From NCBI GenBank assembly GCA_964567795.1, contig CAZMOR010000323.1, positions 1 through 46,830 of the forward strand: a stretch of DNA of 46,830 nt. The letters run 5' to 3'. This DNA is from an uncultured Verrucomicrobiota bacterium. GTDB taxonomy: Bacteria; Verrucomicrobiota; Kiritimatiellia; CAIQIC01; Lenti-01. The translations under genes and the position numbers were made by a program. Positions 1 to 46,830 of the stretch are shown in pieces. Each line of letters starts with the position of its first letter. Positions within the stretch are counted from its first letter, which is position 1. The notes under the pieces were generated by a model that saw only the letters and a program-made list of their open reading frames with translations, did no database searches and was not told the DNA's origin.

Positions 1-2
1 TC

Positions 3-3000
3 AAGCCCGACGACGATTTGTGGCTGAATTACAGCATCTGGGCTACGGCCATGTCCGGGGCTACGCCGCTGGAAGCGGATGAAACGCGGACCGTGACCAT
101 GCGCAATGAGATCTCGGCGATGGCCAACAAGATCTTCCCGAACGGCGCGAACAAGGTGCCGCAGGAATACCTGGACGCCCTGGCGATGTACGAGCCTTCG
201 TGGACAAACACGGCGGATGATGGATCGCCTGGCACCGTCATTGCGACGGAAGGCGTTTGGTACGACCTGGGCAACGTGGGGGCGGGCTTCGACAACAACG
301 GGGACCTGGTGCCGGACCGCAACGCCTGGCTGCAACCTGTGGGCGACCCCGGCCTGTTTGACTCCTCCTGTTTCCGGCTGGTGCACACCTATGCACTGGT
401 GATCGTGAAACTCACCGACGGCACCGAGCAGATCTATAACGTCGAGGACCAACTCTACTTCGAGAACATCCCCGAGGATAACAACGGCGCCGTCGGTTAC
501 GTGCGCTATGAGTTCATGGCCATGCGTCCCGGCTGCTCCAGCACGCTGACGCCGTACCAGGAGGTGGCGTCCGGCTACGACAACGAGAAGTTCAACGGCG
601 ACTATGGGGCCTTCCTCGGCCAGGGGCTGACCAGCCTGGACGCCCACTTGGAAGTCAACAAGACCGTGGACAAGCCGTTTGCCCAGCCCGGGGAGACCCT
701 TTCCTTCACCATTGCCTACACCAACCCCGGACCGGTGACGGTCGGCGATCCGGAAGGCGGGGCGCCGCTGGTCATGCGCGAGCATATTCCCCACGGCACA
801 CTGTATGTCGGCCTGAGTTCCGGCGCCAGCAATTCACTGCCAAGCGGCGTCAGTTCCTACACGATTTTGTATTCAACCAACAACGGCACGACCTGGCAGG
901 CCGCGGAGCCGGCCGATCCGACAAAGATCACCGACGTCCAGTGGTGGCTGAGCGATCCGCTGGCGACGAATGTAGCGGGCTCGGTCAAGCTTCAGGTGAC
1001 GGTCACGACCAATGCCGGCCCGTTCATCACGAACCAGGCCTGCGCCACGATCGCCGGCGGCGCCGACATGGCCTGTGACGAAACCACCACGTATGTGTCG
1101 GGCACCAACCGGCTGGGCGACCTGGTGTGGGCGGACAACGGCGCCGGCGGCGGCGTGCTGGGCAACCAGATGCAGGATGGCACGGAAACGGGCATCTCGA
1201 ACATCACGGTCTGGCTGTACTACGACGCCAACACCAACGGATTCTACGACGCCAGCGATTTGTACTACGCCTCCAACACCACCAGCACTACCGGCTACTA
1301 CATGTTCACCAACCTACCGGACGGCAAGTTCGTCGCGGTGGTGGATATGCGGGATCCCGACCTGCCGGTGGGCTACACTCCGACCACGTTTACCAACCTC
1401 GCCGCGGATCTCGATTCCGCACGCACCAATTCCGCCGCGGTTTCGTTCCTCACCGCAGATTTCGGCTTTGCCCCGGCCTTGACGCTGGTCAAGACGCTCA
1501 CCAGCACCAATGCCATTCGCGAAGGGCAGAACATCACCTTCAACCTGGCGGTTTCCAACAACCTGCCCGGCAACGGGGCCGGTGGGACCTATGCCACCAC
1601 TTATGCGTGGCCGACGAACGGGTATGCCAAAAACACGGAATTTATCGGTTGGACGAATACGCTAGGCGCGCCGGACGGACTTTATTGTTCCAACTATATT
1701 ACAGGTTCGACGACCTTCATGTACCTTTCCAATTTTGTCGCAGCTAGCACTCAAACCGGTACCATCACCAAAGTGGAACTGGTCCGGCAGCGGCTTGTGG
1801 TTCCATCTATTGATAGCGACGACACCGCCGTGCTCCTGGTGCAGCAGCTTTCCCCAGCAACGGTGCTCTTTTCAAACAACCTGCTCATCGCCTCCATGAC
1901 CAACGGGTTCATCGTGGATGTCATCACCAATTCGATTACGTCGTGGGCGAATTTTGCCACCAACATTTCAATTTCCTTGAACGCCAAGAAGAACTCAGGC
2001 GGGGCCGGCAGTGGATATTTAGGATACGACGCGATCGGCTTCCGGATCACCAGCGTCTCGACCGGCGGCACGGGCACGGCCAGCACCACGCTCAACCCGG
2101 TGCCGTTGACGGACCAGTACGACGCGGATAAATTCCAGTTTGTTTCGGCGGTTCCGCCGCAGTCCACCTCCACGACCAACGGCAGCACACCCAACAGCAC
2201 GGGTACGCTGTATTGGGCCAACCTAGGGCCAATTTATCCCGGCGGCACGTCGACCGTCGCGGTGACCTTCCGGTTGCTGAAGCCCGAGAGCTATACCAAC
2301 ATGCTGGCGACGAACATCACCTGGGTGACCAACGCCACGTTCCAGAACGGCGTGCCGGCCAACACGGCCACCAGCAGCGTGGTGGTGACCCAGGCGCCCG
2401 CGGCAAAGGTGGGCGACTACATTTGGCGGGACCTGAACGCGGACGGCATCCAGAACGAGACGAACATGGGCATTGCCTACGTGGCGGTGTCGATCACACC
2501 GCCGGCCGGCATCGATCTTGGCAACGGCGCCGGCGCGGCGATCACCAATTTCACGGATGCCTCCGGCTACTACTCCTTCGAGTCGATTCCGGCGACGGGG
2601 GTCTACACGGTGCGGGTGGTGACGGCGACGCTGCCCGGCGGCTCCGGCACGAACACCTTCGACGAAGACGGCGTGCGGGACCACACGCACGCGGTTTATC
2701 TCGACATCTATTCCACGCCTTCCAGCACAAATAACGTGCACCTGACGACGGACTTCGGGTACCAGACCGGCACGACGATCGAGGGTACGATCTGGCACGA
2801 CTACGATCACGGCATGGAAACCAACCGCGAAGCCGGCGAAGACTGGCTGACGAACGTGACGGTCTACCTGTGCGCCAGTCCGTCGCCCTGCGGCCCGGGC
2901 GCCTCCATCGCCACGAACACCACGACGACCAACGGCTATTTCCGGTTTACGGGCGCCTACACGGGCAGCTACACCGTGCTGGTGGCCACCAACACAGGGA

Positions 3001-6000
3001 TGATGACCAACAGCACGTGGAACCTGTCGTGGGACACGAACGGAACCAACACTCCCAATTACGTCGGCGTCACCGTGGTCACCGGTGGGGTGGCGCGGGC
3101 GGACTTCAGCTACTGGCGCTACGGCAGCTATGCGATCGGCGACACGCTGTATGTCGACTGGGACGGCAACGGCGTGCAGAGCAACGCATGGGAGGAGGGG
3201 ATCTCCAATATCACGGTGTATCTCTATGAAGACGCCAACAGCAACGGCGTGGTGGACCTTGCCACCGATGCGTTCGTCGCCTCCACGGTTACGGCCAGCA
3301 ACGGATATTACGTCTTCACCAATCTGTTCGCAACCAACACATACCTCGTCTACGTGGATCTCGCCGACCCGGACCTGCCGGCAAACTATCTCATCACGGG
3401 GGATCCGTACGGCGCCAAGGACGCGCGCAGCGTGGTGACCCTCACCAACGCCAGCAATTACGCCCAGGACTTTGGATTCCAGCCTTACGGGAGCGGCGCG
3501 ATTGGCGACACGGTCTGGCGGGACCTCAACGCCGACGGGACGCAGTCCGGCGCACAGGAGACCGGAATTTCCAACATTCTCGTCAGCCTGTACGTGGACA
3601 TGAACAAAGACAACAACTATGTGCTGCTGCGCACCACAAACACGAGTTCGAGCGGCACCTATCTGTTCAGTTCGCTGCCGGACGGGAACTACCGCGTGGT
3701 GGTGGATTCCGCCGATACTGACCTCCCGCAAGACGCCTTCGGCAACGTGTATTATCCCAGCACGGCCACGACCAACCAGGTGACCATCAGCGGCGGCAGC
3801 ACCTATCTGGACGCCGATTTCGGCTTTGCTCCCTACGGCGCCATCGGCGACACGGTGTTCTGGGACGCCAACCGCAACGGCACGCAGGATTACAGCGAGA
3901 GCGACGTATCCGGCGCGGTGGTGCGGCTCTACTACGACGGGAACGGCAACGGCATTTATGATCCGGGCGAGACGCTGGCGGCCAGCGCCACCACCGACGT
4001 GGACGGCCTTTATCTCTTTGAAGGCCTGCTGCCGAGCAACTACGTGGTGCTGGTGGTGACCACGAACGGCCCGCTGTTCGGAACGGCCCAGACCGCCGAC
4101 CCGAACTCGGACGGCTATGCCTGCGCCGACACCAACAACCTGGTGCCGTGCGACGACCAGTACGGGTTGTATCTGAACAACGGCCAGAACTTCATGGGCG
4201 CGGACTTTGGCTACGATCCGCCCGGCGTGATCGGCGACTACCTGTGGGTCGACACCGACAACGACGGTGTGCAGGATGCCGGCGAGAGCGGCATTCCCTA
4301 CATTTCAGTGGTGCTGTATTCCAACGGCGTGGCCATCGCCACCAACGAGACGGATGCGGACGGCTACTACTATTTCTCCGGCCTGGCCGACGGCACCTAC
4401 GGCGTGTGGGTGGTGACCAACGACACGGACTTTCCGGCCGGGCTCACGAACACCTGGGCCGCGGACGGCACGTTCGACAATTACGCAACCAACATCGTGA
4501 TTTCCGGCGGTTCCGTGGCCTCCGTGGGCGGATATCCCTGTACCGGCTGCGACCTGTCGATCGACTTCGGGTATCGCTATTCGGGCAACAACAGCCTGAG
4601 CGGGACCATCGGATTCGACGCGGCACCCTTCGACGGCGTGATGAACGGCACGAACACCAGCGGCGTCGCGGCCGGCGAGGCGGCCTATGCCGGGGTCTCC
4701 GTTTATCTGTACCTGTGGAACGACGACGGGGACGGCACCGTCGAGGCCGGGGAGTATGTCTCGATTGCGTCGACGGCCACCGCCACCAACGGCGACTATT
4801 CCTTCACGGGCCTGCCCAGCGGCGACGGCAACGACAAGTACATCGTCGCCAGCTCCGCGCCGGAGGATTACCTGAAGCTCACGACCACCAACGGCTCGAT
4901 CGCCGGGGTGGGCGTGGTCGAGACAACCAACACGGCGGGCAACACGGTTTCGGCCTACCTGACCGTCAACATCGCTCCGGTCATCACCGGCATGGACTTC
5001 GCCTACCGTTCCACGAAGAACTATGACTATGGCGATCTGCCGGAACGCTACCAGACCCTGCTGCCGGACGGGGCACGGCACATCGTCAAGACCTCGAACC
5101 TGTTCCTGGGGGCCACGGTGGACGTGGAGAACAATGGCCAGCCTTCCGCGGGTGCCAACGGCGACGACCTCGCCGGCACGGCCGACGAGGACGGGGTCGC
5201 CATGGTCACCAGCACGATGTGGCACGACGGCACCACCGGCGGCACCGTGCGCGTGACCGTGGGCGCGGGCTCCGGCTGGCTGGTCGGCTACGTTGATTTC
5301 AACAACGACGGTGATTTGCTGGATCCGGGCGAAATGGTTTGCAGCCTGGCGGTGTCGAACACCGGCGGCAACGGGGCGGGCGTCTATACGAACACGTTCG
5401 ATGTTCCGTACGGCACCTTCTCGACCGCCAACTCCACGTCGCTCTATGCACGGTTCCGACTGTTTCCGGCGGAACCGTTCAGCCCCGAGCTGGCGTTTTC
5501 GGGCACGGCCGACAATGGCGAAGTCGAGGATTATCTCTGGCACCTGTCCGTAGTCGGCGACTACGTCTGGATCGATTCCGACGGCGATGGTGCGCAGGAT
5601 GCGGGCGAGCCAGCGCTGGCGGGCGTACGGGTGTTCATTGACCTCAACGCCGATGGCCTCTACCAGACCAATGAACCGGCCGCGACCACCGGCGAGGACG
5701 GTCTTTACGGCATCGGCGGGCTGGTTCCGGGAACCTACACGGTGGCGGTAGACACCAACACGCTCCCGATCGGAGTTTCGCAGACCTACGATTTCGACGG
5801 CATCGGCACTGCGAACAAGGCTTCCATCACCATCGCCACCCTCGGCGAATTCGTGACGGTGGCCGACTTCGGCTACCGGGGCGACGCCACTGTCGGCGAC
5901 CGGGCGTGGTTCGACGCCGACCGCGACGGCATTCAGGACGCCGGCGAAACCAACGGCATCGCCGGACTGCCCGTCGCGCTGCTGGACGCAGCATCCAACG

Positions 6001-9000
6001 TGGTTGTCACGACCACCACCGATGCCTCCGGCAACTATCTGTTTGCCAACATTCCGGCCGGAACCTATCTGGTCCGGTTCGACCTGCGGACCGTGACGAC
6101 CAATGCGAGCGTCACGCTGCCTGATCAGGGTGGCGACGATGCCCTCGACAGCGATGCGACATCGGGCGGAACCGGCGGCTTTGCCTACACGGCTGCGTTT
6201 GCCGCCGGGGCGGGCTCGACCAATTTGACCATAGATCTGGGATTGCGCACAACCTCCACCACGCGCGCGGAAATCGCCGAAGTCTGGGGCGAAGCCGCGG
6301 GGAATGGCGGGCGCATTGTCTGGCGTACCGTTTCGGAATGGAATACGGCCGGATTTGTGGTCTACCGTATCGATCCGGCCTCAGGCGTGGAAGTGCGCTT
6401 GAACGACGTCCTGGTGCCGTCAGCTTTCAATGCGGACGGCGCCACCTATGAACTGGCTGATCCAGAAGCCGTGGCGGGCGGAACCGGCAATTACCGCTTG
6501 GAAGAAATGGAGCTGACTGGTGGCACGCGGGACCTGGGCGCGCAGGCCATCACCTTCGCCCCTGCGCGACCGCGGGCGAAGGCTTTGAAAACTCTGTTGT
6601 CCCGCGAGCAACTATCCACGCCCCGGTTGGCTGGACCTTCGCCGGTTCTGAAAGTTCTGGTGCGGAATGAAGGCCTATATGGCGTTTCTCTGCAGGCCAT
6701 CGCCGCGGGCATGGGTCTCGCCCGGGCGGACGTGCAGGCACTAGCGGAGGCCGGCTCCCTGGAGATTTCGGAACAGGGGAAGGCGGTGCCGGTGATCTAC
6801 GATGCCGCCCGCTCGCGGCTGGTGTTCTATGGCCAGGCGACGGACAACTGGTACACGCGGGACAATGCCTATCTGATCAAGCAAGGTGCCGCCGTTGTGA
6901 TGACGCGGCGGGACCCCGGCGCCGCGGCCGGTGCATCCGTGCTGCCGGCCGTCATGGACTTTGAGGTCGACAAGTATCCGTTTGATAGCGCGGCCATTCG
7001 GCCCGCCGACTTCTACTACTGGGAGTACATTCTCAGCGGGACCAATGCGGCGGCAACCAAAACCTTCCCGCTGGATTTGACGGGATGCGCTGGCGATGTA
7101 ATCCTGACTGTACGGCTGCAGGGGTGGTCCAGCACGACAAACGACCCCGACCATCTAGCGGAGTTCAAATTCAACGGCGCCGGAACGGGCGCAGTCACCT
7201 TCGACGGTCAGGCCGCGGCGACGGCGGAACTGGTGATTCCCGCCGCTTCGGTGTCCAACGGCGTGAACACGCTCTCCGTGAAAGGCACGCTGCTGCCGGG
7301 CCGCGCATTCAGCTATTTCGTAGTGGACGGGATGGAAGCCGCCTTTACCCGCATGGTGGTGCCGGGGGCCGGGACGGCGCATTTCCTGGCGAACGGCGCA
7401 GCGGTGTCGGCGGCAGCGTTTGCGGAACCCCTGGCGGTAGCGTTGGACGCCAACGGCGTTCCGACCTGGCTCGCGGACGCCAACGGCAACTTGCCCGCCA
7501 AGGCTTGGGCAGCAGCAGCGGGCGACGCGCGCTATGCGGTGGCGGAAGCCGATGGCATCCCGTCGCTGACCCCCGAAGCGGTTGCGCCGGCGCCGTGGTT
7601 CCTGGCCGCTACCAACCGCATCGATTATCTGGTTCTGACCTCGCGCGCGCTGGCGAACGAGGCGCAAAAACTGGCGGATTACCGGGCCGGACAGGGGTTG
7701 CGCACCGGCGTGGTGACGTTCGAAGATGCCTGTGACTGGATGGCGGACGGCTTGCGCACACCGGAAGCGATTCCGGCCCTGCTGGCCTATGCGTCTTCCG
7801 TCTGGGCCGAAGCGCCGTGGATGGTGGTGCTGGCGGGCAACGGCCATTACGACTATCTCCAAGCCTTGAGCAACGAAGTGAACCATCTGCCGCCGTTGAT
7901 GATCCAGACCGCGGACGGCATATTCTCCTCGGACAACCTGCTGGCCGATGCGGATGGCGATGGCCTGCCCGACGCCGCCATTGGCCGCTTGCCGGCCCGG
8001 ACGACCAACGAGTTGGCTACGATGATCGCGAAGATCAAGGCATACGAGACGGATTTTGGTTCGGCATGGCAGAACAAGCTGATGTGGGCGGCGGATACGA
8101 ACGATGCCGCGGCCGGGGATTTTGCAGCGGCCAATGCGCGGCTGGCTGCGCTGGCAGATCCCGGGCGCACGAGCGTGTCCGTTGATTTGAATCTGCAATC
8201 CACCAATGCGGCCAAGACCGCGCTTTTAAACGGCTTTAAGGAAGGTGCCGGATTCATCCACTACACCGGCCACGGTGGAGTGAACTTCTGGAGCCCGAAG
8301 AAGCTGCTGACCGCGACGGATGTCAATGCCATGACCAATACGCGGCAGCCGGTGGTTGCGGCGTTGAGCTGCCTGGTGGGGCGGTACGAAGCACCGGCCG
8401 TGGACAGCCTGGGGGAATTGCTGCTGCGTCGGGCCAACGGCGGTGCTGTCGCTGTTTGGGGGCCTTCCGGTCTGTCGCGCAACAATCCGGCGACGGAATT
8501 GGGTGCGGCGTTCTATCGGGCAATTCTCGAGAATGGCGCCGGGACGCTGGGGCTGGCCGTCCTGCAAGCCCGCCGCAGCCTCTTGGGTAATGTGTTCTCG
8601 AGGGACACGTTAGCGGTATACAATTTGCTGGGCGATCCGGCCTTGCGCATTGCCGGCAACCTCGGCGGACAAGCGGCCGATGCCAGTTTTGCACAATGGC
8701 GCTGGCAGCGCTTCAGCCCCGCCGAGCTCGCCGATGCCGGCATCAGCGGTGCAACCGACGGCAATTTCTTCGAATATGCGATGGCGGGCGGCTACGAGGT
8801 TACAGCCGAATTGCCGGAATTCGGATACCCGCTGGCCATGTCCCGGTCGGCGGATGAACCGGGATTCATTTTGCGTTGGAAACGGCGGATCCAGCGGGAT
8901 GACATTGATTACCGTTTGTTTATCTCGGAGGATTTGGCACAATGGACCACTGAGCCGGCGGATGCCCGGACCGTGGGTGTGGAGCCGGACCTGGATGGTG

Positions 9001-9080
9001 TGATGGAAACCGTGCGCACGCGGGTGGACCGCCCGCAAGCGACGCGTATTTTCATTGGGGTCCAAGCCGTTCGTAAATAG
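3..9080 (+). CDS. Giant secreted repeat protein (5-prime partial, >3020 aa) with DUF11-like, SdrD-B/Cna-B-like and GEVED modules and a C-terminal peptidase C25 (gingipain-like) domain
   Basis: The frame is open from nt 3 to the listed TTG at 18, so the gene almost certainly starts upstream of the window. DUF11-like segments are present (LEVNKTVDKPFAQPGETLSFTIAYTNPGPV; LTLVKTLTSTNAIREGQNITF). There are about ten SdrD-B-like units and a GEVED motif (NGEVEDY, about nt 5514-5534). The C25-type catalytic motifs are FIHYTGHGG (His codon 8271-8273) and VAALSCLVG (Cys codon 8370-8372). No PEP-CTERM-like tail is seen. Confidence 0.85.
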   Translation, partial: KPDDDLWLNYSIWATAMSGATPLEADETRTVTMRNEISAMANKIFPNGANKVPQEYLDALAMYEPSWTNTADDGSPGTVIATEGVWYDLGNVGAGFDNNGDLVPDRNAWLQPVGDPGLFDSSCFRLVHTYALVIVKLTDGTEQIYNVEDQLYFENIPEDNNGAVGYVRYEFMAMRPGCSSTLTPYQEVASGYDNEKFNGDYGAFLGQGLTSLDAHLEVNKTVDKPFAQPGETLSFTIAYTNPGPVTVGDPEGGAPLVMREHIPHGTLYVGLSSGASNSLPSGVSSYTILYSTNNGTTWQAAEPADPTKITDVQWWLSDPLATNVAGSVKLQVTVTTNAGPFITNQACATIAGGADMACDETTTYVSGTNRLGDLVWADNGAGGGVLGNQMQDGTETGISNITVWLYYDANTNGFYDASDLYYASNTTSTTGYYMFTNLPDGKFVAVVDMRDPDLPVGYTPTTFTNLAADLDSARTNSAAVSFLTADFGFAPALTLVKTLTSTNAIREGQNITFNLAVSNNLPGNGAGGTYATTYAWPTNGYAKNTEFIGWTNTLGAPDGLYCSNYITGSTTFMYLSNFVAASTQTGTITKVELVRQRLVVPSIDSDDTAVLLVQQLSPATVLFSNNLLIASMTNGFIVDVITNSITSWANFATNISISLNAKKNSGGAGSGYLGYDAIGFRITSVSTGGTGTASTTLNPVPLTDQYDADKFQFVSAVPPQSTSTTNGSTPNSTGTLYWANLGPIYPGGTSTVAVTFRLLKPESYTNMLATNITWVTNATFQNGVPANTATSSVVVTQAPAAKVGDYIWRDLNADGIQNETNMGIAYVAVSITPPAGIDLGNGAGAAITNFTDASGYYSFESIPATGVYTVRVVTATLPGGSGTNTFDEDGVRDHTHAVYLDIYSTPSSTNNVHLTTDFGYQTGTTIEGTIWHDYDHGMETNREAGEDWLTNVTVYLCASPSPCGPGASIATNTTTTNGYFRFTGAYTGSYTVLVATNTGMMTNSTWNLSWDTNGTNTPNYVGVTVVTGGVARADFSYWRYGSYAIGDTLYVDWDGNGVQSNAWEEGISNITVYLYEDANSNGVVDLATDAFVASTVTASNGYYVFTNLFATNTYLVYVDLADPDLPANYLITGDPYGAKDARSVVTLTNASNYAQDFGFQPYGSGAIGDTVWRDLNADGTQSGAQETGISNILVSLYVDMNKDNNYVLLRTTNTSSSGTYLFSSLPDGNYRVVVDSADTDLPQDAFGNVYYPSTATTNQVTISGGSTYLDADFGFAPYGAIGDTVFWDANRNGTQDYSESDVSGAVVRLYYDGNGNGIYDPGETLAASATTDVDGLYLFEGLLPSNYVVLVVTTNGPLFGTAQTADPNSDGYACADTNNLVPCDDQYGLYLNNGQNFMGADFGYDPPGVIGDYLWVDTDNDGVQDAGESGIPYISVVLYSNGVAIATNETDADGYYYFSGLADGTYGVWVVTNDTDFPAGLTNTWAADGTFDNYATNIVISGGSVASVGGYPCTGCDLSIDFGYRYSGNNSLSGTIGFDAAPFDGVMNGTNTSGVAAGEAAYAGVSVYLYLWNDDGDGTVEAGEYVSIASTATATNGDYSFTGLPSGDGNDKYIVASSAPEDYLKLTTTNGSIAGVGVVETTNTAGNTVSAYLTVNIAPVITGMDFAYRSTKNYDYGDLPERYQTLLPDGARHIVKTSNLFLGATVDVENNGQPSAGANGDDLAGTADEDGVAMVTSTMWHDGTTGGTVRVTVGAGSGWLVGYVDFNNDGDLLDPGEMVCSLAVSNTGGNGAGVYTNTFDVPYGTFSTANSTSLYARFRLFPAEPFSPELAFSGTADNGEVEDYLWHLSVVGDYVWIDSDGDGAQDAGEPALAGVRVFIDLNADGLYQTNEPAATTGEDGLYGIGGLVPGTYTVAVDTNTLPIGVSQTYDFDGIGTANKASITIATLGEFVTVADFGYRGDATVGDRAWFDADRDGIQDAGETNGIAGLPVALLDAASNVVVTTTTDASGNYLFANIPAGTYLVRFDLRTVTTNASVTLPDQGGDDALDSDATSGGTGGFAYTAAFAAGAGSTNLTIDLGLRTTSTTRAEIAEVWGEAAGNGGRIVWRTVSEWNTAGFVVYRIDPASGVEVRLNDVLVPSAFNADGATYELADPEAVAGGTGNYRLEEMELTGGTRDLGAQAITFAPARPRAKALKTLLSREQLSTPRLAGPSPVLKVLVRNEGLYGVSLQAIAAGMGLARADVQALAEAGSLEISEQGKAVPVIYDAARSRLVFYGQATDNWYTRDNAYLIKQGAAVVMTRRDPGAAAGASVLPAVMDFEVDKYPFDSAAIRPADFYYWEYILSGTNAAATKTFPLDLTGCAGDVILTVRLQGWSSTTNDPDHLAEFKFNGAGTGAVTFDGQAAATAELVIPAASVSNGVNTLSVKGTLLPGRAFSYFVVDGMEAAFTRMVVPGAGTAHFLANGAAVSAAAFAEPLAVALDANGVPTWLADANGNLPAKAWAAAAGDARYAVAEADGIPSLTPEAVAPAPWFLAATNRIDYLVLTSRALANEAQKLADYRAGQGLRTGVVTFEDACDWMADGLRTPEAIPALLAYASSVWAEAPWMVVLAGNGHYDYLQALSNEVNHLPPLMIQTADGIFSSDNLLADADGDGLPDAAIGRLPARTTNELATMIAKIKAYETDFGSAWQNKLMWAADTNDAAAGDFAAANARLAALADPGRTSVSVDLNLQSTNAAKTALLNGFKEGAGFIHYTGHGGVNFWSPKKLLTATDVNAMTNTRQPVVAALSCLVGRYEAPAVDSLGELLLRRANGGAVAVWGPSGLSRNNPATELGAAFYRAILENGAGTLGLAVLQARRSLLGNVFSRDTLAVYNLLGDPALRIAGNLGGQAADASFAQWRWQRFSPAELADAGISGATDGNFFEYAMAGGYEVTAELPEFGYPLAMSRSADEPGFILRWKRRIQRDDIDYRLFISEDLAQWTTEPADARTVGVEPDLDGVMETVRTRVDRPQATRIFIGVQAVRK
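1125..6240 (+). repeat. Tandem array of about ten diverged SdrD-B/Cna-B-like domain repeats (~110-125 codons each) inside the giant CDS
   Basis: A recurring protein-level unit starts near nt 1125, 2409, 2780, 3133, 3498, 3840, 4226, 4600, 5553 and 5890. The pattern is [AV][IV]GDxxWxDxNxDGxQ..E.G[IL]..[IV]xVxLY followed by TDxxGxYxFxxLxxGxYxV. The array is interrupted by the GEVED-containing segment at about 5020-5540. The repeats are diverged at DNA level and the boundaries are approximate. Confidence 0.7.
7620..8651 (+). other. Peptidase C25 (gingipain/PorU-type cysteine peptidase) domain of the giant CDS
   Basis: The domain runs from IDYLVLTSRALANEAQKLADYRAGQGL through GRLPARTTNELATMIAKIKAYE, HYTGHGG (His) and ALSCLVGRYE (Cys), and ends at LLGDPALRI. 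Order and spacing are as in C25-family enzymes. Boundaries are approximate. Confidence 0.75.
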
Positions 9081-9085
9081 GAAAG

Positions 9086-9379
9086 ATGAACACGTCCAGC
9101 ACATACCGGATAAAAGGCCGGGTCGTCCTGCGCCGGATTGGCGAAGACCGCCTGCTGGTGCCGGTGTCGGGCGATGCCGCACGCGAAAATTGCGTGTTTC
9201 CGATCAATGAAACCGGCGAGTTCATCTGGGAACACTTGACGCAAGGCCTGCCCCTCGACCAAGTCGCGCAAGCTTTGGCGGCTGCGTTTGAGGTGTCACC
9301 TGCGGAAGCGCTATCCGATTGTCGCCAATTCGCGGGCGACCTGCTGGCCCAGCACCTGCTGGAAGAGGTTGGGCCATGA
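9086..9379 (+). CDS. PqqD-family protein (RiPP recognition element / peptide chaperone)
   Basis: The product is 97 aa with a typical PqqD pattern: VLRRIGEDRLLVP...FPINETGEFIWEHLTQGLPLDQVAQALAAAFEVSPAEALSDCRQFAGDLLAQHLL. It starts 5 nt after the giant-gene stop (TAG 9078-9080). Its stop overlaps the next ATG (ATGA at 9376-9379). Confidence 0.85.
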   Translation: MNTSSTYRIKGRVVLRRIGEDRLLVPVSGDAARENCVFPINETGEFIWEHLTQGLPLDQVAQALAAAFEVSPAEALSDCRQFAGDLLAQHLLEEVGP

Positions 9380-10473
9380 TCTGTCCCATGAGCGATGCCG
9401 CAACATTGGAATGGACCGCCGGTTTCCGTGCCCGGGCGGCAAAAGCCCGCATGCCGATTGCCGCCACGTTGGAATTGACCCGACGCTGCAACTTGCGCTG
9501 CACGCACTGTTATCTGGGCAACCAGGCGGAGCAGCATCTGCGGCGTGGCGCTGAACTCGGAACCGAGGCTGTGAAGTCGGCCTTGTCCGAGTGGGCCGAG
9601 GCCGGCTGCCTATACCTCACCCTGACGGGTGGCGATCCGATGCTGCGCCCGGATTTTGCCGAGATCTACCGGCACGCGCGGGAACTGGGGCTGGTGGTCT
9701 CTGTTTTCTGCAACGGGACGTTGGTGACGGACGAAGTGGTTGCCTTGTTTCGCGAGTGGCCGCCACGCAAGGTGGAGGTCAGCCTTTATGGTGCGACGCC
9801 GGCAGTTCATGAGGCCATCACCGGGGTTCAGGGTTCGCACGCGCAGGCCTGGGCGGGGATTCGCCGCCTGCAAGCGGAGGGAATCCGGGTCGAGTTGAAG
9901 ACCATGTTGATGACAACGAACCGGCATGAGACCGAAAAAATGAGACGCCAGGCCGAGGCCGCCGGCTTGAACTTCCGCCATGATGCGGCCCTTTTCCCTT
10001 GCCTGGATGACGGCTCCGTCCGGCCGCTGGAATTCCGGGTTGCGCCGGCCGAAGCGGTTTGCGAGGACCTGGCGACACCTGAACGGCGCCGGAACTGGCA
10101 GGAAAGAATTGCTCGGACCGCTGGCCATGCCGAGGATGAGCGCCTGTACACCTGTGCCGCCGGCCTGACGGCTTTCCATGCCGATCCCTTTGGGGGGCTG
10201 TCGCCTTGCCTGATGGCGGTTGATTACATGTGCCGGCCGAATGAGCGGTCCTTCCGCGAGATTTGGAACGGCGAATTGAAAGCCATCCGGGAGCGCCGGC
10301 GAACGCATTCGGGGGGAAGTTTCAGTGGCCCCTTGCGCGGCGCCTGCACCCATTGCCCGGCCTTCAACCGCCTGGAAACCGGCGACGAAGAACGGGATTC
10401 CGACTACATGCAGCAAACCACTTTGTTGAGATACGAGGCGGCCATGCGCGCCGAAGATAGTGAGAAGACATGA
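9376..10473 (+). CDS. Radical SAM enzyme with C-terminal SPASM/twitch-like auxiliary-cluster region (putative peptide maturase)
   Basis: CNLRCTHC is a CX3CX2C motif (Cys codons 9487, 9499, 9508). LTLTGGDPMLRP is a GGEP-like motif. The C-terminal region has CAAGLTAFHADPFGGLSPC (CX13GX4C) and then ACTHCPAF (CX2C). I chose the ATG at 9376 (ATGA overlap with the PqqD stop) over the TTG at 9319 given in the ORF track. An ATG at 9388 is an alternative start. Confidence 0.85.
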   Translation: MICPMSDAATLEWTAGFRARAAKARMPIAATLELTRRCNLRCTHCYLGNQAEQHLRRGAELGTEAVKSALSEWAEAGCLYLTLTGGDPMLRPDFAEIYRHARELGLVVSVFCNGTLVTDEVVALFREWPPRKVEVSLYGATPAVHEAITGVQGSHAQAWAGIRRLQAEGIRVELKTMLMTTNRHETEKMRRQAEAAGLNFRHDAALFPCLDDGSVRPLEFRVAPAEAVCEDLATPERRRNWQERIARTAGHAEDERLYTCAAGLTAFHADPFGGLSPCLMAVDYMCRPNERSFREIWNGELKAIRERRRTHSGGSFSGPLRGACTHCPAFNRLETGDEERDSDYMQQTTLLRYEAAMRAEDSEKT

Positions 10474-10652
10474 ACCCAACGACCCGATATTCAACCAACA
10501 GCGATGAACAACCGGTCCGGCGGCCTTACGAGAAGCCGGAGATCAAGCGTGTCGACCTGGCCATGGCCGAAACCCTGTCGCAGGGATGCAAGCTGGAGTC
10601 GGACAACGCCTGTGTCGGGCCGCCGATCACGGCCTATGAGGGAGGTTCGTGA
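10470..10652 (+). CDS. Candidate RiPP precursor peptide (60 aa)
   Basis: Sequence: MNPTTRYSTNSDEQPVRRPYEKPEIKRVDLAMAETLSQGCKLESDNACVGPPITAYEGGS. Its start shares ATGA with the rSAM stop (10470-10473) and its stop shares GTGA with the kinase start (10649-10652). It carries a YEKPEI leader-like motif, two Cys and a C-terminal Ser. I recognise no homology; the call rests on position, coupling and motif anatomy. Confidence 0.6.
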   Translation: MNPTTRYSTNSDEQPVRRPYEKPEIKRVDLAMAETLSQGCKLESDNACVGPPITAYEGGS

Positions 10653-11560
10653 GACCGGCCGGTCATTTGAGCATCGGTCCGGTACGCTTTGAGCTACGAA
10701 CGCCAGACCAGGCTGAAGTGCGGTATTCCGCTCCGGCCTATGCGGGATTTTTCTCCACTTCCGGGGCGGTTGCGGGGTTGGCGCCGCTGCTGGAAATGCA
10801 GGTGGAAATCTCAGCGCGAGCGGAGGCCATTCCGACCAAGCCACCGCTGTGGAGTGGGGGAAAAAACTGGGCGATTTGGGAGGACGGTTCAGAATTGATC
10901 TGTTGCGCGGGATTCCACGGCCGGGAAAAGGCCCGTTATCGATGCCGGCTGGCTCGCGACCTCCGGTCTGCCGCATTAGCTGTTGATCCGCAGTTCTACC
11001 CCGCCGATTATTTGGAATCGCCTTTAACATATCCGCTCGATCAGATTTTGTCGTGGGGGCTGCTTTCACGCCTGGGCGGAACCGTGATGCATGCCGCGGT
11101 AGCCGTGCGCGCGGGAGTTGGCCTGGTGTTTACCGGCCGGAGCGGAGCCGGTAAATCCACGATCTCGGCGCTATGCCATGCGGCCGGCTGGCGGATCCTG
11201 AATGATGACCGGGTCATGGTATATCGGCGAAACGATGCCTGGAGAGTGGCGGGAACGCCGTGGCACGGGTCCGGGCGTTTCGCCGAGGCTGATGATCTTC
11301 CGCTGGGGGGGATATATTTTCTGCAGCAAGCGCCCGAAGACCGCATGGAAACGATGACCGCATCCGAATCCCGCCTGGCCCTGTTGGACGTGGCCGGGGT
11401 CCCGTGGTTCGAAAACAGCTGGTCACAGGGGGTGCTGGAAGGCTTGGCCAAGCTCGTTCGGGATGTCGAAATGCGCCGCTTTTCATTCACCAAATCAGAA
11501 ACAGCCGTCAAGGTTGTTGCGGACGATCAAGAATCCGTCCGGGCAGGTAAATGTGCATGA
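10649..11560 (+). CDS. HprK C-terminal-domain-like P-loop kinase (HprK-related kinase)
   Basis: MHAAVAVRAGVGLVFTGRSGAGKSTISALCHAAGWRILNDDRVMVY closely parallels the HPr kinase/phosphorylase catalytic core (H-G-x-x-v...GxSGxGKS...G..L..DD). The P-loop lies at about nt 11134-11160. It uses a GTG start overlapping the peptide stop. The product is 303 aa. Confidence 0.8.
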   Translation: MRPAGHLSIGPVRFELRTPDQAEVRYSAPAYAGFFSTSGAVAGLAPLLEMQVEISARAEAIPTKPPLWSGGKNWAIWEDGSELICCAGFHGREKARYRCRLARDLRSAALAVDPQFYPADYLESPLTYPLDQILSWGLLSRLGGTVMHAAVAVRAGVGLVFTGRSGAGKSTISALCHAAGWRILNDDRVMVYRRNDAWRVAGTPWHGSGRFAEADDLPLGGIYFLQQAPEDRMETMTASESRLALLDVAGVPWFENSWSQGVLEGLAKLVRDVEMRRFSFTKSETAVKVVADDQESVRAGKCA

Positions 11561-12063
11561 ACAATTTGGCGAAGAGAGAGAAGCGTCAAACGAAACGGCC
11601 GCATGACGAATCTCAACTGCCCCATCCAGCGGCTGCGAGGGGTATCGAGGCGGCAAATTTTTCCATCGCGGCAAACCCATTCTGCAAGCCCCAAAATATT
11701 CTCCAAGTCAACCCACTCGCCACCTGTACAGGCCGCATCACCGGCCATAAAAAGCCGGTTTGTTCGTTTCTTGTTAATTGCGATTCTATGCAGTGCAAAT
11801 CTTCCACAAGTTTTATACAATACGATGCTTCCAAGGTGGAGTGTGCAATTCGCCAAAGGTTTAATCGATACGGTTTCTCCATTTTGGATGGTTGGATTCA
11901 TGCTCGGGCCCAAAGCTTGAAAGCGTACAGGGGTATCGGAGCGCAGAAGCGTTTCGACGATATCACGAGCGACTGGTGCAGGCGGTGACATGTTCCAAGC
12001 GAAGAAGGTATAGCAGGCCATGAACAAGACAAGCATCGTTTTCCAGGCGGGCTGCGCCGCCAT
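11527..12063 (-). CDS. S26-family signal-peptidase-like protein, ER/SipW-type (Ser/His)
   Basis: There is an N-terminal hydrophobic anchor (KTMLVLFMACYTFFAW). ALGPSMNPTI carries the Ser nucleophile (codon 11902-11904). GSIVLYKTCGRFALHRIAI has His where bacterial P-type SPases have the Lys of the KR motif (His codon 11788-11790). G+C is visibly lower than in the neighbours. The start is ambiguous: ATGs at 12063, 12036, 12021 and 11991, the first three overlapping the divergent gene that starts at 12020. The 3-prime end overlaps the kinase 3-prime end by 34 nt. Confidence 0.7.
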   Translation of the reverse strand: MAAQPAWKTMLVLFMACYTFFAWNMSPPAPVARDIVETLLRSDTPVRFQALGPSMNPTIQNGETVSIKPLANCTLHLGSIVLYKTCGRFALHRIAINKKRTNRLFMAGDAACTGGEWVDLENILGLAEWVCRDGKICRLDTPRSRWMGQLRFVMRPFRLTLLSLRQIVHAHLPARTDS

Positions 12064-13909
12064 GATGTGGCTGGCTGGTTCCGCGCCGGTCTTGGCGGCC
12101 TTGCCGACCGGTGAAGCTGTCGTGGCCGCAATGACCGGGCAGGCTCAGGTGCGGGTTTTCACCGGTCCCGTGCATGAGGGCCGGACGGAAGTGAAGGACC
12201 TTTTCGAAGGCGCATCGGTGGGGGAGACCAGTCGGATCATGACCGGTCGGGATGGGCGTTTGTGCATGGTGTGTTCACCCGGGGCCATCCTGTGCGTGGC
12301 GCCGAACACCGAATTTACGATTCAGCAATTGCGCCACACGGCGGAAGGCTTGCCCCGGAACGGAGAGGATTTGATCCGGCGCATTCATTTGGATTTGCAC
12401 AAAGGCCGGCTTCGCGTACATGCCGGGGTGCCCACCGCCACCCTGGATATTCAGGTGGAAACCCCGGCCGGTAGTGTTGTCGCCCAAGGCGGCTCATTTA
12501 TCGTGGCGCAGGATGAGCGTGGAGTATGGCATGTGTCGAGCGAGGCCTATGATCAGGAAGTCATTCCGCGCGGAAACGCACGCACGGCATTGAAGGCGGG
12601 CACTTCCATCCACTTTGCCGGCGGCGAGGCCGGGGGCGACATGGTGGTGCCAGAAGCCGTCGGCGAGCAGGCCGGCCTCTACCAATTCGAACTATGCAGC
12701 TCCTTTTTCCAGGATCTCGAACCTTTTGTGCTCTCGGATCGGCCGTTTGACCGGCAGGGGCTTGATGAATACCTGGGGTCCGGGCGTTCCCTGTCGGTTG
12801 CGGATGATGGCGCCCTGGTGACCGATGTGAGCCCGTCGATCCGGCCCTCCGTGGCGGCAACCCTGCCGGGAAAGCTCCCGCCATTCCCGGAAACCGGGGC
12901 CGGCATGCGTTGGGCGGAGCCGCGCATCTGGAAGTGGTTCGACGAAATCGGTCCCGTGAAGGGCGTCAATTACATTCCGCGCACGGCCGTGAATTCAGTA
13001 GAGATGTGGATGAAAGACACATTTGATCCCCAGACGATTGATCAAGAGCTGGGGTGGGCGCATGACGCTGGCTATACCGCCATCCGCGTCCAGCTGCAGT
13101 ATGCCGTTTGGCAGCATGATCCAGATGGATTCCGCGACCGGGTGGAACAATTGCTGCGGCTGGCGGCGAAGCACGGCCTGCGGGTTGTCCCGGTTCTTTT
13201 CGACGACATGAATTTGGCGGGCCAGGCGCCGGCGTTCGGAACACAACCGGAACCTGTGCCGGGCGTATATAATTCGCGGTGGGTGCCGAGTCCCGCTCCG
13301 GAAGAAGTCAAGAGCCGGACAAGCTGGCCGGAATTGGAAGAATACGTCAAGGACATGGTCGGCAAGTTCCGCCGGGATCAACGCGTGTTGTATTGGGATC
13401 TGTATAACACCGCGGGCAACAGCGGGCTCGGCGAGGAGTCCTTGCCGCTCATGGACCAGGCTTTCGGTTGGGCCCGGGAACAGGAACCGTCCCAGCCCCT
13501 GGCCGTGCCGGCTTGGAATGAGTTCGGCAGTGCCATGACGGCGCACCAATTGGAACGCTCCGATTTGGTTACCTTCCACAGTTTCGATACCGCGGAGGGC
13601 ATGGAGGCCCGGATTCAGCTTTTACAGCGCTATCACCGGCCGATCATCTGCTCCGACTGGCTGATGCGTCAAACCGGTTGCGATTTCAAGTCCGTGCTGC
13701 CGATCTTTGCCGCCAACGGGGTGGGCTGGTTCAACCAGGGGTTGGTCAACGGCAAAACCCAGCTGGGGGTTCAACAGGAGCAATATCGTTCGGAAGCAGA
13801 TCCGGATCTCTGGCAGCAGGATGTTTTGAAGGCGGATGGAACTCCCTATAACGCCCGGGAAGTGGAGCTGATCCAGGGCTTCCGGTATCTGGATGTGCCC
13901 AACCGATGA
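12020..13909 (+). CDS. Secreted fusion protein: N-terminal FecR-like domain plus C-terminal clan GH-A-like (TIM-barrel glycosidase-like) domain
   Basis: A signal-peptide-like N-terminus is present (MNKTSIVFQAGCAAMMWLAGSAPVLAALP). The FecR-like pattern is GASVGETSRIMTGRDGRLCMVCSPGAILCVAPNTEFTI. The C-terminal half (KGVNYIPRTAVNSVEMW...GYTAIRVQL...VLYWDLYNTAGN...RPIICSDWLMR) resembles proteins annotated as cellulase-family or 1,4-beta-xylanase-like. The family assignment is from memory only. Confidence 0.55.
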   Translation: MNKTSIVFQAGCAAMMWLAGSAPVLAALPTGEAVVAAMTGQAQVRVFTGPVHEGRTEVKDLFEGASVGETSRIMTGRDGRLCMVCSPGAILCVAPNTEFTIQQLRHTAEGLPRNGEDLIRRIHLDLHKGRLRVHAGVPTATLDIQVETPAGSVVAQGGSFIVAQDERGVWHVSSEAYDQEVIPRGNARTALKAGTSIHFAGGEAGGDMVVPEAVGEQAGLYQFELCSSFFQDLEPFVLSDRPFDRQGLDEYLGSGRSLSVADDGALVTDVSPSIRPSVAATLPGKLPPFPETGAGMRWAEPRIWKWFDEIGPVKGVNYIPRTAVNSVEMWMKDTFDPQTIDQELGWAHDAGYTAIRVQLQYAVWQHDPDGFRDRVEQLLRLAAKHGLRVVPVLFDDMNLAGQAPAFGTQPEPVPGVYNSRWVPSPAPEEVKSRTSWPELEEYVKDMVGKFRRDQRVLYWDLYNTAGNSGLGEESLPLMDQAFGWAREQEPSQPLAVPAWNEFGSAMTAHQLERSDLVTFHSFDTAEGMEARIQLLQRYHRPIICSDWLMRQTGCDFKSVLPIFAANGVGWFNQGLVNGKTQLGVQQEQYRSEADPDLWQQDVLKADGTPYNAREVELIQGFRYLDVPNR

Positions 13910-15180
13910 GAAGGACCCGGCTCATCTCAGGCCTCTTCGCCGCGATGGCGGTGGCGGATTCTGTCACCGTTTGGGCTGCCAGCGACAGCTATGCCTCTGG
14001 ATTCTATACGCGGGGAGTGGCGGCGGCGGCCAACATTGACCAGGGCAGCGCGGTGATGGAACCCTTCTATATTCCGGCCCCGACCGGGGCGCTGCTGCCG
14101 CGCATCAGCCTGGCGGTGGAACAGGATGACAATGTTTTCCTCGACCCGACCAATGCAACCGCCAATACCACGATCTCGCTGGTCCCCGGACTTTTGGGGA
14201 TCTACGGCCGGCCCACGGCCAACCATCTATATGCCGACTACGGCATGATCATTCCTGTATATGAAAGTGAAGACGGGCTAAGCGACCGCCCCAGCTATCT
14301 TCTGCGTCTGGGCGGTGTCTATCAAACGGGCAAAAGCCAGATCGCTGCCCAGGGCGGATATCGGCGCATCGAGGATGTGGACACGGTGGTGGGTGCGCGT
14401 ATAGCCAAGCAGGACTGGCTTGGTGAATTCGGGGTGGAAAGCCGGATCACGGGCAAATCCAGCCTCGGCCTGCAAGGCCGGGCCGAGGCCCATGTGTTTG
14501 ATGATGCCTTGTATATTGATTACAACCGCTACTATGGCGCCGGGCGGTTGTATCACCGGGTTTCCGCCAAGAGCCAGGCGTTCATCCAGGGTGGCGTGGG
14601 TCGCGATGACCCGCAGGACTCCACCGGCACCGCTGCGGCCGCCGATTTCTACGACCTGTCCCTGGGGGTGCGGGGTAAACAATCCCCCAAATTCAATTCT
14701 ACCGGCCGCGTGGGATATATGTGGCGGAATTATGACGAAGAGGACCGCGGGGATTATTCCCATTGGATTGCCTCCCTGCAGGCGGAAAGCACGCCTTTCG
14801 GCCTGACCACTTTTTCCGGCGAGGTCCTGGCCGATATCCGGCCAGCCATTGATTCCGCGGACACGGATGTGATTGACCAGGGCCTTGTGCTGGGTGCCGC
14901 CCGGCGGCTGTTTATCGAGCGGCTGCGGGGCAATCTCTCGGCGACGCTCGGGCAAATTGATTATTCCGGCGCACGAGATTCGGAATCCGAAAACGGCCGT
15001 ACCGATCGCTACTGGGGATTCTCCGCCGGGGTGGATTGGTGGACCAAACAGCGCTTTTCGCTGGGACTGGCTTATTCCTACATGCGGCGAGAGGGCAGTG
15101 TGGATGCGGATCAGGCGACACAAGATGCCACTTCCTACGAAGTGGGCCGCTGGACCGTGCGCGCGAGCTGGAACTATTGA
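13906..15180 (+). CDS. Outer-membrane beta-barrel protein associated with polysaccharide export
   Basis: It has a signal peptide (MRRTRLISGLFAAMAVADSVTVWA) and alternating-polarity strand-like segments throughout (Y/G/R-rich). The C-terminal WTVRASWNY ends in an aromatic residue, as in OMP beta-signals. The start overlaps the upstream stop (ATGA at 13906), and the gene lies directly upstream of wza/wzc. Confidence 0.65.
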   Translation: MRRTRLISGLFAAMAVADSVTVWAASDSYASGFYTRGVAAAANIDQGSAVMEPFYIPAPTGALLPRISLAVEQDDNVFLDPTNATANTTISLVPGLLGIYGRPTANHLYADYGMIIPVYESEDGLSDRPSYLLRLGGVYQTGKSQIAAQGGYRRIEDVDTVVGARIAKQDWLGEFGVESRITGKSSLGLQGRAEAHVFDDALYIDYNRYYGAGRLYHRVSAKSQAFIQGGVGRDDPQDSTGTAAAADFYDLSLGVRGKQSPKFNSTGRVGYMWRNYDEEDRGDYSHWIASLQAESTPFGLTTFSGEVLADIRPAIDSADTDVIDQGLVLGAARRLFIERLRGNLSATLGQIDYSGARDSESENGRTDRYWGFSAGVDWWTKQRFSLGLAYSYMRREGSVDADQATQDATSYEVGRWTVRASWNY

Positions 15181-15232
15181 CCGCCTGTATTCCGGCATTC
15201 CCATGCAGCCGCGTTTTTGCTAGAAATACAAC

Positions 15233-15904
15233 ATGGAACGGCATTGGTTCAGGACAATCATCGGCGCAAGTGTTTTGGGTTTATGGGCGGCCTGTGCGCC
15301 GGGATGCGCCCATGCGCCGGTGCCGCTGCCGCCGGAGGCCTCCCTGACCCGCGCGGAGGCGGCGCCCGGTGCGCAGGTGATGACAAATACCGCCCCCCGG
15401 GAATATGCCCTGCAGGCCGGGGACGAGATTGATTTGCAGGTTTATCGCGAACCGGACATGTCGGGGACTTTCAAGATCAGCCCTTCCGGCGAGATCCGCC
15501 ATTCCCTGATCGGTACCGTGCCGCTGGTCGGGAAAACCCTGGAAGAGGCGGAAGCCTATATCACCAAGAAGCTGGGGAAGGACTATTTAGTCAATCCCCG
15601 GGTGGTCATCAAGCTGCTCTCCACCCAGAGCTCCCAGATTGTCGTCATGGGGGAAGTGGAAAAGCCTGGAGTTTATCCCTTGCCTCCGGGGGAGCCCATG
15701 ACCCTTTTGCAGGCGATTGCGGTTGCCGGCGGGTTCACCGAACTGGCAAGTCCAGACCGGGTTCGGATCGTCCGCCGCCTGGAGGGCGGCCGCCAGACCA
15801 CCCTCAAAGTTCGTGTTTCGGATCTTTTGGGCGGCAAGGGCCGGCAACAAGACCTGTCCTTGGAACCGAATGATGTAATCATGGTTCCGGAAGTGGTTTT
15901 TTAA
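15233..15904 (+). CDS. wza: Polysaccharide export protein, Wza/Poly_export + SLBB type
   Basis: EYALQAGDEIDLQVYREPDMSGTFKISPSGEIRHSLIGTVPLVGKTLEEAEAYITKKL..YLVNPRVVIKL is Poly_export-like. VVMGEVEKPGVYPL...TLLQAIAVAGGFTELASPDRVRIVR is SLBB-like. Confidence 0.85.
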   Translation: MERHWFRTIIGASVLGLWAACAPGCAHAPVPLPPEASLTRAEAAPGAQVMTNTAPREYALQAGDEIDLQVYREPDMSGTFKISPSGEIRHSLIGTVPLVGKTLEEAEAYITKKLGKDYLVNPRVVIKLLSTQSSQIVVMGEVEKPGVYPLPPGEPMTLLQAIAVAGGFTELASPDRVRIVRRLEGGRQTTLKVRVSDLLGGKGRQQDLSLEPNDVIMVPEVVF

Positions 15905-15919
15905 GGAGGCCGGACAGCC

Positions 15920-18076
15920 GTGACGAATAACACACCGTATATTGCCGGTGAAAGCAGCGGACCGGCCGCAGCGGGGGCTTCCAAATTTCCTGATTGGCGC
16001 GAGGGGCTGGTCATCCTGATTGAGCGGGCCTGGCTGGGCCTGGCCGTGGCCAGTGCGGTTTTCCTGCTATTCACCTTCCAGGCCCATCGCCAGATTCCCT
16101 GCTATCGTAGCACGGCGGTTTTGCTGGTGGAGGCCCAGATCCCCAAAATCCTGAACTATCAGGACATCCTGTCCTACAACACCCGCAATCTGGAGTATTT
16201 CAACACGCACATCAATGCGCTGTACAGCCGCAGCATGATGGCGCAGGCGCTGGAAAACGGCAAATTCTTCGAGCGCCCGGCGTTTTTCCCGGGACTGAAA
16301 TCGAAAGATGAAAAAATCGATGCCGCCCACGGTCTGGTATCGGTCACGCCGGTGGAAAAAAGCCGGATGATTAACATTGCGGTCGAGTATTCCGATCCGC
16401 AGATTGCCAGTGATTTGGCCAATTCCTTGGCGCAATCCTATATCCAGCAGGACCTGGAAATGCGCATGGGCGTTTCCATGGAGGCGATCGAGTGGCTGCG
16501 GGCACGCTCCGAGGAATACCGGGAAAAGCTGGAAAAGGGGCTGCTGGAATTGCAGGAATATCGCGAGCAGACCGGTTCGGTTTCCCTGGAGGAAGATCAG
16601 AATATCGTCATTGAAAAACTCAAGGCCTTGAATGCCGCGCTGACGGCCGTTCAGACGGAGCGGATCCAGGCGGAAACGCTTTGGAATTCGGTCAAAGCCC
16701 AACTGCAGGGCAAGGTGCCTTCGACCAAAATTGCCGCGGTATTGAACGATGCCGGAGTGCAGACCGCACTCCAGAAATTGCAGGACCAGCAGCGGGAGGT
16801 GGCGGGACTGCAGCAGCGTTATCGTGAGCAACATCCGGATCTTCAACAAGCGTTGGAGTTGGAAGTGAAACTGCAAAAGCAATTCGAGCAGAACTGCGCG
16901 GACGCTGTTTATGCCTTGAAGAACCGCTACGAAATGCTGGTGCAGCGGGAGCAAAGCCTGCAGGCCGCGTTGGCGGAACAGGAAAAAGCTTCGTTCGAGC
17001 TGGATCGCAAGCTCGTGCGCTACAACGAACTGAAGCGGAACATCGAGGCCGATCAGGAAATTCACGAGGCCGTTGTTGCCCGCATGAAAGAGGCCAGCAT
17101 GTCGGAAAGCATGCCGAGCGACATCATCCGGTTGGTGGAAGAAGCCCGGCCCGCCAAGGTTCCCTTCCGGCCGCGGCCCGGCCAGGCCATGGTGCGCGGG
17201 GGTGCGCTGGGTTTGATTCTGGGCCTGGCGGCCATCTTCCTTTCCTACTACGCGGATCATCGCTTCCGCCGCAATGAGGAGGTGGAGCGCTTGCTGGGCC
17301 TGCCGGTATTGGCTACGGTGCCCTTGATTGGCGACAAAACCATTTCGGCCCGGGGCATGGTGGCGCATCTGAAGCGTTCCAGTGACGTCGCGGAATCGTT
17401 CCGGACTTTGCGTGCAAGTTTGTTGCTGCGCGAGGATATCCGCAATGCCCCGGTGCTGATGGCGACCAGCGCCGGTCCTGGCGAGGGAAAGTCGCTCATT
17501 TCCACGAATCTGGCGATCACTTTGGCCCAGGACAGCCGGCCCACCTTGCTGGTGGGCGCCGATCTGCGGCGGCCGGTGCTGTCAAAGATTTTCAACGTGC
17601 AACCGGAACATGCCGGCCTGGCGGAAGTGCTGAAAGGTGGCCAGTCCTGGACGGAGGTTTTGTTGCGGCAGGCGGTTCCAAATCTGGATGTGATGTTGTC
17701 GGGGCGTGTGCCGTCGCATCCCGCTGAACTGTTGGGCCATAAATTCCTGGTTGAATTTCTGCGCGAGGCCCGGAAATCCTATCAACACATCATTTTGGAT
17801 GCCCCTCCGGTTTTGGGTGTGAGTGACGCCTTGGTCTTGCTGCCCAATGCGGACGGGGTTCTGTTCGTGGTTCGTTATGGCAACACCCACAGCATGGGTG
17901 CAAGTCATGCGTTGCTCAAGCTGCGGGAAAGCGGAACGCCGTGCTTGGGATGCATCATGAACGGAGTCAATTTGAACTCGGTGGCAAACTACTACTACTA
18001 TCGGCGCTACGGAGGCTATGCCTACCGGAACTACAGCACGCCAACCGGGGATGTCGCACCCCGTGCCGAAGGATGA
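15920..18076 (+). CDS. wzc: Polysaccharide co-polymerase / tyrosine autokinase (Wzc, PCP-2a type)
   Basis: The start codon is GTG. An N-terminal Wzz-like TM segment is followed by a long coiled-coil periplasmic region. The C-terminal P-loop is MATSAGPGEGKSLISTNLA, followed by IILDAPPVLGVSDA. The Tyr-rich tail is NYYYYRRYGGYAYRNY (about nt 17985-18040). Confidence 0.9.
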   Translation: MTNNTPYIAGESSGPAAAGASKFPDWREGLVILIERAWLGLAVASAVFLLFTFQAHRQIPCYRSTAVLLVEAQIPKILNYQDILSYNTRNLEYFNTHINALYSRSMMAQALENGKFFERPAFFPGLKSKDEKIDAAHGLVSVTPVEKSRMINIAVEYSDPQIASDLANSLAQSYIQQDLEMRMGVSMEAIEWLRARSEEYREKLEKGLLELQEYREQTGSVSLEEDQNIVIEKLKALNAALTAVQTERIQAETLWNSVKAQLQGKVPSTKIAAVLNDAGVQTALQKLQDQQREVAGLQQRYREQHPDLQQALELEVKLQKQFEQNCADAVYALKNRYEMLVQREQSLQAALAEQEKASFELDRKLVRYNELKRNIEADQEIHEAVVARMKEASMSESMPSDIIRLVEEARPAKVPFRPRPGQAMVRGGALGLILGLAAIFLSYYADHRFRRNEEVERLLGLPVLATVPLIGDKTISARGMVAHLKRSSDVAESFRTLRASLLLREDIRNAPVLMATSAGPGEGKSLISTNLAITLAQDSRPTLLVGADLRRPVLSKIFNVQPEHAGLAEVLKGGQSWTEVLLRQAVPNLDVMLSGRVPSHPAELLGHKFLVEFLREARKSYQHIILDAPPVLGVSDALVLLPNADGVLFVVRYGNTHSMGASHALLKLRESGTPCLGCIMNGVNLNSVANYYYYRRYGGYAYRNYSTPTGDVAPRAEG

Positions 18077-19398
18077 AGGCGTTGCGCCATTTCTATTTTC
18101 TCCCGGCCTTGCTGGTTATGTTGGTTGTTGCCGCCGGGCATACTTGGTGGTCCGGAGAGGAGATTGGCTGGCTTCTGCCCGGAGTGGCGTTCATTTCGCT
18201 GGCGGTCTGCTGGTCGCTGCCCGGCCGTATTTGGGTGGCGGGAACGGTGATTTTACTGCTGATTGCAGTCTATGCCTGCAATCCGTCCCACCGCTGGGTG
18301 GACCGTCTGGGACTCGAGGCGATCCGCTACGTGGCCGGGCTGCCGGCTTCCGCATATCCGGCGGGCAGTTGGCAGGCGGGCGGCATGGCGCTGGCGATGC
18401 TGGCGGCGTATGGCCTGGCCTTCCAGCTTTCGGAAAACCAAGTCTGCTGGCTGCAGGGATTCGTGACGTTGGCCGCCGCCGCCATGGCCTTGCTGGTCTT
18501 GTCGCAGCGCTTGGAGCCCAAGTTGTTCCCGGTGTTTCCGCACACCGGCCTCTTTGTGAATGAAAACCATTTTGCGGTTTTTGCGAACCTGGTGCTGCCG
18601 GTCGCGTTGGCGCAGGCCGCGCGTTCGCATTTCCGCGCAGTACAAGACGGCCGGCCTGCAAGTCCGGCAGGAATTCAACTGCTGATCGCCGCCCTGCTGG
18701 GTGGCGCCGTGGTTCTGAGCCATTCGCGGGCCGGCATCCTGGTCATGCTGCTGGTGGTGGTGGCCGGCGCCGTTTGCTACGGCGGACTCGTGCATTTGCA
18801 TCCTTTTGCGGGCGCTGCCCGCCATTACGGCTGGCGTTGGATGGCGGCGGGCACCATCCTGGCGGTGTTGTCTTTGGCCGTGATGTCGTTTGCGCGGGAA
18901 TGGCATCAGGCGGGGGATATCCGGCGGGAGTTGGATTTCCGCTGGGGCATAGTGAAGGACACCGCCGCCATGTGCAAGGTCCGGCCGGTTTGGGGGATGG
19001 GGCCGGGAACATTCCCAGTCGTATATCCATATTATCAATCTCCGGCCGATGCGACCCGTATGATCCGGCATGCACATTGCGAGCCGGTTGAATTCGTGGC
19101 GGAATACGGCTGGGTCGGCGGCGGCACGGTACTCCTGGCCGTCGGTTGGGCGCTTTCGGCCCGGAAGCAAAAATCGCGCCACCGTGAAATCGTGCCGGCA
19201 TTTGCCGATTTAGAACGGCGTTTTTGGGGCATGGGATTGATCGCCGGCGGCTTCCACTGTTTGGTCGATTTTCCGCTGCGGGATCCGTTGATTGCCTTAA
19301 TGGCTGCGACGTGGGCCGGAGTTTGGGCTGGGCAGCGGCCCGCGCCTGCCGGGGCCGGCTGCGCCAACCCGGGGCTGGCAGAGGAAGCGCATGACTAG
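18073..19398 (+). CDS. O-antigen ligase/polymerase-family membrane protein (Wzy_C-type)
   Basis: The protein is polytopic, with LSHSRAGILVMLLVVV and GMGPGTFPVVY...H.EPVEFVAEYGWVGG motifs typical of Wzy_C/WaaL-like proteins. I chose the ATG at 18073 (ATGA overlap with the wzc stop) over the upstream start in the ORF track. Confidence 0.75.
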   Translation: MKALRHFYFLPALLVMLVVAAGHTWWSGEEIGWLLPGVAFISLAVCWSLPGRIWVAGTVILLLIAVYACNPSHRWVDRLGLEAIRYVAGLPASAYPAGSWQAGGMALAMLAAYGLAFQLSENQVCWLQGFVTLAAAAMALLVLSQRLEPKLFPVFPHTGLFVNENHFAVFANLVLPVALAQAARSHFRAVQDGRPASPAGIQLLIAALLGGAVVLSHSRAGILVMLLVVVAGAVCYGGLVHLHPFAGAARHYGWRWMAAGTILAVLSLAVMSFAREWHQAGDIRRELDFRWGIVKDTAAMCKVRPVWGMGPGTFPVVYPYYQSPADATRMIRHAHCEPVEFVAEYGWVGGGTVLLAVGWALSARKQKSRHREIVPAFADLERRFWGMGLIAGGFHCLVDFPLRDPLIALMAATWAGVWAGQRPAPAGAGCANPGLAEEAHD

Positions 19399-20227
19399 GG
19401 GCGGCCCAGAATACATCCGGCAGCCGGATCGCGGTTGGTTTGATCTGGCCCTGGGTGAACTGTGGACCTATCGCGATCTCTTGTGGACCCTGGTCTGGAG
19501 AAATCTGACGGTGCGCTATAAGCAAAGCGCGGTCGGCATCGCTTGGGCGGTGATCAAGCCGGTTCTGCAAATGCTGGTTTTCAGCGTGGTGTTCGGCCGT
19601 TTGGCTGGGTTGCCATCCGAAGGTATGCCGTATCCCGTTTTCCTGTATGCCGGGTTGCTGCCCTGGACCTATTTTTCATCGACCATCACCAGTGCGTCCG
19701 GCAGTTTGCTTGCCGGCGGCAACATGATCAACAAGGTGTACTTTCCCCGGATGATCCTGCCGTTTTCATACCTGTTTACGAGTCTCATCGATCTTTTCCT
19801 GGCCATGCTGGTGCTGCTGGCCATGATGTTCTGGTACCGGGCGGACATGACGTTTGGCCCGCAGATGCTGCTGTTTCCGGTGTTTCTCGTGCCGGCCGTT
19901 GTGTTCGCCGGCGGCCTATCCTTGTGGCTGTGTGCCTTGGCGGTGAAATATCGCGACATCCACCATCTGGTTCCCTACCTGCTCCAGATCGGCATGTTCA
20001 TCACGCCGGTGGTTTATGCCGTGAAATTGCTGCCCGCGCGTTATCAGTGGCTTTTGGAACTGAATCCCATGACCGGCGTCATTGAAGGTTTTCGCTGGTC
20101 CTTGCTGGGCAAACCGGTGACCGACTGGGGCCTGCTGTGCCTGGGTTTTGCCCTGGCTTTGCTGCTGCTGTTGACGGGCATGGTGTATTTCCGGCGCGTG
20201 GACCGGACCTTGGCGGATGTTGTATGA
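19391..20227 (+). CDS. wzm: ABC-2 type polysaccharide exporter permease (Wzm/KpsM/TagG-like)
   Basis: LWTYRDLLWTLVWRNLTVRYKQSAVGIAWAVIKPVLQMLVF is the canonical ABC-2 N-terminal motif, followed by six hydrophobic segments. The gene overlaps the upstream gene by 8 nt. Confidence 0.85.
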   Translation: MTRGGPEYIRQPDRGWFDLALGELWTYRDLLWTLVWRNLTVRYKQSAVGIAWAVIKPVLQMLVFSVVFGRLAGLPSEGMPYPVFLYAGLLPWTYFSSTITSASGSLLAGGNMINKVYFPRMILPFSYLFTSLIDLFLAMLVLLAMMFWYRADMTFGPQMLLFPVFLVPAVVFAGGLSLWLCALAVKYRDIHHLVPYLLQIGMFITPVVYAVKLLPARYQWLLELNPMTGVIEGFRWSLLGKPVTDWGLLCLGFALALLLLLTGMVYFRRVDRTLADVV

Positions 20228-21486
20228 GCCGCGCGCATCAACCCGTCATTGTTGCCGAAAAGCTGGGCAAGACTTTCCGGCTCGGGGAGATTCATCGCGG
20301 CTGGATGAAACGGCTGCTGCGGCCGCGTGAAGCGGCCGCGCCGGCCGTCTTCCTGCCGGCTCTGACCGATGTGAATTTTGCGGTGGAGCAAGGCGAAGTG
20401 TTTGGCATCATCGGCGCCAATGGCGCCGGGAAAAGCACCCTGCTGAAAATCCTGGCCGGGATCACCGAACCGACCACGGGCCGGGCTGTTTTGCGCGGCC
20501 GCATCGCCTCGCTGCTGGAGGTGGGGACCGGGTTCCATCCTGAATTGACCGGCCGCGAAAACGTCTTTTTGAACGGGACCCTGCTGGGCTTGCGCCAGGG
20601 TGAAATCCGCGAGGAATACAACCGCATTGTCGAGTTTGCCGGTCTCGACAAATTCATGGACACTCCGGTCAAGCGCTATAGTTCGGGCATGCAGGTGCGG
20701 CTTGCTTTTGCCGTGGCGGCCCATTTGCGCCCGGAGATTCTGCTGATCGATGAAGTGCTGGCCGTGGGTGACATCGCTTTTCAACGGAAATGCCTTGGTG
20801 CCATGAAGGACGTGGCGGGCGGGGGCCGGACCGTGTTGTTTGTCAGTCACAACATGGCTGCGGTCAGCAGTCTGTGCCACCGGGCCCTGATGTTGCGTCA
20901 GGGCCGGGTTGTGGCGATTGGTCCGGCGGATGAGATCATCCAGGCTTACATCCACAGCACCGCGGATCTGCCATCGCTGGATGCCGGCGGTTATGCCTCT
21001 TTCGGAATCCGCAAGCCCGTCTTGGCGCAGGCCCCGCTTCTGCTGCGGGCGGCGCGGCTTGTGGATCACCAGGAGCGGCCATTATCTTCCGTGCGCACGG
21101 GTGAAACATTGCGGTTGGACGTGCGGGTGGCGGGGCTGACCCAATATCCGTCCGCCGTGGTGGGGCTGACGGTCCGCTCCGTTTACGAACAGAAGATCTT
21201 CCACTTCAACACTGCGATGGCGGGGGGATTCGGTTCCACACCGCGGCATGAGCATGAGCGGGTGCGGCTCGAGATCCCGGAACTGCCGCTGATGGCCGGG
21301 GCGTATTCCCTGGATTTGCTGGTGTTCGAGCCCGGAGTGCGGTTGCTTGATCGCATCGACGGGGCGCTGAGTTTCGACGTTGTCGAATCCGATCTGTACG
21401 GCAACGGCTATCGCGGCGAAGCCCGGGAAGGCTTGATTGCCGTGAACGGCAAATGCACGATTGCGGGCGAGGAGCCGGCGCCATGA
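20224..21486 (+). CDS. wzt: ABC polysaccharide exporter ATPase with C-terminal extension (Wzt/TagH-like)
   Basis: Walker A is GANGAGKST, the signature is YSSGMQVRL and Walker B is ILLIDEVLAVGD. A C-terminal extension of about 170 aa (about nt 20974-21486) is in the position of the Wzt carbohydrate-binding domain. The start overlaps the wzm stop (ATGA at 20224). Confidence 0.85.
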   Translation: MSRAHQPVIVAEKLGKTFRLGEIHRGWMKRLLRPREAAAPAVFLPALTDVNFAVEQGEVFGIIGANGAGKSTLLKILAGITEPTTGRAVLRGRIASLLEVGTGFHPELTGRENVFLNGTLLGLRQGEIREEYNRIVEFAGLDKFMDTPVKRYSSGMQVRLAFAVAAHLRPEILLIDEVLAVGDIAFQRKCLGAMKDVAGGGRTVLFVSHNMAAVSSLCHRALMLRQGRVVAIGPADEIIQAYIHSTADLPSLDAGGYASFGIRKPVLAQAPLLLRAARLVDHQERPLSSVRTGETLRLDVRVAGLTQYPSAVVGLTVRSVYEQKIFHFNTAMAGGFGSTPRHEHERVRLEIPELPLMAGAYSLDLLVFEPGVRLLDRIDGALSFDVVESDLYGNGYRGEAREGLIAVNGKCTIAGEEPAP

Positions 21487-22517
21487 AACCGGGAGCCGCC
21501 CTGCAGGTTGTAATCACCACCATCCAGGCGCCAACTCCGGCGGTCATGGCCTGGCAGCGCCGGCTGGCCGAAGTTGGCGGCCGCCTGGTTGTCGCGGGCG
21601 ACCAAAAGGGGCCGGCCGCCTTTGATTTGCCGGTGTGCGATTTCCTCAGCCTGGCCGGGCAGCGGGCCAGCGGTTTTTCCCTGGCGGAGCTTTTGCCCAC
21701 GGGACACTATTCCCGCAAGAACATCGGATATTTGCACGCGATCCACGCCGGGGCGGAATGCATTTATGAGACGGACGACGACAACGCGCCGTTGGCAAAT
21801 TGGCGGCCCCGCCAATCCCTGGTGGGGGCGGCGCGCGTCATTCCGCCGGCAGCATCCGCCGGTCTCCGCTGGATAAATGTATATCGATATTTTAGCGCCG
21901 ACCGGCAGATTTGGCCGCGCGGTTTTCCGTTGGAGCGGTTGGCCGATCTGGTGCCGGCCTGTGAATGTTCAAACGGCGACCTATTCGCGCCGGTTCAGCA
22001 GGGACTCGTCAATGGTTCGCCGGATGTGGATGCGGTTTGGCGGCTGACCCAGGACCGCCCTTTTGAATTCCATGCGGCCGCGCCGGTGGTGCTGGGGCCG
22101 GGGCAATGGTGTCCCTTCAACACGCAAAGCACCTGGTGGTGGCCGGTGGCGTTTCCGTTGCTGTACATCCCCAGTTACTGTTCATTCCGCATGTGCGACA
22201 TTTGGAAAAGTTTTGTGACGCAGCGCTGCCTGTGGGCCCTGGGGGCGGGGATTGCCTTTCATGCTCCGGAGGTCGTTCAAGACCGGAATCCACACGATTA
22301 TCTGCGGGATTTCAAGGATGAGGTTCCCGGCTATCTTCAGAATGCCAACATCGCGGAACATCTGTCGCGACTGGCGCTCGCGCCGGGTCCCGGGCAAGTG
22401 GCGGAAAACTTGCGCACTTGTTATGCCGAGCTGGTGGAGCGGCAAGTCTTTCCGGCCGCCGAAATGATTCTCCTGGAGGCCTGGCTGGCCGATTTGCGCG
22501 GTATGGCGAAGGCATGA
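21483..22517 (+). CDS. Putative glycosyltransferase, DUF288/STELLO-like
   Basis: VVITTIQAPTPAV..., VVAGDQKGP, YSRKNIGYLHAI and ETDDDNAP recall the STELLO/DUF288 (GT75-like) pattern. Family recognition is tentative. The start overlaps the upstream stop (ATGA at 21483). Confidence 0.5.
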   Translation: MKPGAALQVVITTIQAPTPAVMAWQRRLAEVGGRLVVAGDQKGPAAFDLPVCDFLSLAGQRASGFSLAELLPTGHYSRKNIGYLHAIHAGAECIYETDDDNAPLANWRPRQSLVGAARVIPPAASAGLRWINVYRYFSADRQIWPRGFPLERLADLVPACECSNGDLFAPVQQGLVNGSPDVDAVWRLTQDRPFEFHAAAPVVLGPGQWCPFNTQSTWWWPVAFPLLYIPSYCSFRMCDIWKSFVTQRCLWALGAGIAFHAPEVVQDRNPHDYLRDFKDEVPGYLQNANIAEHLSRLALAPGPGQVAENLRTCYAELVERQVFPAAEMILLEAWLADLRGMAKA

Positions 22518-23461
22518 AAATCATCCCCGCATTGCCGGATTCGACTGATCATCCCCTGGTATCCATCGTGGTGCCCAGTTACAATCAAGCGGCATTCATC
22601 CGCCAAACGCTGGAGTCCTGCCTCGCGCAGGATTATCGGCCGATCGAAATTGTCGTTGTAGACGGAGCCTCCACGGATGGGACCGTCGACATTTTGCGGA
22701 CATTCGATGCCTATCCCGAGGTGTCCTGGACTTCCGAGCCGGATGCGGGTGTGGTGGAAGCTGTGAACAAGGGCTTGCGGCGGGCCCGCGGCGAAATCTG
22801 CGGCATCCAAAGTTCCGACGACTCGTATTTGCCCGGTGCCTTTACCCGGGCGGTGAATGTGTTAATGCAACATCCCGAAGTGGCGCTGGTCTATGCCGAC
22901 GCCGTCAAGATCGATGCCGCCGGGCATGAGCTGGCGCGCGCGCCGACCGGACCGTTTTCCATCGAGAACTTCCTGTCCAAGCAAACCATTGTGCTGCAAC
23001 CTGCCGCATTTTTCCGCCGGGAAGCGTTTGAAGAGGTCGGTGGCTGGTCGGACAGTTATTTCAATGCCGACACGGAATGCTGGCTGCGCATGATCCTGCG
23101 CCATCCGGCGCTGAAAGTTGACGAGTTTTGGGCGCAGCGCCGGATGCACGAAGCGCAACGGGACCGGCAACGGGGGAAAATCATTGAGAGTTATTGCCGC
23201 ATGACCCAGGAGAATCCCGAAATCTGCAACGGACCCTGGCGGTGGCGCCGGGCGGCCCGGTGCGGGCGGATTCTACACACGTTGCGATATTCACCACAGC
23301 TGTCCAGCGGACGGAAGAAATGGATGCGGCTCCAGGCGGCGGCGGCCTGGCCGCCGGTCTGGCGCTCGGTAGATCTTCCGGGACTGCTGTTGCCGGGTTA
23401 CGATTTCATGCGCCGGATACGCGCGGCCGTGCAACGCCGGATGCGGAGCGGGCCGGCATGA
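22514..23461 (+). CDS. Glycosyltransferase family 2
   Basis: LVSIVVPSYNQAAFIRQTLESCLAQDY...EIVVVDGASTDGT...SDDSY is a GT2 signature. ATGA overlap at 22514. Confidence 0.85.
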   Translation: MKIIPALPDSTDHPLVSIVVPSYNQAAFIRQTLESCLAQDYRPIEIVVVDGASTDGTVDILRTFDAYPEVSWTSEPDAGVVEAVNKGLRRARGEICGIQSSDDSYLPGAFTRAVNVLMQHPEVALVYADAVKIDAAGHELARAPTGPFSIENFLSKQTIVLQPAAFFRREAFEEVGGWSDSYFNADTECWLRMILRHPALKVDEFWAQRRMHEAQRDRQRGKIIESYCRMTQENPEICNGPWRWRRAARCGRILHTLRYSPQLSSGRKKWMRLQAAAAWPPVWRSVDLPGLLLPGYDFMRRIRAAVQRRMRSGPA

Positions 23462-24330
23462 ACACCGCCGGGACCCAGCCCCGTGTCTCGATCATCATTC
23501 CGTGCCGGAATGATGCCACCAGCCTGTCCCGGGTGCTGGAGGCCCTGGGCCGGCAGACCTATGACCCAAACCAGATGGAAATCATCGTGGTGGACAATGG
23601 TTCGACGGATCAAAGCGCCTCAATCGCCCGGACTTTTCCCGTGCGCCTGTTGACGGAGCCGGTGCCGTCGGCCTATCTGGCCCGCAACCGGGGCATTGCG
23701 GCGGCAACCGGTGATTATCTGCTTTTTCTGGATGCGGATACTGTTCCGTCGCCGGATTGGATTGCCCAGTTGGTTGCCGCGGCCATGAAATCCGGTTCCT
23801 GGCTGGCGGGCGGGCGGATCGAAAGCGTTGTGACGCGGCCGACCTTGGGCAGTGCCTTGCTGGCGGCGACCCGTTCGGCGGATAAACGCCGGGAAATGCT
23901 TGAAAAAACCGGCCGGTTGTCCGGCGGCAACATGCTGGTTGCCCGGGCCGCCTTTGATAAATACGGGGTATTCCGTCCGCTTCAATCCGGCGGAGATGGG
24001 GAATTTTCGGAAAGAGCAAATCCTGGACGCGCGCCGGTTCCTTATGCGGGATCTGCCGTTGTGGTGCATGAGTGCGACATCGGCAATTGGGAATATCTGC
24101 GGCGCGCTTGCCGGATCGGCAGGGGACAGGCGCAAACCCGGGGGCCGGATTCCGGAGTATCTCTTTCGATGCCCTGGCGTCCGGGTGTGGGCCGGGTGCG
24201 CGAAATACACCAGGCAGTGCGCGCCCGGGTTGCGGTGTCCTGGCTGACCGTTTGGGCGATGCTCTGGTTGGAACGGTGGTTTTTCTACTTTGGTTATCGC
24301 GCGGGTTTGCGGGCGGGAAGGGCGACATGA
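23458..24330 (+). CDS. Glycosyltransferase family 2
   Basis: VSIIIPCRNDATSLSRVLEALGRQTY...EIIVVDNGSTDQS...LLFLDADT. ATGA overlap at 23458. Confidence 0.85.
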   Translation: MNTAGTQPRVSIIIPCRNDATSLSRVLEALGRQTYDPNQMEIIVVDNGSTDQSASIARTFPVRLLTEPVPSAYLARNRGIAAATGDYLLFLDADTVPSPDWIAQLVAAAMKSGSWLAGGRIESVVTRPTLGSALLAATRSADKRREMLEKTGRLSGGNMLVARAAFDKYGVFRPLQSGGDGEFSERANPGRAPVPYAGSAVVVHECDIGNWEYLRRACRIGRGQAQTRGPDSGVSLSMPWRPGVGRVREIHQAVRARVAVSWLTVWAMLWLERWFFYFGYRAGLRAGRAT

Positions 24331-25349
24331 ATACCGCACCGGTGCCCGATTTGGTCAGCGTCATCATTCCCGTGCGCAACCGGGCAAAATGGCTGCCGGA
24401 GGCTGTGCAAAGCGCCTTGAACCAAACCCATGCCGGGGTGGAAGTGATCGTGTGCGATGACGGTTCCACGGACGGCACGGAACGATTGGCGGAACAACTG
24501 GCGGATGCGCATCCGGATAAAATCCGGGTTCTGCATTTGCCGCCGCGAGGACCGGGGCCGGCGCGGGAAGCGGGGCGGGTGGCAGCCCGCGGAGAATTCA
24601 TCCAGTACCTCGACAGCGACGACTTGCTGCTGCCAACGAAGTTTTCCCTGCAGATCGCGGCCCTGCGGGCCAAGCCGGATTGTGGCATTGCCTATGGCAT
24701 CACCCGGCTGGTGGACGAACAGCAGAAAGTCCTGGCCGACCCTTTCAAGTGGACCGGCCGGGATATGGACCGCCTGTATCCGGGGCTTTTGGTGGACCGC
24801 TGGTGGTGTACGCACACGCCGCTCTATCGCCGGGAACTGTGTGACCGCATCGGGTCCTGGTCCGATCTGCGCTATTCGCAGGATTGGGAATACGATGCCC
24901 GCGCCGGCGCCCTGAATGTCCGGTTGGCATTTGTGAATCAGCCGGTCAGCCTGCATCGCCACCATGCCGGGACACGCCAGACCGGGGGGTGCTGGCTCGA
25001 ACCCGCTGACCAGATCCAGTTTTTCAGGTCCCTGCTGGATGGCGCGCGCCAGTCGGGGATTCAGGAATCCGCACCGGAAATGCGGCACTTTGTCCGCTGG
25101 GTATTTGCAGCTGCCCGGGCCGCTGCGCGGCGAAGGGATGTGGCGGCCCGCGATCTGCTGGCGTTGGCGGAGAAGGCGGCCGCCCCGGCCGGCCGTTCCT
25201 TGCGGCTCTATCGCCAGTGCAGCGACTGGCTGGGCTGGCATCTTGTGGCGACCGGATCCGAATGGTTGCGCATCCGGATGCGGCATTCGGTCGGCCCCGA
25301 TTCCTTGCAGCAGTCATGGATGGATCAACGGGAGAATCGCGATGGGTGA
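24327..25349 (+). CDS. Glycosyltransferase family 2
   Basis: VSVIIPVRNRAKWLPEAVQSALNQTH..EVIVCDDGSTDGT...YLDSDD. ATGA overlap at 24327. Confidence 0.85.
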   Translation: MNTAPVPDLVSVIIPVRNRAKWLPEAVQSALNQTHAGVEVIVCDDGSTDGTERLAEQLADAHPDKIRVLHLPPRGPGPAREAGRVAARGEFIQYLDSDDLLLPTKFSLQIAALRAKPDCGIAYGITRLVDEQQKVLADPFKWTGRDMDRLYPGLLVDRWWCTHTPLYRRELCDRIGSWSDLRYSQDWEYDARAGALNVRLAFVNQPVSLHRHHAGTRQTGGCWLEPADQIQFFRSLLDGARQSGIQESAPEMRHFVRWVFAAARAAARRRDVAARDLLALAEKAAAPAGRSLRLYRQCSDWLGWHLVATGSEWLRIRMRHSVGPDSLQQSWMDQRENRDG

Positions 25350-26301
25350 TGCCCTCGACATTTCCGTTGTGATGGGTGTGTACAACAACGCACCCACGCT
25401 GGGCGGCGCACTGAAAAGCATTCTGTCGCAGGAAGGAGTGGCGTTGGAATTCATTGTGGTGGACGACGGCTCCACAGACGGTTCCGGCGCAATCCTGGAT
25501 GACGCGGCACGGATGGATCCGCGCCTGAAAATCGTGCACAACAAGTCAAATGAAGGCCTGACCCGCGCCCTGATCGACGGCTGTGCGCGGTCGGCGGCAC
25601 CGTGGATCGCCCGGCAGGACGCCGACGACCTGTCGCTGCCGGGGCGGTTGCAGGCGCAACTGGCCCGTGCCCGGCAAGCGGACGCACCCGTGCTGGTGGG
25701 CTGCGGCGCGCGCACCCTGGCGCCGGCGGGTGAAGTGATCATGGAACACCATCCGCCCGCATCGGTGTCCGAGGCAGCGCGGCATGTGCTGGAAAACGGC
25801 CAGGCCATTTCTCCGCACGGTTCCATTTTATTCAGCCGGGCTGCGTATATAAAAGCCGGGGGATATCGCGAGGCGTTCTACTATGCCCAGGACATCGACC
25901 TGACCACCCGCTTGGCCGAAATCGGTCCTTTGGCTGCGGTCCCGGAAATTCTCTTTGAATATCGGCTGGCGCCCGGCGCGATATCCGGCCGGCACGGACG
26001 GTATCAGCGGAAATATTATCGTCTCATCCGCAAAGGGCACGAATTCCGGATGACGGGAAAATCGGAGGAACCGTTGCTGGCCGAAGCCCGGCGATTGCGC
26101 CAGGAGTGCCTTCGCCGCCGGGATGCGGGCGCTTCCGCCTATGAATTGATGTATTTTGTCGGCACGCGCTTGCTGGCGGACCAGCCGCGTTCGGCCGGCA
26201 TGTACTTCAGGAAAGCCATGGTTCTGCGCCCGTGGTCCTTGAAGGCATTCATTCGCTGGCGGCAGGCGCTTCGCCGCTGCCGGGCAGGAAGAGCACCATG
26301 A
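25342..26301 (+). CDS. Glycosyltransferase family 2
   Basis: ISVVMGVYNNAPTLGGALKSILSQ...EFIVVDDGSTDGS...RQDADD. The start overlaps the upstream gene by 8 nt. Confidence 0.85.
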   Translation: MGDALDISVVMGVYNNAPTLGGALKSILSQEGVALEFIVVDDGSTDGSGAILDDAARMDPRLKIVHNKSNEGLTRALIDGCARSAAPWIARQDADDLSLPGRLQAQLARARQADAPVLVGCGARTLAPAGEVIMEHHPPASVSEAARHVLENGQAISPHGSILFSRAAYIKAGGYREAFYYAQDIDLTTRLAEIGPLAAVPEILFEYRLAPGAISGRHGRYQRKYYRLIRKGHEFRMTGKSEEPLLAEARRLRQECLRRRDAGASAYELMYFVGTRLLADQPRSAGMYFRKAMVLRPWSLKAFIRWRQALRRCRAGRAP

Positions 26302-27089
26302 AGCGGCCGGTAGCAGATCCGAATTGGCCGGATTTGATCCAGTCGCTCCACCTCCACGATCTGCAAGAGGTGTGGGAGCCGGCGCTGGCCCCCCATGTCT
26401 TCCATCGCTATCAGGATGAGCTGAGCCGGTACTTCCGGCTGGCGGGCCAGTCTCCGCTGAAGATTCTGGATGTCGGCTGTGCCCAGGGCACCCTGGCATT
26501 GTTGCTTGCCGAAGCGGGGCACCATGTCGTGGCGGTGGACTTGCGGGCGGAGTTTCTGGAGTATGCCCGGAGCCGGTATGAAAAGGGCGATATCCGGTTT
26601 GTACAGGGTAATGTCATGGATTTAAACCTTCCGGAAACCTTCGACCTGATTTTTGCCAATCAGATTCTCGAGCATTTGGTTCATCCCGTGGAAATGGTCA
26701 GCGGTTTGACCCGGATGCTGGCGCCGGGCGGCCGATTCGTGGCAACCACTCCCAACGGCTTGTACTTTAAATCCAAGCTGCCCCTGTATCGGGAACTGGG
26801 TGATCCGGCCCAGTACGAACATCGCCAGTTTTTCCCGGACGGGGATGGCCATTTCTTTGCCTATGCCCCTGCGGAACTTCATGAAATCCTGGGCCGGGCC
26901 GGCCTGGCGGAAGTTTCGATCATTCCCTATGACACGCCCTGGATCACCGGCCATGTGAAGTTGCGCTATCTGCACGGGAGGGTGCCGGTTTCTGTATTGC
27001 GGAGCCTGGACCGGCTGACCCTGGCCATGCCCGTTCTCAACCGGCGGCTGGCGTTCCAACTGATGGCATGCGGGAGGAAACCGAAATGA
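26298..27089 (+). CDS. Class I SAM-dependent methyltransferase
   Basis: ILDVGCAQGTLALLLAEAGHHVVAVD is motif I, followed by FDLIFANQILEHL and LAPGGRFV. ATGA overlap at 26298. Confidence 0.85.
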   Translation: MKRPVADPNWPDLIQSLHLHDLQEVWEPALAPHVFHRYQDELSRYFRLAGQSPLKILDVGCAQGTLALLLAEAGHHVVAVDLRAEFLEYARSRYEKGDIRFVQGNVMDLNLPETFDLIFANQILEHLVHPVEMVSGLTRMLAPGGRFVATTPNGLYFKSKLPLYRELGDPAQYEHRQFFPDGDGHFFAYAPAELHEILGRAGLAEVSIIPYDTPWITGHVKLRYLHGRVPVSVLRSLDRLTLAMPVLNRRLAFQLMACGRKPK

Positions 27090-27634
27090 GCGTGTATTTC
27101 AGTGTGCTGGCCGACCGGCTTCGGGCCGTATGGTGGCGTTGGCGGGGGGGCAAACTGGGATCAAAGGTCCGGATCGGTCCGCGCTGCCGCTGTTTCATTC
27201 CCGCCGGCATCGAGCTGGGGATGAGAGTCTGGCTGGAGGCGGATGTCTGGCTGAAACTGACCGCTCCTGATGCGCGGGTGATGGCCGGGGATTTCACCTT
27301 TTTCGGACGAAACTGCCACTTGAATGCCATCGACCGGATTGTGATCGGCTCCCACACCCTGTTTGGTCCCGGATGTGTCATCGTGGATCACAACCACGGC
27401 ATTCAGCCCGACCGGCGCATCGACGAACAGCCCTGCGAAGCCAAGCCGATCTGCATTGGCAGCGATGTGTGGTGCGGGGCCGGGGTTGTCATTTTGCCGG
27501 GCGTGACGATCGGCGATGGCGCCGTGATCGGCGCGCACTCCGTTGTGACTCGCGATATTCCCCCGATGATGGTGGCGGCGGGCAGTCCGGCGCGGATATT
27601 GCACCGGAGAGGCGAGAAGCGACAGGCCGGCTGA
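27086..27634 (+). CDS. Hexapeptide-repeat (LbH) O-acetyltransferase
   Basis: IGSHTLFGPGCVIVDHNH...ICIGSDVWCGAGVVILPGVTIGDGAVIGAHSVVTRDIPPMMVAAGSPAR. ATGA overlap at 27086. Confidence 0.85.
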   Translation: MSVYFSVLADRLRAVWWRWRGGKLGSKVRIGPRCRCFIPAGIELGMRVWLEADVWLKLTAPDARVMAGDFTFFGRNCHLNAIDRIVIGSHTLFGPGCVIVDHNHGIQPDRRIDEQPCEAKPICIGSDVWCGAGVVILPGVTIGDGAVIGAHSVVTRDIPPMMVAAGSPARILHRRGEKRQAG

Positions 27635-27675
27635 CAACCGGGGCCGGAGCCCGGGATGTCATTTTGTTCCAGCCC

Positions 27676-28713
27676 CTATGCCTGGCCGGCCGGTTGCAGC
27701 AATTCCGCGCGAACGGGAAGGTAATGGCGGCAGTCCACACACACATCGGGCAATTTGCCATCAAGAAAAGAGCACCGGATTTCGTGCAGGCGGCGCGAAT
27801 GCCAGACATCCTGCAGGGAGTCCGTGGCGGCATTCCCCAGATACAAATCGCTCCGGCCGGTCATGTCGCGGCAGGGGCAGGCCACCATGGTGCCATCGGG
27901 TTTGACTCCGATTCCGGCATACAACAGGTGGCAAGGCAAGGTCTTGGGGATTTCCGGACGTATGAACATGTATCCCGGGAGCTGGTCGTTTGTAATGCGG
28001 CCCGACCAGGTGTCGTAGAAAACTGGTCGGGAGATTCTGTAGCCCATCCGGCGCAAGCGGAGATATTGCGGCCGGAGGAAGGGCAGGACCGTGTCGGTTC
28101 GCAGGCTGATCTCCAGCTTGATCTTTTTAAATCCGGGCGAGGCCGGCAGCGCCAGGAGGTTGGCGAGAACCCGCGAGTAGGTGTCTGTCCGGAAAATCCG
28201 CTGGTATTCGCCGCGCGAAAATCCGGACATACTGATCACCAGATGGCTGAGTCCGGCCTGCACCAGCCGCTCGAACCTGTCCCGGGTGAGAAGAATGCCG
28301 TTGGTGAAGAGATAAATGGCGATGATGCGTTTCTGGCTGCGGGCATAAGCGATTTTCTCTTCCAGTCCGGGATCGATCAGGGCTTCGCCGACGGTGGGCG
28401 TCAGCGACAGGTCGCGGCCGCCCATGGCAACATATTGATCTACCAGCGACCGGAACAACGGGGAACTCATCTCCATGCGCGGGCTGGTGAAGGAGTTGTA
28501 GCCGCAAAAGACGCAGTTGGCATTGCAACGATTTGTCACTTCCGTGGTGATGAGCTGCGGCGGGCCGGCATGGCGCGGCAGCTGGCTGGGGGCCATGTGG
28601 TTGCGGGGGGTCATTTGCCGCCGATGGCGATATTGATGAGCCCGGTTCAGGCAGGCGTAGACCGATTTTTGAAAAAGACTTTTCACGGGGACATCACCGG
28701 ATTGCCGTTCCAT
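27676..28713 (-). CDS. Radical SAM enzyme with SPASM/twitch-like C-terminal region (second rSAM in the window; antisense to the operon)
   Basis: TNRCNANCVFCGY is a CX3CX2C motif (nt 28504-28527, minus strand). The C-terminal region has CHLLYAGIGVKPDGTMVAC (CX13GX4C), then PC, then CSFLDGKLPDVCVDCRHY. Start alternatives are ATGs at 28713, 28614 and 28596. The + strand 792-aa ORF covering this region is an artefact over its first ~478 codons. Confidence 0.8.
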   Translation of the reverse strand: MERQSGDVPVKSLFQKSVYACLNRAHQYRHRRQMTPRNHMAPSQLPRHAGPPQLITTEVTNRCNANCVFCGYNSFTSPRMEMSSPLFRSLVDQYVAMGGRDLSLTPTVGEALIDPGLEEKIAYARSQKRIIAIYLFTNGILLTRDRFERLVQAGLSHLVISMSGFSRGEYQRIFRTDTYSRVLANLLALPASPGFKKIKLEISLRTDTVLPFLRPQYLRLRRMGYRISRPVFYDTWSGRITNDQLPGYMFIRPEIPKTLPCHLLYAGIGVKPDGTMVACPCRDMTGRSDLYLGNAATDSLQDVWHSRRLHEIRCSFLDGKLPDVCVDCRHYLPVRAELLQPAGQA

Positions 28714-28806
28714 GCGACTTCAGTCAATAGTATCGGGGACCCGGGGGGATACAACCTGGAAATACCGGGACTGGCACTCTGGCCGGAAAAACCCTATATA
28801 TTCACC

Positions 28807-29751
28807 ATGCAACAGGAAGCGGCCATAATTCCTGAGCCGGACGCTGCGGGGGTTACCGTGGCGATCCCCACCTACCGGCGGGGGGCGGTTTTGCTGCGCA
28901 CGCTGAACCTGGTGTTTCGCCTCGTTCCCGCGCCCGGTGAAGTGATCGTCATGGACCAGACGGAACAGCATCCGCCCGAGGTCGAAAGCGAATTGCAAAG
29001 CCTGGCAGACGCCGGCCGCATTCGATGGCTGCGCTTTTCGCCGCCGTCCATCCCGCGAGCCATGAACATCGGTCTCCGGCAGGCGCGGAATGCCATCGTA
29101 TTATTCCTCGATGATGATGTTGAGCCTGTTTCCGGACTGGTAGGTGCTCATGCCGCCCGCTATCGCGAGGGTTGCACCGCGGTGTGCGGCCAGGTCCTGC
29201 AGCCGGGAGAAAGTCCCGACCCGGCGGTGAATCAAAAGGCGCGCCGGCACGGCTTGCGCGCCGACCTGGATTTCCGCTTTTGCGGAACCCGCGAAGATCG
29301 TCTCGCCAGCGTGATTTCGTGCAATCTGTCTGTTGTGCGGGACCAAGCTCTGGCGATTGGCGGTTTTGATGAACAGTTCATCGGTTCCGCCTATCGGTAT
29401 GAAACGGATTTTGCCCGGCGTCTGCTGGCGAGTGGAAATTGGATCCGGTTCGCCCCGGAAGCTGTGGTTCGACATTTGCGGTTGACCTCCGGTGGAACGC
29501 GGAGCCAAGGCGACCATCTGGCGCAGCCTTCGCCGCTGCACGCCGTGGGCGATTACTATTTTGCCCTGTGTCACGCGGGGGGCATGGAACGCTGGAGTTA
29601 TATCCTTCGCCGGCCCATCCGGGAGGTCTGCAATCGTTTTCACGTCCGCCGGCCGTGGCGGATTCCCGGCCGGATCGCCATCGAGCTGCGGGCCTTGGGC
29701 ATGGCGCTTCGGCTGCATCGGCAGGGACCCAAGCGGGAGGGTGCGCCATGA
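28807..29751 (+). CDS. Glycosyltransferase family 2
   Basis: VTVAIPTYRRGAVLLRTLNLV...VIVMDQTE...IVLFLDDDVEP. The ATG at 28807 is in frame with, but well inside, the 27373-29751 ORF of the track. Confidence 0.8.
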   Translation: MQQEAAIIPEPDAAGVTVAIPTYRRGAVLLRTLNLVFRLVPAPGEVIVMDQTEQHPPEVESELQSLADAGRIRWLRFSPPSIPRAMNIGLRQARNAIVLFLDDDVEPVSGLVGAHAARYREGCTAVCGQVLQPGESPDPAVNQKARRHGLRADLDFRFCGTREDRLASVISCNLSVVRDQALAIGGFDEQFIGSAYRYETDFARRLLASGNWIRFAPEAVVRHLRLTSGGTRSQGDHLAQPSPLHAVGDYYFALCHAGGMERWSYILRRPIREVCNRFHVRRPWRIPGRIAIELRALGMALRLHRQGPKREGAP

Positions 29752-30959
29752 ACCCGGTGCCGCGGCGGCTTTTTGCGGTGGAAACCCATCCGATCCAATA
29801 CAAGGCGCCGTTGTTTCGCCGGCTGGCGGCGGATCCACGGATCGACCTGACGGTGCTGTATGCGATGCTTCCGGATGCGGCGCAGCAGGGAGCGGGATTC
29901 GGCGTTTCGTTTGCCTGGGATGTGCCGCTGCTGGATGGCTACCGCTATGAAGTCATGGAAAACCGTTCGGCCCGGCCGTCGGCAACGACGTTTTCCGGAT
30001 GTGATACGCCAGGCCTGTTCCGGCGCTTGCAGCAGGAGCGGCCAGACGCGGTATTGGTGAATGGCTGGGTGGCCAAAACCTGCCTGCAAGCGTTGTGGGC
30101 CTGCCGGCGTCTGGGCATTTCCTGCCTCGTGCGAGGCGAGGCGAACCGGTTGCGTCCGCGCGCCGCCTGGAAAGAGATCCTGCACGGCTTGTTGCTGCGG
30201 CAGTACACCGCTTATCTTGCCATCGGCAGTGCCAACCGCGACTTTTATCGTCACCATCACTGCCGGGAAGACCGGATTTTCTGGTCGCCCTATGCCGTGG
30301 ACAACGAGTATTTCGCCGGCCAGGCGGCCCGGCGGACGGACCGCCGGGCGGAAATCCGCGCGGCGGTCGGCATTCCGCATGGAGCTTGTGTATTCCTGTT
30401 TGTGGGCAAGCTGGAGTCGAAGAAACATCCCGGCGATTTGCTGGCGGCGGTGGCGCTGCTTCCGGAGGAGTTGCGTGCGCGCAGCCATGTATTGGTGGCG
30501 GGAGACGGCGAATTGCGGAATGCTTGCGAAACATTGGCGCGCGACCGCAACCTGGCCGTCACCTTTGCCGGGTTCCTGAACCAGACCCAGTTGCCGGATG
30601 CCTACGCCGCCGCCGACGTGCTGGTATTGCCCTCCGATGCGGGTGAAACGTGGGGACTGGTGGTGAACGAAGCCATGGCTTCCGGGCTCCCCGCCGTGGT
30701 TTCCCGCCTGGCCGGTTGCCGGGCCGATCTGATTGTGGAAGGACAAACGGGATATTCTTTCGCGGCCGGCGATGTATCCGGCCTGGCGCAGGTGTTGAGC
30801 GGCTATCTGCGGGAACCCGGCCGGGCGCGCTCGCAGGGGGAGGCGGCCCGGAAATTCATTCAGGAATTCAGCCACCAACGCGCGGCGGATGGCATCGTCG
30901 CGGCCGTTCAAGCCTGTACCCCGCAAGATCGGGAATGCGGGAGGATGTCCCGATGTTGA
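29748..30959 (+). CDS. Glycosyltransferase family 4 (GT-B, GT1-type fold)
   Basis: FLFVGKLESKKHPGDLL...VLVLPSDAGETWGLVVNEAMASGLPAVVS is an EX7E-type motif. ATGA overlap at 29748. Confidence 0.85.
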   Translation: MNPVPRRLFAVETHPIQYKAPLFRRLAADPRIDLTVLYAMLPDAAQQGAGFGVSFAWDVPLLDGYRYEVMENRSARPSATTFSGCDTPGLFRRLQQERPDAVLVNGWVAKTCLQALWACRRLGISCLVRGEANRLRPRAAWKEILHGLLLRQYTAYLAIGSANRDFYRHHHCREDRIFWSPYAVDNEYFAGQAARRTDRRAEIRAAVGIPHGACVFLFVGKLESKKHPGDLLAAVALLPEELRARSHVLVAGDGELRNACETLARDRNLAVTFAGFLNQTQLPDAYAAADVLVLPSDAGETWGLVVNEAMASGLPAVVSRLAGCRADLIVEGQTGYSFAAGDVSGLAQVLSGYLREPGRARSQGEAARKFIQEFSHQRAADGIVAAVQACTPQDRECGRMSRC

Positions 30960-32305
30960 TGCTGGCCGGCATTTTGATTGGCGTGGCATGCGTGGTGGCG
31001 CTGTTCAATTGGCGCTGGGGTATTGCGGCGGCCATCCTGGTGGGCTTGCTGCAGGATCCCCTGCGAAAAATGATCCCGGGCACTCCGGGTTTTCTCGCCA
31101 TGGCCTCGGCCCCCGTATGGCTGGTGATCATGCTCTCCGCCCTGTATTCGCGTCAGCTGCTGATCCAGAAGTTCCTGGATTGTTTCCCCCGCATGGGCCG
31201 ATGGACTCTGTGGGTATTGGCCTATATGGCGATTCCGGCCGTGTTGTCCGCCAGTTATGGGCAGAATACCTGGATGATCACCTTGCTCGGCGGATTTGTG
31301 TACATCACGATGTTTCTGGCTTTGGTGGCTGGGTTCCGGTATCCCGGCCCGCGCCGTCCAGCGGCCGGCATTCTGAGCTTTTACGCCGTGGCGGCAGCGG
31401 TGATGCTGATCGGAGGACCATTGGAAGCATGGGGCTGGAGCGACCGGTTTGCTGCCATCGGCACCGAGGCTCTCGGGCATGTTTGGGTGACGCACCGCAC
31501 CGGCACGGCGGTCCACATGCTCGCCGGATTCTTCCGGGGGCCGGATGTGATGGGCTGGCATGCCACGCTGGTGCTGATGATCTGCGCCATCATGGCCTTC
31601 CGGTCCCGCGGCCCGGCCCGGGCCGCCTGGATCGTCCTGGCGGTGTGGGGCGCGCTGAATATCTGGCTGTGCGGCCGCCGCAAGATGCTCTCCATGATAC
31701 CGGTATTTCTCGGCTGCTATCTATTCCTGCTTTTCCGTTTCAAGGACGCCCGCCGGCTTGTTTCCATCTTAGGTACCGTGCTGATGATCGGCGGTTTGGG
31801 CTGGTACCTGATTTCATCGCTGTTCCGCGATGCGGGGGTGGAGGCGTTCTACCTGACCGCCTTCACCCAGGCTGAGGCGCAGATCCAGCACCACGGGATC
31901 GATGCCGTCGCGAGCACCGTGAAACAGGCGGGATTCTGGGGGTATGGTCTGGGCATGTCGCAGCAGGGCATCCATCATATCGCGGCCGATAAACCGGAAG
32001 TGTGGCAGGAAAGTGGACCAGGAAAGCTGGTCGCGGAATTCGGCGTTCCCGGCTCCGTATTGATTCTGATCCTGGGGGTGGTATTTGCCAGAACGGCTTT
32101 TTGCGTGGTTCAACTCAGCCGGAAAGAGGATTCGTTCTATATCACAGCGGGCATCTTTTCCATGCTGGCGGCCAATTTGACCTCCGCCGTGGTTTCCGCG
32201 CAGATTTTCGGGGACCCGTTCATTTCTCTTTTCCTGGCTTTCATGGCCGGGTTGCTGTTGTCCGCGGTTCGTTTCACGGCAATGCCTGCCGGGGAGGGCG
32301 GATGA
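30953..32305 (+). CDS. Polytopic membrane protein, O-antigen polymerase (Wzy)-like
   Basis: There are about 10-12 hydrophobic segments. A loop with GFWGYGLGMSQQGIHH...ESGPGKLVAEFGVPG resembles Wzy/O-antigen-ligase family loops. It is embedded among GTs and overlaps the upstream gene by 7 nt. Confidence 0.55.
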   Translation: MLMLAGILIGVACVVALFNWRWGIAAAILVGLLQDPLRKMIPGTPGFLAMASAPVWLVIMLSALYSRQLLIQKFLDCFPRMGRWTLWVLAYMAIPAVLSASYGQNTWMITLLGGFVYITMFLALVAGFRYPGPRRPAAGILSFYAVAAAVMLIGGPLEAWGWSDRFAAIGTEALGHVWVTHRTGTAVHMLAGFFRGPDVMGWHATLVLMICAIMAFRSRGPARAAWIVLAVWGALNIWLCGRRKMLSMIPVFLGCYLFLLFRFKDARRLVSILGTVLMIGGLGWYLISSLFRDAGVEAFYLTAFTQAEAQIQHHGIDAVASTVKQAGFWGYGLGMSQQGIHHIAADKPEVWQESGPGKLVAEFGVPGSVLILILGVVFARTAFCVVQLSRKEDSFYITAGIFSMLAANLTSAVVSAQIFGDPFISLFLAFMAGLLLSAVRFTAMPAGEGG

Positions 32306-33372
32306 AACGGTTGGTTTGGGTGCGCACGGCGCCGCCGGATTGGCCCGGCAGCATGACGGCCTTTGCCGAACTGGTTAGCCGCGCGGCCGGGGTTTCCGCG
32401 GGCTGGGAATTCACGACCTGCGATCTGTTTGATCCGCGCGGGGGCGGCGCCATGTGGCGGCATCACGTGTGGCGCGGGTGCCATGGGCGCCGCGAATTGG
32501 CCCGGCATCCGGCCGATTTATACCACTGGCTGGACGGTTCCATGGCGGCCTTTATCCCGGATTCGCTGCTGGGCCGGAGTCTGGTCACGGTTCATGATTT
32601 GATCCCGCTGCTGCAGGGGCGCGGGCAATTGCCCGGCCGACCCAGCCTGCCCGCATCCGTGCTGATTCGCCGCGGCGTGCGGGCATTGCGCGGTTGCGCC
32701 GGCTTGAGTGTCGATTCCCGGGCGACTGGCCGGGACCTGGCGCGCTGGGCCGGGATCGCGGTTCCGCCGGTGGTCATTCCGGTTCCGGTACGGGAATTTC
32801 CGGAAGCCCGGCCGGTTCCGGGGATGAAGGATTGGGGGCGGTTCATCCTGCATGTCGGCAACAACGCAACCTACAAAAACAGGGCGGGAGTGCTGAGGGT
32901 GTTTGCGCATCTGCAGGATATCCCGGATCTGCATCTGGTCATGGCGGGACCGGAGCCTGTCCGCCCGTTGCGGGGCATCGCGGCCGGATTGCAGCGGGTC
33001 CACTTCATCGGCCCGGTTGCGGATGCGCAGTTGGGCGGTCTTTACCGGCGGGCGGCCGTGTTCCTGTTCCCCAGCCATTATGAAGGCTATGGCATGCCCG
33101 TGCTGGAAGCCATGGCGGCCGGCTGTCCCGTGGTGTGTTCGACGGCGGAAGCCTTGCTGGAAGTGGCGGGCGATGCCGCCCTCCCGGCACCGGCGGACGA
33201 ACCGGCCGCTTTGGCGGCAGCGTGCCGCCGTCTTTTGACGGAGGAACCGTTGCGCCGCGAAATCATCGCCCGCGGCCAGGCGCGCGCCGCCACTTTTGAC
33301 ATTGCCTCCATGGGGCGATCCCTGTTGAATTGGTATGAACAAGCGCTGGAGCAGAAGGAGTCCCATGGCTGA
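32302..33372 (+). CDS. Glycosyltransferase family 4
   Basis: LYRRAAVFLFPSHYEGYGMPVLEAMAAGCPVVCS. ATGA overlap at 32302. Confidence 0.85.
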   Translation: MKRLVWVRTAPPDWPGSMTAFAELVSRAAGVSAGWEFTTCDLFDPRGGGAMWRHHVWRGCHGRRELARHPADLYHWLDGSMAAFIPDSLLGRSLVTVHDLIPLLQGRGQLPGRPSLPASVLIRRGVRALRGCAGLSVDSRATGRDLARWAGIAVPPVVIPVPVREFPEARPVPGMKDWGRFILHVGNNATYKNRAGVLRVFAHLQDIPDLHLVMAGPEPVRPLRGIAAGLQRVHFIGPVADAQLGGLYRRAAVFLFPSHYEGYGMPVLEAMAAGCPVVCSTAEALLEVAGDAALPAPADEPAALAAACRRLLTEEPLRREIIARGQARAATFDIASMGRSLLNWYEQALEQKESHG

Positions 33373-33940
33373 TCCGAACTCTTCCCGAATCCGGGTGGAC
33401 CGCGCATCCTGTCCCAGTTCCCATTCGGCCGCCAACAAGCTGGCGCGGCTGCTTTGGCAGGTGGCCTGGCTGCTGCTGTTCAGGCCGGTTCCGTGGTTCT
33501 GGCATGCGCCCCGGCGTCTGGTGCTGCGGATGTTCGGGGCCACGGTGGGGCCGGGGGTGCAAATCATGCCGTCCGTCCGGATCTGGGCGCCCTGGAATCT
33601 GACGCTGGACTCATGCGCCACCGTCAGCCACGGCGTTGACCTGTACGATGTGGATACCATTGTGATCGGCGCGCATGCCACCATCAGCCAGCGCGCGTTT
33701 CTATGCACGGCCACGCACGACATCGACCATCCGAACATGCCGCTGCGCATCGCCCCCGTTCGCATCGGCGCCGGCGCCTGGATTTGTGCGGAAGCGTATG
33801 TGCATCCGGGCGTGACGGTCGGGACCGATGCCGTGGCCGGCGTGCGCTCGGTCGTGTTGCACGACGTGCCGGCCCGGCACGTCGTGGGGGGAAATCCGGC
33901 CCGCTTTCTCCGGGAGCGACAGGTGGAGGAGTCCTCCTAG
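33365..33940 (+). CDS. WcaF-like hexapeptide acetyltransferase
   Basis: LARLLWQVAWLLLFRPVPWFWHAPRRLVLRMFGATVG..V.I.PSVRIWAPWNLTLD...IGAHATISQRAFLCTATHD...PVRIGAGAWICAEAYVHPGVTVG matches the colanic-acid WcaF-type pattern as I remember it. Confidence 0.8.
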   Translation: MADPNSSRIRVDRASCPSSHSAANKLARLLWQVAWLLLFRPVPWFWHAPRRLVLRMFGATVGPGVQIMPSVRIWAPWNLTLDSCATVSHGVDLYDVDTIVIGAHATISQRAFLCTATHDIDHPNMPLRIAPVRIGAGAWICAEAYVHPGVTVGTDAVAGVRSVVLHDVPARHVVGGNPARFLRERQVEESS

Positions 33941-33942
33941 GC

Positions 33943-34767
33943 ATGTCGGAACGGCTGCCCATTTCCGTGGTCGTGCTGGCGCACAACGAAGCCGCCAATC
34001 TACCGCGCTGCCTGCGGGCCCTGCGCGATTTCGCGGAAGTGGTCGTGGTGGATGATGGCAGCACCGATGACAGCCGGCGGATCGCCGCCGGGTGCGGCGC
34101 CCGGGTGGCGGAGCATGCCTTCAGCTCGTTTGCCGACCAGCGCAACTGGGCGATGGATTCCGCCGGATTGAAACACGGTTGGGTGCTGCATCTGGATGCG
34201 GATGAGGTCATGACGCCTGCCGCCGTGGCGGAATTCCGCCGCCGGCTGCCGGCCCTGGCCACGGGCGCCGCCGGCTATCTGGCGCGTAAAGTGATGCTGG
34301 GGGAGAAATGGCTGCGTTTCAGCGCGGACTACCCGGTGTACGTGCCCCGCTTCATCCACTGCCAGGGGCCGCGCTACACCATGCGGGGGCATGGCGAAGT
34401 GTTGGCGGCCGCACCCGCGGATTCCGTGTATTTTCAAGAGCCGATGCTGCACTACAACTTTTCAAAAGGCTGGGAGGACTGGCAGGCGCGGCACCGGCGC
34501 TACGCCGCCGCCGAAGCGGCCCGCATTCGCGCCGGCGGGCACGTTCGGGTCGGGCGCCAGCTGCTGGCCCGGGATCCGGCGACGCGCCGGGCCGCCTGGC
34601 GGAGCTTGTCGTATCGCCTGCCGGGCCGGCCGGTCCTGCGTTTCCTTTACGCCTATGTGCTGCGGTTGGGAATGCTGGATGGCGTGGCGGGGCTGCGGTT
34701 TTCCCTGGCCATGGCGAGGTACGAACGCATGATCGACGAGGCCTTGCGGAAACCGCCGGAAGCCTGA
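33943..34767 (+). CDS. Glycosyltransferase family 2
   Basis: ISVVVLAHNEAANLPRCLRALRDFAEVVVVDDGSTDDS...HLDADE. Confidence 0.8.
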   Translation: MSERLPISVVVLAHNEAANLPRCLRALRDFAEVVVVDDGSTDDSRRIAAGCGARVAEHAFSSFADQRNWAMDSAGLKHGWVLHLDADEVMTPAAVAEFRRRLPALATGAAGYLARKVMLGEKWLRFSADYPVYVPRFIHCQGPRYTMRGHGEVLAAAPADSVYFQEPMLHYNFSKGWEDWQARHRRYAAAEAARIRAGGHVRVGRQLLARDPATRRAAWRSLSYRLPGRPVLRFLYAYVLRLGMLDGVAGLRFSLAMARYERMIDEALRKPPEA

Positions 34768-34772
34768 AAGCC

Positions 34773-35972
34773 ATGCGTTTTGTGCTGCTCAACCAGTTTT
34801 TCCCGCCCGCACAGGCGCCGACCGGGCGGTTGCTGGGCGATTTGGCCGGAATGCTGGCGGCGCGCGGCCATGCGGTGGTTGTCATTACCTCCGCGGCCGG
34901 CTATGGCGCGGAAAATGGCCCGGCGGAACGGCCGTTGGCCGGGGTCCAGGTGATCCGTACCGGTTGTCCCGATCGGCACGGGCACAACCTGGGCGGGAAA
35001 TTCGGGGACTATCTTGCGTTTTTCAGGGGCGCCTGGCGGGAACTGCGCCGGCTTGAAAAACCGGATGCGCTGGTATGCATGACCACGCCGCCTTTCCTCG
35101 GGCTGCTTGGAGCGCATTTGCGGAAAACCTGCGGGCCGCCGTATTTTCTCTGGTGCATGGATCTGTATCCGGAAGCCATGGTTGCCCACGGCGTGCTGAA
35201 TGCCTGGAATCCCCTGGCGGTGCTTCTGCGCCGGCTGGCGCGCACCGAGCGCGGCCGTGCCGCGGCCGTGATCGCCCTCGGGCCGGACATGGCGGCCCGG
35301 CTGCGGGATTCCGGAGCCGGCCGCATCGTGGAAGTGCCGGTGTGGAGCGGACTGCAGCCGCTGCCGGCACACAGCGGCAGGATCCGGGAGTATCGCCGCG
35401 CATGCGGCTGGGCGGATGAAGACCTCGTCTTTTTGTACAGCGGCAACATGGGGCGGGCCCATTGCGCGGCGGATTTCGCGGCTTTGGCGGAATCCTTGCG
35501 CGGGCGGCAGCCGCGCTGCCGGTTTGTTTTCGCCGGGGCGGGGCCGGCGCGTTCAGACTGGGAACGCCAATGGGGCGGTTTGTTTGAGTTCCGCCCGCCG
35601 GCGGCGGAGGAAACCTGCGCTGTGCACCTGCAAGCGGCGGATGTGCATCTGGTTTCCCAGCGGCCGGAATGGACCGGGGTGGTGGTGCCGAGCAAGTTCC
35701 AGGCCGCCTGCGCCCTGGGCCGGCCGGTGGTTTATGCCGGCGCGCCGCAAAGCGCGGTCGGGAACTGGTTGCAGCGCGCGGATTGCGGGTGGCTCCTGGC
35801 CCCCGGCGACCGGGGGGGCATTGAATCCGCGGCCCGGGATCTGCTCGATCCGCGCCAACGGGAAGAGAAAGGCCGGCGGGCGTTCCGGCTGTACGAGGAA
35901 ATGTTCACGCCGGCCCGGAATTGTGATAAGGTTGCCAACTTGGCGGAAGAAGTCGCACAGGCCAATCCATGA
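34773..35972 (+). CDS. Glycosyltransferase family 4 (WcaI-like)
   Basis: MRFVLLNQFFPPAQAPTGRLLGDLAGMLAARGHAVVVIT is a WcaI-type N-terminus. The C-terminal half is GT-B-like. Confidence 0.75.
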   Translation: MRFVLLNQFFPPAQAPTGRLLGDLAGMLAARGHAVVVITSAAGYGAENGPAERPLAGVQVIRTGCPDRHGHNLGGKFGDYLAFFRGAWRELRRLEKPDALVCMTTPPFLGLLGAHLRKTCGPPYFLWCMDLYPEAMVAHGVLNAWNPLAVLLRRLARTERGRAAAVIALGPDMAARLRDSGAGRIVEVPVWSGLQPLPAHSGRIREYRRACGWADEDLVFLYSGNMGRAHCAADFAALAESLRGRQPRCRFVFAGAGPARSDWERQWGGLFEFRPPAAEETCAVHLQAADVHLVSQRPEWTGVVVPSKFQAACALGRPVVYAGAPQSAVGNWLQRADCGWLLAPGDRGGIESAARDLLDPRQREEKGRRAFRLYEEMFTPARNCDKVANLAEEVAQANP

Positions 35973-37867
35973 GTCTTGAAGCCATCTTGAAATATCCCGC
36001 GGTGTTCCTGGCGGGGATGCTCGCGGCGTTGCTGTTGACTCCGCTGTGGCGCCGGCTGGCGGCGGCCTGGGGGTTCATGGACCGGCCCGATCCGCGCAAG
36101 ATTCACCGTACACCGGTTCCGCGCGGCGGCGGCCTGACGGTTTTCATCGGGTTCCACATGGCCTGCGCCGTTGTTTTCCTGGTTCCGTGGAAGCCCTTTG
36201 CCGGCCAGCTTTCCATTGACTGGTGGTTCCGTTTCCTGCCCTTGAGTGCGGGCGTGGTGCTGCTGGGGCTGCTGGACGACCGGTTGAATCTCAAGCCGAT
36301 GGTGAAACTGGCCGGGCAGGTGGTGCTGGGGGCCGCGGCCTTCCGTGCGGGAATCCACCTGCAGAACATCCTGGGTTTTGCCTTCCCGGAATGGGTGGAT
36401 GCGCTGGCCACCGTGATCTGGTTCGTGGCCTTGATGAACGCCTTCAACCTCATCGACGGGGTGGACGGCCTGGCGACGGGAATTGCGCTGATTGCCGCCA
36501 CCGGCATCGGCCTGTCGCTGGTCTTCCGCGGCGCGCCGGGCGATGTGCTGCTGTTCATGGGCCTGGCCGGAGCCTGCCTGGGATTCCTGCGGTACAATTT
36601 CTATCCCGCCAGCGTGTTCCTGGGCGATACCGGCAGCCTGTTTCTGGGCTTCACCCTCGCCGCGCTATCGATCTCCACGAATTCGAAAGCCTCGTTCATG
36701 GCGGGCATCGGCGTGCCGATGTTGGCGGCGGGCGTGCCTTTGTTCGACACGCTTTTGGCGGTGTGGCGGCGTTCCATGCGCCGGGTGCTGAGCCGGGCGT
36801 CCGGCCAGGGCCCCGGACCCGGACTGGATACCGCCGATGCCGACCACCTGCACCACCGCCTGCTGCGGCAGGGGCGGGGCCAGGGACAAGTGGCGGTGCT
36901 CTTGTACGGCGCCACGCTGGTGCTGGTGCTGATCGGCCTGCTGGCCAGCATCTTCCATGATCGGGCCCTGGGCATTCTAGTGCTGGCCTTCCTGCTGGCG
37001 GCCTTCACCGTTGTCCAGCATCTCGTGGACATTGAACTGCGTGAAAGCGGGCGGGTCGTGCTGCAAGGGCTTTCGCGACCGGTGCGCCGCAACCGCACGC
37101 TGCTGTTTTACATTGCCGGCGACCTTGTGATTTTGAATGCCGCCTTGCTGGTGGTCCAGATGCTGCTGGATGTGCAGGACGGCACGCTGGATCAGGCGTT
37201 GAAAGCGGCCTGGCTCCGTTGGGCGCCGACGGACGTGGTCATCCCGTTCCTGGCGCTGCTGGTGTTCAGGTCCTATTCGCGGGTCTGGTACCTTGCACGC
37301 ATTTCGGAGTATTCGGCGACCGGCATGGCCGTGGTGCTGGGCTATGCCGTGGCGTGCGGCGTGCACCTGCTGGGCGTGGCCGGCCGGCCGCAGGAATTCG
37401 CGCTGGTCCTGCGGTACCTGCTGCTTTCCGGTTCGGCGGCGCCGGCCGTGGTGCTGACCCGCGCCGCCCTCCGGGTGGTGCAGGATTTCATGCAATGGCG
37501 GGTGCGCGAAACCAGTTCCGGGGCGGCGCCGGTGCGGGCGCTGGTTTGCGGGGCGGGCTATCGCACCACGCTGTTCCTGCGCCAGATCACCTATCGCTAC
37601 CGGGACCAGACGCCGGTGGAAATCCTGGGCCTGGTCAGCGACGATGCTGCCATCATCGGGCATGAAGTCCACGGGATCCGGGTGGTCGGCACCTGCCGCG
37701 AACTGCCCGCGCTGGTCGCCCAACTGGGCGTCGATGTCCTCTATGCGGTGGAATCCACTTCCGCGGCCGAGCTCGCGCGCCTGCAGGATCTGCTGCGCGG
37801 CCTGCCGGTGCGCTTGATCCGGTGGGATATCGTCGAGACGGAGGTCGCGCCGGCGGTCCATGCGTAA
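35969..37867 (+). CDS. WecA/MraY-family polyprenyl-phosphate N-acetylhexosamine-1-phosphate transferase fused to a C-terminal TM + Rossmann-like module
   Basis: NAFNLIDGVDGLATG and FLGDTGSLFLGF are PNPT motifs. The extra ~300 C-terminal aa contain TM segments and then ALVCGAGYRTTLFLRQI...ILGLVSDD...GHEVHGIRVVGTCRELPALV...VDVLYAV, which resembles the N-terminal accessory module of WbaP-type transferases. ATGA overlap at 35969. Confidence 0.85.
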   Translation: MSLEAILKYPAVFLAGMLAALLLTPLWRRLAAAWGFMDRPDPRKIHRTPVPRGGGLTVFIGFHMACAVVFLVPWKPFAGQLSIDWWFRFLPLSAGVVLLGLLDDRLNLKPMVKLAGQVVLGAAAFRAGIHLQNILGFAFPEWVDALATVIWFVALMNAFNLIDGVDGLATGIALIAATGIGLSLVFRGAPGDVLLFMGLAGACLGFLRYNFYPASVFLGDTGSLFLGFTLAALSISTNSKASFMAGIGVPMLAAGVPLFDTLLAVWRRSMRRVLSRASGQGPGPGLDTADADHLHHRLLRQGRGQGQVAVLLYGATLVLVLIGLLASIFHDRALGILVLAFLLAAFTVVQHLVDIELRESGRVVLQGLSRPVRRNRTLLFYIAGDLVILNAALLVVQMLLDVQDGTLDQALKAAWLRWAPTDVVIPFLALLVFRSYSRVWYLARISEYSATGMAVVLGYAVACGVHLLGVAGRPQEFALVLRYLLLSGSAAPAVVLTRAALRVVQDFMQWRVRETSSGAAPVRALVCGAGYRTTLFLRQITYRYRDQTPVEILGLVSDDAAIIGHEVHGIRVVGTCRELPALVAQLGVDVLYAVESTSAAELARLQDLLRGLPVRLIRWDIVETEVAPAVHA

Positions 37868-38981
37868 GCTGCTGGTCAACGCGCTGTCGGTCACCAATCC
37901 CAGTGGCCGGCACGTTCTGGCGGGGCACCTGAAGCAAGTGGCGGAGGCCCTGGCCGGGCGTTTGCGCCTGGCCGTCCTGTGCCGGGCGGACATGGCGGAA
38001 CTGCAGCACGGACTGGGCGACCGCGTGGATTGGGTTTGGGCCCCGCCGGCCACCCGGGGCTGGTTCTGCCGGGCCGCGTGGGAGCGGACGCATTTGCGCC
38101 GCCTGGCCCGGAGCCTGGGCGCCACGGCCTATTTTACCCCCAGCGGCATTGCGGCGCCGGAGTTGGACCTGCCCCAGATTGTTTTCTGCCAGAATCCCTG
38201 GGCGTTGGTCCCGGCGGCCCGGCGCCGGCGGGATGCCGTCAAGGCGTGGCTCCAGTGCCGCGCCTACCGGCGCGCCATGCGCACGGCCACCGTCATGGTT
38301 TTCAATTCGCGCTACATGCAGGACGCGTATCGCCGGAACGCCGGATTTTCCGAAAAGCGCGGGTTGGTGGTCTATCAAGCGGCGGAAGAAACCGCGGACC
38401 AGCCGGGTCCGGATGTCCCGGACAATCCGCGCCGGCCCGGCCAGATCCTGTGCGTGTCGGTGATGGGGCCGCATAAAAACGTGGAAACGCTGGTGCGGGC
38501 CCTGGCGGTCGTGCGGGCGGCCCGGCCCGAGGTGCGCCTGGTCCTGGCCGGTTCCTGGCCGGATGCCGCCTATGCGCGCCGGATCCGCGCGCTGGTGGCG
38601 CAGCTCTCCCTGTCGGCCGCCGTGGATTTCACGGGTTTCATTCCGCGCGCCCGCCTGGAGCAATTGTACGCCGAGTCCCAGGTGTTCTGCCTGATGAGCC
38701 GGTGCGAGTCGTTCGGCCTGCCAGCCATCGACGCCCAGCGCCGCGGCGTGCCGGTGATCAGCTCGAATGTCTGCGCGATTCCCGAGGTCTGCGGCGCGGG
38801 CGGGCGTTACGTGGATCCCGATGACGTGTCCGGCGTGGCGGCCGCCCTGCAGGACCTGCTTTCCGACCGTGCCGAATGGCAGCGCCTTTCAAGCCTGGCG
38901 CGCCGCAATGCCGCGCGGTTCACCTGGCCGCAGGTTTCCCGGCCGCTGGTCGATCTGCTGGCGGAACTGGCGGCACCATGA
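37860..38981 (+). CDS. Glycosyltransferase family 4
   Basis: ILCVSVMGPHKNVETLV...VFCLMSRCESFGLPAIDAQRRGVPVISS. The start overlaps the upstream gene by 8 nt. Confidence 0.8.
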   Translation: MRKLLVNALSVTNPSGRHVLAGHLKQVAEALAGRLRLAVLCRADMAELQHGLGDRVDWVWAPPATRGWFCRAAWERTHLRRLARSLGATAYFTPSGIAAPELDLPQIVFCQNPWALVPAARRRRDAVKAWLQCRAYRRAMRTATVMVFNSRYMQDAYRRNAGFSEKRGLVVYQAAEETADQPGPDVPDNPRRPGQILCVSVMGPHKNVETLVRALAVVRAARPEVRLVLAGSWPDAAYARRIRALVAQLSLSAAVDFTGFIPRARLEQLYAESQVFCLMSRCESFGLPAIDAQRRGVPVISSNVCAIPEVCGAGGRYVDPDDVSGVAAALQDLLSDRAEWQRLSSLARRNAARFTWPQVSRPLVDLLAELAAP

Positions 38982-39967
38982 GCGAACCGGCCGGCCGGCT
39001 GGAGGGCTTTGATCTGCTGCGTGCCGCGGCGATCCTGGGCGTGGTCTGGATTCATGGTTGCGACACCAGCGCCTGGGCGTTTCGCATGTCGCGGTTGGCC
39101 GCCCCCGCCGTGCCGATTTTCATTCTCATCAGTTTTTATCTCCTGCAGCGTTCGATCCTGCGGAACCCGGAGGCGGGCGGCGGACAGCTTTTGCGCCGCC
39201 GCTTGATGCGCCTGGTGCCGCCGTATGCCATTTGGAGCGCCGTCTATCTGGTCGTGCGCATGCTGCGCCACCGGCTGCTGCCGGCGGCGCACGGCGCGGA
39301 CGGTTTTGATCTGGTTTCCGTCCTGTGGCTGGGCGGCGCCTCGTATCAGCTTTACTTCATTGCCGCGCTGATCTACTGGAGCCTGCTGGCCCTGCCGGTG
39401 GCGCTGTGGTTGGGGCGGACCGCCCGGCTTCGGCGGCCCGGCGCCGCGGTTCTGGCGGCCAGCGGCGCCGTCCTGCTGGGCGCCGGCCGCTGGCTGCTGC
39501 CGCAGGTGCAGATCGCGCCTGAACACAGCCTGCTGGCGCATGCCCTGCTGTTGAGCGGTTATGTGCCGCTGGGCCTGGCGGCCGCCCTGTGCCCGGGACC
39601 GGATTTCTCCGGTCCGGTCCGCTGGAAGTTGCAAGCCGCCCTGATCACGATCGCCGCGGGTTTGTGCCTGGTTCATCCCCGCTGGGGCTGGCCGGTGTTC
39701 CTGGCGGTGACCTTGTTCGCGTGGGGCCTGGTCTATCGCGGGGCGCCCATGCCGGCCTGGATCCGGCGCGTATCCCTCCTCAGCTACGGCATCTATTTCG
39801 TGCACGGGTTCTTCGTGGAGGGCTTCCAAACCGTTGCCTTGCGCCTGGGTTGGCCGCTGGATTCGGCCGGCGCGGCCATGGGCGTCATCGGCCTGGCCTT
39901 TGCCGCGAGCTGGGGGGCGTGCGAAATCCTCTACCGCGTTCCGCGCGCGCGCTTCCTGGTTTCCTAG
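38978..39967 (+). CDS. Acyltransferase family 3 (OafA-like membrane O-acyltransferase)
   Basis: RLEGFDLLRAAAILGVVWIHG and about 10 hydrophobic segments. ATGA overlap at 38978. Confidence 0.8.
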   Translation: MSEPAGRLEGFDLLRAAAILGVVWIHGCDTSAWAFRMSRLAAPAVPIFILISFYLLQRSILRNPEAGGGQLLRRRLMRLVPPYAIWSAVYLVVRMLRHRLLPAAHGADGFDLVSVLWLGGASYQLYFIAALIYWSLLALPVALWLGRTARLRRPGAAVLAASGAVLLGAGRWLLPQVQIAPEHSLLAHALLLSGYVPLGLAAALCPGPDFSGPVRWKLQAALITIAAGLCLVHPRWGWPVFLAVTLFAWGLVYRGAPMPAWIRRVSLLSYGIYFVHGFFVEGFQTVALRLGWPLDSAGAAMGVIGLAFAASWGACEILYRVPRARFLVS

Positions 39968-39985
39968 CCCGCCGTCCCGGCGCGG

Positions 39986-41089
39986 TCAGCGCTTCCAGCG
40001 GTATCCGGTGCCGTACAACCCGGCGCGCAGCGGACGCAGGAACCAATACAAGCCGCGCAGGGAAGGCGGCAGGGAAATCCACCGGAAATCGCCGTCGCCG
40101 GGCGTGAGCCACCGGCGGGCGCGATAATACAGGATTTCGCGGCGGACCATGAACTGTTCGTGGAACCGGCGCAGTTCCGGGCCGTTCAACGGCCGGGCGG
40201 TGCCCGCGAGCAGTTGGCTGGCCTCGGTCATCCAGGACCGCGGGGCCGGAGGCAGCGGCTCGCGGGTGAGACCCGGTCCGAAAATTTCATTCGCCACGCC
40301 GCAGCCGGCGGCCAGGGCTTGTTCCGCGAACGGGCAGCGCGCCGCCAGCGCCTGGGCGTCCGGCAGGCTGTCCGGATGGCGGACCAGCAGGCCGGCGATA
40401 TCCACCACCCAGGCCAGGCGGGCCCAGCCGTGCCAGGCCGCGTGCAGGCAGCCCAGCAGCAGGTGCAGGGCCGGAGTGGGGGCCCGCACCACGGCCGCAT
40501 CCAGCGTTTGCCCGGCAAAACCGTGTTGCCAGCTCCGGTTGCACAGGCAGGGCCACGGGTAGTGCGGCGGGAAGAAGCGGTGGTTCACCTCCACCATGAA
40601 ACCGGCGGGATGCAGGAACGTGACGCCCCAGCCGTAATGCCACAAATGGGCCACCCGCCGCGGATCCTCGGCCTCGGGCAGATAACCTTCGCTTTTCAGG
40701 ATGGCCGCGAGTTCCGGAAAATCCCCGGGCCGGCACAGGAAATCGAGATCGTCAAAACTGCGCAGTCCCGGTTCGGGCCAGGCTTGCACCGCCAGCGCGG
40801 GACCTTTCACCTGTGCCAGGAACTGCACGTGCGGCGCCAGGCGCGCATGCAGCCGTTCGGCCTCCTGCGTCAGCCGCGACGAATGATGCGCCTGGCCATA
40901 GACGGCCGCGAGACTGGCGGCGCCGGCTTCGGGAATACCTGCCTGCAGGAGTCCCAGCACGCGGTGCCGCCGGGTCCAGGCCATCAGCCGTTCGCGGGAC
41001 TCATGCGGCGGGCGCTGCAATTCACCGGCCGGCGGCAAGCCGTGCAGCTTGCGGAATGCCTGGCGGCAGAATGGCAGGAAGTCGTCCAT
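39986..41089 (-). CDS. Uncharacterised nucleotidyltransferase-family protein (NTP_transf_5-like)
   Basis: FDDLDFLCRPGDFPELAAILKSEGYLPE...HLWHYGW...VEVNHRFFP is the pattern I associate with PF14907-type proteins. I chose the ATG at 41089 (MDDFLPF...); the ORF in the track extends to 41131. It is convergent with the acyltransferase gene, with an 18-nt gap. Confidence 0.7.
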   Translation of the reverse strand: MDDFLPFCRQAFRKLHGLPPAGELQRPPHESRERLMAWTRRHRVLGLLQAGIPEAGAASLAAVYGQAHHSSRLTQEAERLHARLAPHVQFLAQVKGPALAVQAWPEPGLRSFDDLDFLCRPGDFPELAAILKSEGYLPEAEDPRRVAHLWHYGWGVTFLHPAGFMVEVNHRFFPPHYPWPCLCNRSWQHGFAGQTLDAAVVRAPTPALHLLLGCLHAAWHGWARLAWVVDIAGLLVRHPDSLPDAQALAARCPFAEQALAAGCGVANEIFGPGLTREPLPPAPRSWMTEASQLLAGTARPLNGPELRRFHEQFMVRREILYYRARRWLTPGDGDFRWISLPPSLRGLYWFLRPLRAGLYGTGYRWKR

Positions 41090-41223
41090 TAAAGCGCTTG
41101 TGCCCGGGTTGCCGGGCGGCGTCAATCCCAAAGACGCTTATTGTCTATCGCAAGACCTTACTCGCTGGCGCGGCCGGCCGGCGGCCCCCATGCGGGGGCT
41201 CGTGGCTCATGCTCCAACGCCGG

Positions 41224-41279
41224 TTTTTCCACACAATGGAAAAACTTTCAGGAATTTTTCCACACAATGGAAAAACTTT
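41224..41279 (+). repeat. Perfect 25-nt direct repeat (two copies, 31-bp period)
   Basis: tttttccacacaatggaaaaacttt occurs at 41224-41248 and again at 41255-41279, separated by caggaa. Confidence 0.9.
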
Positions 41280-41326
41280 GATGTTTTTTCCATAGTGTGG
41301 AAAAAAGTTTTCCACAGTGTGGAAAA
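41224..41326. promoter_or_regulatory. Array of DnaA-box-like 9-mers (TTTTCCACA) organised as four palindromic units
   Basis: Perfect TTTTCCACA occurs at 41225-41233 (+), 41256-41264 (+), 41296-41304 (-), 41308-41316 (+) and 41318-41326 (-). Degenerate copies are at 41235-41243 (-, TTTTCCATT), 41266-41274 (-, TTTTCCATT) and 41286-41294 (+, TTTTCCATA). The units are centred near 41234, 41265, 41295 and 41317, giving spacings of 31, 30 and 22 bp. Unit 4 (41308-41326) is a perfect 19-bp palindrome, TTTTCCACAgTGTGGAAAA. The array lies in the divergent intergenic region between the NTase gene and mnmA. Confidence 0.6.
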
Positions 41327-41404
41327 ATGATGAGCCGCGATTCCCCGCACGGGGGCAAAGAAAAGTGGCGGGGGGCGGCCGGGCGGGGTAGACTGCCCGG
41401 CGAC

Positions 41405-42508
41405 ATGTCTGGGAAGCAACAGAGCGTGGCGATCGGCCTGAGCGGCGGCGTGGATTCGAGCGTCGCCGCCTGGCTGCTCAAGCGCGACGGCTGGCGGGTG
41501 ACCGGCCTGACGATGAGCATCTGGGACGGCTCCGTGCCGATTCCGGACCTGGGCATTTCGGGCTGTTTCGGGCCGGGGGAGGCGCGGGACCTGGAGGCGG
41601 CGCAGAACATCGCGGCGCGGATCGGGATCGAGCACAGCGTGGTGCCGCTGGCGGAGGAATACAAGCAGACGGTGCTGGAATATTTCCGGGCGGAGTATCT
41701 CGCGGGACGCACGCCGAACCCCTGCGTGCGCTGCAACCAGCGGATGAAGTTCGGCTTCCTGCTGGAGCAGGCGCGGAAGCTGGGCGTCGAGTTCGAGAAG
41801 TTCGCCACGGGCCACTATGCGCGGGTGCGGTTCGACGAAGCGAGCGGTCGCTGGCAGCTGTTGCGGGGCCGGGACGCGGAAAAGGATCAGTCGTATTTCC
41901 TGTCGCGGCTGAAGCAGGCGCAGCTGGCGCTGCTGGTGTTCCCGCTGGGCGAGCTGCGCAAGGGGGAGGTCAAGCAGCTCGCGCGCGAACTGGGCTGGGA
42001 CGATTTGGCGGAAAAAGACGAGAGCCAGGATTTCATCGAGTGCGACGATTACTCGGTGCTGTTCCGGCCGGGGGACGCGCAGCCGGGCGAATTCGTGACG
42101 CGGGCGGGAAAGGTGCTGGGGAAGCACCGGGGCATCATTCACTACACGATCGGGCAGCGGCAGGGACTTGGCCTGGGCGGCGGCGGCACGCCGTGGTATG
42201 TGCTGGAGATCGATGCGCCGCGCAACCGCGTGGTGGTGGGGACGCGGGAGGAGCTGTACACGCGCGAACTGGCGGCGGGCGACTTGAACTGGGTGGCGCT
42301 GGGGGAACCGCCGGCCGGGCCGCTGCGGTGCCAGGTGCAGATCCGCCAGCGGCACAAGGCCGCGGCGGCGACCGTGACGGCCGCGCCGGGCGGCCGGCTC
42401 CAGGCCGTGTTCGACGAACCGCAGCTTTCCGTGACGCCGGGTCAGGTGTCGGTGTTCTACGACGGCGACGTGGTTTTGGCGTCGGGAACCATCGAAAAAC
42501 CCCTGTGA
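41405..42508 (+). CDS. mnmA: tRNA 2-thiouridine(34) synthase
   Basis: MSGKQQSVAIGLSGGVDSSVAAWLL is a PP-loop. RTPNPCVRCNQRMKFGFLLE, DQSYFL and GQRQGLGLGGG are also present. I chose the ATG at 41405; the ORF-track start at 41297 lies inside the repeat array. Confidence 0.9.
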   Translation: MSGKQQSVAIGLSGGVDSSVAAWLLKRDGWRVTGLTMSIWDGSVPIPDLGISGCFGPGEARDLEAAQNIAARIGIEHSVVPLAEEYKQTVLEYFRAEYLAGRTPNPCVRCNQRMKFGFLLEQARKLGVEFEKFATGHYARVRFDEASGRWQLLRGRDAEKDQSYFLSRLKQAQLALLVFPLGELRKGEVKQLARELGWDDLAEKDESQDFIECDDYSVLFRPGDAQPGEFVTRAGKVLGKHRGIIHYTIGQRQGLGLGGGGTPWYVLEIDAPRNRVVVGTREELYTRELAAGDLNWVALGEPPAGPLRCQVQIRQRHKAAAATVTAAPGGRLQAVFDEPQLSVTPGQVSVFYDGDVVLASGTIEKPL

Positions 42509-42533
42509 ATATGAGTGCGGCGGGGGCCGGGAT

Positions 42534-43991
42534 ATGCTAGAAAACGGGCCCATGGAGTCGTTTTCGCTTAAAAACCGGAATCTGATCGAACAAGCGGTGG
42601 GCATTGCCCTGGTGGCGCTGCTGGTCTTCTTCTGCCTGCTCGTCCTGAAGCCGTTCGTGTCGGCCATCCTGTGGGCGGCGATCCTGGTGTTTGCCTCGTG
42701 GCCGGTGTTCGGATTCGTGAAGCGGCGGCTGGCGGGAGGCCACGCCGCGGCGGCTTCGGGACTGATGACGCTGCTGTGGGCCCTGCTGCTGGCGGTGCCG
42801 CTGTGGATGCTGGCGAAGTCGTCGCTGGACATGGCCGCCTGGGGCCTGGAACGCCTGCGCGACTTGCGCGAAACGGGCATTCCCAAGCTGGTGGCGGCGC
42901 TGCAGGCGCATCCGTTTTTCGGCGATTACGCCGATCCGGTGCGGGCGGCGCTGGGCGAGATTTTCAGCGACACGGAGCGCCTGACGCGCTGGGGGGCGGA
43001 TGCCTCGAAGGTGAGCGCGGCGTGGCTGGTGAAGCGCGGCGTAAGCCTCGGCTACGGCCTGTTCCAGGTCTGTTTCAGCCTGGTGTTCATGTTCTTCTTC
43101 TACCTGCAGGGCGAGGCGCTGGCCGACCGGACGAGCGCGCTGATGGAGCGGGTGGCGGGGCCGTTCATGGCGCGGCTGCGGCACCGGATCGCGCTGACGC
43201 TGAACACGGTAGTGCGCGGCACGGTCGGCACGGCCTTCGTGCAGGCCTTGGCGGCGGCGGCGGGCTTCGCCCTGTTCCAAGTGCCGAACGCGGGGTTGTT
43301 CGCGGTGCTGACGTTCGTGCTGGGGCTGCTGCCGATGGGGCCGCCGCTGCTGTGGGTGCCGGTGGGCCTGTGGCTGCTGTCGAACGGACGCATGGGCGAT
43401 GGCATCGGAATGCTGGCCTACGGCGGCGTGGTGATCAGCGGCATCGACAACGTGGTCCGGCCGATCCTGATCGCCGGTTCGGTGGATTTCGGCGCGGTGC
43501 TGCGGCGGCGCCGGGCGCTGGCGACAGGCGTGGTCACTGGCGTGCTGGTCGGCGCGGGCTTCGCGTTTGCGGGCCTGCCGTGGGGCCTGGGCGTGATCGT
43601 GGCCGCGGCGGTGGGGCTGACACCCTTTGCCACCGCCGGCGTGGTGGCGTTCCTGGGCGGCGCCATCTGGCTGTTCGCGACCGGGGAATTGATCGACGGC
43701 GTCTGGCTGATCCTGTTCGCCCTCGGGCTGATGGTGGCGACGCCGGTGCTGGCGACGCTGGTCCGGCGCTGGGTGCCGGAGGCGCCACGGCCGGCGGCGG
43801 CGGTCCGGCCGGCCGAGGAAGGCGTGCCGTTCGTCCTGATGGTCGTCGGCGTGGCGGGCGGCATGCTGGCGTTCGGATTCATCGGGCTGTTCCTGGGGCC
43901 GGTGCTGCTGGCGCTGGGATATGACCTGGTGCGCGAACTGGCGCAAGGCGCGGCGGAGGAGGCGGGGGCGCAGGAAAGGCGGAAGCCATGA
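42534..43991 (+). CDS. AI-2E family transporter (UPF0118/PerM-like) with an internal ~105-aa hydrophobic insertion
   Basis: Characteristic segments are FVLGLLPMGPPLLWVPVGLWLL, GIDNVVRPILIAGS and the terminal VPFVLMVVGVAGGMLAFGFIGLFLGPVLLAL. The start could be 42534 or 42552. Confidence 0.75.
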   Translation: MLENGPMESFSLKNRNLIEQAVGIALVALLVFFCLLVLKPFVSAILWAAILVFASWPVFGFVKRRLAGGHAAAASGLMTLLWALLLAVPLWMLAKSSLDMAAWGLERLRDLRETGIPKLVAALQAHPFFGDYADPVRAALGEIFSDTERLTRWGADASKVSAAWLVKRGVSLGYGLFQVCFSLVFMFFFYLQGEALADRTSALMERVAGPFMARLRHRIALTLNTVVRGTVGTAFVQALAAAAGFALFQVPNAGLFAVLTFVLGLLPMGPPLLWVPVGLWLLSNGRMGDGIGMLAYGGVVISGIDNVVRPILIAGSVDFGAVLRRRRALATGVVTGVLVGAGFAFAGLPWGLGVIVAAAVGLTPFATAGVVAFLGGAIWLFATGELIDGVWLILFALGLMVATPVLATLVRRWVPEAPRPAAAVRPAEEGVPFVLMVVGVAGGMLAFGFIGLFLGPVLLALGYDLVRELAQGAAEEAGAQERRKP

Positions 43992-45319
43992 CATTGAAGG
44001 ACCGGCTGGGCGGTTTACGGGAATTCGTGCAGCATGCGCTCGGGGCGCTGCCGGGCGACGAGCGCGGCGGCAGCCTGCCGGCGCGCATCATCCGCGTGGG
44101 GCACATGCTGTTCCGCGGGTACGTGGACGACGATCTGACGATCCATGCGTCGTCGCTGACGTTCGTGACGCTGACGTCGCTGGTGCCGATCCTGGCGGTC
44201 GGGTTGGCGCTCTACAAGGGCCTCGGCATGGGCGACGAACAGCTGGCTTCGATTTCCCGGATGGAATGGTTCGCGCAGATGCCCGCGCAATGGCAGGAAT
44301 TCGTGCAGAAGGTCCTCGACATCGTCAACGCCACCAACTTCTCGGCTTTGGGCGGAATCGGGCTGGCGTTCTTCGTGCTGACGGCGGTGCTGCTGCTGGC
44401 GAACGTGGAGAAAAGCTTCAACCGGGTCTGGGGCGTGGACAAGAACCGGAGCCTGCTGCGGCAGATCACGAACTACACGAGCGTGCTGGTGCTGGTGCCG
44501 CTGCTGATCGGCGTGGCCGGGGCGCTGAAGGCGCAGATCGCGTTCAAGGAGCAGTTCCTGGGCATCGACACCAATGCCTGGACGCAGAATTTGGCGGCGT
44601 TCGGCATCCTGTGGCTGGCCATCGGTTTCTTGTACATGTTCGTGCCGAACACGCGGGTGCGGCTGCGGCCGGCGTTCCTGAGCAGCCTGCTGACAACGGC
44701 GATCTTCCTCGGCTGGATCCGGATGTTCACCGTGCTGCAGGCGGGAGTGACGAACTACAACCGCATCTACGGGGCGTTTGCGGCCGTGCCGGTGTTCCTG
44801 CTGTGGATGTACGTGACATGGGTGATCCTGCTGCTGGGCGCGGAATTCGCCTTCGCGCTGCAGAACTCGGACACCTACCGGCTGGAAGGCGCGGCGGACA
44901 CGGCCAGCATGCGCGCGCGCATCCTGGTGGCGCTGATGATCCTGCGGCGGGCGGGGCGGGCGATGGAAGGCGGCAAGGGCCCCTTCGACGCGGCGGCCTT
45001 TGCCCGCCAGAACAAGGCGCCGATCCGTTTGATCAACTCGGTCGTGGCGGTGCTGGTCAAGCGCGGCTACCTGGCGCAGGTGGCCAGCCGCGACGCGGGG
45101 TATGTCCTGATGCGCTCGGCGGAGGCGATCCGGATCCGCGACCTGGTGTCGGAACTGATGCACGAAGGCGGGGGGCACGCCGAAATCGAAAGCGTGCTGA
45201 GGCTGGACGAGCCGCTCAAGGAGACGCTGGGGAAGATCGAAAAGGGCGTGGCCCAGGGCTTCGGGGACTTGACGCTGGCGGACATGGTTGTGGCGGCCGT
45301 GCCGGAGAAGATGGCGTAA
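43988..45319 (+). CDS. YihY/BrkB (virulence factor BrkB / former RNase BN) family membrane protein with C-terminal soluble extension
   Basis: HASSLTFVTLTSLVPILAV and YGAFAAVPVFLLWMYVTWVILLLGAEFAFA are present. ATGA overlap with the upstream stop at 43988. Confidence 0.8.
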   Translation: MTLKDRLGGLREFVQHALGALPGDERGGSLPARIIRVGHMLFRGYVDDDLTIHASSLTFVTLTSLVPILAVGLALYKGLGMGDEQLASISRMEWFAQMPAQWQEFVQKVLDIVNATNFSALGGIGLAFFVLTAVLLLANVEKSFNRVWGVDKNRSLLRQITNYTSVLVLVPLLIGVAGALKAQIAFKEQFLGIDTNAWTQNLAAFGILWLAIGFLYMFVPNTRVRLRPAFLSSLLTTAIFLGWIRMFTVLQAGVTNYNRIYGAFAAVPVFLLWMYVTWVILLLGAEFAFALQNSDTYRLEGAADTASMRARILVALMILRRAGRAMEGGKGPFDAAAFARQNKAPIRLINSVVAVLVKRGYLAQVASRDAGYVLMRSAEAIRIRDLVSELMHEGGGHAEIESVLRLDEPLKETLGKIEKGVAQGFGDLTLADMVVAAVPEKMA

Positions 45320-45325
45320 GCAGTC

Positions 45326-46830
45326 ATGGCCTTTGATCCCGCCCAGCACCTCAATGCGGAGCAGTTGCGCGCCGTGACGGCGCCCGACGGGCCGGTGCTG
45401 GTCATTGCGGCGGCGGGGACGGGCAAGACGCGGACGCTGACGCACCGGGTGGCGTGGCTGGCGCTGGAAAAGGGGATCGATCCGCGGCGGATGCTGCTGC
45501 TGACCTTCACGAACCGCGCGGCGCGGGAGATGCTGGAGCGGGCGGCGCACCTGATCGGCGGGGACGTTGGCGGGATGTGGGGCGGCACGTTCCACCATGC
45601 GGCGAACCGGATGCTGCGGCGGCATGCTTCGCGGCTGGGCTACGGGGCCGACTACACGATCCTGGACGAGGACGATTCCACGCGGCTGCTGAAGGCGTGC
45701 ATCGCGGAGCTGGGGCTGAAGGACAAGAAATTCCCGAAAGCGGAGGTGCTCGGCAGCGTGTTCGGGCTGGCGGCGAACCGCGGCGCGGACGTCGCCGAGA
45801 CGGTGCACGAGCATTTCGAGGAGCACGCGGTGGACATGGCCGGCGTGCTGAAGGTCCACGCGCTCTACGAGCAGCGCAAGCGCGGGCTCAACGCGATGGA
45901 TTTCGACGATCTGCTGGTCAACGGCCTGAAGCTGCTGCAGGAGCATCCGGACGTGGCGGCGCTCTACCAGGAGCGGATGCTGCACGTGCTGGTGGACGAA
46001 TACCAGGACACGAACAAGCTGCAATGCGATTTCGTGGATCTGATCGCGGCGCAGCACCGCAACCTGCTGGCGGTGGGGGACGATTTCCAGAGCATCTACT
46101 CGTGGCGCGGGGCGGAGGTGCAGAACATCCTGTCGTTCGAGCAGCGGCATCCGGGGGCGCTGGTCATCAAGCTGGAGGAGAACTACCGCAGCACGCCGGG
46201 GATCCTGGACGTGGCGAACCAGGTCATCGCGGGGAATCCGGAGCAGTACCAGAAGGTGCTGCGGGCGACGCGCACGGCGGAGGTGCGGCCCGTGCTGGCG
46301 AAGTTGACGGACGGCGGGCACCAGGCGCGCTACGTGGTGGAGAAGGTGCGGCGGCTGCTGGAGTCGGGGGAGGTCGAGCCGGGGCAGGTCGCGGTGCTGT
46401 ATCGCTCGCACTACCACTCGATGGAACTGCAGCTGGAGCTGGCGCGGGCGCGGCTGGACTACGTGCTGATGAGCGGCGTGCGGTTCTTCGAGCAGGCGCA
46501 CGTCAAGGACGCATGCACGCTGCTGCGCCTGGCGGCGAATCCGGCCGACAGCCTGGCCTTTGCGCGCTTGATGGAGCTGCTGCCGAAGGTGGGACCGAAG
46601 AAGGCGCAGACGATGTGGACGGCGCTGGGCGCGCACCTGAACCTGCGCGATTCAGCCAAGCGCGCCCAGCTGGCGGGCCTGCTGCCGAAAGAGGCGCAGC
46701 CGCTGTGGCAGGGCATCGCGGACCGGGTCTTCCCGCCCGGCGAGGAAGACGGGCGGGTGCTCGACCGGCCCGACGAACTGGTTTTCCGGTTCACGGAGGC
46801 GTTCTACGGCGACTACGCCGAGGACACGTT
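45326..46830 (+). CDS. UvrD/PcrA/Rep-family ATP-dependent DNA helicase (3-prime partial)
   Basis: This gene is not in the ORF track because it runs off the window. My translation from the ATG at 45326 gives MAFDPAQHLNAEQLRAVTAPDGPVLVIAAAGTGKTRTLTHRVAWL (motif I). Later motifs are VLVDEYQDTN, GDDFQSIYSWRGA and ENYRSTPGILDVAN. Confidence 0.9.
   Translation, partial: MAFDPAQHLNAEQLRAVTAPDGPVLVIAAAGTGKTRTLTHRVAWLALEKGIDPRRMLLLTFTNRAAREMLERAAHLIGGDVGGMWGGTFHHAANRMLRRHASRLGYGADYTILDEDDSTRLLKACIAELGLKDKKFPKAEVLGSVFGLAANRGADVAETVHEHFEEHAVDMAGVLKVHALYEQRKRGLNAMDFDDLLVNGLKLLQEHPDVAALYQERMLHVLVDEYQDTNKLQCDFVDLIAAQHRNLLAVGDDFQSIYSWRGAEVQNILSFEQRHPGALVIKLEENYRSTPGILDVANQVIAGNPEQYQKVLRATRTAEVRPVLAKLTDGGHQARYVVEKVRRLLESGEVEPGQVAVLYRSHYHSMELQLELARARLDYVLMSGVRFFEQAHVKDACTLLRLAANPADSLAFARLMELLPKVGPKKAQTMWTALGAHLNLRDSAKRAQLAGLLPKEAQPLWQGIADRVFPPGEEDGRVLDRPDELVFRFTEAFYGDYAEDT

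Follow-up and report, generated by a model that had tools for sequence, protein, structure and literature searches.

What is made by a locus in which an open reading frame for a 60-residue peptide lies between the genes for a radical SAM (rSAM) enzyme and an HprK-like P-loop protein? In the window, by which we mean the whole 46,830-nucleotide stretch of DNA analysed, these three genes follow a PqqD gene, and all four are joined by 4-nt overlaps (ATGA at 9376, ATGA at 10470 and GTGA at 10649); the initial annotation had described this chain and its three start-stop overlaps, and all are present in the sequence. Direct observation covers the genes and their conservation, the family of precursors with its motifs, the folds and the catalytic motifs; most likely the set converts the 60-residue peptide into a short product that is both cross-linked and phosphorylated. 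With moderate confidence we read it as a RiPP maturation cassette built on a core of the LPP/paeninodin type with an added rSAM enzyme, yielding a cross-linked phosphopeptide with a role in the envelope. The features concerned are as follows.

1-9080, plus strand: giant surface protein of at least 3020 aa, 5′-truncated by the window (SdrD_B, GEVED, Peptidase_C25)
9086-9379, plus strand: PqqD-family RRE, 97 aa (PF05402)
9376-10473, plus strand: radical SAM enzyme, 365 aa, ATG at 9376 (PF04055)
10470-10652, plus strand: precursor peptide gene, 60 aa (70 homologues)
10649-11560, plus strand: ScmC-family HprK-like P-loop kinase, 303 aa, GTG start (PF27840 in homologues)
11527-11991, minus strand: Sec11/SipW-type (S26B) serine peptidase, about 154 aa (Ser, His and GD boxes)
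12020-21486, plus strand: FecR-like, porin and EPS-export context (Pfam matches)
39986-41131, minus strand: NTP_transf_5 nucleotidyltransferase-like gene (PF14907, E 2e-30)

The short ORF has 70 homologues in the database (47-63 aa, most 60-61), and in relatives it is located between the rSAM and kinase genes, with the peptide/kinase gene overlap also found in L001, L021 and L023. Pairwise comparisons place the changes mainly at third codon positions; between the window and L021 there are 2, 3 and 24 differences at codon positions 1, 2 and 3, and 22 synonymous versus 5 non-synonymous codons. Judged from this sequence pattern, the ORF is a true conserved gene under purifying selection. Its product begins with a variable N-terminus (residues 1-16), followed by the leader motif R-x-P-Y20-x-K-P-x-h (10521-10544), a predicted cleavage site at E34-T35 (10569-10574) and a predicted core of 25 aa, L36-S60 (10575-10649), which holds C40 (10587-10589), C48 (10611-10613) and the C-terminal S60 (10647-10649). 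The pattern RxPYxKP...RVDLAxAETLSxGCKL..D..C.GPP.T...GS is at least 90% conserved in the precursor alignment; 71 of 72 aligned precursors end in GS, and the core cysteines are spaced CX7C in 66 and CX5C in six. So invariant a core is unusual for a RiPP, and the precursor matched no model in NCBIfam or Pfam.

Of the 21 loci with both rSAM and kinase, 20 encode a comparable precursor, and they span at least five phyla: Kiritimatiellia-type (the window, L001, L021-L024 and L028), Acidobacteriota-type (L002-L004, L025, L026 and L029), and those of Thiolapillus (L006), Planctomycetota (L008 and L010), Thermomonas (L011), Clostridia (L013 and L014) and Vicinamibacteria (L015). In the remaining locus, L005, a precursor was not found. 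The precursors share a YxxPx[ILV] leader, also written (K/R)PYxxPx[ILV], and at least two core cysteines, with E-[T/A] sitting 2-4 residues ahead of the first Cys. The C-terminal Ser is present in 19 of the 20 precursor-bearing loci; L014 has four candidate precursors, all without it. The only core residues shared between phyla are the two cysteines, and acceptor residues vary between clades. The initial annotation had staked its proposal on a conserved intervening short ORF, and one with the YxxPx[LI] motif is indeed kept beside rSAM/kinase pairs in Kiritimatiellia-type, Acidobacteriota, Planctomycetota, Gammaproteobacteria and Clostridia loci, which supports the reading of a peptide-maturation (RiPP-type) cassette.

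The PqqD ORF exceeds the gathering score of PF05402 (E 1e-12). Its nearest curated families are the lasso-peptide RREs NF033530 and NF033536, both below cut-off, and its only PDB matches, both weak, are likewise lasso RREs (TbiB1 5v1u, E 0.13; 9x90, E 0.5). Its predicted ligand is the leader of the 60-residue peptide. In line with the annotation, the scan of window ORFs turned up no lasso cyclase, B2 protease or PqqB/C.

The rSAM enzyme (PF04055, E 5e-24) carries the CX3CX2C motif at 9487-9510 where it had been placed (C38/C42/C45). The claim of auxiliary clusters stands as far as the C-terminal cysteines go (C260, C278, C324 and C327 are retained), but the domain is no standard SPASM: Pfam SPASM is sub-threshold (17.8 versus 21.5 bits), the first two Cys of CX2CX5CX3C are missing (S315 and G318), and there is no further downstream Cys. 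It is a degenerate SPASM, for which one auxiliary cluster (twitch-like) is more likely; the full motif is present in acidobacterial relatives (Cys conservation, 17 homologues). No NCBIfam score comes near its cut-off (AhbD 108, MftC 97, NirJ 96, PqqE 81 and AlbA 74 bits), and the top-scoring models include AhbD and NirJ, non-peptide enzymes matched over the N-terminal core. Among solved structures the best are SkfB 6efn (E 7e-15, residues 23-280) and then PqqE 6c8v. SkfB is a thioether synthase. By analogy, the window enzyme would most likely form one or more thioethers from C40 and/or C48, the most economical guess for its chemistry; the cysteines may instead form a disulfide, or the reaction may be a different one, such as epimerisation or C-terminal decarboxylation as in MftC.

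The 303-aa P-loop protein has the annotated core GRSGAGKST...NDD and consists of an N-terminal beta-rich domain and a P-loop domain, with H148, the P-loop G163-T171 (11135-11161, including K169) and D186-D187. Its HprK-like identity holds: a profile search of the PDB returned HprK/P 2qmh and 1jb1 (E 8e-6), aligned over His, P-loop and DD, which match those of L. casei HprK/P, and Foldseek with an AF2 model (pLDDT 92.5) returned PEPCK and HprK/P. The suggested membership of TIGR04352 or TIGR04355 is rejected, with 36.8 and 31.4 bits against a cut-off of 200 bits for each model (ScmC TIGR04249 also falls below cut-off at 34.7), while a genuine TIGR04352 member, L018, scores 257.7 bits in the same scan. 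All kinase homologues carry Pfam PF27840 'ScmC' instead; the family comprises 582 representative clusters at E<=1e-30. In lasso-peptide kinases a His-Lys-Asp-Asp motif is essential, and these enzymes act on a C-terminal Ser that is conserved in their precursors (PMC9266682); H148, K169, D186 and D187 match that motif in the window. By this analogy the invariant C-terminal Ser60 would be the best candidate target, with Ser37 (core +2) as the alternative. Ser60 is favoured because Ser37 is replaced in some members (ETLGGGCKL; ETLATGCK in L028) that retain the C-terminal Ser.

The S26 peptidase gene had been taken for a neighbour that merely abuts the cassette. It is convergent, as described, but its 3′ end overlaps that of the kinase gene by 34 nt (11527-11560), an arrangement also seen in L021 and L023. 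Its ORF is open to 12063, and the likely start is ATG 11991 (154 aa). TIGR02228 sigpep_I_arch matches below cut-off (E 7e-7); an alignment of 11 homologues shows G-x-S-M-x-P, H-R and G-D without variation, a 10-sequence alignment gives the same pattern, and a PDB profile search returned SEC11A 7p2p (E 9e-7) and SEC11C with Ser, His and GD boxes aligned. The window protein has no N-terminal membrane anchor, and most homologues lack one too. An S26 domain is found in 17 of the 21 rSAM-kinase loci, in five of which (L002, L003, L004, L026 and L029) it is the N-terminal part of a fusion with a giant protein, and the linkage persists despite these fusions and changes of orientation. The peptidase is a conserved core component of the cassette and, by analogy with LppS, probably its leader peptidase.

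The giant gene upstream stops 5 nt ahead of the PqqD start. Its frame is open from base 3, with no in-frame stop in bases 3-17, and it encodes nine SdrD_B repeats (Pfam E 1e-126), GEVED and a C-terminal Peptidase_C25 domain (residues 2537-2878, E 5e-70). The best solved structure for the latter is the T9SS sortase PorU 6za2 (E 2e-15), and the His (YTGHGG) and Cys (ALSCLVG) motifs align to matching PorU segments. A homologous giant gene adjoins the cassette in L001, L021-L024, L015 and L025, overlapping PqqD by 4 nt in L021; L026 has a CLIPPER giant without a C25 match. The giant protein is probably an operon partner of the cassette. Downstream lie genes for a FecR-like 629-aa protein, a BBP2_2 beta-barrel porin, a Wza-like exporter, a Wzc-like protein, Wzy_C and the ABC-2 pair Wzm/Wzt, and after these, as far as about 40 kb, glycosyltransferases, a methyltransferase and acyltransferases; gene order after the cassette is equal in L001, L021, L022, L023/L024 and L028. 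These links to a PorU-like C25 giant surface protein and to EPS export genes are new.

The NTP_transf_5 gene at 39986-41131 was overlooked in the initial annotation, as was the link to the C25 giant protein. It lies at the far end of the EPS locus, 28 kb from the cassette and on the opposite strand. In Pirellulales L010 a homologue follows the cassette at a distance of about 2.2 kb, and L027 has a 65%-identical relative with the same Acyl_transf_3/GT4/WecA neighbours. The association with the cassette is suggestive, and the product is a possible tailoring enzyme for the phosphorylated peptide.

We infer the chemical steps, their order and the biological role of the cassette as follows. The PqqD-like RRE would hold the 60-residue precursor by its PYxKPx[ILV] leader motif while the SkfB-like rSAM enzyme, with one auxiliary cluster, modified the core, putatively making a thioether from C40 and/or C48. 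The ScmC/HprK-like kinase would then phosphorylate a Ser, preferably Ser60 and otherwise Ser37, and the anchor-less Sec11/SipW-type peptidase would remove the leader after E34-T35 to leave a modified peptide of about 25 residues, whose phosphate the NTP_transf_5 enzyme may extend. The product probably acts in the cell envelope with the C25 giant protein and the co-inherited exopolysaccharide machinery. Points against this scheme are that the Pfam scan of window ORFs gave no MsbA-type or other dedicated peptide exporter beside the cassette, that the NTP_transf_5 gene is distant, and that L005 and L014 depart from the precursor pattern.

A secreted antimicrobial, that is, a sactipeptide- or ranthipeptide-like bacteriocin that is also phosphorylated and whose position beside EPS and giant-protein genes is incidental, is an unlikely product. 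An auxiliary-cluster rSAM, an RRE and a Cys-bearing precursor are hallmarks of those classes, SkfB is the best structural relative, and LPP and paeninodin clusters have a patchy, HGT-like distribution that their authors call typical of biological-conflict genes. Against this, only the N-terminal 16 residues vary among the 70 homologues, reversing the usual pattern of conserved leader and variable core, and a core this invariant would suit a housekeeping peptide more than an antibiotic. Neither an immunity gene nor a dedicated exporter adjoins the cassette, synteny with C25 giant, FecR-like, porin, Wza and Wzc genes is kept in 7/7 Kiritimatiellia-type loci, and Acidobacteriota-type loci fuse the peptidase to a giant surface protein.

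Quite improbable is a division into two modules, a PqqD/rSAM/peptide RiPP beside an S26 peptidase that serves the giant protein (cf. SipW/TasA) and a kinase acting on an EPS intermediate or protein. SipW-type peptidases are known as dedicated signal peptidases, and the fusions to giant proteins in Acidobacteriota-type loci, the richness of the locus in EPS genes and the match of the ScmC fold to PEPCK, a small-molecule kinase, all point that way. However, the 4-nt kinase/peptide gene overlap is conserved, and kinase, rSAM, PqqD and peptide co-occur at loci (L010, L011 and L013, for example) in which a tblastn search for the window EPS proteins gave no more than an ABC-ATPase-like match. The C-terminal Ser of 19/20 loci needs explaining, which the lasso-kinase precedent does (PMC9266682). 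The S26 protein lacks an N-terminal anchor and in fusions lies N-terminal to a signal-like TM segment, hence on the cytoplasmic side, the wrong side for a signal peptidase, and experiments have established LppS as a leader peptidase that depends on the RRE.

Least probable of all is that the peptide is a PQQ- or mycofactocin-like precursor of a small redox cofactor or metabolite, started by PqqD and rSAM and trimmed by kinase and peptidase: the PqqD/PqqE-like rSAM pair, the PqqA-like leader (YxKPxh...E-T), MftC and PqqE among the better full-length or partial rSAM matches and the high core conservation fit, but the scores are well below cut-offs (MftC 97 versus 265, PqqE 81 versus 381 bits), the scan of window ORFs revealed no PqqB/C/F- or MftD/E/F-like genes and no dependent dehydrogenases, the RRE is nearest to lasso RREs, conservation across phyla falls on Cys and the C-terminal Ser instead of on a Glu/Tyr or Val/Tyr pair, and the context is envelope/EPS, not redox.

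The closest characterised system to our preferred phosphopeptide cassette is the 'linear polyphosphorylated peptide' (LPP) of Bacillota, which has an RRE, an HprK kinase, a SipW-like leader peptidase and an NTP transferase (Popov 2026, PMC13381572), and no rSAM. Its leader motif is YxxPxVLxHQxIxFET, and LppS, a SipW-like archaeal-type signal peptidase shown by experiment to be the RRE-dependent LPP leader peptidase, cuts after T-1 (PMC13381572); Y and E-T are spaced as Y20 and E34-T35 are in the window. The NTP transferase is listed as PF14907, the family of the window gene, in that paper's supplementary table. Since every curated-family score falls far short of its cut-off, homology to LppK, LppS and LppB is at the level of fold and motif, with the Lpp proteins compared by their descriptions. 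LPP and paeninodin reside in capsular polysaccharide loci, which the EPS context of the window parallels, and the phosphorylated C-terminal Ser of paeninodin would find its parallel in Ser60. We found no report in the literature that combines an rSAM enzyme with an HprK-like kinase, and the view that no characterised class has this combination stands for that pair; it does not for the core, since that of LPP (RRE, HprK kinase, signal peptidase and NTP_transf_5) was characterised in 2026 and the class is thus not wholly new. The window cassette is an undescribed radical-SAM relative of LPP systems.

The initial annotation described four plus-strand ORFs chained by ATGA, ATGA and GTGA overlaps, and this arrangement is present in the sequence at those positions. 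With the gene that converges on them, the ORFs are as follows.

9086-9379, plus strand, PqqD-family RRE (Pfam PF05402, E 1e-12)
9376 (ATG) to 10473, plus strand, radical SAM (rSAM) enzyme (Pfam Radical_SAM, E 5e-24)
10470-10652, plus strand, precursor, 60-aa ORF (conserved homologues)
10649-11560, plus strand, kinase-like P-loop protein of 303 aa (HprK/P-like fold and motifs)
11527-12063, minus strand, S26 peptidase ORF convergent with the kinase gene, probable ATG 11991 (weak TIGR02228 match, E 7e-7)

The Pfam scan of the cassette proteins upheld two of the four domains expected, PqqD and Radical_SAM; SPASM and Hpr_kinase_C gave sub-threshold matches only. The 60-aa product matched none of the Pfam and NCBIfam models scanned. 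The S26 and kinase genes overlap tail-to-tail by 34 nt (11527-11560), the corresponding overlaps being 31 nt in L021 and 34 nt in L023, two Kiritimatiellia-type loci from other genomes. Since only ~28 bp separate the probable S26 start (11991) from a divergent FecR-like gene, the S26 promoter must sit within coding sequence. GC content is 0.56 at 11-12 kb versus ~0.62 in the flanks. A sigma-70 promoter scan of 8800-12400 found none, and terminator-like hairpins occur in that interval at chance level; one of them, with a T-run, lies at 11740-11759 (plus strand), ~180 nt 3′ of the kinase stop and within the antisense S26 gene.

A database search with the 60-aa ORF yielded 70 homologues, most of them 60-61 aa long. 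The first ~16 residues of the precursor alignment vary freely and the remainder is near-invariant, reading R-x-P-Y-x-K-P-x-h-K-R-V-D-L-A-h-A-E-T-L-S-x-G-C-K-L-x-x-D-x-x-C-V-G-P-P-h-T-A-x-E-G-G-S. Gly-Ser is C-terminal in 71 of 72 sequences, and the Cys spacing is CX7C in 66 of the 72 and CX5C in 6. Pairwise comparison of the window precursor gene with four relatives places most DNA differences at third codon positions; against L021 there are 2/3/24 differences by codon position, with 22 synonymous and 5 non-synonymous codons. In L001, L021 and L023 the gene likewise sits between those for the rSAM and the kinase and overlaps the latter by 4 nt as in the window; L022 and L028 also have it between the two. 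The homologues, the codon-position bias and the kept gene position bear out the earlier proposal of a RiPP-type cassette with a conserved precursor. They show the short ORF to be a genuine gene, around which the system centres. At L024 (GCA_012511885.1, a Lentisphaerae MAG) a 61-aa precursor gene at 7819-8004 is uncalled in the public NCBI annotation; the precursor is called in the ENA assembly of the almost identical contig L023. The window has a single precursor copy. Two different precursor homologues, P0146 and P0150 (61 aa and 51 aa), are encoded on the 474-kb contig of L021, so in some genomes a further copy exists apart from the cassette.

The kinase model (pLDDT 92.5) has PEPCK and HprK/P as its fold matches, and in a profile search of the PDB its H148, P-loop and D186-D187 align to L. 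casei HprK/P. Even across relatives that are 19-25% identical, H148 and the P-loop with its K169 do not vary, and the DD motif retains an acidic residue. Lasso-peptide kinases, in which a His-Lys-Asp-Asp motif is essential, act on the linear precursor by phosphorylating its conserved C-terminal Ser (PMC9266682); H148, K169 and D186-D187 correspond to that motif. Membership of TIGR04352 or TIGR04355, the NCBIfam families named in the initial annotation, was rejected: the window kinase scores 36.8 and 31.4 bits, far below the cut-off of 200, whereas the positive control, a genuine TIGR04352 member from locus L018 (Allosphingosinicella), scores 257.7 bits for TIGR04352. It likewise falls outside the ScmC equivalog TIGR04249, with 34.7 bits (cut-off 125). 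The recent Pfam family PF27840, 'ScmC', has precomputed matches on P0001, a 97%-identical protein, and on all other homologues. At E<=1e-30 the kinase family spans 582 representative clusters; no protein named ScmC was reached when homologues were sought a second time from a diverse kinase alignment.

The closest solved structures to the rSAM enzyme are the thioether synthase SkfB (E 7e-15) and PqqE. CX3CX2C is present in the window enzyme, and among 17 homologues Cys260, Cys278 and Cys327 are kept in all and Cys324 in 15. In the Kiritimatiellia clade CX2CX5CX3C has lost its first Cys or its first two (both in the window enzyme), and four auxiliary Cys are kept in the window clade; the complete CX2CX5CX(2-3)C is retained in acidobacterial relatives, which also have a Cys-rich tail. 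The window holds no second rSAM copy. The RRE comes closest to lasso RREs among both curated families and solved structures, with weak matches throughout.

Loci in other genomes were recovered with the kinase and then searched by tblastn and phmmer for PqqD, rSAM and ScmC-like kinase. A kinase-alignment scan of genome contigs gave at least 20 loci, dominated by the P-loop pattern and including one close relative; close relatives were added individually via contigs encoding homologous proteins. All three proteins occur together in 21 loci, whose hosts are Kiritimatiellia, Lentisphaerae and 'Verrucomicrobia UBA1418', Acidobacteriota (Acidoferrum, Terriglobales, Vicinamibacteria), Planctomycetota/Pirellulales, Thiolapillus and Thermomonas, and Clostridia. 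Of these, 20 contain candidate precursors, which have in common a (K/R)PYxxPx[ILV] leader, E-[T/A] at 13-16 residues past the Tyr and two or more core Cys; in 19 loci they end in Ser. The Acidoferrum precursor ends ...EAVLGHCKIPGASGPTTGSCSSLFCRTLGS and that of Thermomonas ...ACGKVSTTQNSCRTNQKNS. The Pirellulales locus L010 (3537-4052, 5812-6954) has three tandem copies ending AAS, SSS and VES, and kinase and S26 domains in one ORF; in the Clostridia locus L014 (2909-5558, 5710-6774) none of the four candidate precursors ends in Ser, and kinase and PqqD are fused. Searches for a precursor found none in L005, nor in L007, an rSAM-less kinase-PqqD-S26 triad.

That an S26 gene stands beside the cassette was confirmed, but its earlier treatment as a mere neighbour was not: with an S26 domain in 17 of the 21 rSAM and kinase loci, it is a core member. 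In the Kiritimatiellia type the gene converges on that for the kinase; elsewhere it follows the kinase gene on the same strand. The possibility that the ORF is an antisense artefact was rejected, given its protein-level conservation, the invariant catalytic boxes (G-x-S-M-x-P, H-R and G-D) and the co-directional genes in other phyla. It is through these boxes that the family profile matches human SEC11A/C (E 9e-7); the window protein itself scores 29.2 bits against TIGR02228 (cut-off 51.85). Most members have no N-terminal anchor, the window protein included if started at ATG 11991. In five loci of the Acidobacteriota type the S26 domain forms a fused N-terminal part of a giant protein and precedes a signal-like TM segment.

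L002, 6383-12702, S26-giant fusion
L003, 6728-12735, S26-giant fusion
L004, 6683-8685, S26-giant fusion
L026, 8097-12617, S26-giant fusion
L029, 7731-9767, S26-giant fusion

Within the contig stretches analysed these fused giants span 667 to >2100 aa, in the order S26, signal-peptide-like TM segment, extracellular repeats, a topology that would put the peptidase on the cytoplasmic side.

The cassette heads a large EPS locus with genes for a FecR-like protein, a porin, Wza, Wzc, Wzy and the ABC-2 pair Wzm/Wzt, together with a glycosyltransferase series, a methyltransferase and acyltransferases. The genes for the first two lie at 12020-15180 (plus strand) and in Kiritimatiellia-type loci always stand behind the cassette and before Wza/Wzc; the FecR-like protein (629 aa) looks secreted and its FecR domain is weak, and the porin is a BBP2_2 beta-barrel. 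A Wzc-like EPS gene recurs in L008, L012, L014 and L015. Further features of this context are an NTP transferase gene and giant genes by the cassette, which encode SdrD_B/CLIPPER repeats and a PorU-like C25 domain.

Window, 39986-41131, minus strand, NTP_transf_5 gene (PF14907, E 2e-30) at the distal end of the EPS locus, 28 kb from the cassette
Window, 1-9080, plus strand, C25 giant
L021, 1-6435, C25 giant
L015, 8061-12221, minus strand, C25 giant
L025, 8163-15158, C25 giant

The window giant gene, of >3000 codons, stops 5 nt short of PqqD; its product combines SdrD_B repeats with a C25 peptidase domain in which the catalytic His and Cys motifs are retained. Every Kiritimatiellia-type locus that is fully sequenced has this giant gene with the cassette, and in L021 it overlaps PqqD by 4 nt; in L028 the upstream gene is represented by its 3′ end alone on the contig. 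C25 giants also adjoin the cassette in the Vicinamibacteria locus L015 and the Acidobacteriota-type locus L025, and the CLIPPER giant of L026 gave no C25 match. Any link between the C25 giant and the peptide is one of gene neighbourhood only. An NTP_transf_5 homologue lies ~2 kb from the cassette in the Pirellulales locus, and a relative in L027, 65% identical, has the same Acyl_transf_3/GT4/WecA neighbours. Scanning metagenomes with NTP_transf_5 recovered one contig, whose 7.8 kb do not extend as far as a cassette. No T9SS genes were seen among the window ORFs scanned. No MsbA-like exporter (TIGR02203) was found in the window, where the transporters found were the Wzm/Wzt pair and an AI-2E transporter. 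The large ORFs at 30650-32305 (plus strand), 41207-42886 (minus), 43921-45336 (plus) and 44015-46636 (minus) had no Pfam or NCBIfam match. Long ORFs overlap in the GC-rich stretch from 41 to 46.8 kb, and their strand assignment is ambiguous.

The RRE would bind the PYxKPxh motif of the precursor and the rSAM enzyme would modify the core at conserved Cys, for which thioether formation is an economical guess. The kinase would phosphorylate Ser60, which is preferred as target because Ser37 is replaced in some family members (ETLGGGCKL, ETLATGCK) and the terminal Ser is not. The anchor-less S26 peptidase, aided by the RRE, would cut after E-T, and NTP_transf_5 may decorate the phosphate; PsmN does so in pseudomycoidin (PMC9266682). 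We infer all of these steps, and hold the mechanism as a whole, from RRE binding through rSAM, kinase and S26 to a possible NTP_transf_5 step, to be somewhat probable.

As to function, we hypothesize a role in the envelope or biofilm and not as an antibiotic. Such a role fits better because of the S26-giant fusions, the near-invariant core and the recurring EPS genes, and is further indicated by the polysaccharide-export loci across phyla and the C25-giant coupling. A more specific reading, which we rate as unlikely, is that the cross-linked peptide, phosphorylated on its C-terminal Ser (and perhaps extended there by NTP_transf_5), serves envelope structure or biogenesis, acting as a ribosomal peptide primer, anchor or adaptor that is phosphodiester-joined to EPS and/or handled by the PorU-like C25 transpeptidase domain. 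If it were true, radical-SAM RiPP chemistry would be a conserved part of capsule/adhesin assembly in several Gram-negative phyla, and the reading would also account for LPP (linear polyphosphorylated peptide) and paeninodin clusters in Bacillota capsule loci.

The interpretation in the initial annotation is partly supported, the cassette being RiPP-type with a conserved precursor; it belongs with ScmC rather than the TIGR04352/55 families, has a recently characterised relative in LPP and counts S26 as a core member. The cassette extends the RRE/HprK-kinase/SipW-type-peptidase/NTP_transf_5 pathway, first characterised in 2026, beyond Bacillota, with a radical SAM step added and with PVC bacteria, Acidobacteriota, Planctomycetota and Gammaproteobacteria as newly covered hosts. 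It also offers a concrete precursor family (YxxP leader, E-[T/A] junction, two Cys, C-terminal Ser) for the large uncharacterised ScmC (PF27840) family. The interest rests on this breadth, the newly defined precursor family and the envelope link.

Several known systems share parts of the cassette or its surroundings. The HprK-related kinase A system (TIGR04352 with its PqqD partner) likewise has an HprK-like P-loop protein beside a PqqD-family protein; no rSAM homologue was detected in L018, which carries a member. The C25 domain of the upstream giant is closest to 6za2 (E 2e-15) and its His/Cys motifs align with those of PorU, the T9SS C25 sortase, but in the window the PorU-like domain is the C-terminal part of a repeat protein of >3000 aa. 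Paeninodin-type clusters (PadeK, ThcoK, SyanK, PsmK/PsmN) have a lasso cyclase and a B2 protease. Neither was detected in the window: in agreement with the initial annotation, lasso cyclase, B2 protease and PqqB/C went undetected among the window ORFs scanned, with no Pfam domain for an Asn-synthetase-like cyclase (C) or a transglutaminase-like protease (B2) among 30 large ORFs and no PqqB/C or MftD/E/F domains in the window. The rSAM takes the place of macrolactam formation, and leader removal is predicted to fall to the S26 peptidase instead of B2.

Sactipeptide and ranthipeptide maturases (SkfB, AlbA, CteB, QhpD type) resemble the window system in an rSAM with a C-terminal auxiliary Fe-S domain, in RRE dependence (predicted for the window) and in a Cys-containing core. 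They differ from it in that the window rSAM has no fused N-terminal RRE, a kinase and S26 belong to the set and the core is highly conserved. The window rSAM matched no curated maturase family in NCBIfam, scoring 80.9 bits for PqqE (TIGR02109, cut-off 381) and 97.3 for MftC (TIGR03962, cut-off 265), and the two conserved core Cys are the sole indication that the product may contain a Cys-to-carbon thioether.

The only earlier description of a PqqD, rSAM/SPASM and ScmC set is the SynChlorMet cassette (TIGR04249-04251: ScmC, ScmE, ScmF), a database-only description for which our literature search found no publications. It shares with the window a PqqD homologue, a PqqE-like rSAM/SPASM and an ScmC-family protein, but has two rSAMs (ScmE, ScmF) to the window's one, which scores 84.2 and 84.5 bits against them (cut-off 400). 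To our knowledge, the TIGRFAM text leaves the SynChlorMet precursor unidentified, and the description includes neither an S26 peptidase nor a C-terminal-Ser precursor.

The literature search agrees with the earlier statement that no characterised class combines a kinase and an rSAM: in the papers covered it found no HprK-like kinase with rSAM/SPASM, and in the RiPP literature searched an HPr kinase beside radical SAM is mentioned only for lasso clusters. The core, however, does have a characterised relative in LPP (Popov et al., Nat Commun 2026, PMC13381572). There, LppA has the leader YxxPxVLxHQxIxFET and is cleaved after T-1; LppB is a discrete RRE; LppK, an HprK-like kinase, polyphosphorylates core Ser3; and LppS, a SipW-like, archaeal-type signal peptidase, is the RRE-dependent leader peptidase. 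The set also has an MsbA-type pump and an NTP transferase, lies within capsular polysaccharide loci and is described by its authors as restricted to Bacillota, the biological role of the peptides being still unknown (PMC13381572). Among the LPP domain-table rows examined, the NTP transferase is NTP_transf_5 and the peptidase TIGR02228, and Radical_SAM does not appear; the word 'radical' is absent from the paper's text (PMC13381572).

LPP and the window share a discrete PqqD-type RRE (PF05402, E 1e-12 in the window), an HprK-like kinase (in the window by His/P-loop/DD and fold; LppK is compared by its published description), a polysaccharide biosynthesis locus and a YxxP leader with E-T at the same distance from the Tyr (Y20...E34-T35 in the window). 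Set against YxxPxVLxHQxIxFETxxS, the window has Y20, P23, [I]25, E34 and T35 in register and differs at the H-Q and F positions; its Ser is at +2 after the junction and that of LPP at +3. The LPP product is linear and made with no cross-linking enzyme, whereas the window has an rSAM gene translationally coupled within the cassette. LPP has a phosphorylated Ser3 and an MsbA-type exporter; in the window the core has two Cys and an invariant terminal Ser, no MsbA was found, and there are further differences in its NTP transferase gene, 28 kb off, and its linked C25 giant. LPP hosts are Bacillota, in contrast to the Kiritimatiellia-type PVC bacteria, Acidobacteriota, Planctomycetota and Gammaproteobacteria that carry the cassette. 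With RRE, kinase, S26 and NTP_transf_5 all present, the window has candidate genes for every LPP core function but the MsbA pump, and adds to them the rSAM and a two-Cys, C-terminal-Ser core.

Follow-up and report, generated by a model that had tools for sequence, protein, structure and literature searches.

What does a 60-codon open reading frame encode when it is wedged between the gene for a radical SAM (rSAM) enzyme and that for a kinase-like protein, and is it translated at all? The question arises from the window, that is, the whole stretch of 46,830 nucleotides of DNA that was analysed, where a preliminary description had read the small ORF as a precursor peptide with a leader that PqqD could recognize, a Cys-containing core and a C-terminal Ser that a kinase could target, a central reading that our sequence analysis supports. 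The ORF at 10470..10652 is very probably the precursor (A) peptide of a RiPP and lies, as its relatives almost always do, in a conserved six-gene cassette, in which a large C25-peptidase surface protein is followed by PqqD, an rSAM/SPASM enzyme, the peptide, a ScmC/HprK-like phosphotransferase and an archaeal-type S26 signal peptidase (Table 1). A literature search on the cassette, its gene combinations and its leader strings turned up no account of such a system, and no curated model or paper covers the peptide family, all sources calling the genes hypothetical or missing them. The peptide would provide a concrete substrate for these widespread and uncharacterised PqqD/rSAM/HprK-like (ScmC-type) cassettes, which number hundreds of loci.

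Table 1. Features of the window around the small gene and the basis on which each was assigned
Feature	Position	Strand	Basis
Giant fibrillar-adhesin-like surface protein, 3020-aa ORF	18..9080	+	Pfam SdrD_B 1e-126, Peptidase_C25 5e-70
PqqD-family RiPP recognition element (RRE), 97 aa, presumed leader-binding chaperone	9086..9379	+	Pfam PqqD 1e-12, passes cutoff
Radical SAM enzyme, 365 aa, reduced SPASM/twitch-like C-terminal domain	9376..10473	+	Pfam Radical_SAM 6e-24
Precursor peptide gene, 60 aa	10470..10652	+	ORF translation, homologues, dN/dS
Variable N-terminal segment M1-V16	10470..10517	+	Sequence and length unconserved (alignment, locus peptides)
Conserved leader R17-G39, RRPYEKPEIKRVDLAMAETLSQG	10518..10586	+	Invariant or near-invariant alignment columns
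Core C40-S60, CKLESDNACVGPPITAYEGGS	10587..10649	+	Superfamily position table, C-terminus counts
ScmC-family, HprK-related P-loop phosphotransferase, 303 aa, GTG start	10649..11560	+	Pfam PF27840 ScmC on all orthologues
S26B (archaeal/ER/SipW-type) signal-peptidase-I-like protein, 178-aa ORF	11527..12063	-	NCBIfam TIGR02228 7e-7
Polysaccharide context and conserved 629-aa protein (weak FecR match)	12020..40000	+	Profile scans; context only

Coding evidence for the small gene

Translation of 10470-10652 gives MNPTTRYSTNSDEQPVRRPYEKPEIKRVDLAMAETLSQGCKLESDNACVGPPITAYEGGS followed by a stop, 60 codons that match exactly the peptide quoted in the preliminary description, and its other particulars proved accurate as well: Y20-I25 lies at 10527-10544, C40 at 10587-10589, C48 at 10611-10613, S60 at 10647-10649 and the stop codon at 10650-10652, C40 and C48 are the only two Cys, and the gene overlaps its neighbours by 4 nt at both ends, with ATGA at 10470-10473, where the rSAM ORF ends (10473), and GTGA at 10649-10652, where the kinase-like ORF starts with GTG (10649). 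A lone 60-aa ORF means little in this DNA, 14 kb of which holds 132 ORFs of at least 40 aa at 60% GC. The rival view, that the ORF is due to chance or is untranslated DNA separating the rSAM gene from the kinase gene, can draw on this abundance of similarly sized ORFs in the GC-rich window, on a peptide that no family model matches and on the weak Shine-Dalgarno sequence ahead of the gene in the window, but it is refuted by the comparative data and is almost certainly wrong. There are 70 close homologues of 47-63 aa, the gene holds the same position in about 20 species-level Kiritimatiellia genomes, usually with the same 4-nt overlaps at start and stop, and hundreds of homologues share fixed length and motifs. 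In the peptide frame pS is 0.66 against a pN of 0.17 and the median dN/dS is 0.13; of the five other frames, four exceed 1, and the fifth, which is antisense and has its third codon positions in common with the gene, gives 0.26. In addition, a distant locus (L029) has a perfect GGGAGG Shine-Dalgarno sequence 5 nt ahead of the peptide ATG. Since the homologue count, the conserved position and overlaps and the dN/dS place it far beyond chance, the ORF is a genuine coding sequence under purifying selection. Conservation and purifying selection were among the checks that the preliminary description had proposed for its reading, and both came out in its favour. A promoter and terminator scan of 8.9-12.3 kb returned no promoter-like sites, and terminator-like matches at background level.

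Leader, core and C-terminus across the superfamily

A profile search expanded the family to a superfamily of 474 proteins in 110 clusters at 50% identity, with a single subfamily alone accounting for 314 metagenome loci, and the leader shared across it, [RK]xPYxKPx[LIV]xR[VI][DE]LAxxE[TV]L[SAG]xG, is part of a stretch that is near-fixed from Y-3 to Y+21. Counting from the leader Tyr, the superfamily has Tyr itself and the Pro in 100% of members, [LIV] at Y+5, Leu at Y+10 (100%), Glu at Y+14 (98%), Thr (72%) or Val (25%) at Y+15, Leu at Y+16 (94%), Ser, Ala or Gly at Y+17 (95%), Gly at Y+19 (95%), Cys at Y+20 (100%) and Lys at Y+21 (100%). YxxPx[ILVFM] is present in 227 of 229 distinct members, and Cys-Lys lies exactly 20 residues past the leader Tyr in 220/227. 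In the window peptide the leader includes Y20-x-x-P23-x-I25, T35-L36 and a small-x-Gly triplet, S37-Q38-G39, and the core runs from the invariant C40-K41 (10587-10592) past the second Cys, C48, to G59-S60 (10644-10649). The YxxPx[LI] motif singled out earlier is, together with the Cys and the terminal Ser, among the best conserved features of the family, Y20 and P23 being invariant and position 25 being I, L or V.

The core, by comparison, is hypervariable across the superfamily in both sequence and length (16-53 aa), and Kiritimatiellia alone have five different core types. Two Cys per core occur in 157 members and three in 70, and the emphasis that the preliminary description had placed on a Cys-x7-Cys core is justified as to the residues, C40 being invariant and a second Cys always present, but not as to the spacing, which is confined to the window's own subtype and ranges over 5-9 in other two-Cys cores. 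Its C-terminal Ser is likewise conserved: the last residue is Ser in 220/229 members (96%) and Thr in 7/229 (3%), and 210/229 (92%) end in GS, a count that included members whose profile match stopped well short of the C-terminus, so that in these the terminal Ser/Thr is independent of the search. The peptide, of which each locus has one copy, apparent tandem copies having proved artefacts of a pattern search, shows the traits of a generic RRE-dependent rSAM RiPP precursor, namely a small co-oriented gene beside those for the rSAM enzyme and PqqD, a conserved leader and a variable core. Within Kiritimatiellia the dN/dS of the core is 0.15, as low as that of the leader, a pattern unusual among antimicrobial RiPPs that may point to a housekeeping or structural function. 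When the window peptide and 106 diverse members were scanned against Pfam and NCBIfam, no meaningful match emerged, a weak match to StsA (0.006) reflecting composition, and the defining motifs, YxKPxhxR[VI][DE]L…E[TV]L[SAG]xGCK…C…GS-COOH, offer a basis for an annotation model.

The cassette enzymes and a proposed maturation route

The order PqqD-rSAM-peptide-ScmC is kept in about 20 Kiritimatiellia genomes, well over 100 loci have PqqD, rSAM and the HprK-like protein around the peptide, and the peptide co-occurs with the five cassette proteins across at least two phyla, the loci representing at the least Kiritimatiellota and a Thermodesulfovibrionales-like lineage and coming from anaerobic sediment, wetland and digester metagenomes. 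In metagenome loci of the distant subfamily, whose cores have three Cys, the rSAM gene was found in 70/72, PqqD in 39/41, ScmC in 51/53, S26 in 29/35 (on the same strand and directly after ScmC) and C25 in at least 24/30, counts that are slightly underestimated, as one of these loci (L108) proved to be complete. When 27 long loci were clustered, the five cassette partners were the only recurring protein families, and an exporter and a canonical RiPP leader protease were absent among these.

The window PqqD, which has counterparts in 22 related loci, finds its best NCBIfam matches in lasso B1-type chaperones (NF033530 at 9e-7 and NF033536 at 5e-5, all under cutoff), and these models outrank both ScmD and the PqqD of PQQ. 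It would probably bind a lasso-type leader and then present the peptide to both enzymes, with Y20xxP23xI25 falling at -17 to -12 and T35 at -2 if S37 is taken as core residue 1. In the Bsf system YxxPxL also occupies -17 to -12 and a PqqD-type RRE greatly boosts the kinase, and the -2 residue of lasso leaders is Thr, rarely Ile or Val (PMC10368454).

The ATG of the rSAM gene, at 9376, overlaps the PqqD stop as ATGA, and the enzyme scores 17.6 bits against Pfam SPASM, which is below cutoff. A CX3CX2C motif (C38, C42, C45) and the C-terminal C260, C278, C324 and C327 are invariant in 23-25 loci; the Kiritimatiellia enzymes have only these four Cys at the C-terminus, where a full SPASM domain would have more, and the L029 orthologue keeps CxxCx6CxxC. 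The nearest solved structures are SkfB (7e-15) and PqqE (6c8v, 1e-14), and the window enzyme reaches 74 bits against a cutoff of 850 for AlbA, 73 against 625 for StsB, 66 against 300 for SkfB, 81 against 381 for PqqE and 97 against 265 for MftC, with the L029 orthologue at 58 against 340 for PapB. Because no cassette enzyme reaches the cutoff of a characterised maturase, chemistry is not transferable by orthology, and the likeness to characterised thioether-forming families is, on these scores, one at superfamily level only. An RRE-dependent rSAM enzyme with an auxiliary-cluster domain and a small Cys-containing precursor are also features of sacti- and ranthipeptide maturation (SkfB, AlbA, StsB, PapB and QhpD-type), and the Kiritimatiellia cores are rich in Asp/Glu, the acceptor residues of ranthipeptide and QhpC type; unlike those systems, however, the present one has two or three Cys per core, four C-terminal rSAM Cys (in Kiritimatiellia) and a cassette that adds a kinase and is without the ABC exporter or protease typical of bacteriocin loci. 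The rSAM enzyme would act on the core, and the likeliest single reaction is one with C40 and C48 as sulfur donors for sactionine- or ranthionine-type thioether cross-links, to which we give slightly less than an even chance; alternatively, the invariant C40-K41 pair might take part in some other radical cross-link.

For the kinase-like protein, NCBIfam returns HprK_rel_A (2e-9), ScmC (1e-8) and HprK_rel_B (1e-7), all sub-cutoff; its P-loop aligns to the HprK/P structures 2qmh/1jb1 at 3e-4, the motifs GRSGAGKST, LNDDR and GTPWHG are invariant, and an AF2 model (pLDDT 93.8) gives Foldseek matches to ATP-PEPCK and HprK/P. By family match, P-loop and predicted fold, the protein can be assigned to the Pfam ScmC/HprK-like phosphotransferases. 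On linear lasso precursors that have hardly anything in common apart from a C-terminal Ser, HprK homologues phosphorylate that residue (PMC8498205), and we lean, if only slightly, towards the window enzyme doing the same to the side-chain hydroxyl of Ser60.

The S26B gene is convergent with the kinase gene in the window, its true start may be an internal Met, and 19 loci share its conserved motifs G-x-S-M-x-P, H-R and D-A-A; the L029 orthologue, 28% identical, exceeds the TIGR02228 cutoff (57.6 against 51.85). This partner, like the giant C25 protein upstream, had escaped the preliminary description, which showed instead a spurious 145-aa ORF on the + strand (11551..11988), a shadow ORF of S26, whose conserved gene lies on the minus strand. 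The S26B peptidase could plausibly remove the leader at the small-x-Gly site S37-Q38-G39, directly before C40, a step that we consider doubtful, or its client might be the secreted giant protein, by analogy with SipW and TasA. The gene of SipW, a dedicated peptidase, adjoins that of the secreted fibre protein on which SipW acts, and in having an S26B peptidase of SipW/archaeal type the cassette resembles the tapA-sipW-tasA arrangement. Leader binding, core modification and Ser phosphorylation are the chemical steps that we infer from sequence. The leader, RRE and kinase module of phosphorylated lasso peptides would here be recombined with a radical SAM maturase.

Could the peptide then be a phosphorylated lasso precursor like those of paeninodin or Bsf, with its cyclase and B2 protein encoded elsewhere? 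The paeninodin leader reportedly reads YSKPSLEVLDV, and the phosphorylated lasso systems (paeninodin PadeA/K; Bradymonas BsfA/B1/K) share with the present one a discrete PqqD-type RRE, here nearest to lasso B1 chaperones, a YxxPxL motif about 17 residues before the core, T, V or I at -2 and an HprK-homologous kinase paired with a Ser-ending precursor. The leader register itself agrees (PMC10368454): taking S37 as the first core residue puts YxxPx[LIV] at -17 to -12 and T/V at -2, and the window subtype has E43 and D45 at core positions 7 and 9. However, an asparagine-synthetase-like cyclase and a transglutaminase-like B2 are absent from the whole 46.8-kb window and from the recurring families of the 27 long loci, an rSAM/SPASM enzyme occupies the maturase position, none of core positions 7-9 is acidic in the three-Cys subfamily, and curated NCBIfam models, lasso precursor families included, gave only scattered chance matches against the 106 members. 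The window system further departs from the lasso type in its invariant Cys-Lys and further Cys, in the added C25 giant and S26B, and in a kinase that falls in Pfam ScmC and passes no lasso or HprK_rel cutoff. Because no cyclase or B2 is present in the window or recurs in the long loci we reject the lasso reading, which is highly improbable. A redox-cofactor precursor of the PQQ or mycofactocin type, from which the cofactor would be excised after Tyr/Glu cross-linking or C-terminal decarboxylation, is very unlikely too: it would suit the PqqD partner, the standing of MftC and PqqE (6c8v) among the better rSAM matches, the single peptide copy and the strong conservation of the core within Kiritimatiellia, but the superfamily core is hypervariable, the MftC and PqqE cutoffs are not reached, and PqqB/C/F- or MftB/D/E-like genes do not recur in the cassette. 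Both PqqA and MftA were rejected as relatives, and the earlier suggestions that the Y56-E57 pair recalls PQQ and mycofactocin chemistry and that the peptide resembles PqqA are not supported, since Y56 is freely replaced by F, L, W, H or R, the core has no invariant aromatic and no Glu-x3-Tyr, the C-terminus is Gly-Ser and not Val-Tyr, and the peptide matches none of the NCBIfam and Pfam models, PqqA included.

SynChlorMet (ScmC/D/E/F, TIGR04248-04251) also unites a PqqD-like protein, rSAM/SPASM and a ScmC-family HprK-like protein, but it has two rSAM enzymes as against one per locus here, and the present cassette has a precursor family, C25 and S26B. Membership was rejected on the single rSAM and on the four Scm models, which stay far under cutoff in the window and in L029/L031 (ScmC 35 against 125 bits, ScmD 16 against 100, ScmE/F 84 against 400). 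We know of no precursor identified for SynChlorMet in the TIGRFAMs text.

The C25 protein and the cell surface

The giant protein, whose gene ends 5 nt upstream of PqqD, is composed of 10 SdrD_B repeats, DUF11/CLIPPER-type domains and a C-terminal Peptidase_C25 domain (aa ~2537-2878, nt ~7626-8651) in which the His/Cys dyad motifs, YTGHGG and AALSCLVG, are intact. The NCBIfam model for the PorU sortase of type IX secretion (T9SS) matches it at 2e-44, under cutoff, and the solved structures nearest to the C25 domain are PorU (6za2, 2e-15) and then Lys-gingipain. PorU cleaves a C-terminal signal and ligates its cargo to a surface glycolipid; unlike PorU, which stands alone, the C25 domain here is part of an adhesin-like protein of 1,500-4,100 aa, and further components of the T9SS did not turn up. 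In every one of the related loci L001-L031 whose flank is long enough, the gene directly upstream of PqqD, or of the peptide itself, has a C25 domain. A RiPP-type pathway would in this way be tied to giant isopeptide-domain adhesins with a PorU-like protease domain, an unprecedented association that may indicate a role in building the cell surface and not in antibiosis, and the mature product would work with the secreted C25-domain adhesin and, in Kiritimatiellia, also with the adjacent polysaccharide machinery.

This association can be pressed further, to a peptide whose main role is that of partner to the C25 protease domain, be it as a trans-acting pro-peptide, an inhibitor or a substrate, and not as a free natural product, the rSAM and kinase modifications serving to tune the interaction. 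Such a partnership, which we consider unlikely, would account for the constant upstream C25 gene, the intact dyad motifs, a cassette without an exporter and three loci (L005, L020, L022) in which the peptide gene comes immediately after a C25 gene, separate from the maturases or in front of them; yet five or six of 30 distant loci have no detectable C25 gene nearby, the C25 protein is secreted (with a signal peptide, as in L050) and the peptide has no signal sequence, and the proposal is in any case compatible with a RiPP precursor and not opposed to it. It is also conceivable, if quite improbable, that the cassette is a protein-sorting or surface-anchoring system in which the peptide, cross-linked by the rSAM enzyme and phosphorylated on Ser, serves as a dedicated acceptor or linker. 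The adhesin's PorU-like C25 domain would then use the peptide in a sortase-type transpeptidation, with the invariant Lys41 or the new N-terminus left by S26B cleavage as nucleophile, and in Kiritimatiellia the terminal phospho-Ser might be phosphoglycosylated, coupling the adhesin to the polysaccharide of the adjacent locus. Sorting of this kind would explain why the C25 gene precedes the cassette, why an exporter is missing and why the core is conserved within a lineage; to our knowledge, an rSAM-modified peptide is part of no known sorting system.

For the RiPP precursor that we favour, the polysaccharide context is lineage-specific. Downstream of the cassette in the window, the 629-aa protein has no relative that was found among solved structures, and the polysaccharide locus encodes a BBP2_2/EpsL-like OMP, a Wza-like exporter, a Wzc-like tyrosine kinase, Wzy_C, a Wzm/Wzt ABC transporter, many GT2/GT4 enzymes, methyl-, acetyl- and acyl-transferases and a WecA-like GT. 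The locus is tied to the cassette in Kiritimatiellia only, EPS genes lying near the cassette in one of 22 long loci of the distant subfamily.

Coding status of the 60-residue gene

Translation of 10470-10652 on the + strand returns exactly the 60 residues of the preliminary description, with Y20-I25 at 10527-10544, C40 at 10587-10589, C48 at 10611-10613 and S60 at 10647-10649, and the 4-nt overlaps reported for its two ends are there as well, ATGA with the upstream ORF (end 10473) and GTGA with the downstream ORF (GTG start 10649). Since ORFs of 40 aa or more are common in this DNA of roughly 60% GC (132 overlap 14 kb of it), a 60-aa ORF is no evidence by itself and the case for a gene rests on comparative data. 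Among 5.8 billion proteins searched, 70 homologues (47-63 aa) turned up, all without a name and with Kiritimatiellia MAGs as the sole organism labels; in their alignment residues 1-16 vary and R17 to S60 are near-fixed, with Y20, P23, D29, L30, E34, T35, G39, C40, K41 and P51 invariant and C48, G59 and S60 at least 90% conserved. The carriers are 20 species-level genomes, all Kiritimatiellia or "Verrucomicrobia" MAGs, which keep the order PqqD, radical SAM (rSAM), peptide, ScmC-like, S26 (convergent), 629-aa protein, outer-membrane protein, exporter, Wzc and Wzy. Across 19 loci (171 pairs, Nei-Gojobori) the peptide frame gave pS 0.66, pN 0.17 and a median dN/dS of 0.13, alike in leader (0.14) and core (0.15), and four of five alternative frames exceeded 1, the exception (0.26) being the antisense frame with the same third positions. 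Conservation and the dN/dS pattern together rule out a chance ORF, so the earlier proposal of a real, translated-type gene holds.

Features of the window around the peptide gene
Feature	Position	Strand	Remarks
3020-aa ORF	18..9080	+	ten SdrD_B repeats; Peptidase_C25 near C-terminus (Pfam 5e-70)
PqqD protein, 97 aa	9086..9379	+	Pfam 1e-12; starts 5 nt after 3020-aa ORF
Radical SAM enzyme, 365 aa	9376..10473	+	CX3CX2C; weak SPASM match; ATGA overlap with PqqD
HprK-related P-loop protein, 303 aa	10649..11560	+	directly follows peptide
S26-type signal-peptidase-like gene (S26B), 178 aa	11527..12063	-	convergent with kinase gene; start codon provisional
629-aa protein	12020..13909	+	weak FecR match only; directly follows cassette
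Polysaccharide locus	13906..40000	+	outer-membrane protein, Wza-like exporter, Wzc-like kinase, Wzy, Wzm/Wzt, many glycosyltransferases
551-aa ORF	30650..32305	+	no Pfam match
MnmA tRNA-thiolase gene	41297..42508		marks end of glycan locus
873-aa ORF	44015..46636	-	no Pfam match

Leader, core and the recurring cassette

A family profile run against 1.84 billion cluster representatives matched 110 clusters at E <= 0.001, nearly all of 45-73 aa, and in the 5.8-billion set it picked up 474 proteins, each either without a name or labelled "hypothetical"; the peptide falls outside every Pfam and NCBIfam model, and full-text literature searches, including literal leader sequences, found no description of it. 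Of 229 distinct peptides, 227 contain YxxPx[ILVFM] and 220 of those 227 have Cys-Lys at a distance of exactly 20 residues from the Tyr; the core, of 16-53 residues, holds two Cys in 157 peptides and three in 70. Ser ends 220 of the peptides, 210 of them as Gly-Ser, and Thr ends seven; for the many members found through the leader alone, the Gly-Ser ending is independent of the search. By position, Y+15 is T (72%) or V (25%), Y+16 is L (94%), Y+17 is S/A/G (95%), Y+19 is G (95%), and Y+20 and Y+21 are C and K (100% each). Type I signal peptidases follow a -3/-1 rule, and the [SAG]-x-G just before Cys-Lys would fit it, as an alternative to a boundary before Y+17. With Y+17 taken as the first core residue, the leader falls in the lasso register of Bradymonadales precursors, which carry YxxPxL at -17 to -12 and Thr or Ile/Val at -2 (PMC10368454). 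Among Kiritimatiellia peptides the leader is constant and at least five core types follow it: CKLESDxxCVGPPITAYEGGS, CKLEGECNVPPIFIRDEAGS, CKMTDPCPIEEPEFFEPGS, CKVSGDGGECDPDPGFADPTSELGS and CKLAGVCDDPFEPISEAGS.

A distant 3-Cys subfamily, with the consensus PYEKPRLRTIELAAEEVLAxGCKT…C-x4-5-C…GS, has the same arrangement in L029, L031 and one JGI contig. The source of L029 is a low-GC organism whose S15 protein clusters with Thermodesulfovibrionales MAGs; its peptide gene has a GGGAGG Shine-Dalgarno, and its enzymes are 44% (rSAM), 27% (kinase-like protein) and 28% (S26) identical to those of the window. A metagenome scan yielded 314 loci of this subfamily, and in the 80 retained, where flanks suffice, the neighbours include rSAM (70/72), PqqD (39/41), ScmC (51/53) and S26 (29/35), one miss, in locus L108, being a parsing artefact. 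All-against-all ORF clustering of 27 long loci found only five recurring protein families, those of the cassette, and no recurring transporter, second maturase or canonical RiPP protease.

Proposed maturation enzymes and competing pathway assignments

The conserved coding gene has a leader/core architecture, its co-location with genes for an RRE, an HprK-like enzyme and an rSAM is obligate, and the best-supported reading is that the peptide is a RiPP precursor. Several known pathways could claim it, and no cassette enzyme reaches the curated cutoffs of the Scm, GeoRSP, lasso, PQQ, mycofactocin, sactipeptide or ranthipeptide models. A lasso peptide would suit the leader register and the PqqD protein, whose best NCBIfam matches are lasso B1-type chaperones; it is rejected on the lack of a cyclase or B2 protease in the window and of an acidic ring residue in the 3-Cys subfamily. 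The PQQ- or mycofactocin-like chemistry once suggested for Y56-E57 might draw on the rSAM, whose nearest solved structures by sequence are the RiPP maturases SkfB and PqqE, and has to be abandoned, since residue Y56 varies, the peptide ends in GS, and the window holds no PQQ or mycofactocin accessory gene. Membership in SynChlorMet cassettes, to which the ScmC family (Pfam PF27840) of the kinase-like orthologues would point, fails on the missed cutoffs and the single rSAM. Judged from sequence, the system is instead best read as an RRE-dependent rSAM RiPP pathway whose leader and kinase follow the logic known from phosphorylated lasso peptides.

In such a RiPP pathway PqqD would bind the YxKPx[LIV] leader and the rSAM, whose closest relatives make either Cys thioethers or C-C bonds, would cross-link the core, C40-K41 and the second Cys being the obvious players. 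Kiritimatiellia rSAMs keep four conserved C-terminal Cys, and because they retain CxxC (window, 9376..10473) versus CxxCx6CxxC in L029 (714..1796), their lineage may have lost or remodelled one of the auxiliary Fe-S sites. The kinase-like protein is predicted to be a phosphotransferase of the PEPCK/HprK fold, because of its ScmC family, its invariant GRSGAGKST, LNDDR and GTPWHG motifs, and an AlphaFold2 model (pLDDT 93.8, pTM 0.90) that matches ATP-dependent PEP carboxykinase and the HprK/P catalytic domain. It would phosphorylate the C-terminal Ser hydroxyl, the step with the strongest indirect support, since homologues of HprK act in this way on linear lasso precursors that have little in common beyond their C-terminal Ser (PMC8498205), the RRE greatly stimulates the kinase in the Bradymonas Bsf system (PMC10368454), and Thr is the one residue tolerated in place of Ser (7/229).

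The S26B peptidase, speculatively, might remove the leader at G39|C40; it conserves G-x-S-M-x-P, H-R and D-A-A, and the orthologue in L029 scores above the cutoff for archaeal-type signal peptidase I, with a weak match to SipW. Its ORF shares 34 nt with the kinase gene at that gene's 3' end and 44 nt with the following + gene (12020) at its 5' end; in the distant subfamily it directly follows the kinase gene, in the same orientation. A 145-aa + strand ORF at this locus was dismissed as its shadow.

The giant C25 protein and the polysaccharide locus

The nearest solved structure to the 3020-aa protein is the type IX secretion sortase PorU (6za2, 2e-15). In all loci with enough upstream DNA (window, L001-L031, relatives) the C25 gene ends just before PqqD or, in L005, L020 and L022, just before the peptide gene. 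A large secreted protein with the PorU-like C25 domain at its C-terminal end stands directly upstream of PqqD-rSAM-peptide-kinase in two distant lineages (24 of 30 retained 3-Cys loci with flank), which points to a functional link between the protease/sortase domain and the peptide. Any role for the C25 domain is speculative, and a surface-sorting system of a new kind, with the modified peptide as its linker or acceptor, seems very improbable; what matters is that a RiPP-type pathway comes coupled both to a SipW-type peptidase and to a giant adhesin whose C25 domain is PorU-like. L005, on a contig shared with L004, has a second, shorter peptide gene copy (51 aa, 10001..10156) that stands by itself about 12 kb away from the main cassette, with a giant C25 adhesin gene on either side; the L020 peptide lies between the C25 gene and Wzc without a maturase between, and the L022 peptide precedes PqqD.

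The 629-aa protein comes right after the cassette in all Kiritimatiellia loci (identity 49-68%, or 34% over a partial match in one locus), with no solved-structure relative found. Polysaccharide genes are linked to the cassette only in Kiritimatiellia (one of 22 long distant loci has them nearby). In the window their locus includes, on a single strand, ten or more glycosyltransferase genes and one for a WecA-like initiating transferase, and because Wzy/Wzc-type components and a Wzm/Wzt ABC transporter are both present it may comprise two export routes or be composite. The 551- and 873-aa ORFs may be novel proteins or GC-driven shadow ORFs. From 18000 to 40000 the AT skew on the + strand is strongly negative (down to -0.32) across the glycan genes, which probably reflects the T-rich codons of membrane and glycosyltransferase proteins.

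Follow-up and report, generated by a model that had tools for sequence, protein, structure and literature searches.

The intergenic region upstream of mnmA in an uncultured Verrucomicrobiota bacterium holds a dense array of the 9-mer TTTTCCACA. The 9-mer fits the DnaA-box consensus and is arranged there in palindromes, which raises the question of whether the array is a site for DnaA, an operator for one or both of the genes next to it, or something else. We analysed it within the whole 46,830-nt contig stretch on which it lies (the window), and in related genomes and metagenomes.

Structure of the array

The array consists of four 19-bp palindromes between 41225 and 41326, with unit spacings of 31, 30 and 22 bp (Table 1). 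The five exact copies of TTTTCCACA start at 41225 (+), 41256 (+), 41296 (−), 41308 (+) and 41318 (−); a near copy, TTTTCCATA, is found at 41286 (+), and units 1 and 2 each carry a further near copy, TTTTCCATT, on the minus strand. The rest of the window contains only six one-mismatch matches to TTTTCCACA, and these are scattered. Units 1 and 2 share a 25-nt exact direct repeat (41224-41248 and 41255-41279), which points to duplication of a unit. Unit 3 is an inverted orientation of units 1 and 2 (95% complementary), and unit 4 follows it at a distance of 22 bp. The pattern TTTTCCANNNNNTGGAAAA is matched four times, against 0.01 expected from 100 shuffles, and the GC content is 0.32 in the array compared to 0.64 in the window. 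The initial annotation had described the five exact and three near copies, the perfect palindrome of unit 4, the 25-nt repeat, the three spacings and the local AT-richness, and each of these was reproduced.

Table 1. Features of the array region and its flanking genes
Feature	Position	Strand	Sequence	Basis
Uncharacterised nucleotidyltransferase gene	39986-41089	−		Pfam NTP_transf_5, E=2e-30; start codon 41089-41087
Left arm of terminal inverted repeat	41184-41210	.	GCCCCCATGCGGGGGCTCGTGGCTCAT	85% complementary
Unit 1	41225-41243	.	TTTTCCAcacaaTGGAAAA	Repeat and pattern searches
Unit 2	41256-41274	.	TTTTCCAcacaaTGGAAAA	Repeat and pattern searches
Unit 3	41286-41304	.	TTTTCCAtagtgTGGAAAA	Repeat and pattern searches
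Unit 4, perfect 19-bp palindrome	41308-41326	.	TTTTCCAcagtgTGGAAAA	
Right arm of terminal inverted repeat	41330-41356	.	ATGAGCCGCGATTCCCCGCACGGGGGC	Inverted-repeat search
Promoter-like block of mnmA	41357-41394	+	AAAGAAAAGTGGCG, 18 nt, TAGACT	Alignment, 13 relatives
mnmA, tRNA 2-thiouridylase gene	41405-42508	+		Pfam tRNA_Me_trans, E=2e-60

A 19-bp word shared across Kiritimatiellae

The same kind of array occurs throughout the class Kiritimatiellae. The conserved word of the family is TTTTCCA-N5-TGGAAAA, a 19-bp sequence in which the two 7-bp half-sites are near-invariant across the class, while the 5-bp centre varies by lineage. Information content is high in the half-sites only, and the outer flanks vary across the family. 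A purely selfish repeat would not usually have half-sites conserved class-wide. A half-site opens with TTTTCCA in 752 cases out of 874 from relatives, and it continues with CA in 220 (25%); the remainder have CG, AT, TA, TG, TT and others at positions 8-9. The rumen and Kiritimatiellales dialects read TTTTCCAAT and TTTTCCAAG. The five copies of TTTTCCACA in the window are a by-product of the CAC/GTG centre of its lineage.

Arrays contain two to eight units, and 293 of 315 spacings (93%) are 22, 30 or 31 bp. These distances correspond to two or three helical turns, which places all half-sites on one side of the helix. In hybrid half-sites, TTTCCA-N5-CGTAAA, the hairpin is lost but the geometry is kept. 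A 75-nt module of three units is approximately 90% identical, spacers included, across 15 unrelated loci, and this asymmetric module is oriented at random relative to genes.

A pair of units spaced by 22 bp was found at no fewer than 117 loci. The 80 loci listed are all from Kiritimatiellae or ‘Verrucomicrobiota’ MAGs, three of the records being labelled ‘uncultured bacterium’ only, and each MAG contributes at least 6-7 contigs. Unselected DNA of Kiritimatiellae type contains eight arrays in 406 kb (about 20 per Mb, an estimate that draws on partly orthologous loci), against none in 1.55 Mb from other taxa. A scan of IMG/VR for the paired unit returned two matches and no phage link: one is a chance match on a contig of 40% GC, and the other a single unit after pgk on a contig of 59% GC. 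Literature searches on palindromic repeats of Kiritimatiellae gave no relevant description.

Genomic context of the arrays

Genes were called with a home-made codon-usage caller. On these calls, the 95 intergenic arrays comprise 59 in tandem, 19 in convergent and 17 in divergent regions, where the background is 334, 54 and 78. Many arrays begin a few bp past a stop codon. The array lies upstream of 112 and downstream of 116 of the 228 flanking genes, which are unrelated housekeeping genes. Pfam analysis of 113 flanking proteins identified no recurrent regulator, transposase or ParB, nor any gene for a binding protein, transposase or RAYT next to the arrays.

Some arrays in relatives are situated within genes, in frame, inside TatD, amidohydrolase, TilS and ABC permease domains. 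The amidohydrolase arrays are found in two orthologues, with four and two units, and the TatD array forms an 11-residue insertion compared to E. coli YcfH. The copy in the window is itself intergenic, unlike these RPE-like insertions.

The copy in the window and its neighbours

The array in the window is bracketed by a 27-nt inverted repeat (41184-41210 and 41330-41356, 85% complementary), a feature absent from the initial annotation. The left arm, GCCCCCATGCGGGGGCTCGTGGCTCAT, holds a GC-rich hairpin. Among metagenome contigs sharing the element, divergence sets in at 41185 on the left and at 41355/41356 on the right, so that the inverted ends coincide with the divergence points of multicopy contigs. 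The summed contig depth over the array is 240-7200 in four metagenomes from wastewater or rivers, where single-copy depth is 4-25, and the contigs break at the array. With its inverted ends of 27 nt, the copy in the window spans 173 bp (41184-41356), and this element is multicopy in its source metagenomes.

Comparison of the 173-bp element with PLSDB plasmids and INPHARED phages by BLAST gave no match. The inverted-repeat arm, scanned against JGI metagenomes, produced one chance match within a coding region, and a scan of the whole window for tRNAs found none. The arm could conceivably be what is left of a tRNA 3′ end. Among other MAGs, a related motif, GAGCCGCGATTCCCCGC..GGGGG, follows the arrays at about ten loci, and k-mer analysis of array flanks across MAGs detected mild enrichment of G-runs and no universal terminus. 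Inspection of the ends at 41184 and 41356 by eye showed no target-site duplication, and the left flank is non-syntenic in relatives. The lack of a visible duplication, and of any general MITE-type terminus given the unconserved outer flanks, sits awkwardly with mobility of the repeat.

The nucleotidyltransferase gene, on the divergent side, is the last gene of a cluster of about 30 kb for polysaccharide biosynthesis and export. On the other side, mnmA has orthologues of 71-84% identity in Kiritimatiellae-type MAGs. Its promoter-like block is kept in most of the relatives in the 13-relative alignment. The ATG lies 10 nt past this block, and the mRNA therefore probably has no leader or only a very short one. 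A consensus sigma-70 scan of the intergenic region gave no match, the promoter-like block included. Homology to the window starts at 41353-41359 in L001, L003 and L007, and inside mnmA, at 41413-41435, in the other thirteen relatives. The copy in the window abuts the conserved mnmA promoter on one side and has a variable polysaccharide island on the other. Any effect on mnmA would be incidental, for instance through a stretch of AT-rich DNA or bound protein just upstream of the −35 region. Among RNA-seq runs, the locus was seen in one metatranscriptome only, at 5% of words.

DnaA, operator and RNA explanations

The initial annotation identified TTTTCCACA as a reported variant of the DnaA box. 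This is borne out, because the Ori-Finder paper gives it as the box of Synechococcus and proposes it for Chlamydiae (PMC2275245). The boxes in the dnaA-dnaN region of this clade read TTGTCCACA, TTATCCACA and TTTTCCACA, the last of these in loci L202 and L204; they overturned an earlier candidate feature, an A at position 3 of the clade's box. Positions 6-9 of the consensus TT(A/T)TNCACA of Schaper and Messer are reportedly required. The array might on these grounds be a DnaA-box cluster, serving as a second origin, as a titration site similar to datA, or for control of mnmA by DnaA: five exact boxes lie within 103 bp, the box is both published as species-specific and present in the clade's own dnaA-dnaN region, and one rumen MAG has an intergenic array upstream of dnaA. 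We nevertheless regard this as very improbable. Positions 8-9, which define the box, are free in the family, and the rumen and Kiritimatiellales dialects read TTTTCCAAT and TTTTCCAAG. Clusters such as oriC, datA and the DBCs of B. subtilis share with the array a sequence that fits TTWTNCACA, but they are far fewer than about 20 per Mb, whereas the repeat has a much higher copy number, with copies inside ORFs, and is unlinked to dnaA or GC skew. Its units are palindromic pairs one bp apart, unlike the dnaA-dnaN boxes, which are on the same strand and non-palindromic, in a conserved region with an AT-rich stretch. An array is present in just one of seven regions upstream of dnaA, and the array upstream of mnmA is not conserved. 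No DnaA homologue was found in the window, and the GC skew stays positive throughout the window from 5 kb onwards, with no sign change at 41.2 kb. The arguments against an origin raised at the outset were therefore right, and the suggestion of a DnaA-titrating or DnaA-regulated cluster, or an origin, has to be abandoned, given that the motif is a common dispersed repeat. The array is neither an origin nor a dedicated DnaA cluster, and the clade's origin is likely to lie between dnaA and dnaN, with same-strand boxes of the TTGTCCACA type. DnaA may bind the window copy incidentally, because TTTTCCACA appears from the dnaA-dnaN sequences to be an acceptable box in this clade.

The initial annotation also offered a dimeric regulator recognising TTCCACA-N-TGTGGAA. 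The idea of a palindrome for a dimer was the better half of that reading, although the word proves to be TTTTCCA-N5-TGGAAAA; the idea of a local operator fared worse. Dedicated control of mnmA and/or the divergent nucleotidyltransferase gene by a local dimeric transcription factor, with the array as its operator, would fit palindromes that are phased on one helix face in a divergent intergenic region and stop about 40 bp short of the conserved −35-like element of mnmA. However, the word adjoins more than 200 unrelated genes, upstream and downstream equally often and with no promoter bias, and it is also found in convergent intergenic regions (19 of the 95 arrays) and within ORFs. In 16 relatives, the 420 nt preceding mnmA contain no array, although the promoter-like block persists in most of the relatives that were aligned, and no regulator gene adjoins the array in the window. 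An operator dedicated to mnmA can be dismissed, and one for either neighbour has very little to recommend it. It is hardly more probable that the array acts as RNA, with the row of hairpins terminating transcription, stabilising 3′ ends (a role proposed for REP) or forming a small RNA. Single units can fold as RNA at −6 to −10 kcal/mol, the whole element of 191 nt folds at −99 kcal/mol (z = −9.5), one unit matches a loose terminator pattern, and the frequent position of array starts just after stop codons would suit such a role. On the other hand, the stems are AU-rich and weak; the sequence of the half-sites is conserved beyond mere pairing; deviations are mostly one-sided, and the stem is broken in hybrid CCA/ACG units; modules are oriented at random relative to transcription; and folding gives no rationale for the strict 22/31 spacing. 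The copy in the window lies between divergent genes and is upstream of both. A search of 40500-42000 against Rfam at E ≤ 10 identified no family, giving only spurious sub-threshold hairpin matches of the miRNA/snoRNA type.

Comparison with known repeats

The REP/BIME elements of enterobacteria and pseudomonads are similar in being high-copy short palindromes with two alternating spacer classes and variable numbers of units, located between genes in any orientation, often within operons and just past stop codons. They differ in that they are species-specific, whereas the 7-bp half-sites described here are invariant class-wide, and in that our units are AT-rich in a genome of 64% GC and have weak stems. 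REP super-families carry a GTAG or CGTC head (PMC3733652), which is missing from our consensus, and no transposase was present among the 113 flanking proteins. Nor is the repeat strictly extragenic, since there are arrays in frame and single units in AlaS and Mfd.

The in-frame arrays in TatD, amidohydrolase, TilS and ABC permease genes resemble RPEs and intragenic MITEs; RPEs enter unrelated metabolic or housekeeping genes in frame and give rise to additional loops in the translated protein (PMC10969869). RPEs are however single elements of about 150 bp encoding a conserved peptide, whereas the repeat forms arrays of a 19-bp unit, variable in number, read in all three frames and mostly intergenic. 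The copy in the window is like a MITE in being non-coding and 173 bp long, with 27-nt terminal inverted repeats that end where the contigs diverge. It is unlike one in that its termini are not shared by the family (the motif resembling the inverted repeat occurs at only about ten array ends), no target-site duplication is seen, no parent IS is known for it, and its interior consists of phased units that resemble binding sites.

A probable interspersed repeat and a possible genome-wide signal

We conclude that the array is most probably one copy of a clade-specific interspersed repeat family of Kiritimatiellae. The family is apparently an undescribed short repeat with features of REP/BIME, MITE and RPE elements. 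A homodimeric sequence-specific protein would recognise the half-sites, and neighbouring dimers would touch along one face of the helix, perhaps binding cooperatively. The binder may be an architectural protein of the host, or an enzyme that mobilises the repeat. Arrays would enlarge through duplication of units and then be copied elsewhere, the new arrays landing intergenically regardless of gene orientation, or in frame within genes.

It is possible, though we think it unlikely, that the word instead serves as a signal in the DNA itself, on which selection or drive acts throughout the genome. It would be either similar to an uptake signal or a chromosome-organising site in the manner of parS and NBS, the arrays being its multimerised intergenic form. 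In the sister order, Kiritimatiellales, there are at least 120 occurrences of the exact 19-mer TTTTCCAAGGTTTGGAAAA, no fewer than 14 of them in one MAG. Among the matches listed, 70 of 126 copies are inside long ORFs, with a strong frame bias (FQTLE is read in 35). The ORFs that carry single units are bona fide and unrelated (AlaS, Mfd, MnmE, ALDH, sulfatases, GH2 and PreP), and the units in them arose via substitution and not by insertion; in Mfd the unit is kept at the orthologous position at 76% protein identity. Placement by substitution does not suit a mobile repeat, as it makes insertion alone insufficient, and it suggests selection or drive on the DNA word. In-gene single units are however rare in the lineage of the window.

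The USS of Pasteurellaceae and the DUS of Neisseriaceae are likewise present in hundreds of copies per genome, coding sequence included, with frame bias and lineage dialects, which the lineage-specific centres resemble; the class-wide conservation of the half-sites also favours a signal. The likeness in over-representation and frame bias applies to the Kiritimatiellales MAGs. USS and DUS are asymmetric 9-12-mers, non-palindromic and not known to form phased arrays. The parS sites of ParB and the NBS of Noc are palindromic like the word, and NBS are also dispersed, genes included. Similarity to the half-site TTTTCCAC is seen in the parS half-site of TGTTTCACGTGAAACA, and also in TGTTCCAC and the NBS half-site ATTTCCC. 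However, parS and NBS are contiguous sequences of 14-16 bp, unlike a 19-bp word with a free 5-bp centre, and the repeat is far more numerous and occurs in 22/31-spaced arrays. Canonical parS, allowing up to two mismatches, is absent from 1.23 Mb of Kiritimatiellae loci, which favours this account. A tblastn search with Spo0J and Soj found no ParB-like gene, and an orphan Soj-like ParA in locus L165 only. The account is further weakened by the fact that no receptor or binding protein was found for the word, and by the in-frame array insertions and 90%-identical modules, which suggest copy-and-paste mobility. We are doubtful that TTTTCCA-N5-TGGAAAA is the recognition word of a putative class-specific DNA-binding protein with a genome-wide role. 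Such a protein could organise or segregate the chromosome, much as ParB-parS or Noc-NBS do, or serve self-recognition during DNA uptake. If it were so, selection or drive on the word would be strong enough to rewrite the amino acids of housekeeping enzymes and to keep phased multi-site platforms between genes, and the array in the window would be a functional loading platform for four dimers at the boundary of the polysaccharide island.

Implications

An interspersed repeat of this kind has practical consequences. With its perfect matches to a DnaA box in an AT-rich island, the array would be mis-annotated as an origin or part of a DnaA regulon by tools that count boxes. The repeat disrupts metagenome assemblies. 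It also marks Kiritimatiellae contigs sharply, having no match in 1.55 Mb from other taxa.

For the biology of the class, one 19-bp word is phased at two and three helical turns, appears to have been copied between genes and, in frame, into enzymes, and has entered coding sequence by substitution. Our literature searches found no description of a combination of REP/BIME, RPE and USS traits. This combination implies a putative sequence-specific protein and, since there are cultured relatives, Kiritimatiella and Pontiella, the binder should be easily pulled down.

The array in the window

The bulk of the window is one plus-strand cluster for polysaccharide biosynthesis and export, with products that include Wza-like, Wzc-like, Wzy and ABC-2/Wzt proteins and many glycosyltransferases. 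The array lies between the final gene of this cluster and mnmA (see the table). The BrkB-family gene to the right of mnmA encodes a BrkB/YihY-family membrane protein (43988-45316, plus strand) with a weak C-terminal Rrf2-like match of 26.8 bits, below the Pfam cut-off of 30. At the left, a giant ORF of 3020 residues (18-9080, plus strand) runs past the window edge. The habitat of the source organism is wastewater.

The sequence of the array is as described in the initial annotation. It contains five exact copies of TTTTCCACA and one TTTTCCATA, and only six scattered one-mismatch matches are found in the rest of the 46.8-kb window. The denominator common to all four units is TTTTCCA-N5-TGGAAAA (four matches, against 0.01 expected from shuffles), and the GC content is 0.32, compared to 0.64 for the window. 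A further feature, new here, is a 27-nt inverted repeat that flanks the array on both sides. The whole 173-bp element can be folded as a single long hairpin (-99 kcal/mol, z = -9.5), as would be the case for any nested inverted repeat.

Features of the mnmA locus and of the candidate origin
Feature	Position	Description
NTP_transf_5 gene	39986-41089	minus strand; final gene of the polysaccharide cluster
Intergenic region		315 bp, between the NTP_transf_5 gene and mnmA; contains the array
Inverted-repeat arms	41184-41210 / 41330-41356	27 nt each
Four palindromic units	starts 41224, 41255, 41285, 41307 (within 41224-41327)	spacings 31, 30, 22
Promoter-like block of mnmA	41357-41394	upstream of ATG
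mnmA	ATG at 41405	followed by AI-2E transporter gene and BrkB-family gene
Candidate oriC, Kiritimatiellae MAGs	~100-400 nt downstream of dnaA stop	loci L198, L200-L204

Dispersal of the repeat

MnmA relatives (71-84% identity) come from Kiritimatiellae or 'Verrucomicrobiota' MAGs, which have the same palindromes located elsewhere. A scan with TTTCCANNNNNTGGAAAANNNNTTTCCA, using one genome per species, found at least 117 loci, with hits on no fewer than 6-7 separate contigs in each MAG; among the matches listed, 80 of 80 loci were from Kiritimatiellae/'Verrucomicrobiota' MAGs, including three labelled only 'uncultured bacterium'. In loci picked without regard to arrays, 406 kb of Kiritimatiellae-type DNA contains eight arrays, or approximately 20 per Mb. 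There were no arrays and no perfect units in 1.55 Mb from other taxa, a control that included about 70 Verrucomicrobiia dnaA loci. The flanks had a depth of 4-25 in four metagenomes, compared to 240-7200 for the summed depth of array-matching contigs. Metagenome contigs break at the array, and their points of divergence concentrate at 41185 and 41355/6, the two outer limits of the inverted repeat in the window element.

Anatomy of the family

The 144 arrays compared have 315 unit spacings, of which 293 measure 22, 30 or 31 bp. Information content comes close to its maximum in the two half-sites, TTTTCCA and TGGAAAA, whereas the 5-bp centre, the spacers and the sequence flanking the arrays carry little. 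TTTTCCA starts 752 of the 874 half-sites, while the two bases that follow this position vary (CA 220, CG 148, AT 132, TA 61, TG 52, TT 50; n = 874). The unit centres depend on lineage, being cacaa/cagtg in the window lineage, atcat/atggt in rumen MAGs and aggtt in Kiritimatiellales.

One MAG (CALMNW) has a second type of half-site, TTTTACG / CGTAAAA (L009:6887-6989; also loci L084, L087 and L160), which occurs both as homo-palindromes and as CCA/ACG hybrids (TTTTCCA-N5-CGTAAAA), with an unchanged 31/31/22 architecture. The hybrid units preserve the geometry and disrupt the hairpin, which argues for recognition of the half-sites by a protein, rather than selection for a stem. The TTTTACG half-sites would be consistent with a pair of paralogous binding proteins, or with relaxed specificity. 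A 22-bp pair places four hexamers at 11-bp intervals, and the 31-bp spacing adds one further turn, so that the half-sites all lie on one side of the helix; this suggests that dimers may bind the arrays cooperatively along one helix face.

Array positions relative to genes

Genes were called using a codon-usage caller trained on the Pfam-supported genes of the window. The intergenic contexts of the arrays are tandem in 59 cases, convergent in 19 and divergent in 17 (background 334, 54 and 78, respectively), and the array is upstream of the flanking gene in 112 cases and downstream in 116. An array often occupies the entire intergenic region, leaving just a few bp to the adjacent stop or start codon. 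The neighbouring genes are unrelated housekeeping genes (pheS, mreC, tRNA synthetases, glycosyltransferases and others), with no recurrent regulator or transposase among them. Some positions are orthologous between MAGs; the one upstream of pheS, for instance, is shared by five MAGs and has three to eight units. A 75-nt three-unit module, approximately 90% identical including its spacers, recurs at 15 loci unrelated to one another, across many MAGs, in random orientation relative to genes. These contexts and module copies fit a copy-and-paste repeat, and are at odds with both a promoter operator and an RNA element of fixed orientation.

Other sequence elements were seen beside arrays. A perfect palindrome of another sequence, CTATCACTTATAATTATAAGTGATAG, directly adjoins arrays at two unrelated loci of MAG CAYNHA (L140 ~1450-1480 and L115 ~4150-4185), and may represent a separate repeat or operator family. 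In three MAGs (L088, L104, L120), orthologous arrays have G-rich heptad-like repeats (GGTTCAG / GGGTTCG) just upstream of them.

Copies inside genes

In the window lineage, arrays of two to four units occur in frame within single-domain genes: in an amidohydrolase (same site in two MAGs, with four and two units), TatD, TilS and an ABC permease. Compared with E. coli YcfH, the array adds 11 residues to TatD. In-frame insertion into genes has been described for Rickettsia palindromic elements, and the in-gene arrays here show the same behaviour (PMC10969869).

The sister order Kiritimatiellales contains the exact 19-mer TTTTCCAAGGTTTGGAAAA at least 120 times, with at least 14 copies in one MAG, and perfect non-seed units number approximately 218 per Mb in its loci. 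Long ORFs hold 70 of 126 TTTTCCAAGGTTTGGAAAA copies, with a strong frame bias, 35 of them encoding x-F-Q-T-L-E-K. These ORFs are bona fide and unrelated (AlaS, Mfd, MnmE, aldehyde dehydrogenase, sulfatases, GH2, PreP), and the Mfd word is at the identical position in two MAGs with 76% identity. In alignments the word substitutes residues without a gap, as in aldehyde dehydrogenase (GFFQTLEKT vs DLITALSKT) and AlaS (IFQTLEK vs YFEAIQK). Insertion does not account for copies of this substitution type, and they point to selection or drive on the DNA word itself.

The element upstream of mnmA

Sixteen relatives are syntenic with the window from mnmA rightwards, at 73-86% nucleotide identity. For L001, L003 and L007, homology sets in at 41353-41359, where the right arm has its outer end; for the remaining 13 it sets in within mnmA (41413-41435). 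All 16 lack an array upstream of mnmA, and they have different upstream neighbours. The start points and the array-less relatives indicate that the element is lineage-specific and located where synteny breaks off, immediately upstream of the putative mnmA promoter. The promoter-like block is common to most of 13 aligned relatives (from L001-L018 and L042), in the order A-rich, GTGGCG, 17-18 nt, TAGGAT or TAGACT, then ATG 6-10 nt on; its -35-like element is not TTGACA-like. Given the position of the ATG only 6-10 nt past the -10-like hexamer, the mnmA mRNA is probably leaderless or near-leaderless.

An arm-like motif, GAGCCGCGATTCCCCGC..GGGGG, comes after arrays at approximately 10 loci in other MAGs, without being a universal array terminus. 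In L004 and L005, AT-rich tandem TTCAAT-type short repeats occur instead of the array, ~150-330 nt upstream of mnmA, together with a GC hairpin followed by GGCTCAT, similar to the left arm of the window element. AT-rich stretches with TTAATTAA are found upstream of mnmA in L006, L010, L012 and L016. The site seems prone to accumulate AT-rich repeats.

DnaA boxes, origins and the nature of the family

The initial annotation had proposed a DnaA-box cluster or part of an origin, noting correctly that TTTTCCACA is a reported box variant, published for Synechococcus and proposed for Chlamydiae (PMC2275245). We compared the dnaA-dnaN regions of six Kiritimatiellae MAGs (DnaA identity 72-76% in five; the sixth is the query's own). 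The spacer contains one to four same-strand boxes (TTGTCCACA, TTATCCACA or TTTTCCACA), a conserved block ~GATGTCCACAnTGTCCACAGGACATACTGATAAGAC in five of six loci (degenerate only in L198), and an AT-rich stretch ahead of dnaN; it is a likely origin in these MAGs. Box position 3 is free in this region, and it is therefore plausible that the 9-mers in the window are DnaA boxes, with incidental DnaA binding possible. What characterises the repeat family is the dyad together with positions 1-7; positions 8-9 are not part of its definition. Its copy number, in-gene copies and palindromic pairing are unlike any DnaA-box cluster. Of seven regions upstream of dnaA, only a single one contains an array. 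From ~5 kb to the window end GC skew stays positive, with no change of sign at 41.2 kb, in contrast to the first 5 kb of the giant ORF, where it is negative. As had been noted, dnaA is absent from the window (no homologue by tblastn, with E. coli DnaA as the query). The interpretation as a DnaA cluster or origin is not supported; the dispersed loci, their density and the multicopy metagenome depth identify the motif as a common dispersed repeat, the outcome that the initial annotation had named as refuting the DnaA reading.

An exact TTTTCCACA lies inside dnaA itself, ~670-690 nt into the gene, at the same position in four MAGs (L200, L203, L204, L205). L165:3317-4060 (minus strand) encodes a Soj-like ParA that shares 53% identity with B. 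subtilis Soj. A metallo-beta-lactamase-fold gene and argS come after it, and there is no adjoining ParB; a search of 1.23 Mb of Kiritimatiellae loci detected no canonical parS.

The alternative in the initial annotation, an operator array for a dimeric regulator recognising TTCCACA-N-TGTGGAA, was probably right in kind, as a palindrome for a dimeric protein, but not in its scope or exact motif. Literature searches found no published description of the family, which is apparently undescribed. It is best described as a class-wide family of interspersed palindromic-unit arrays, with traits resembling those of REP/BIME, MITE, RPE and USS elements.
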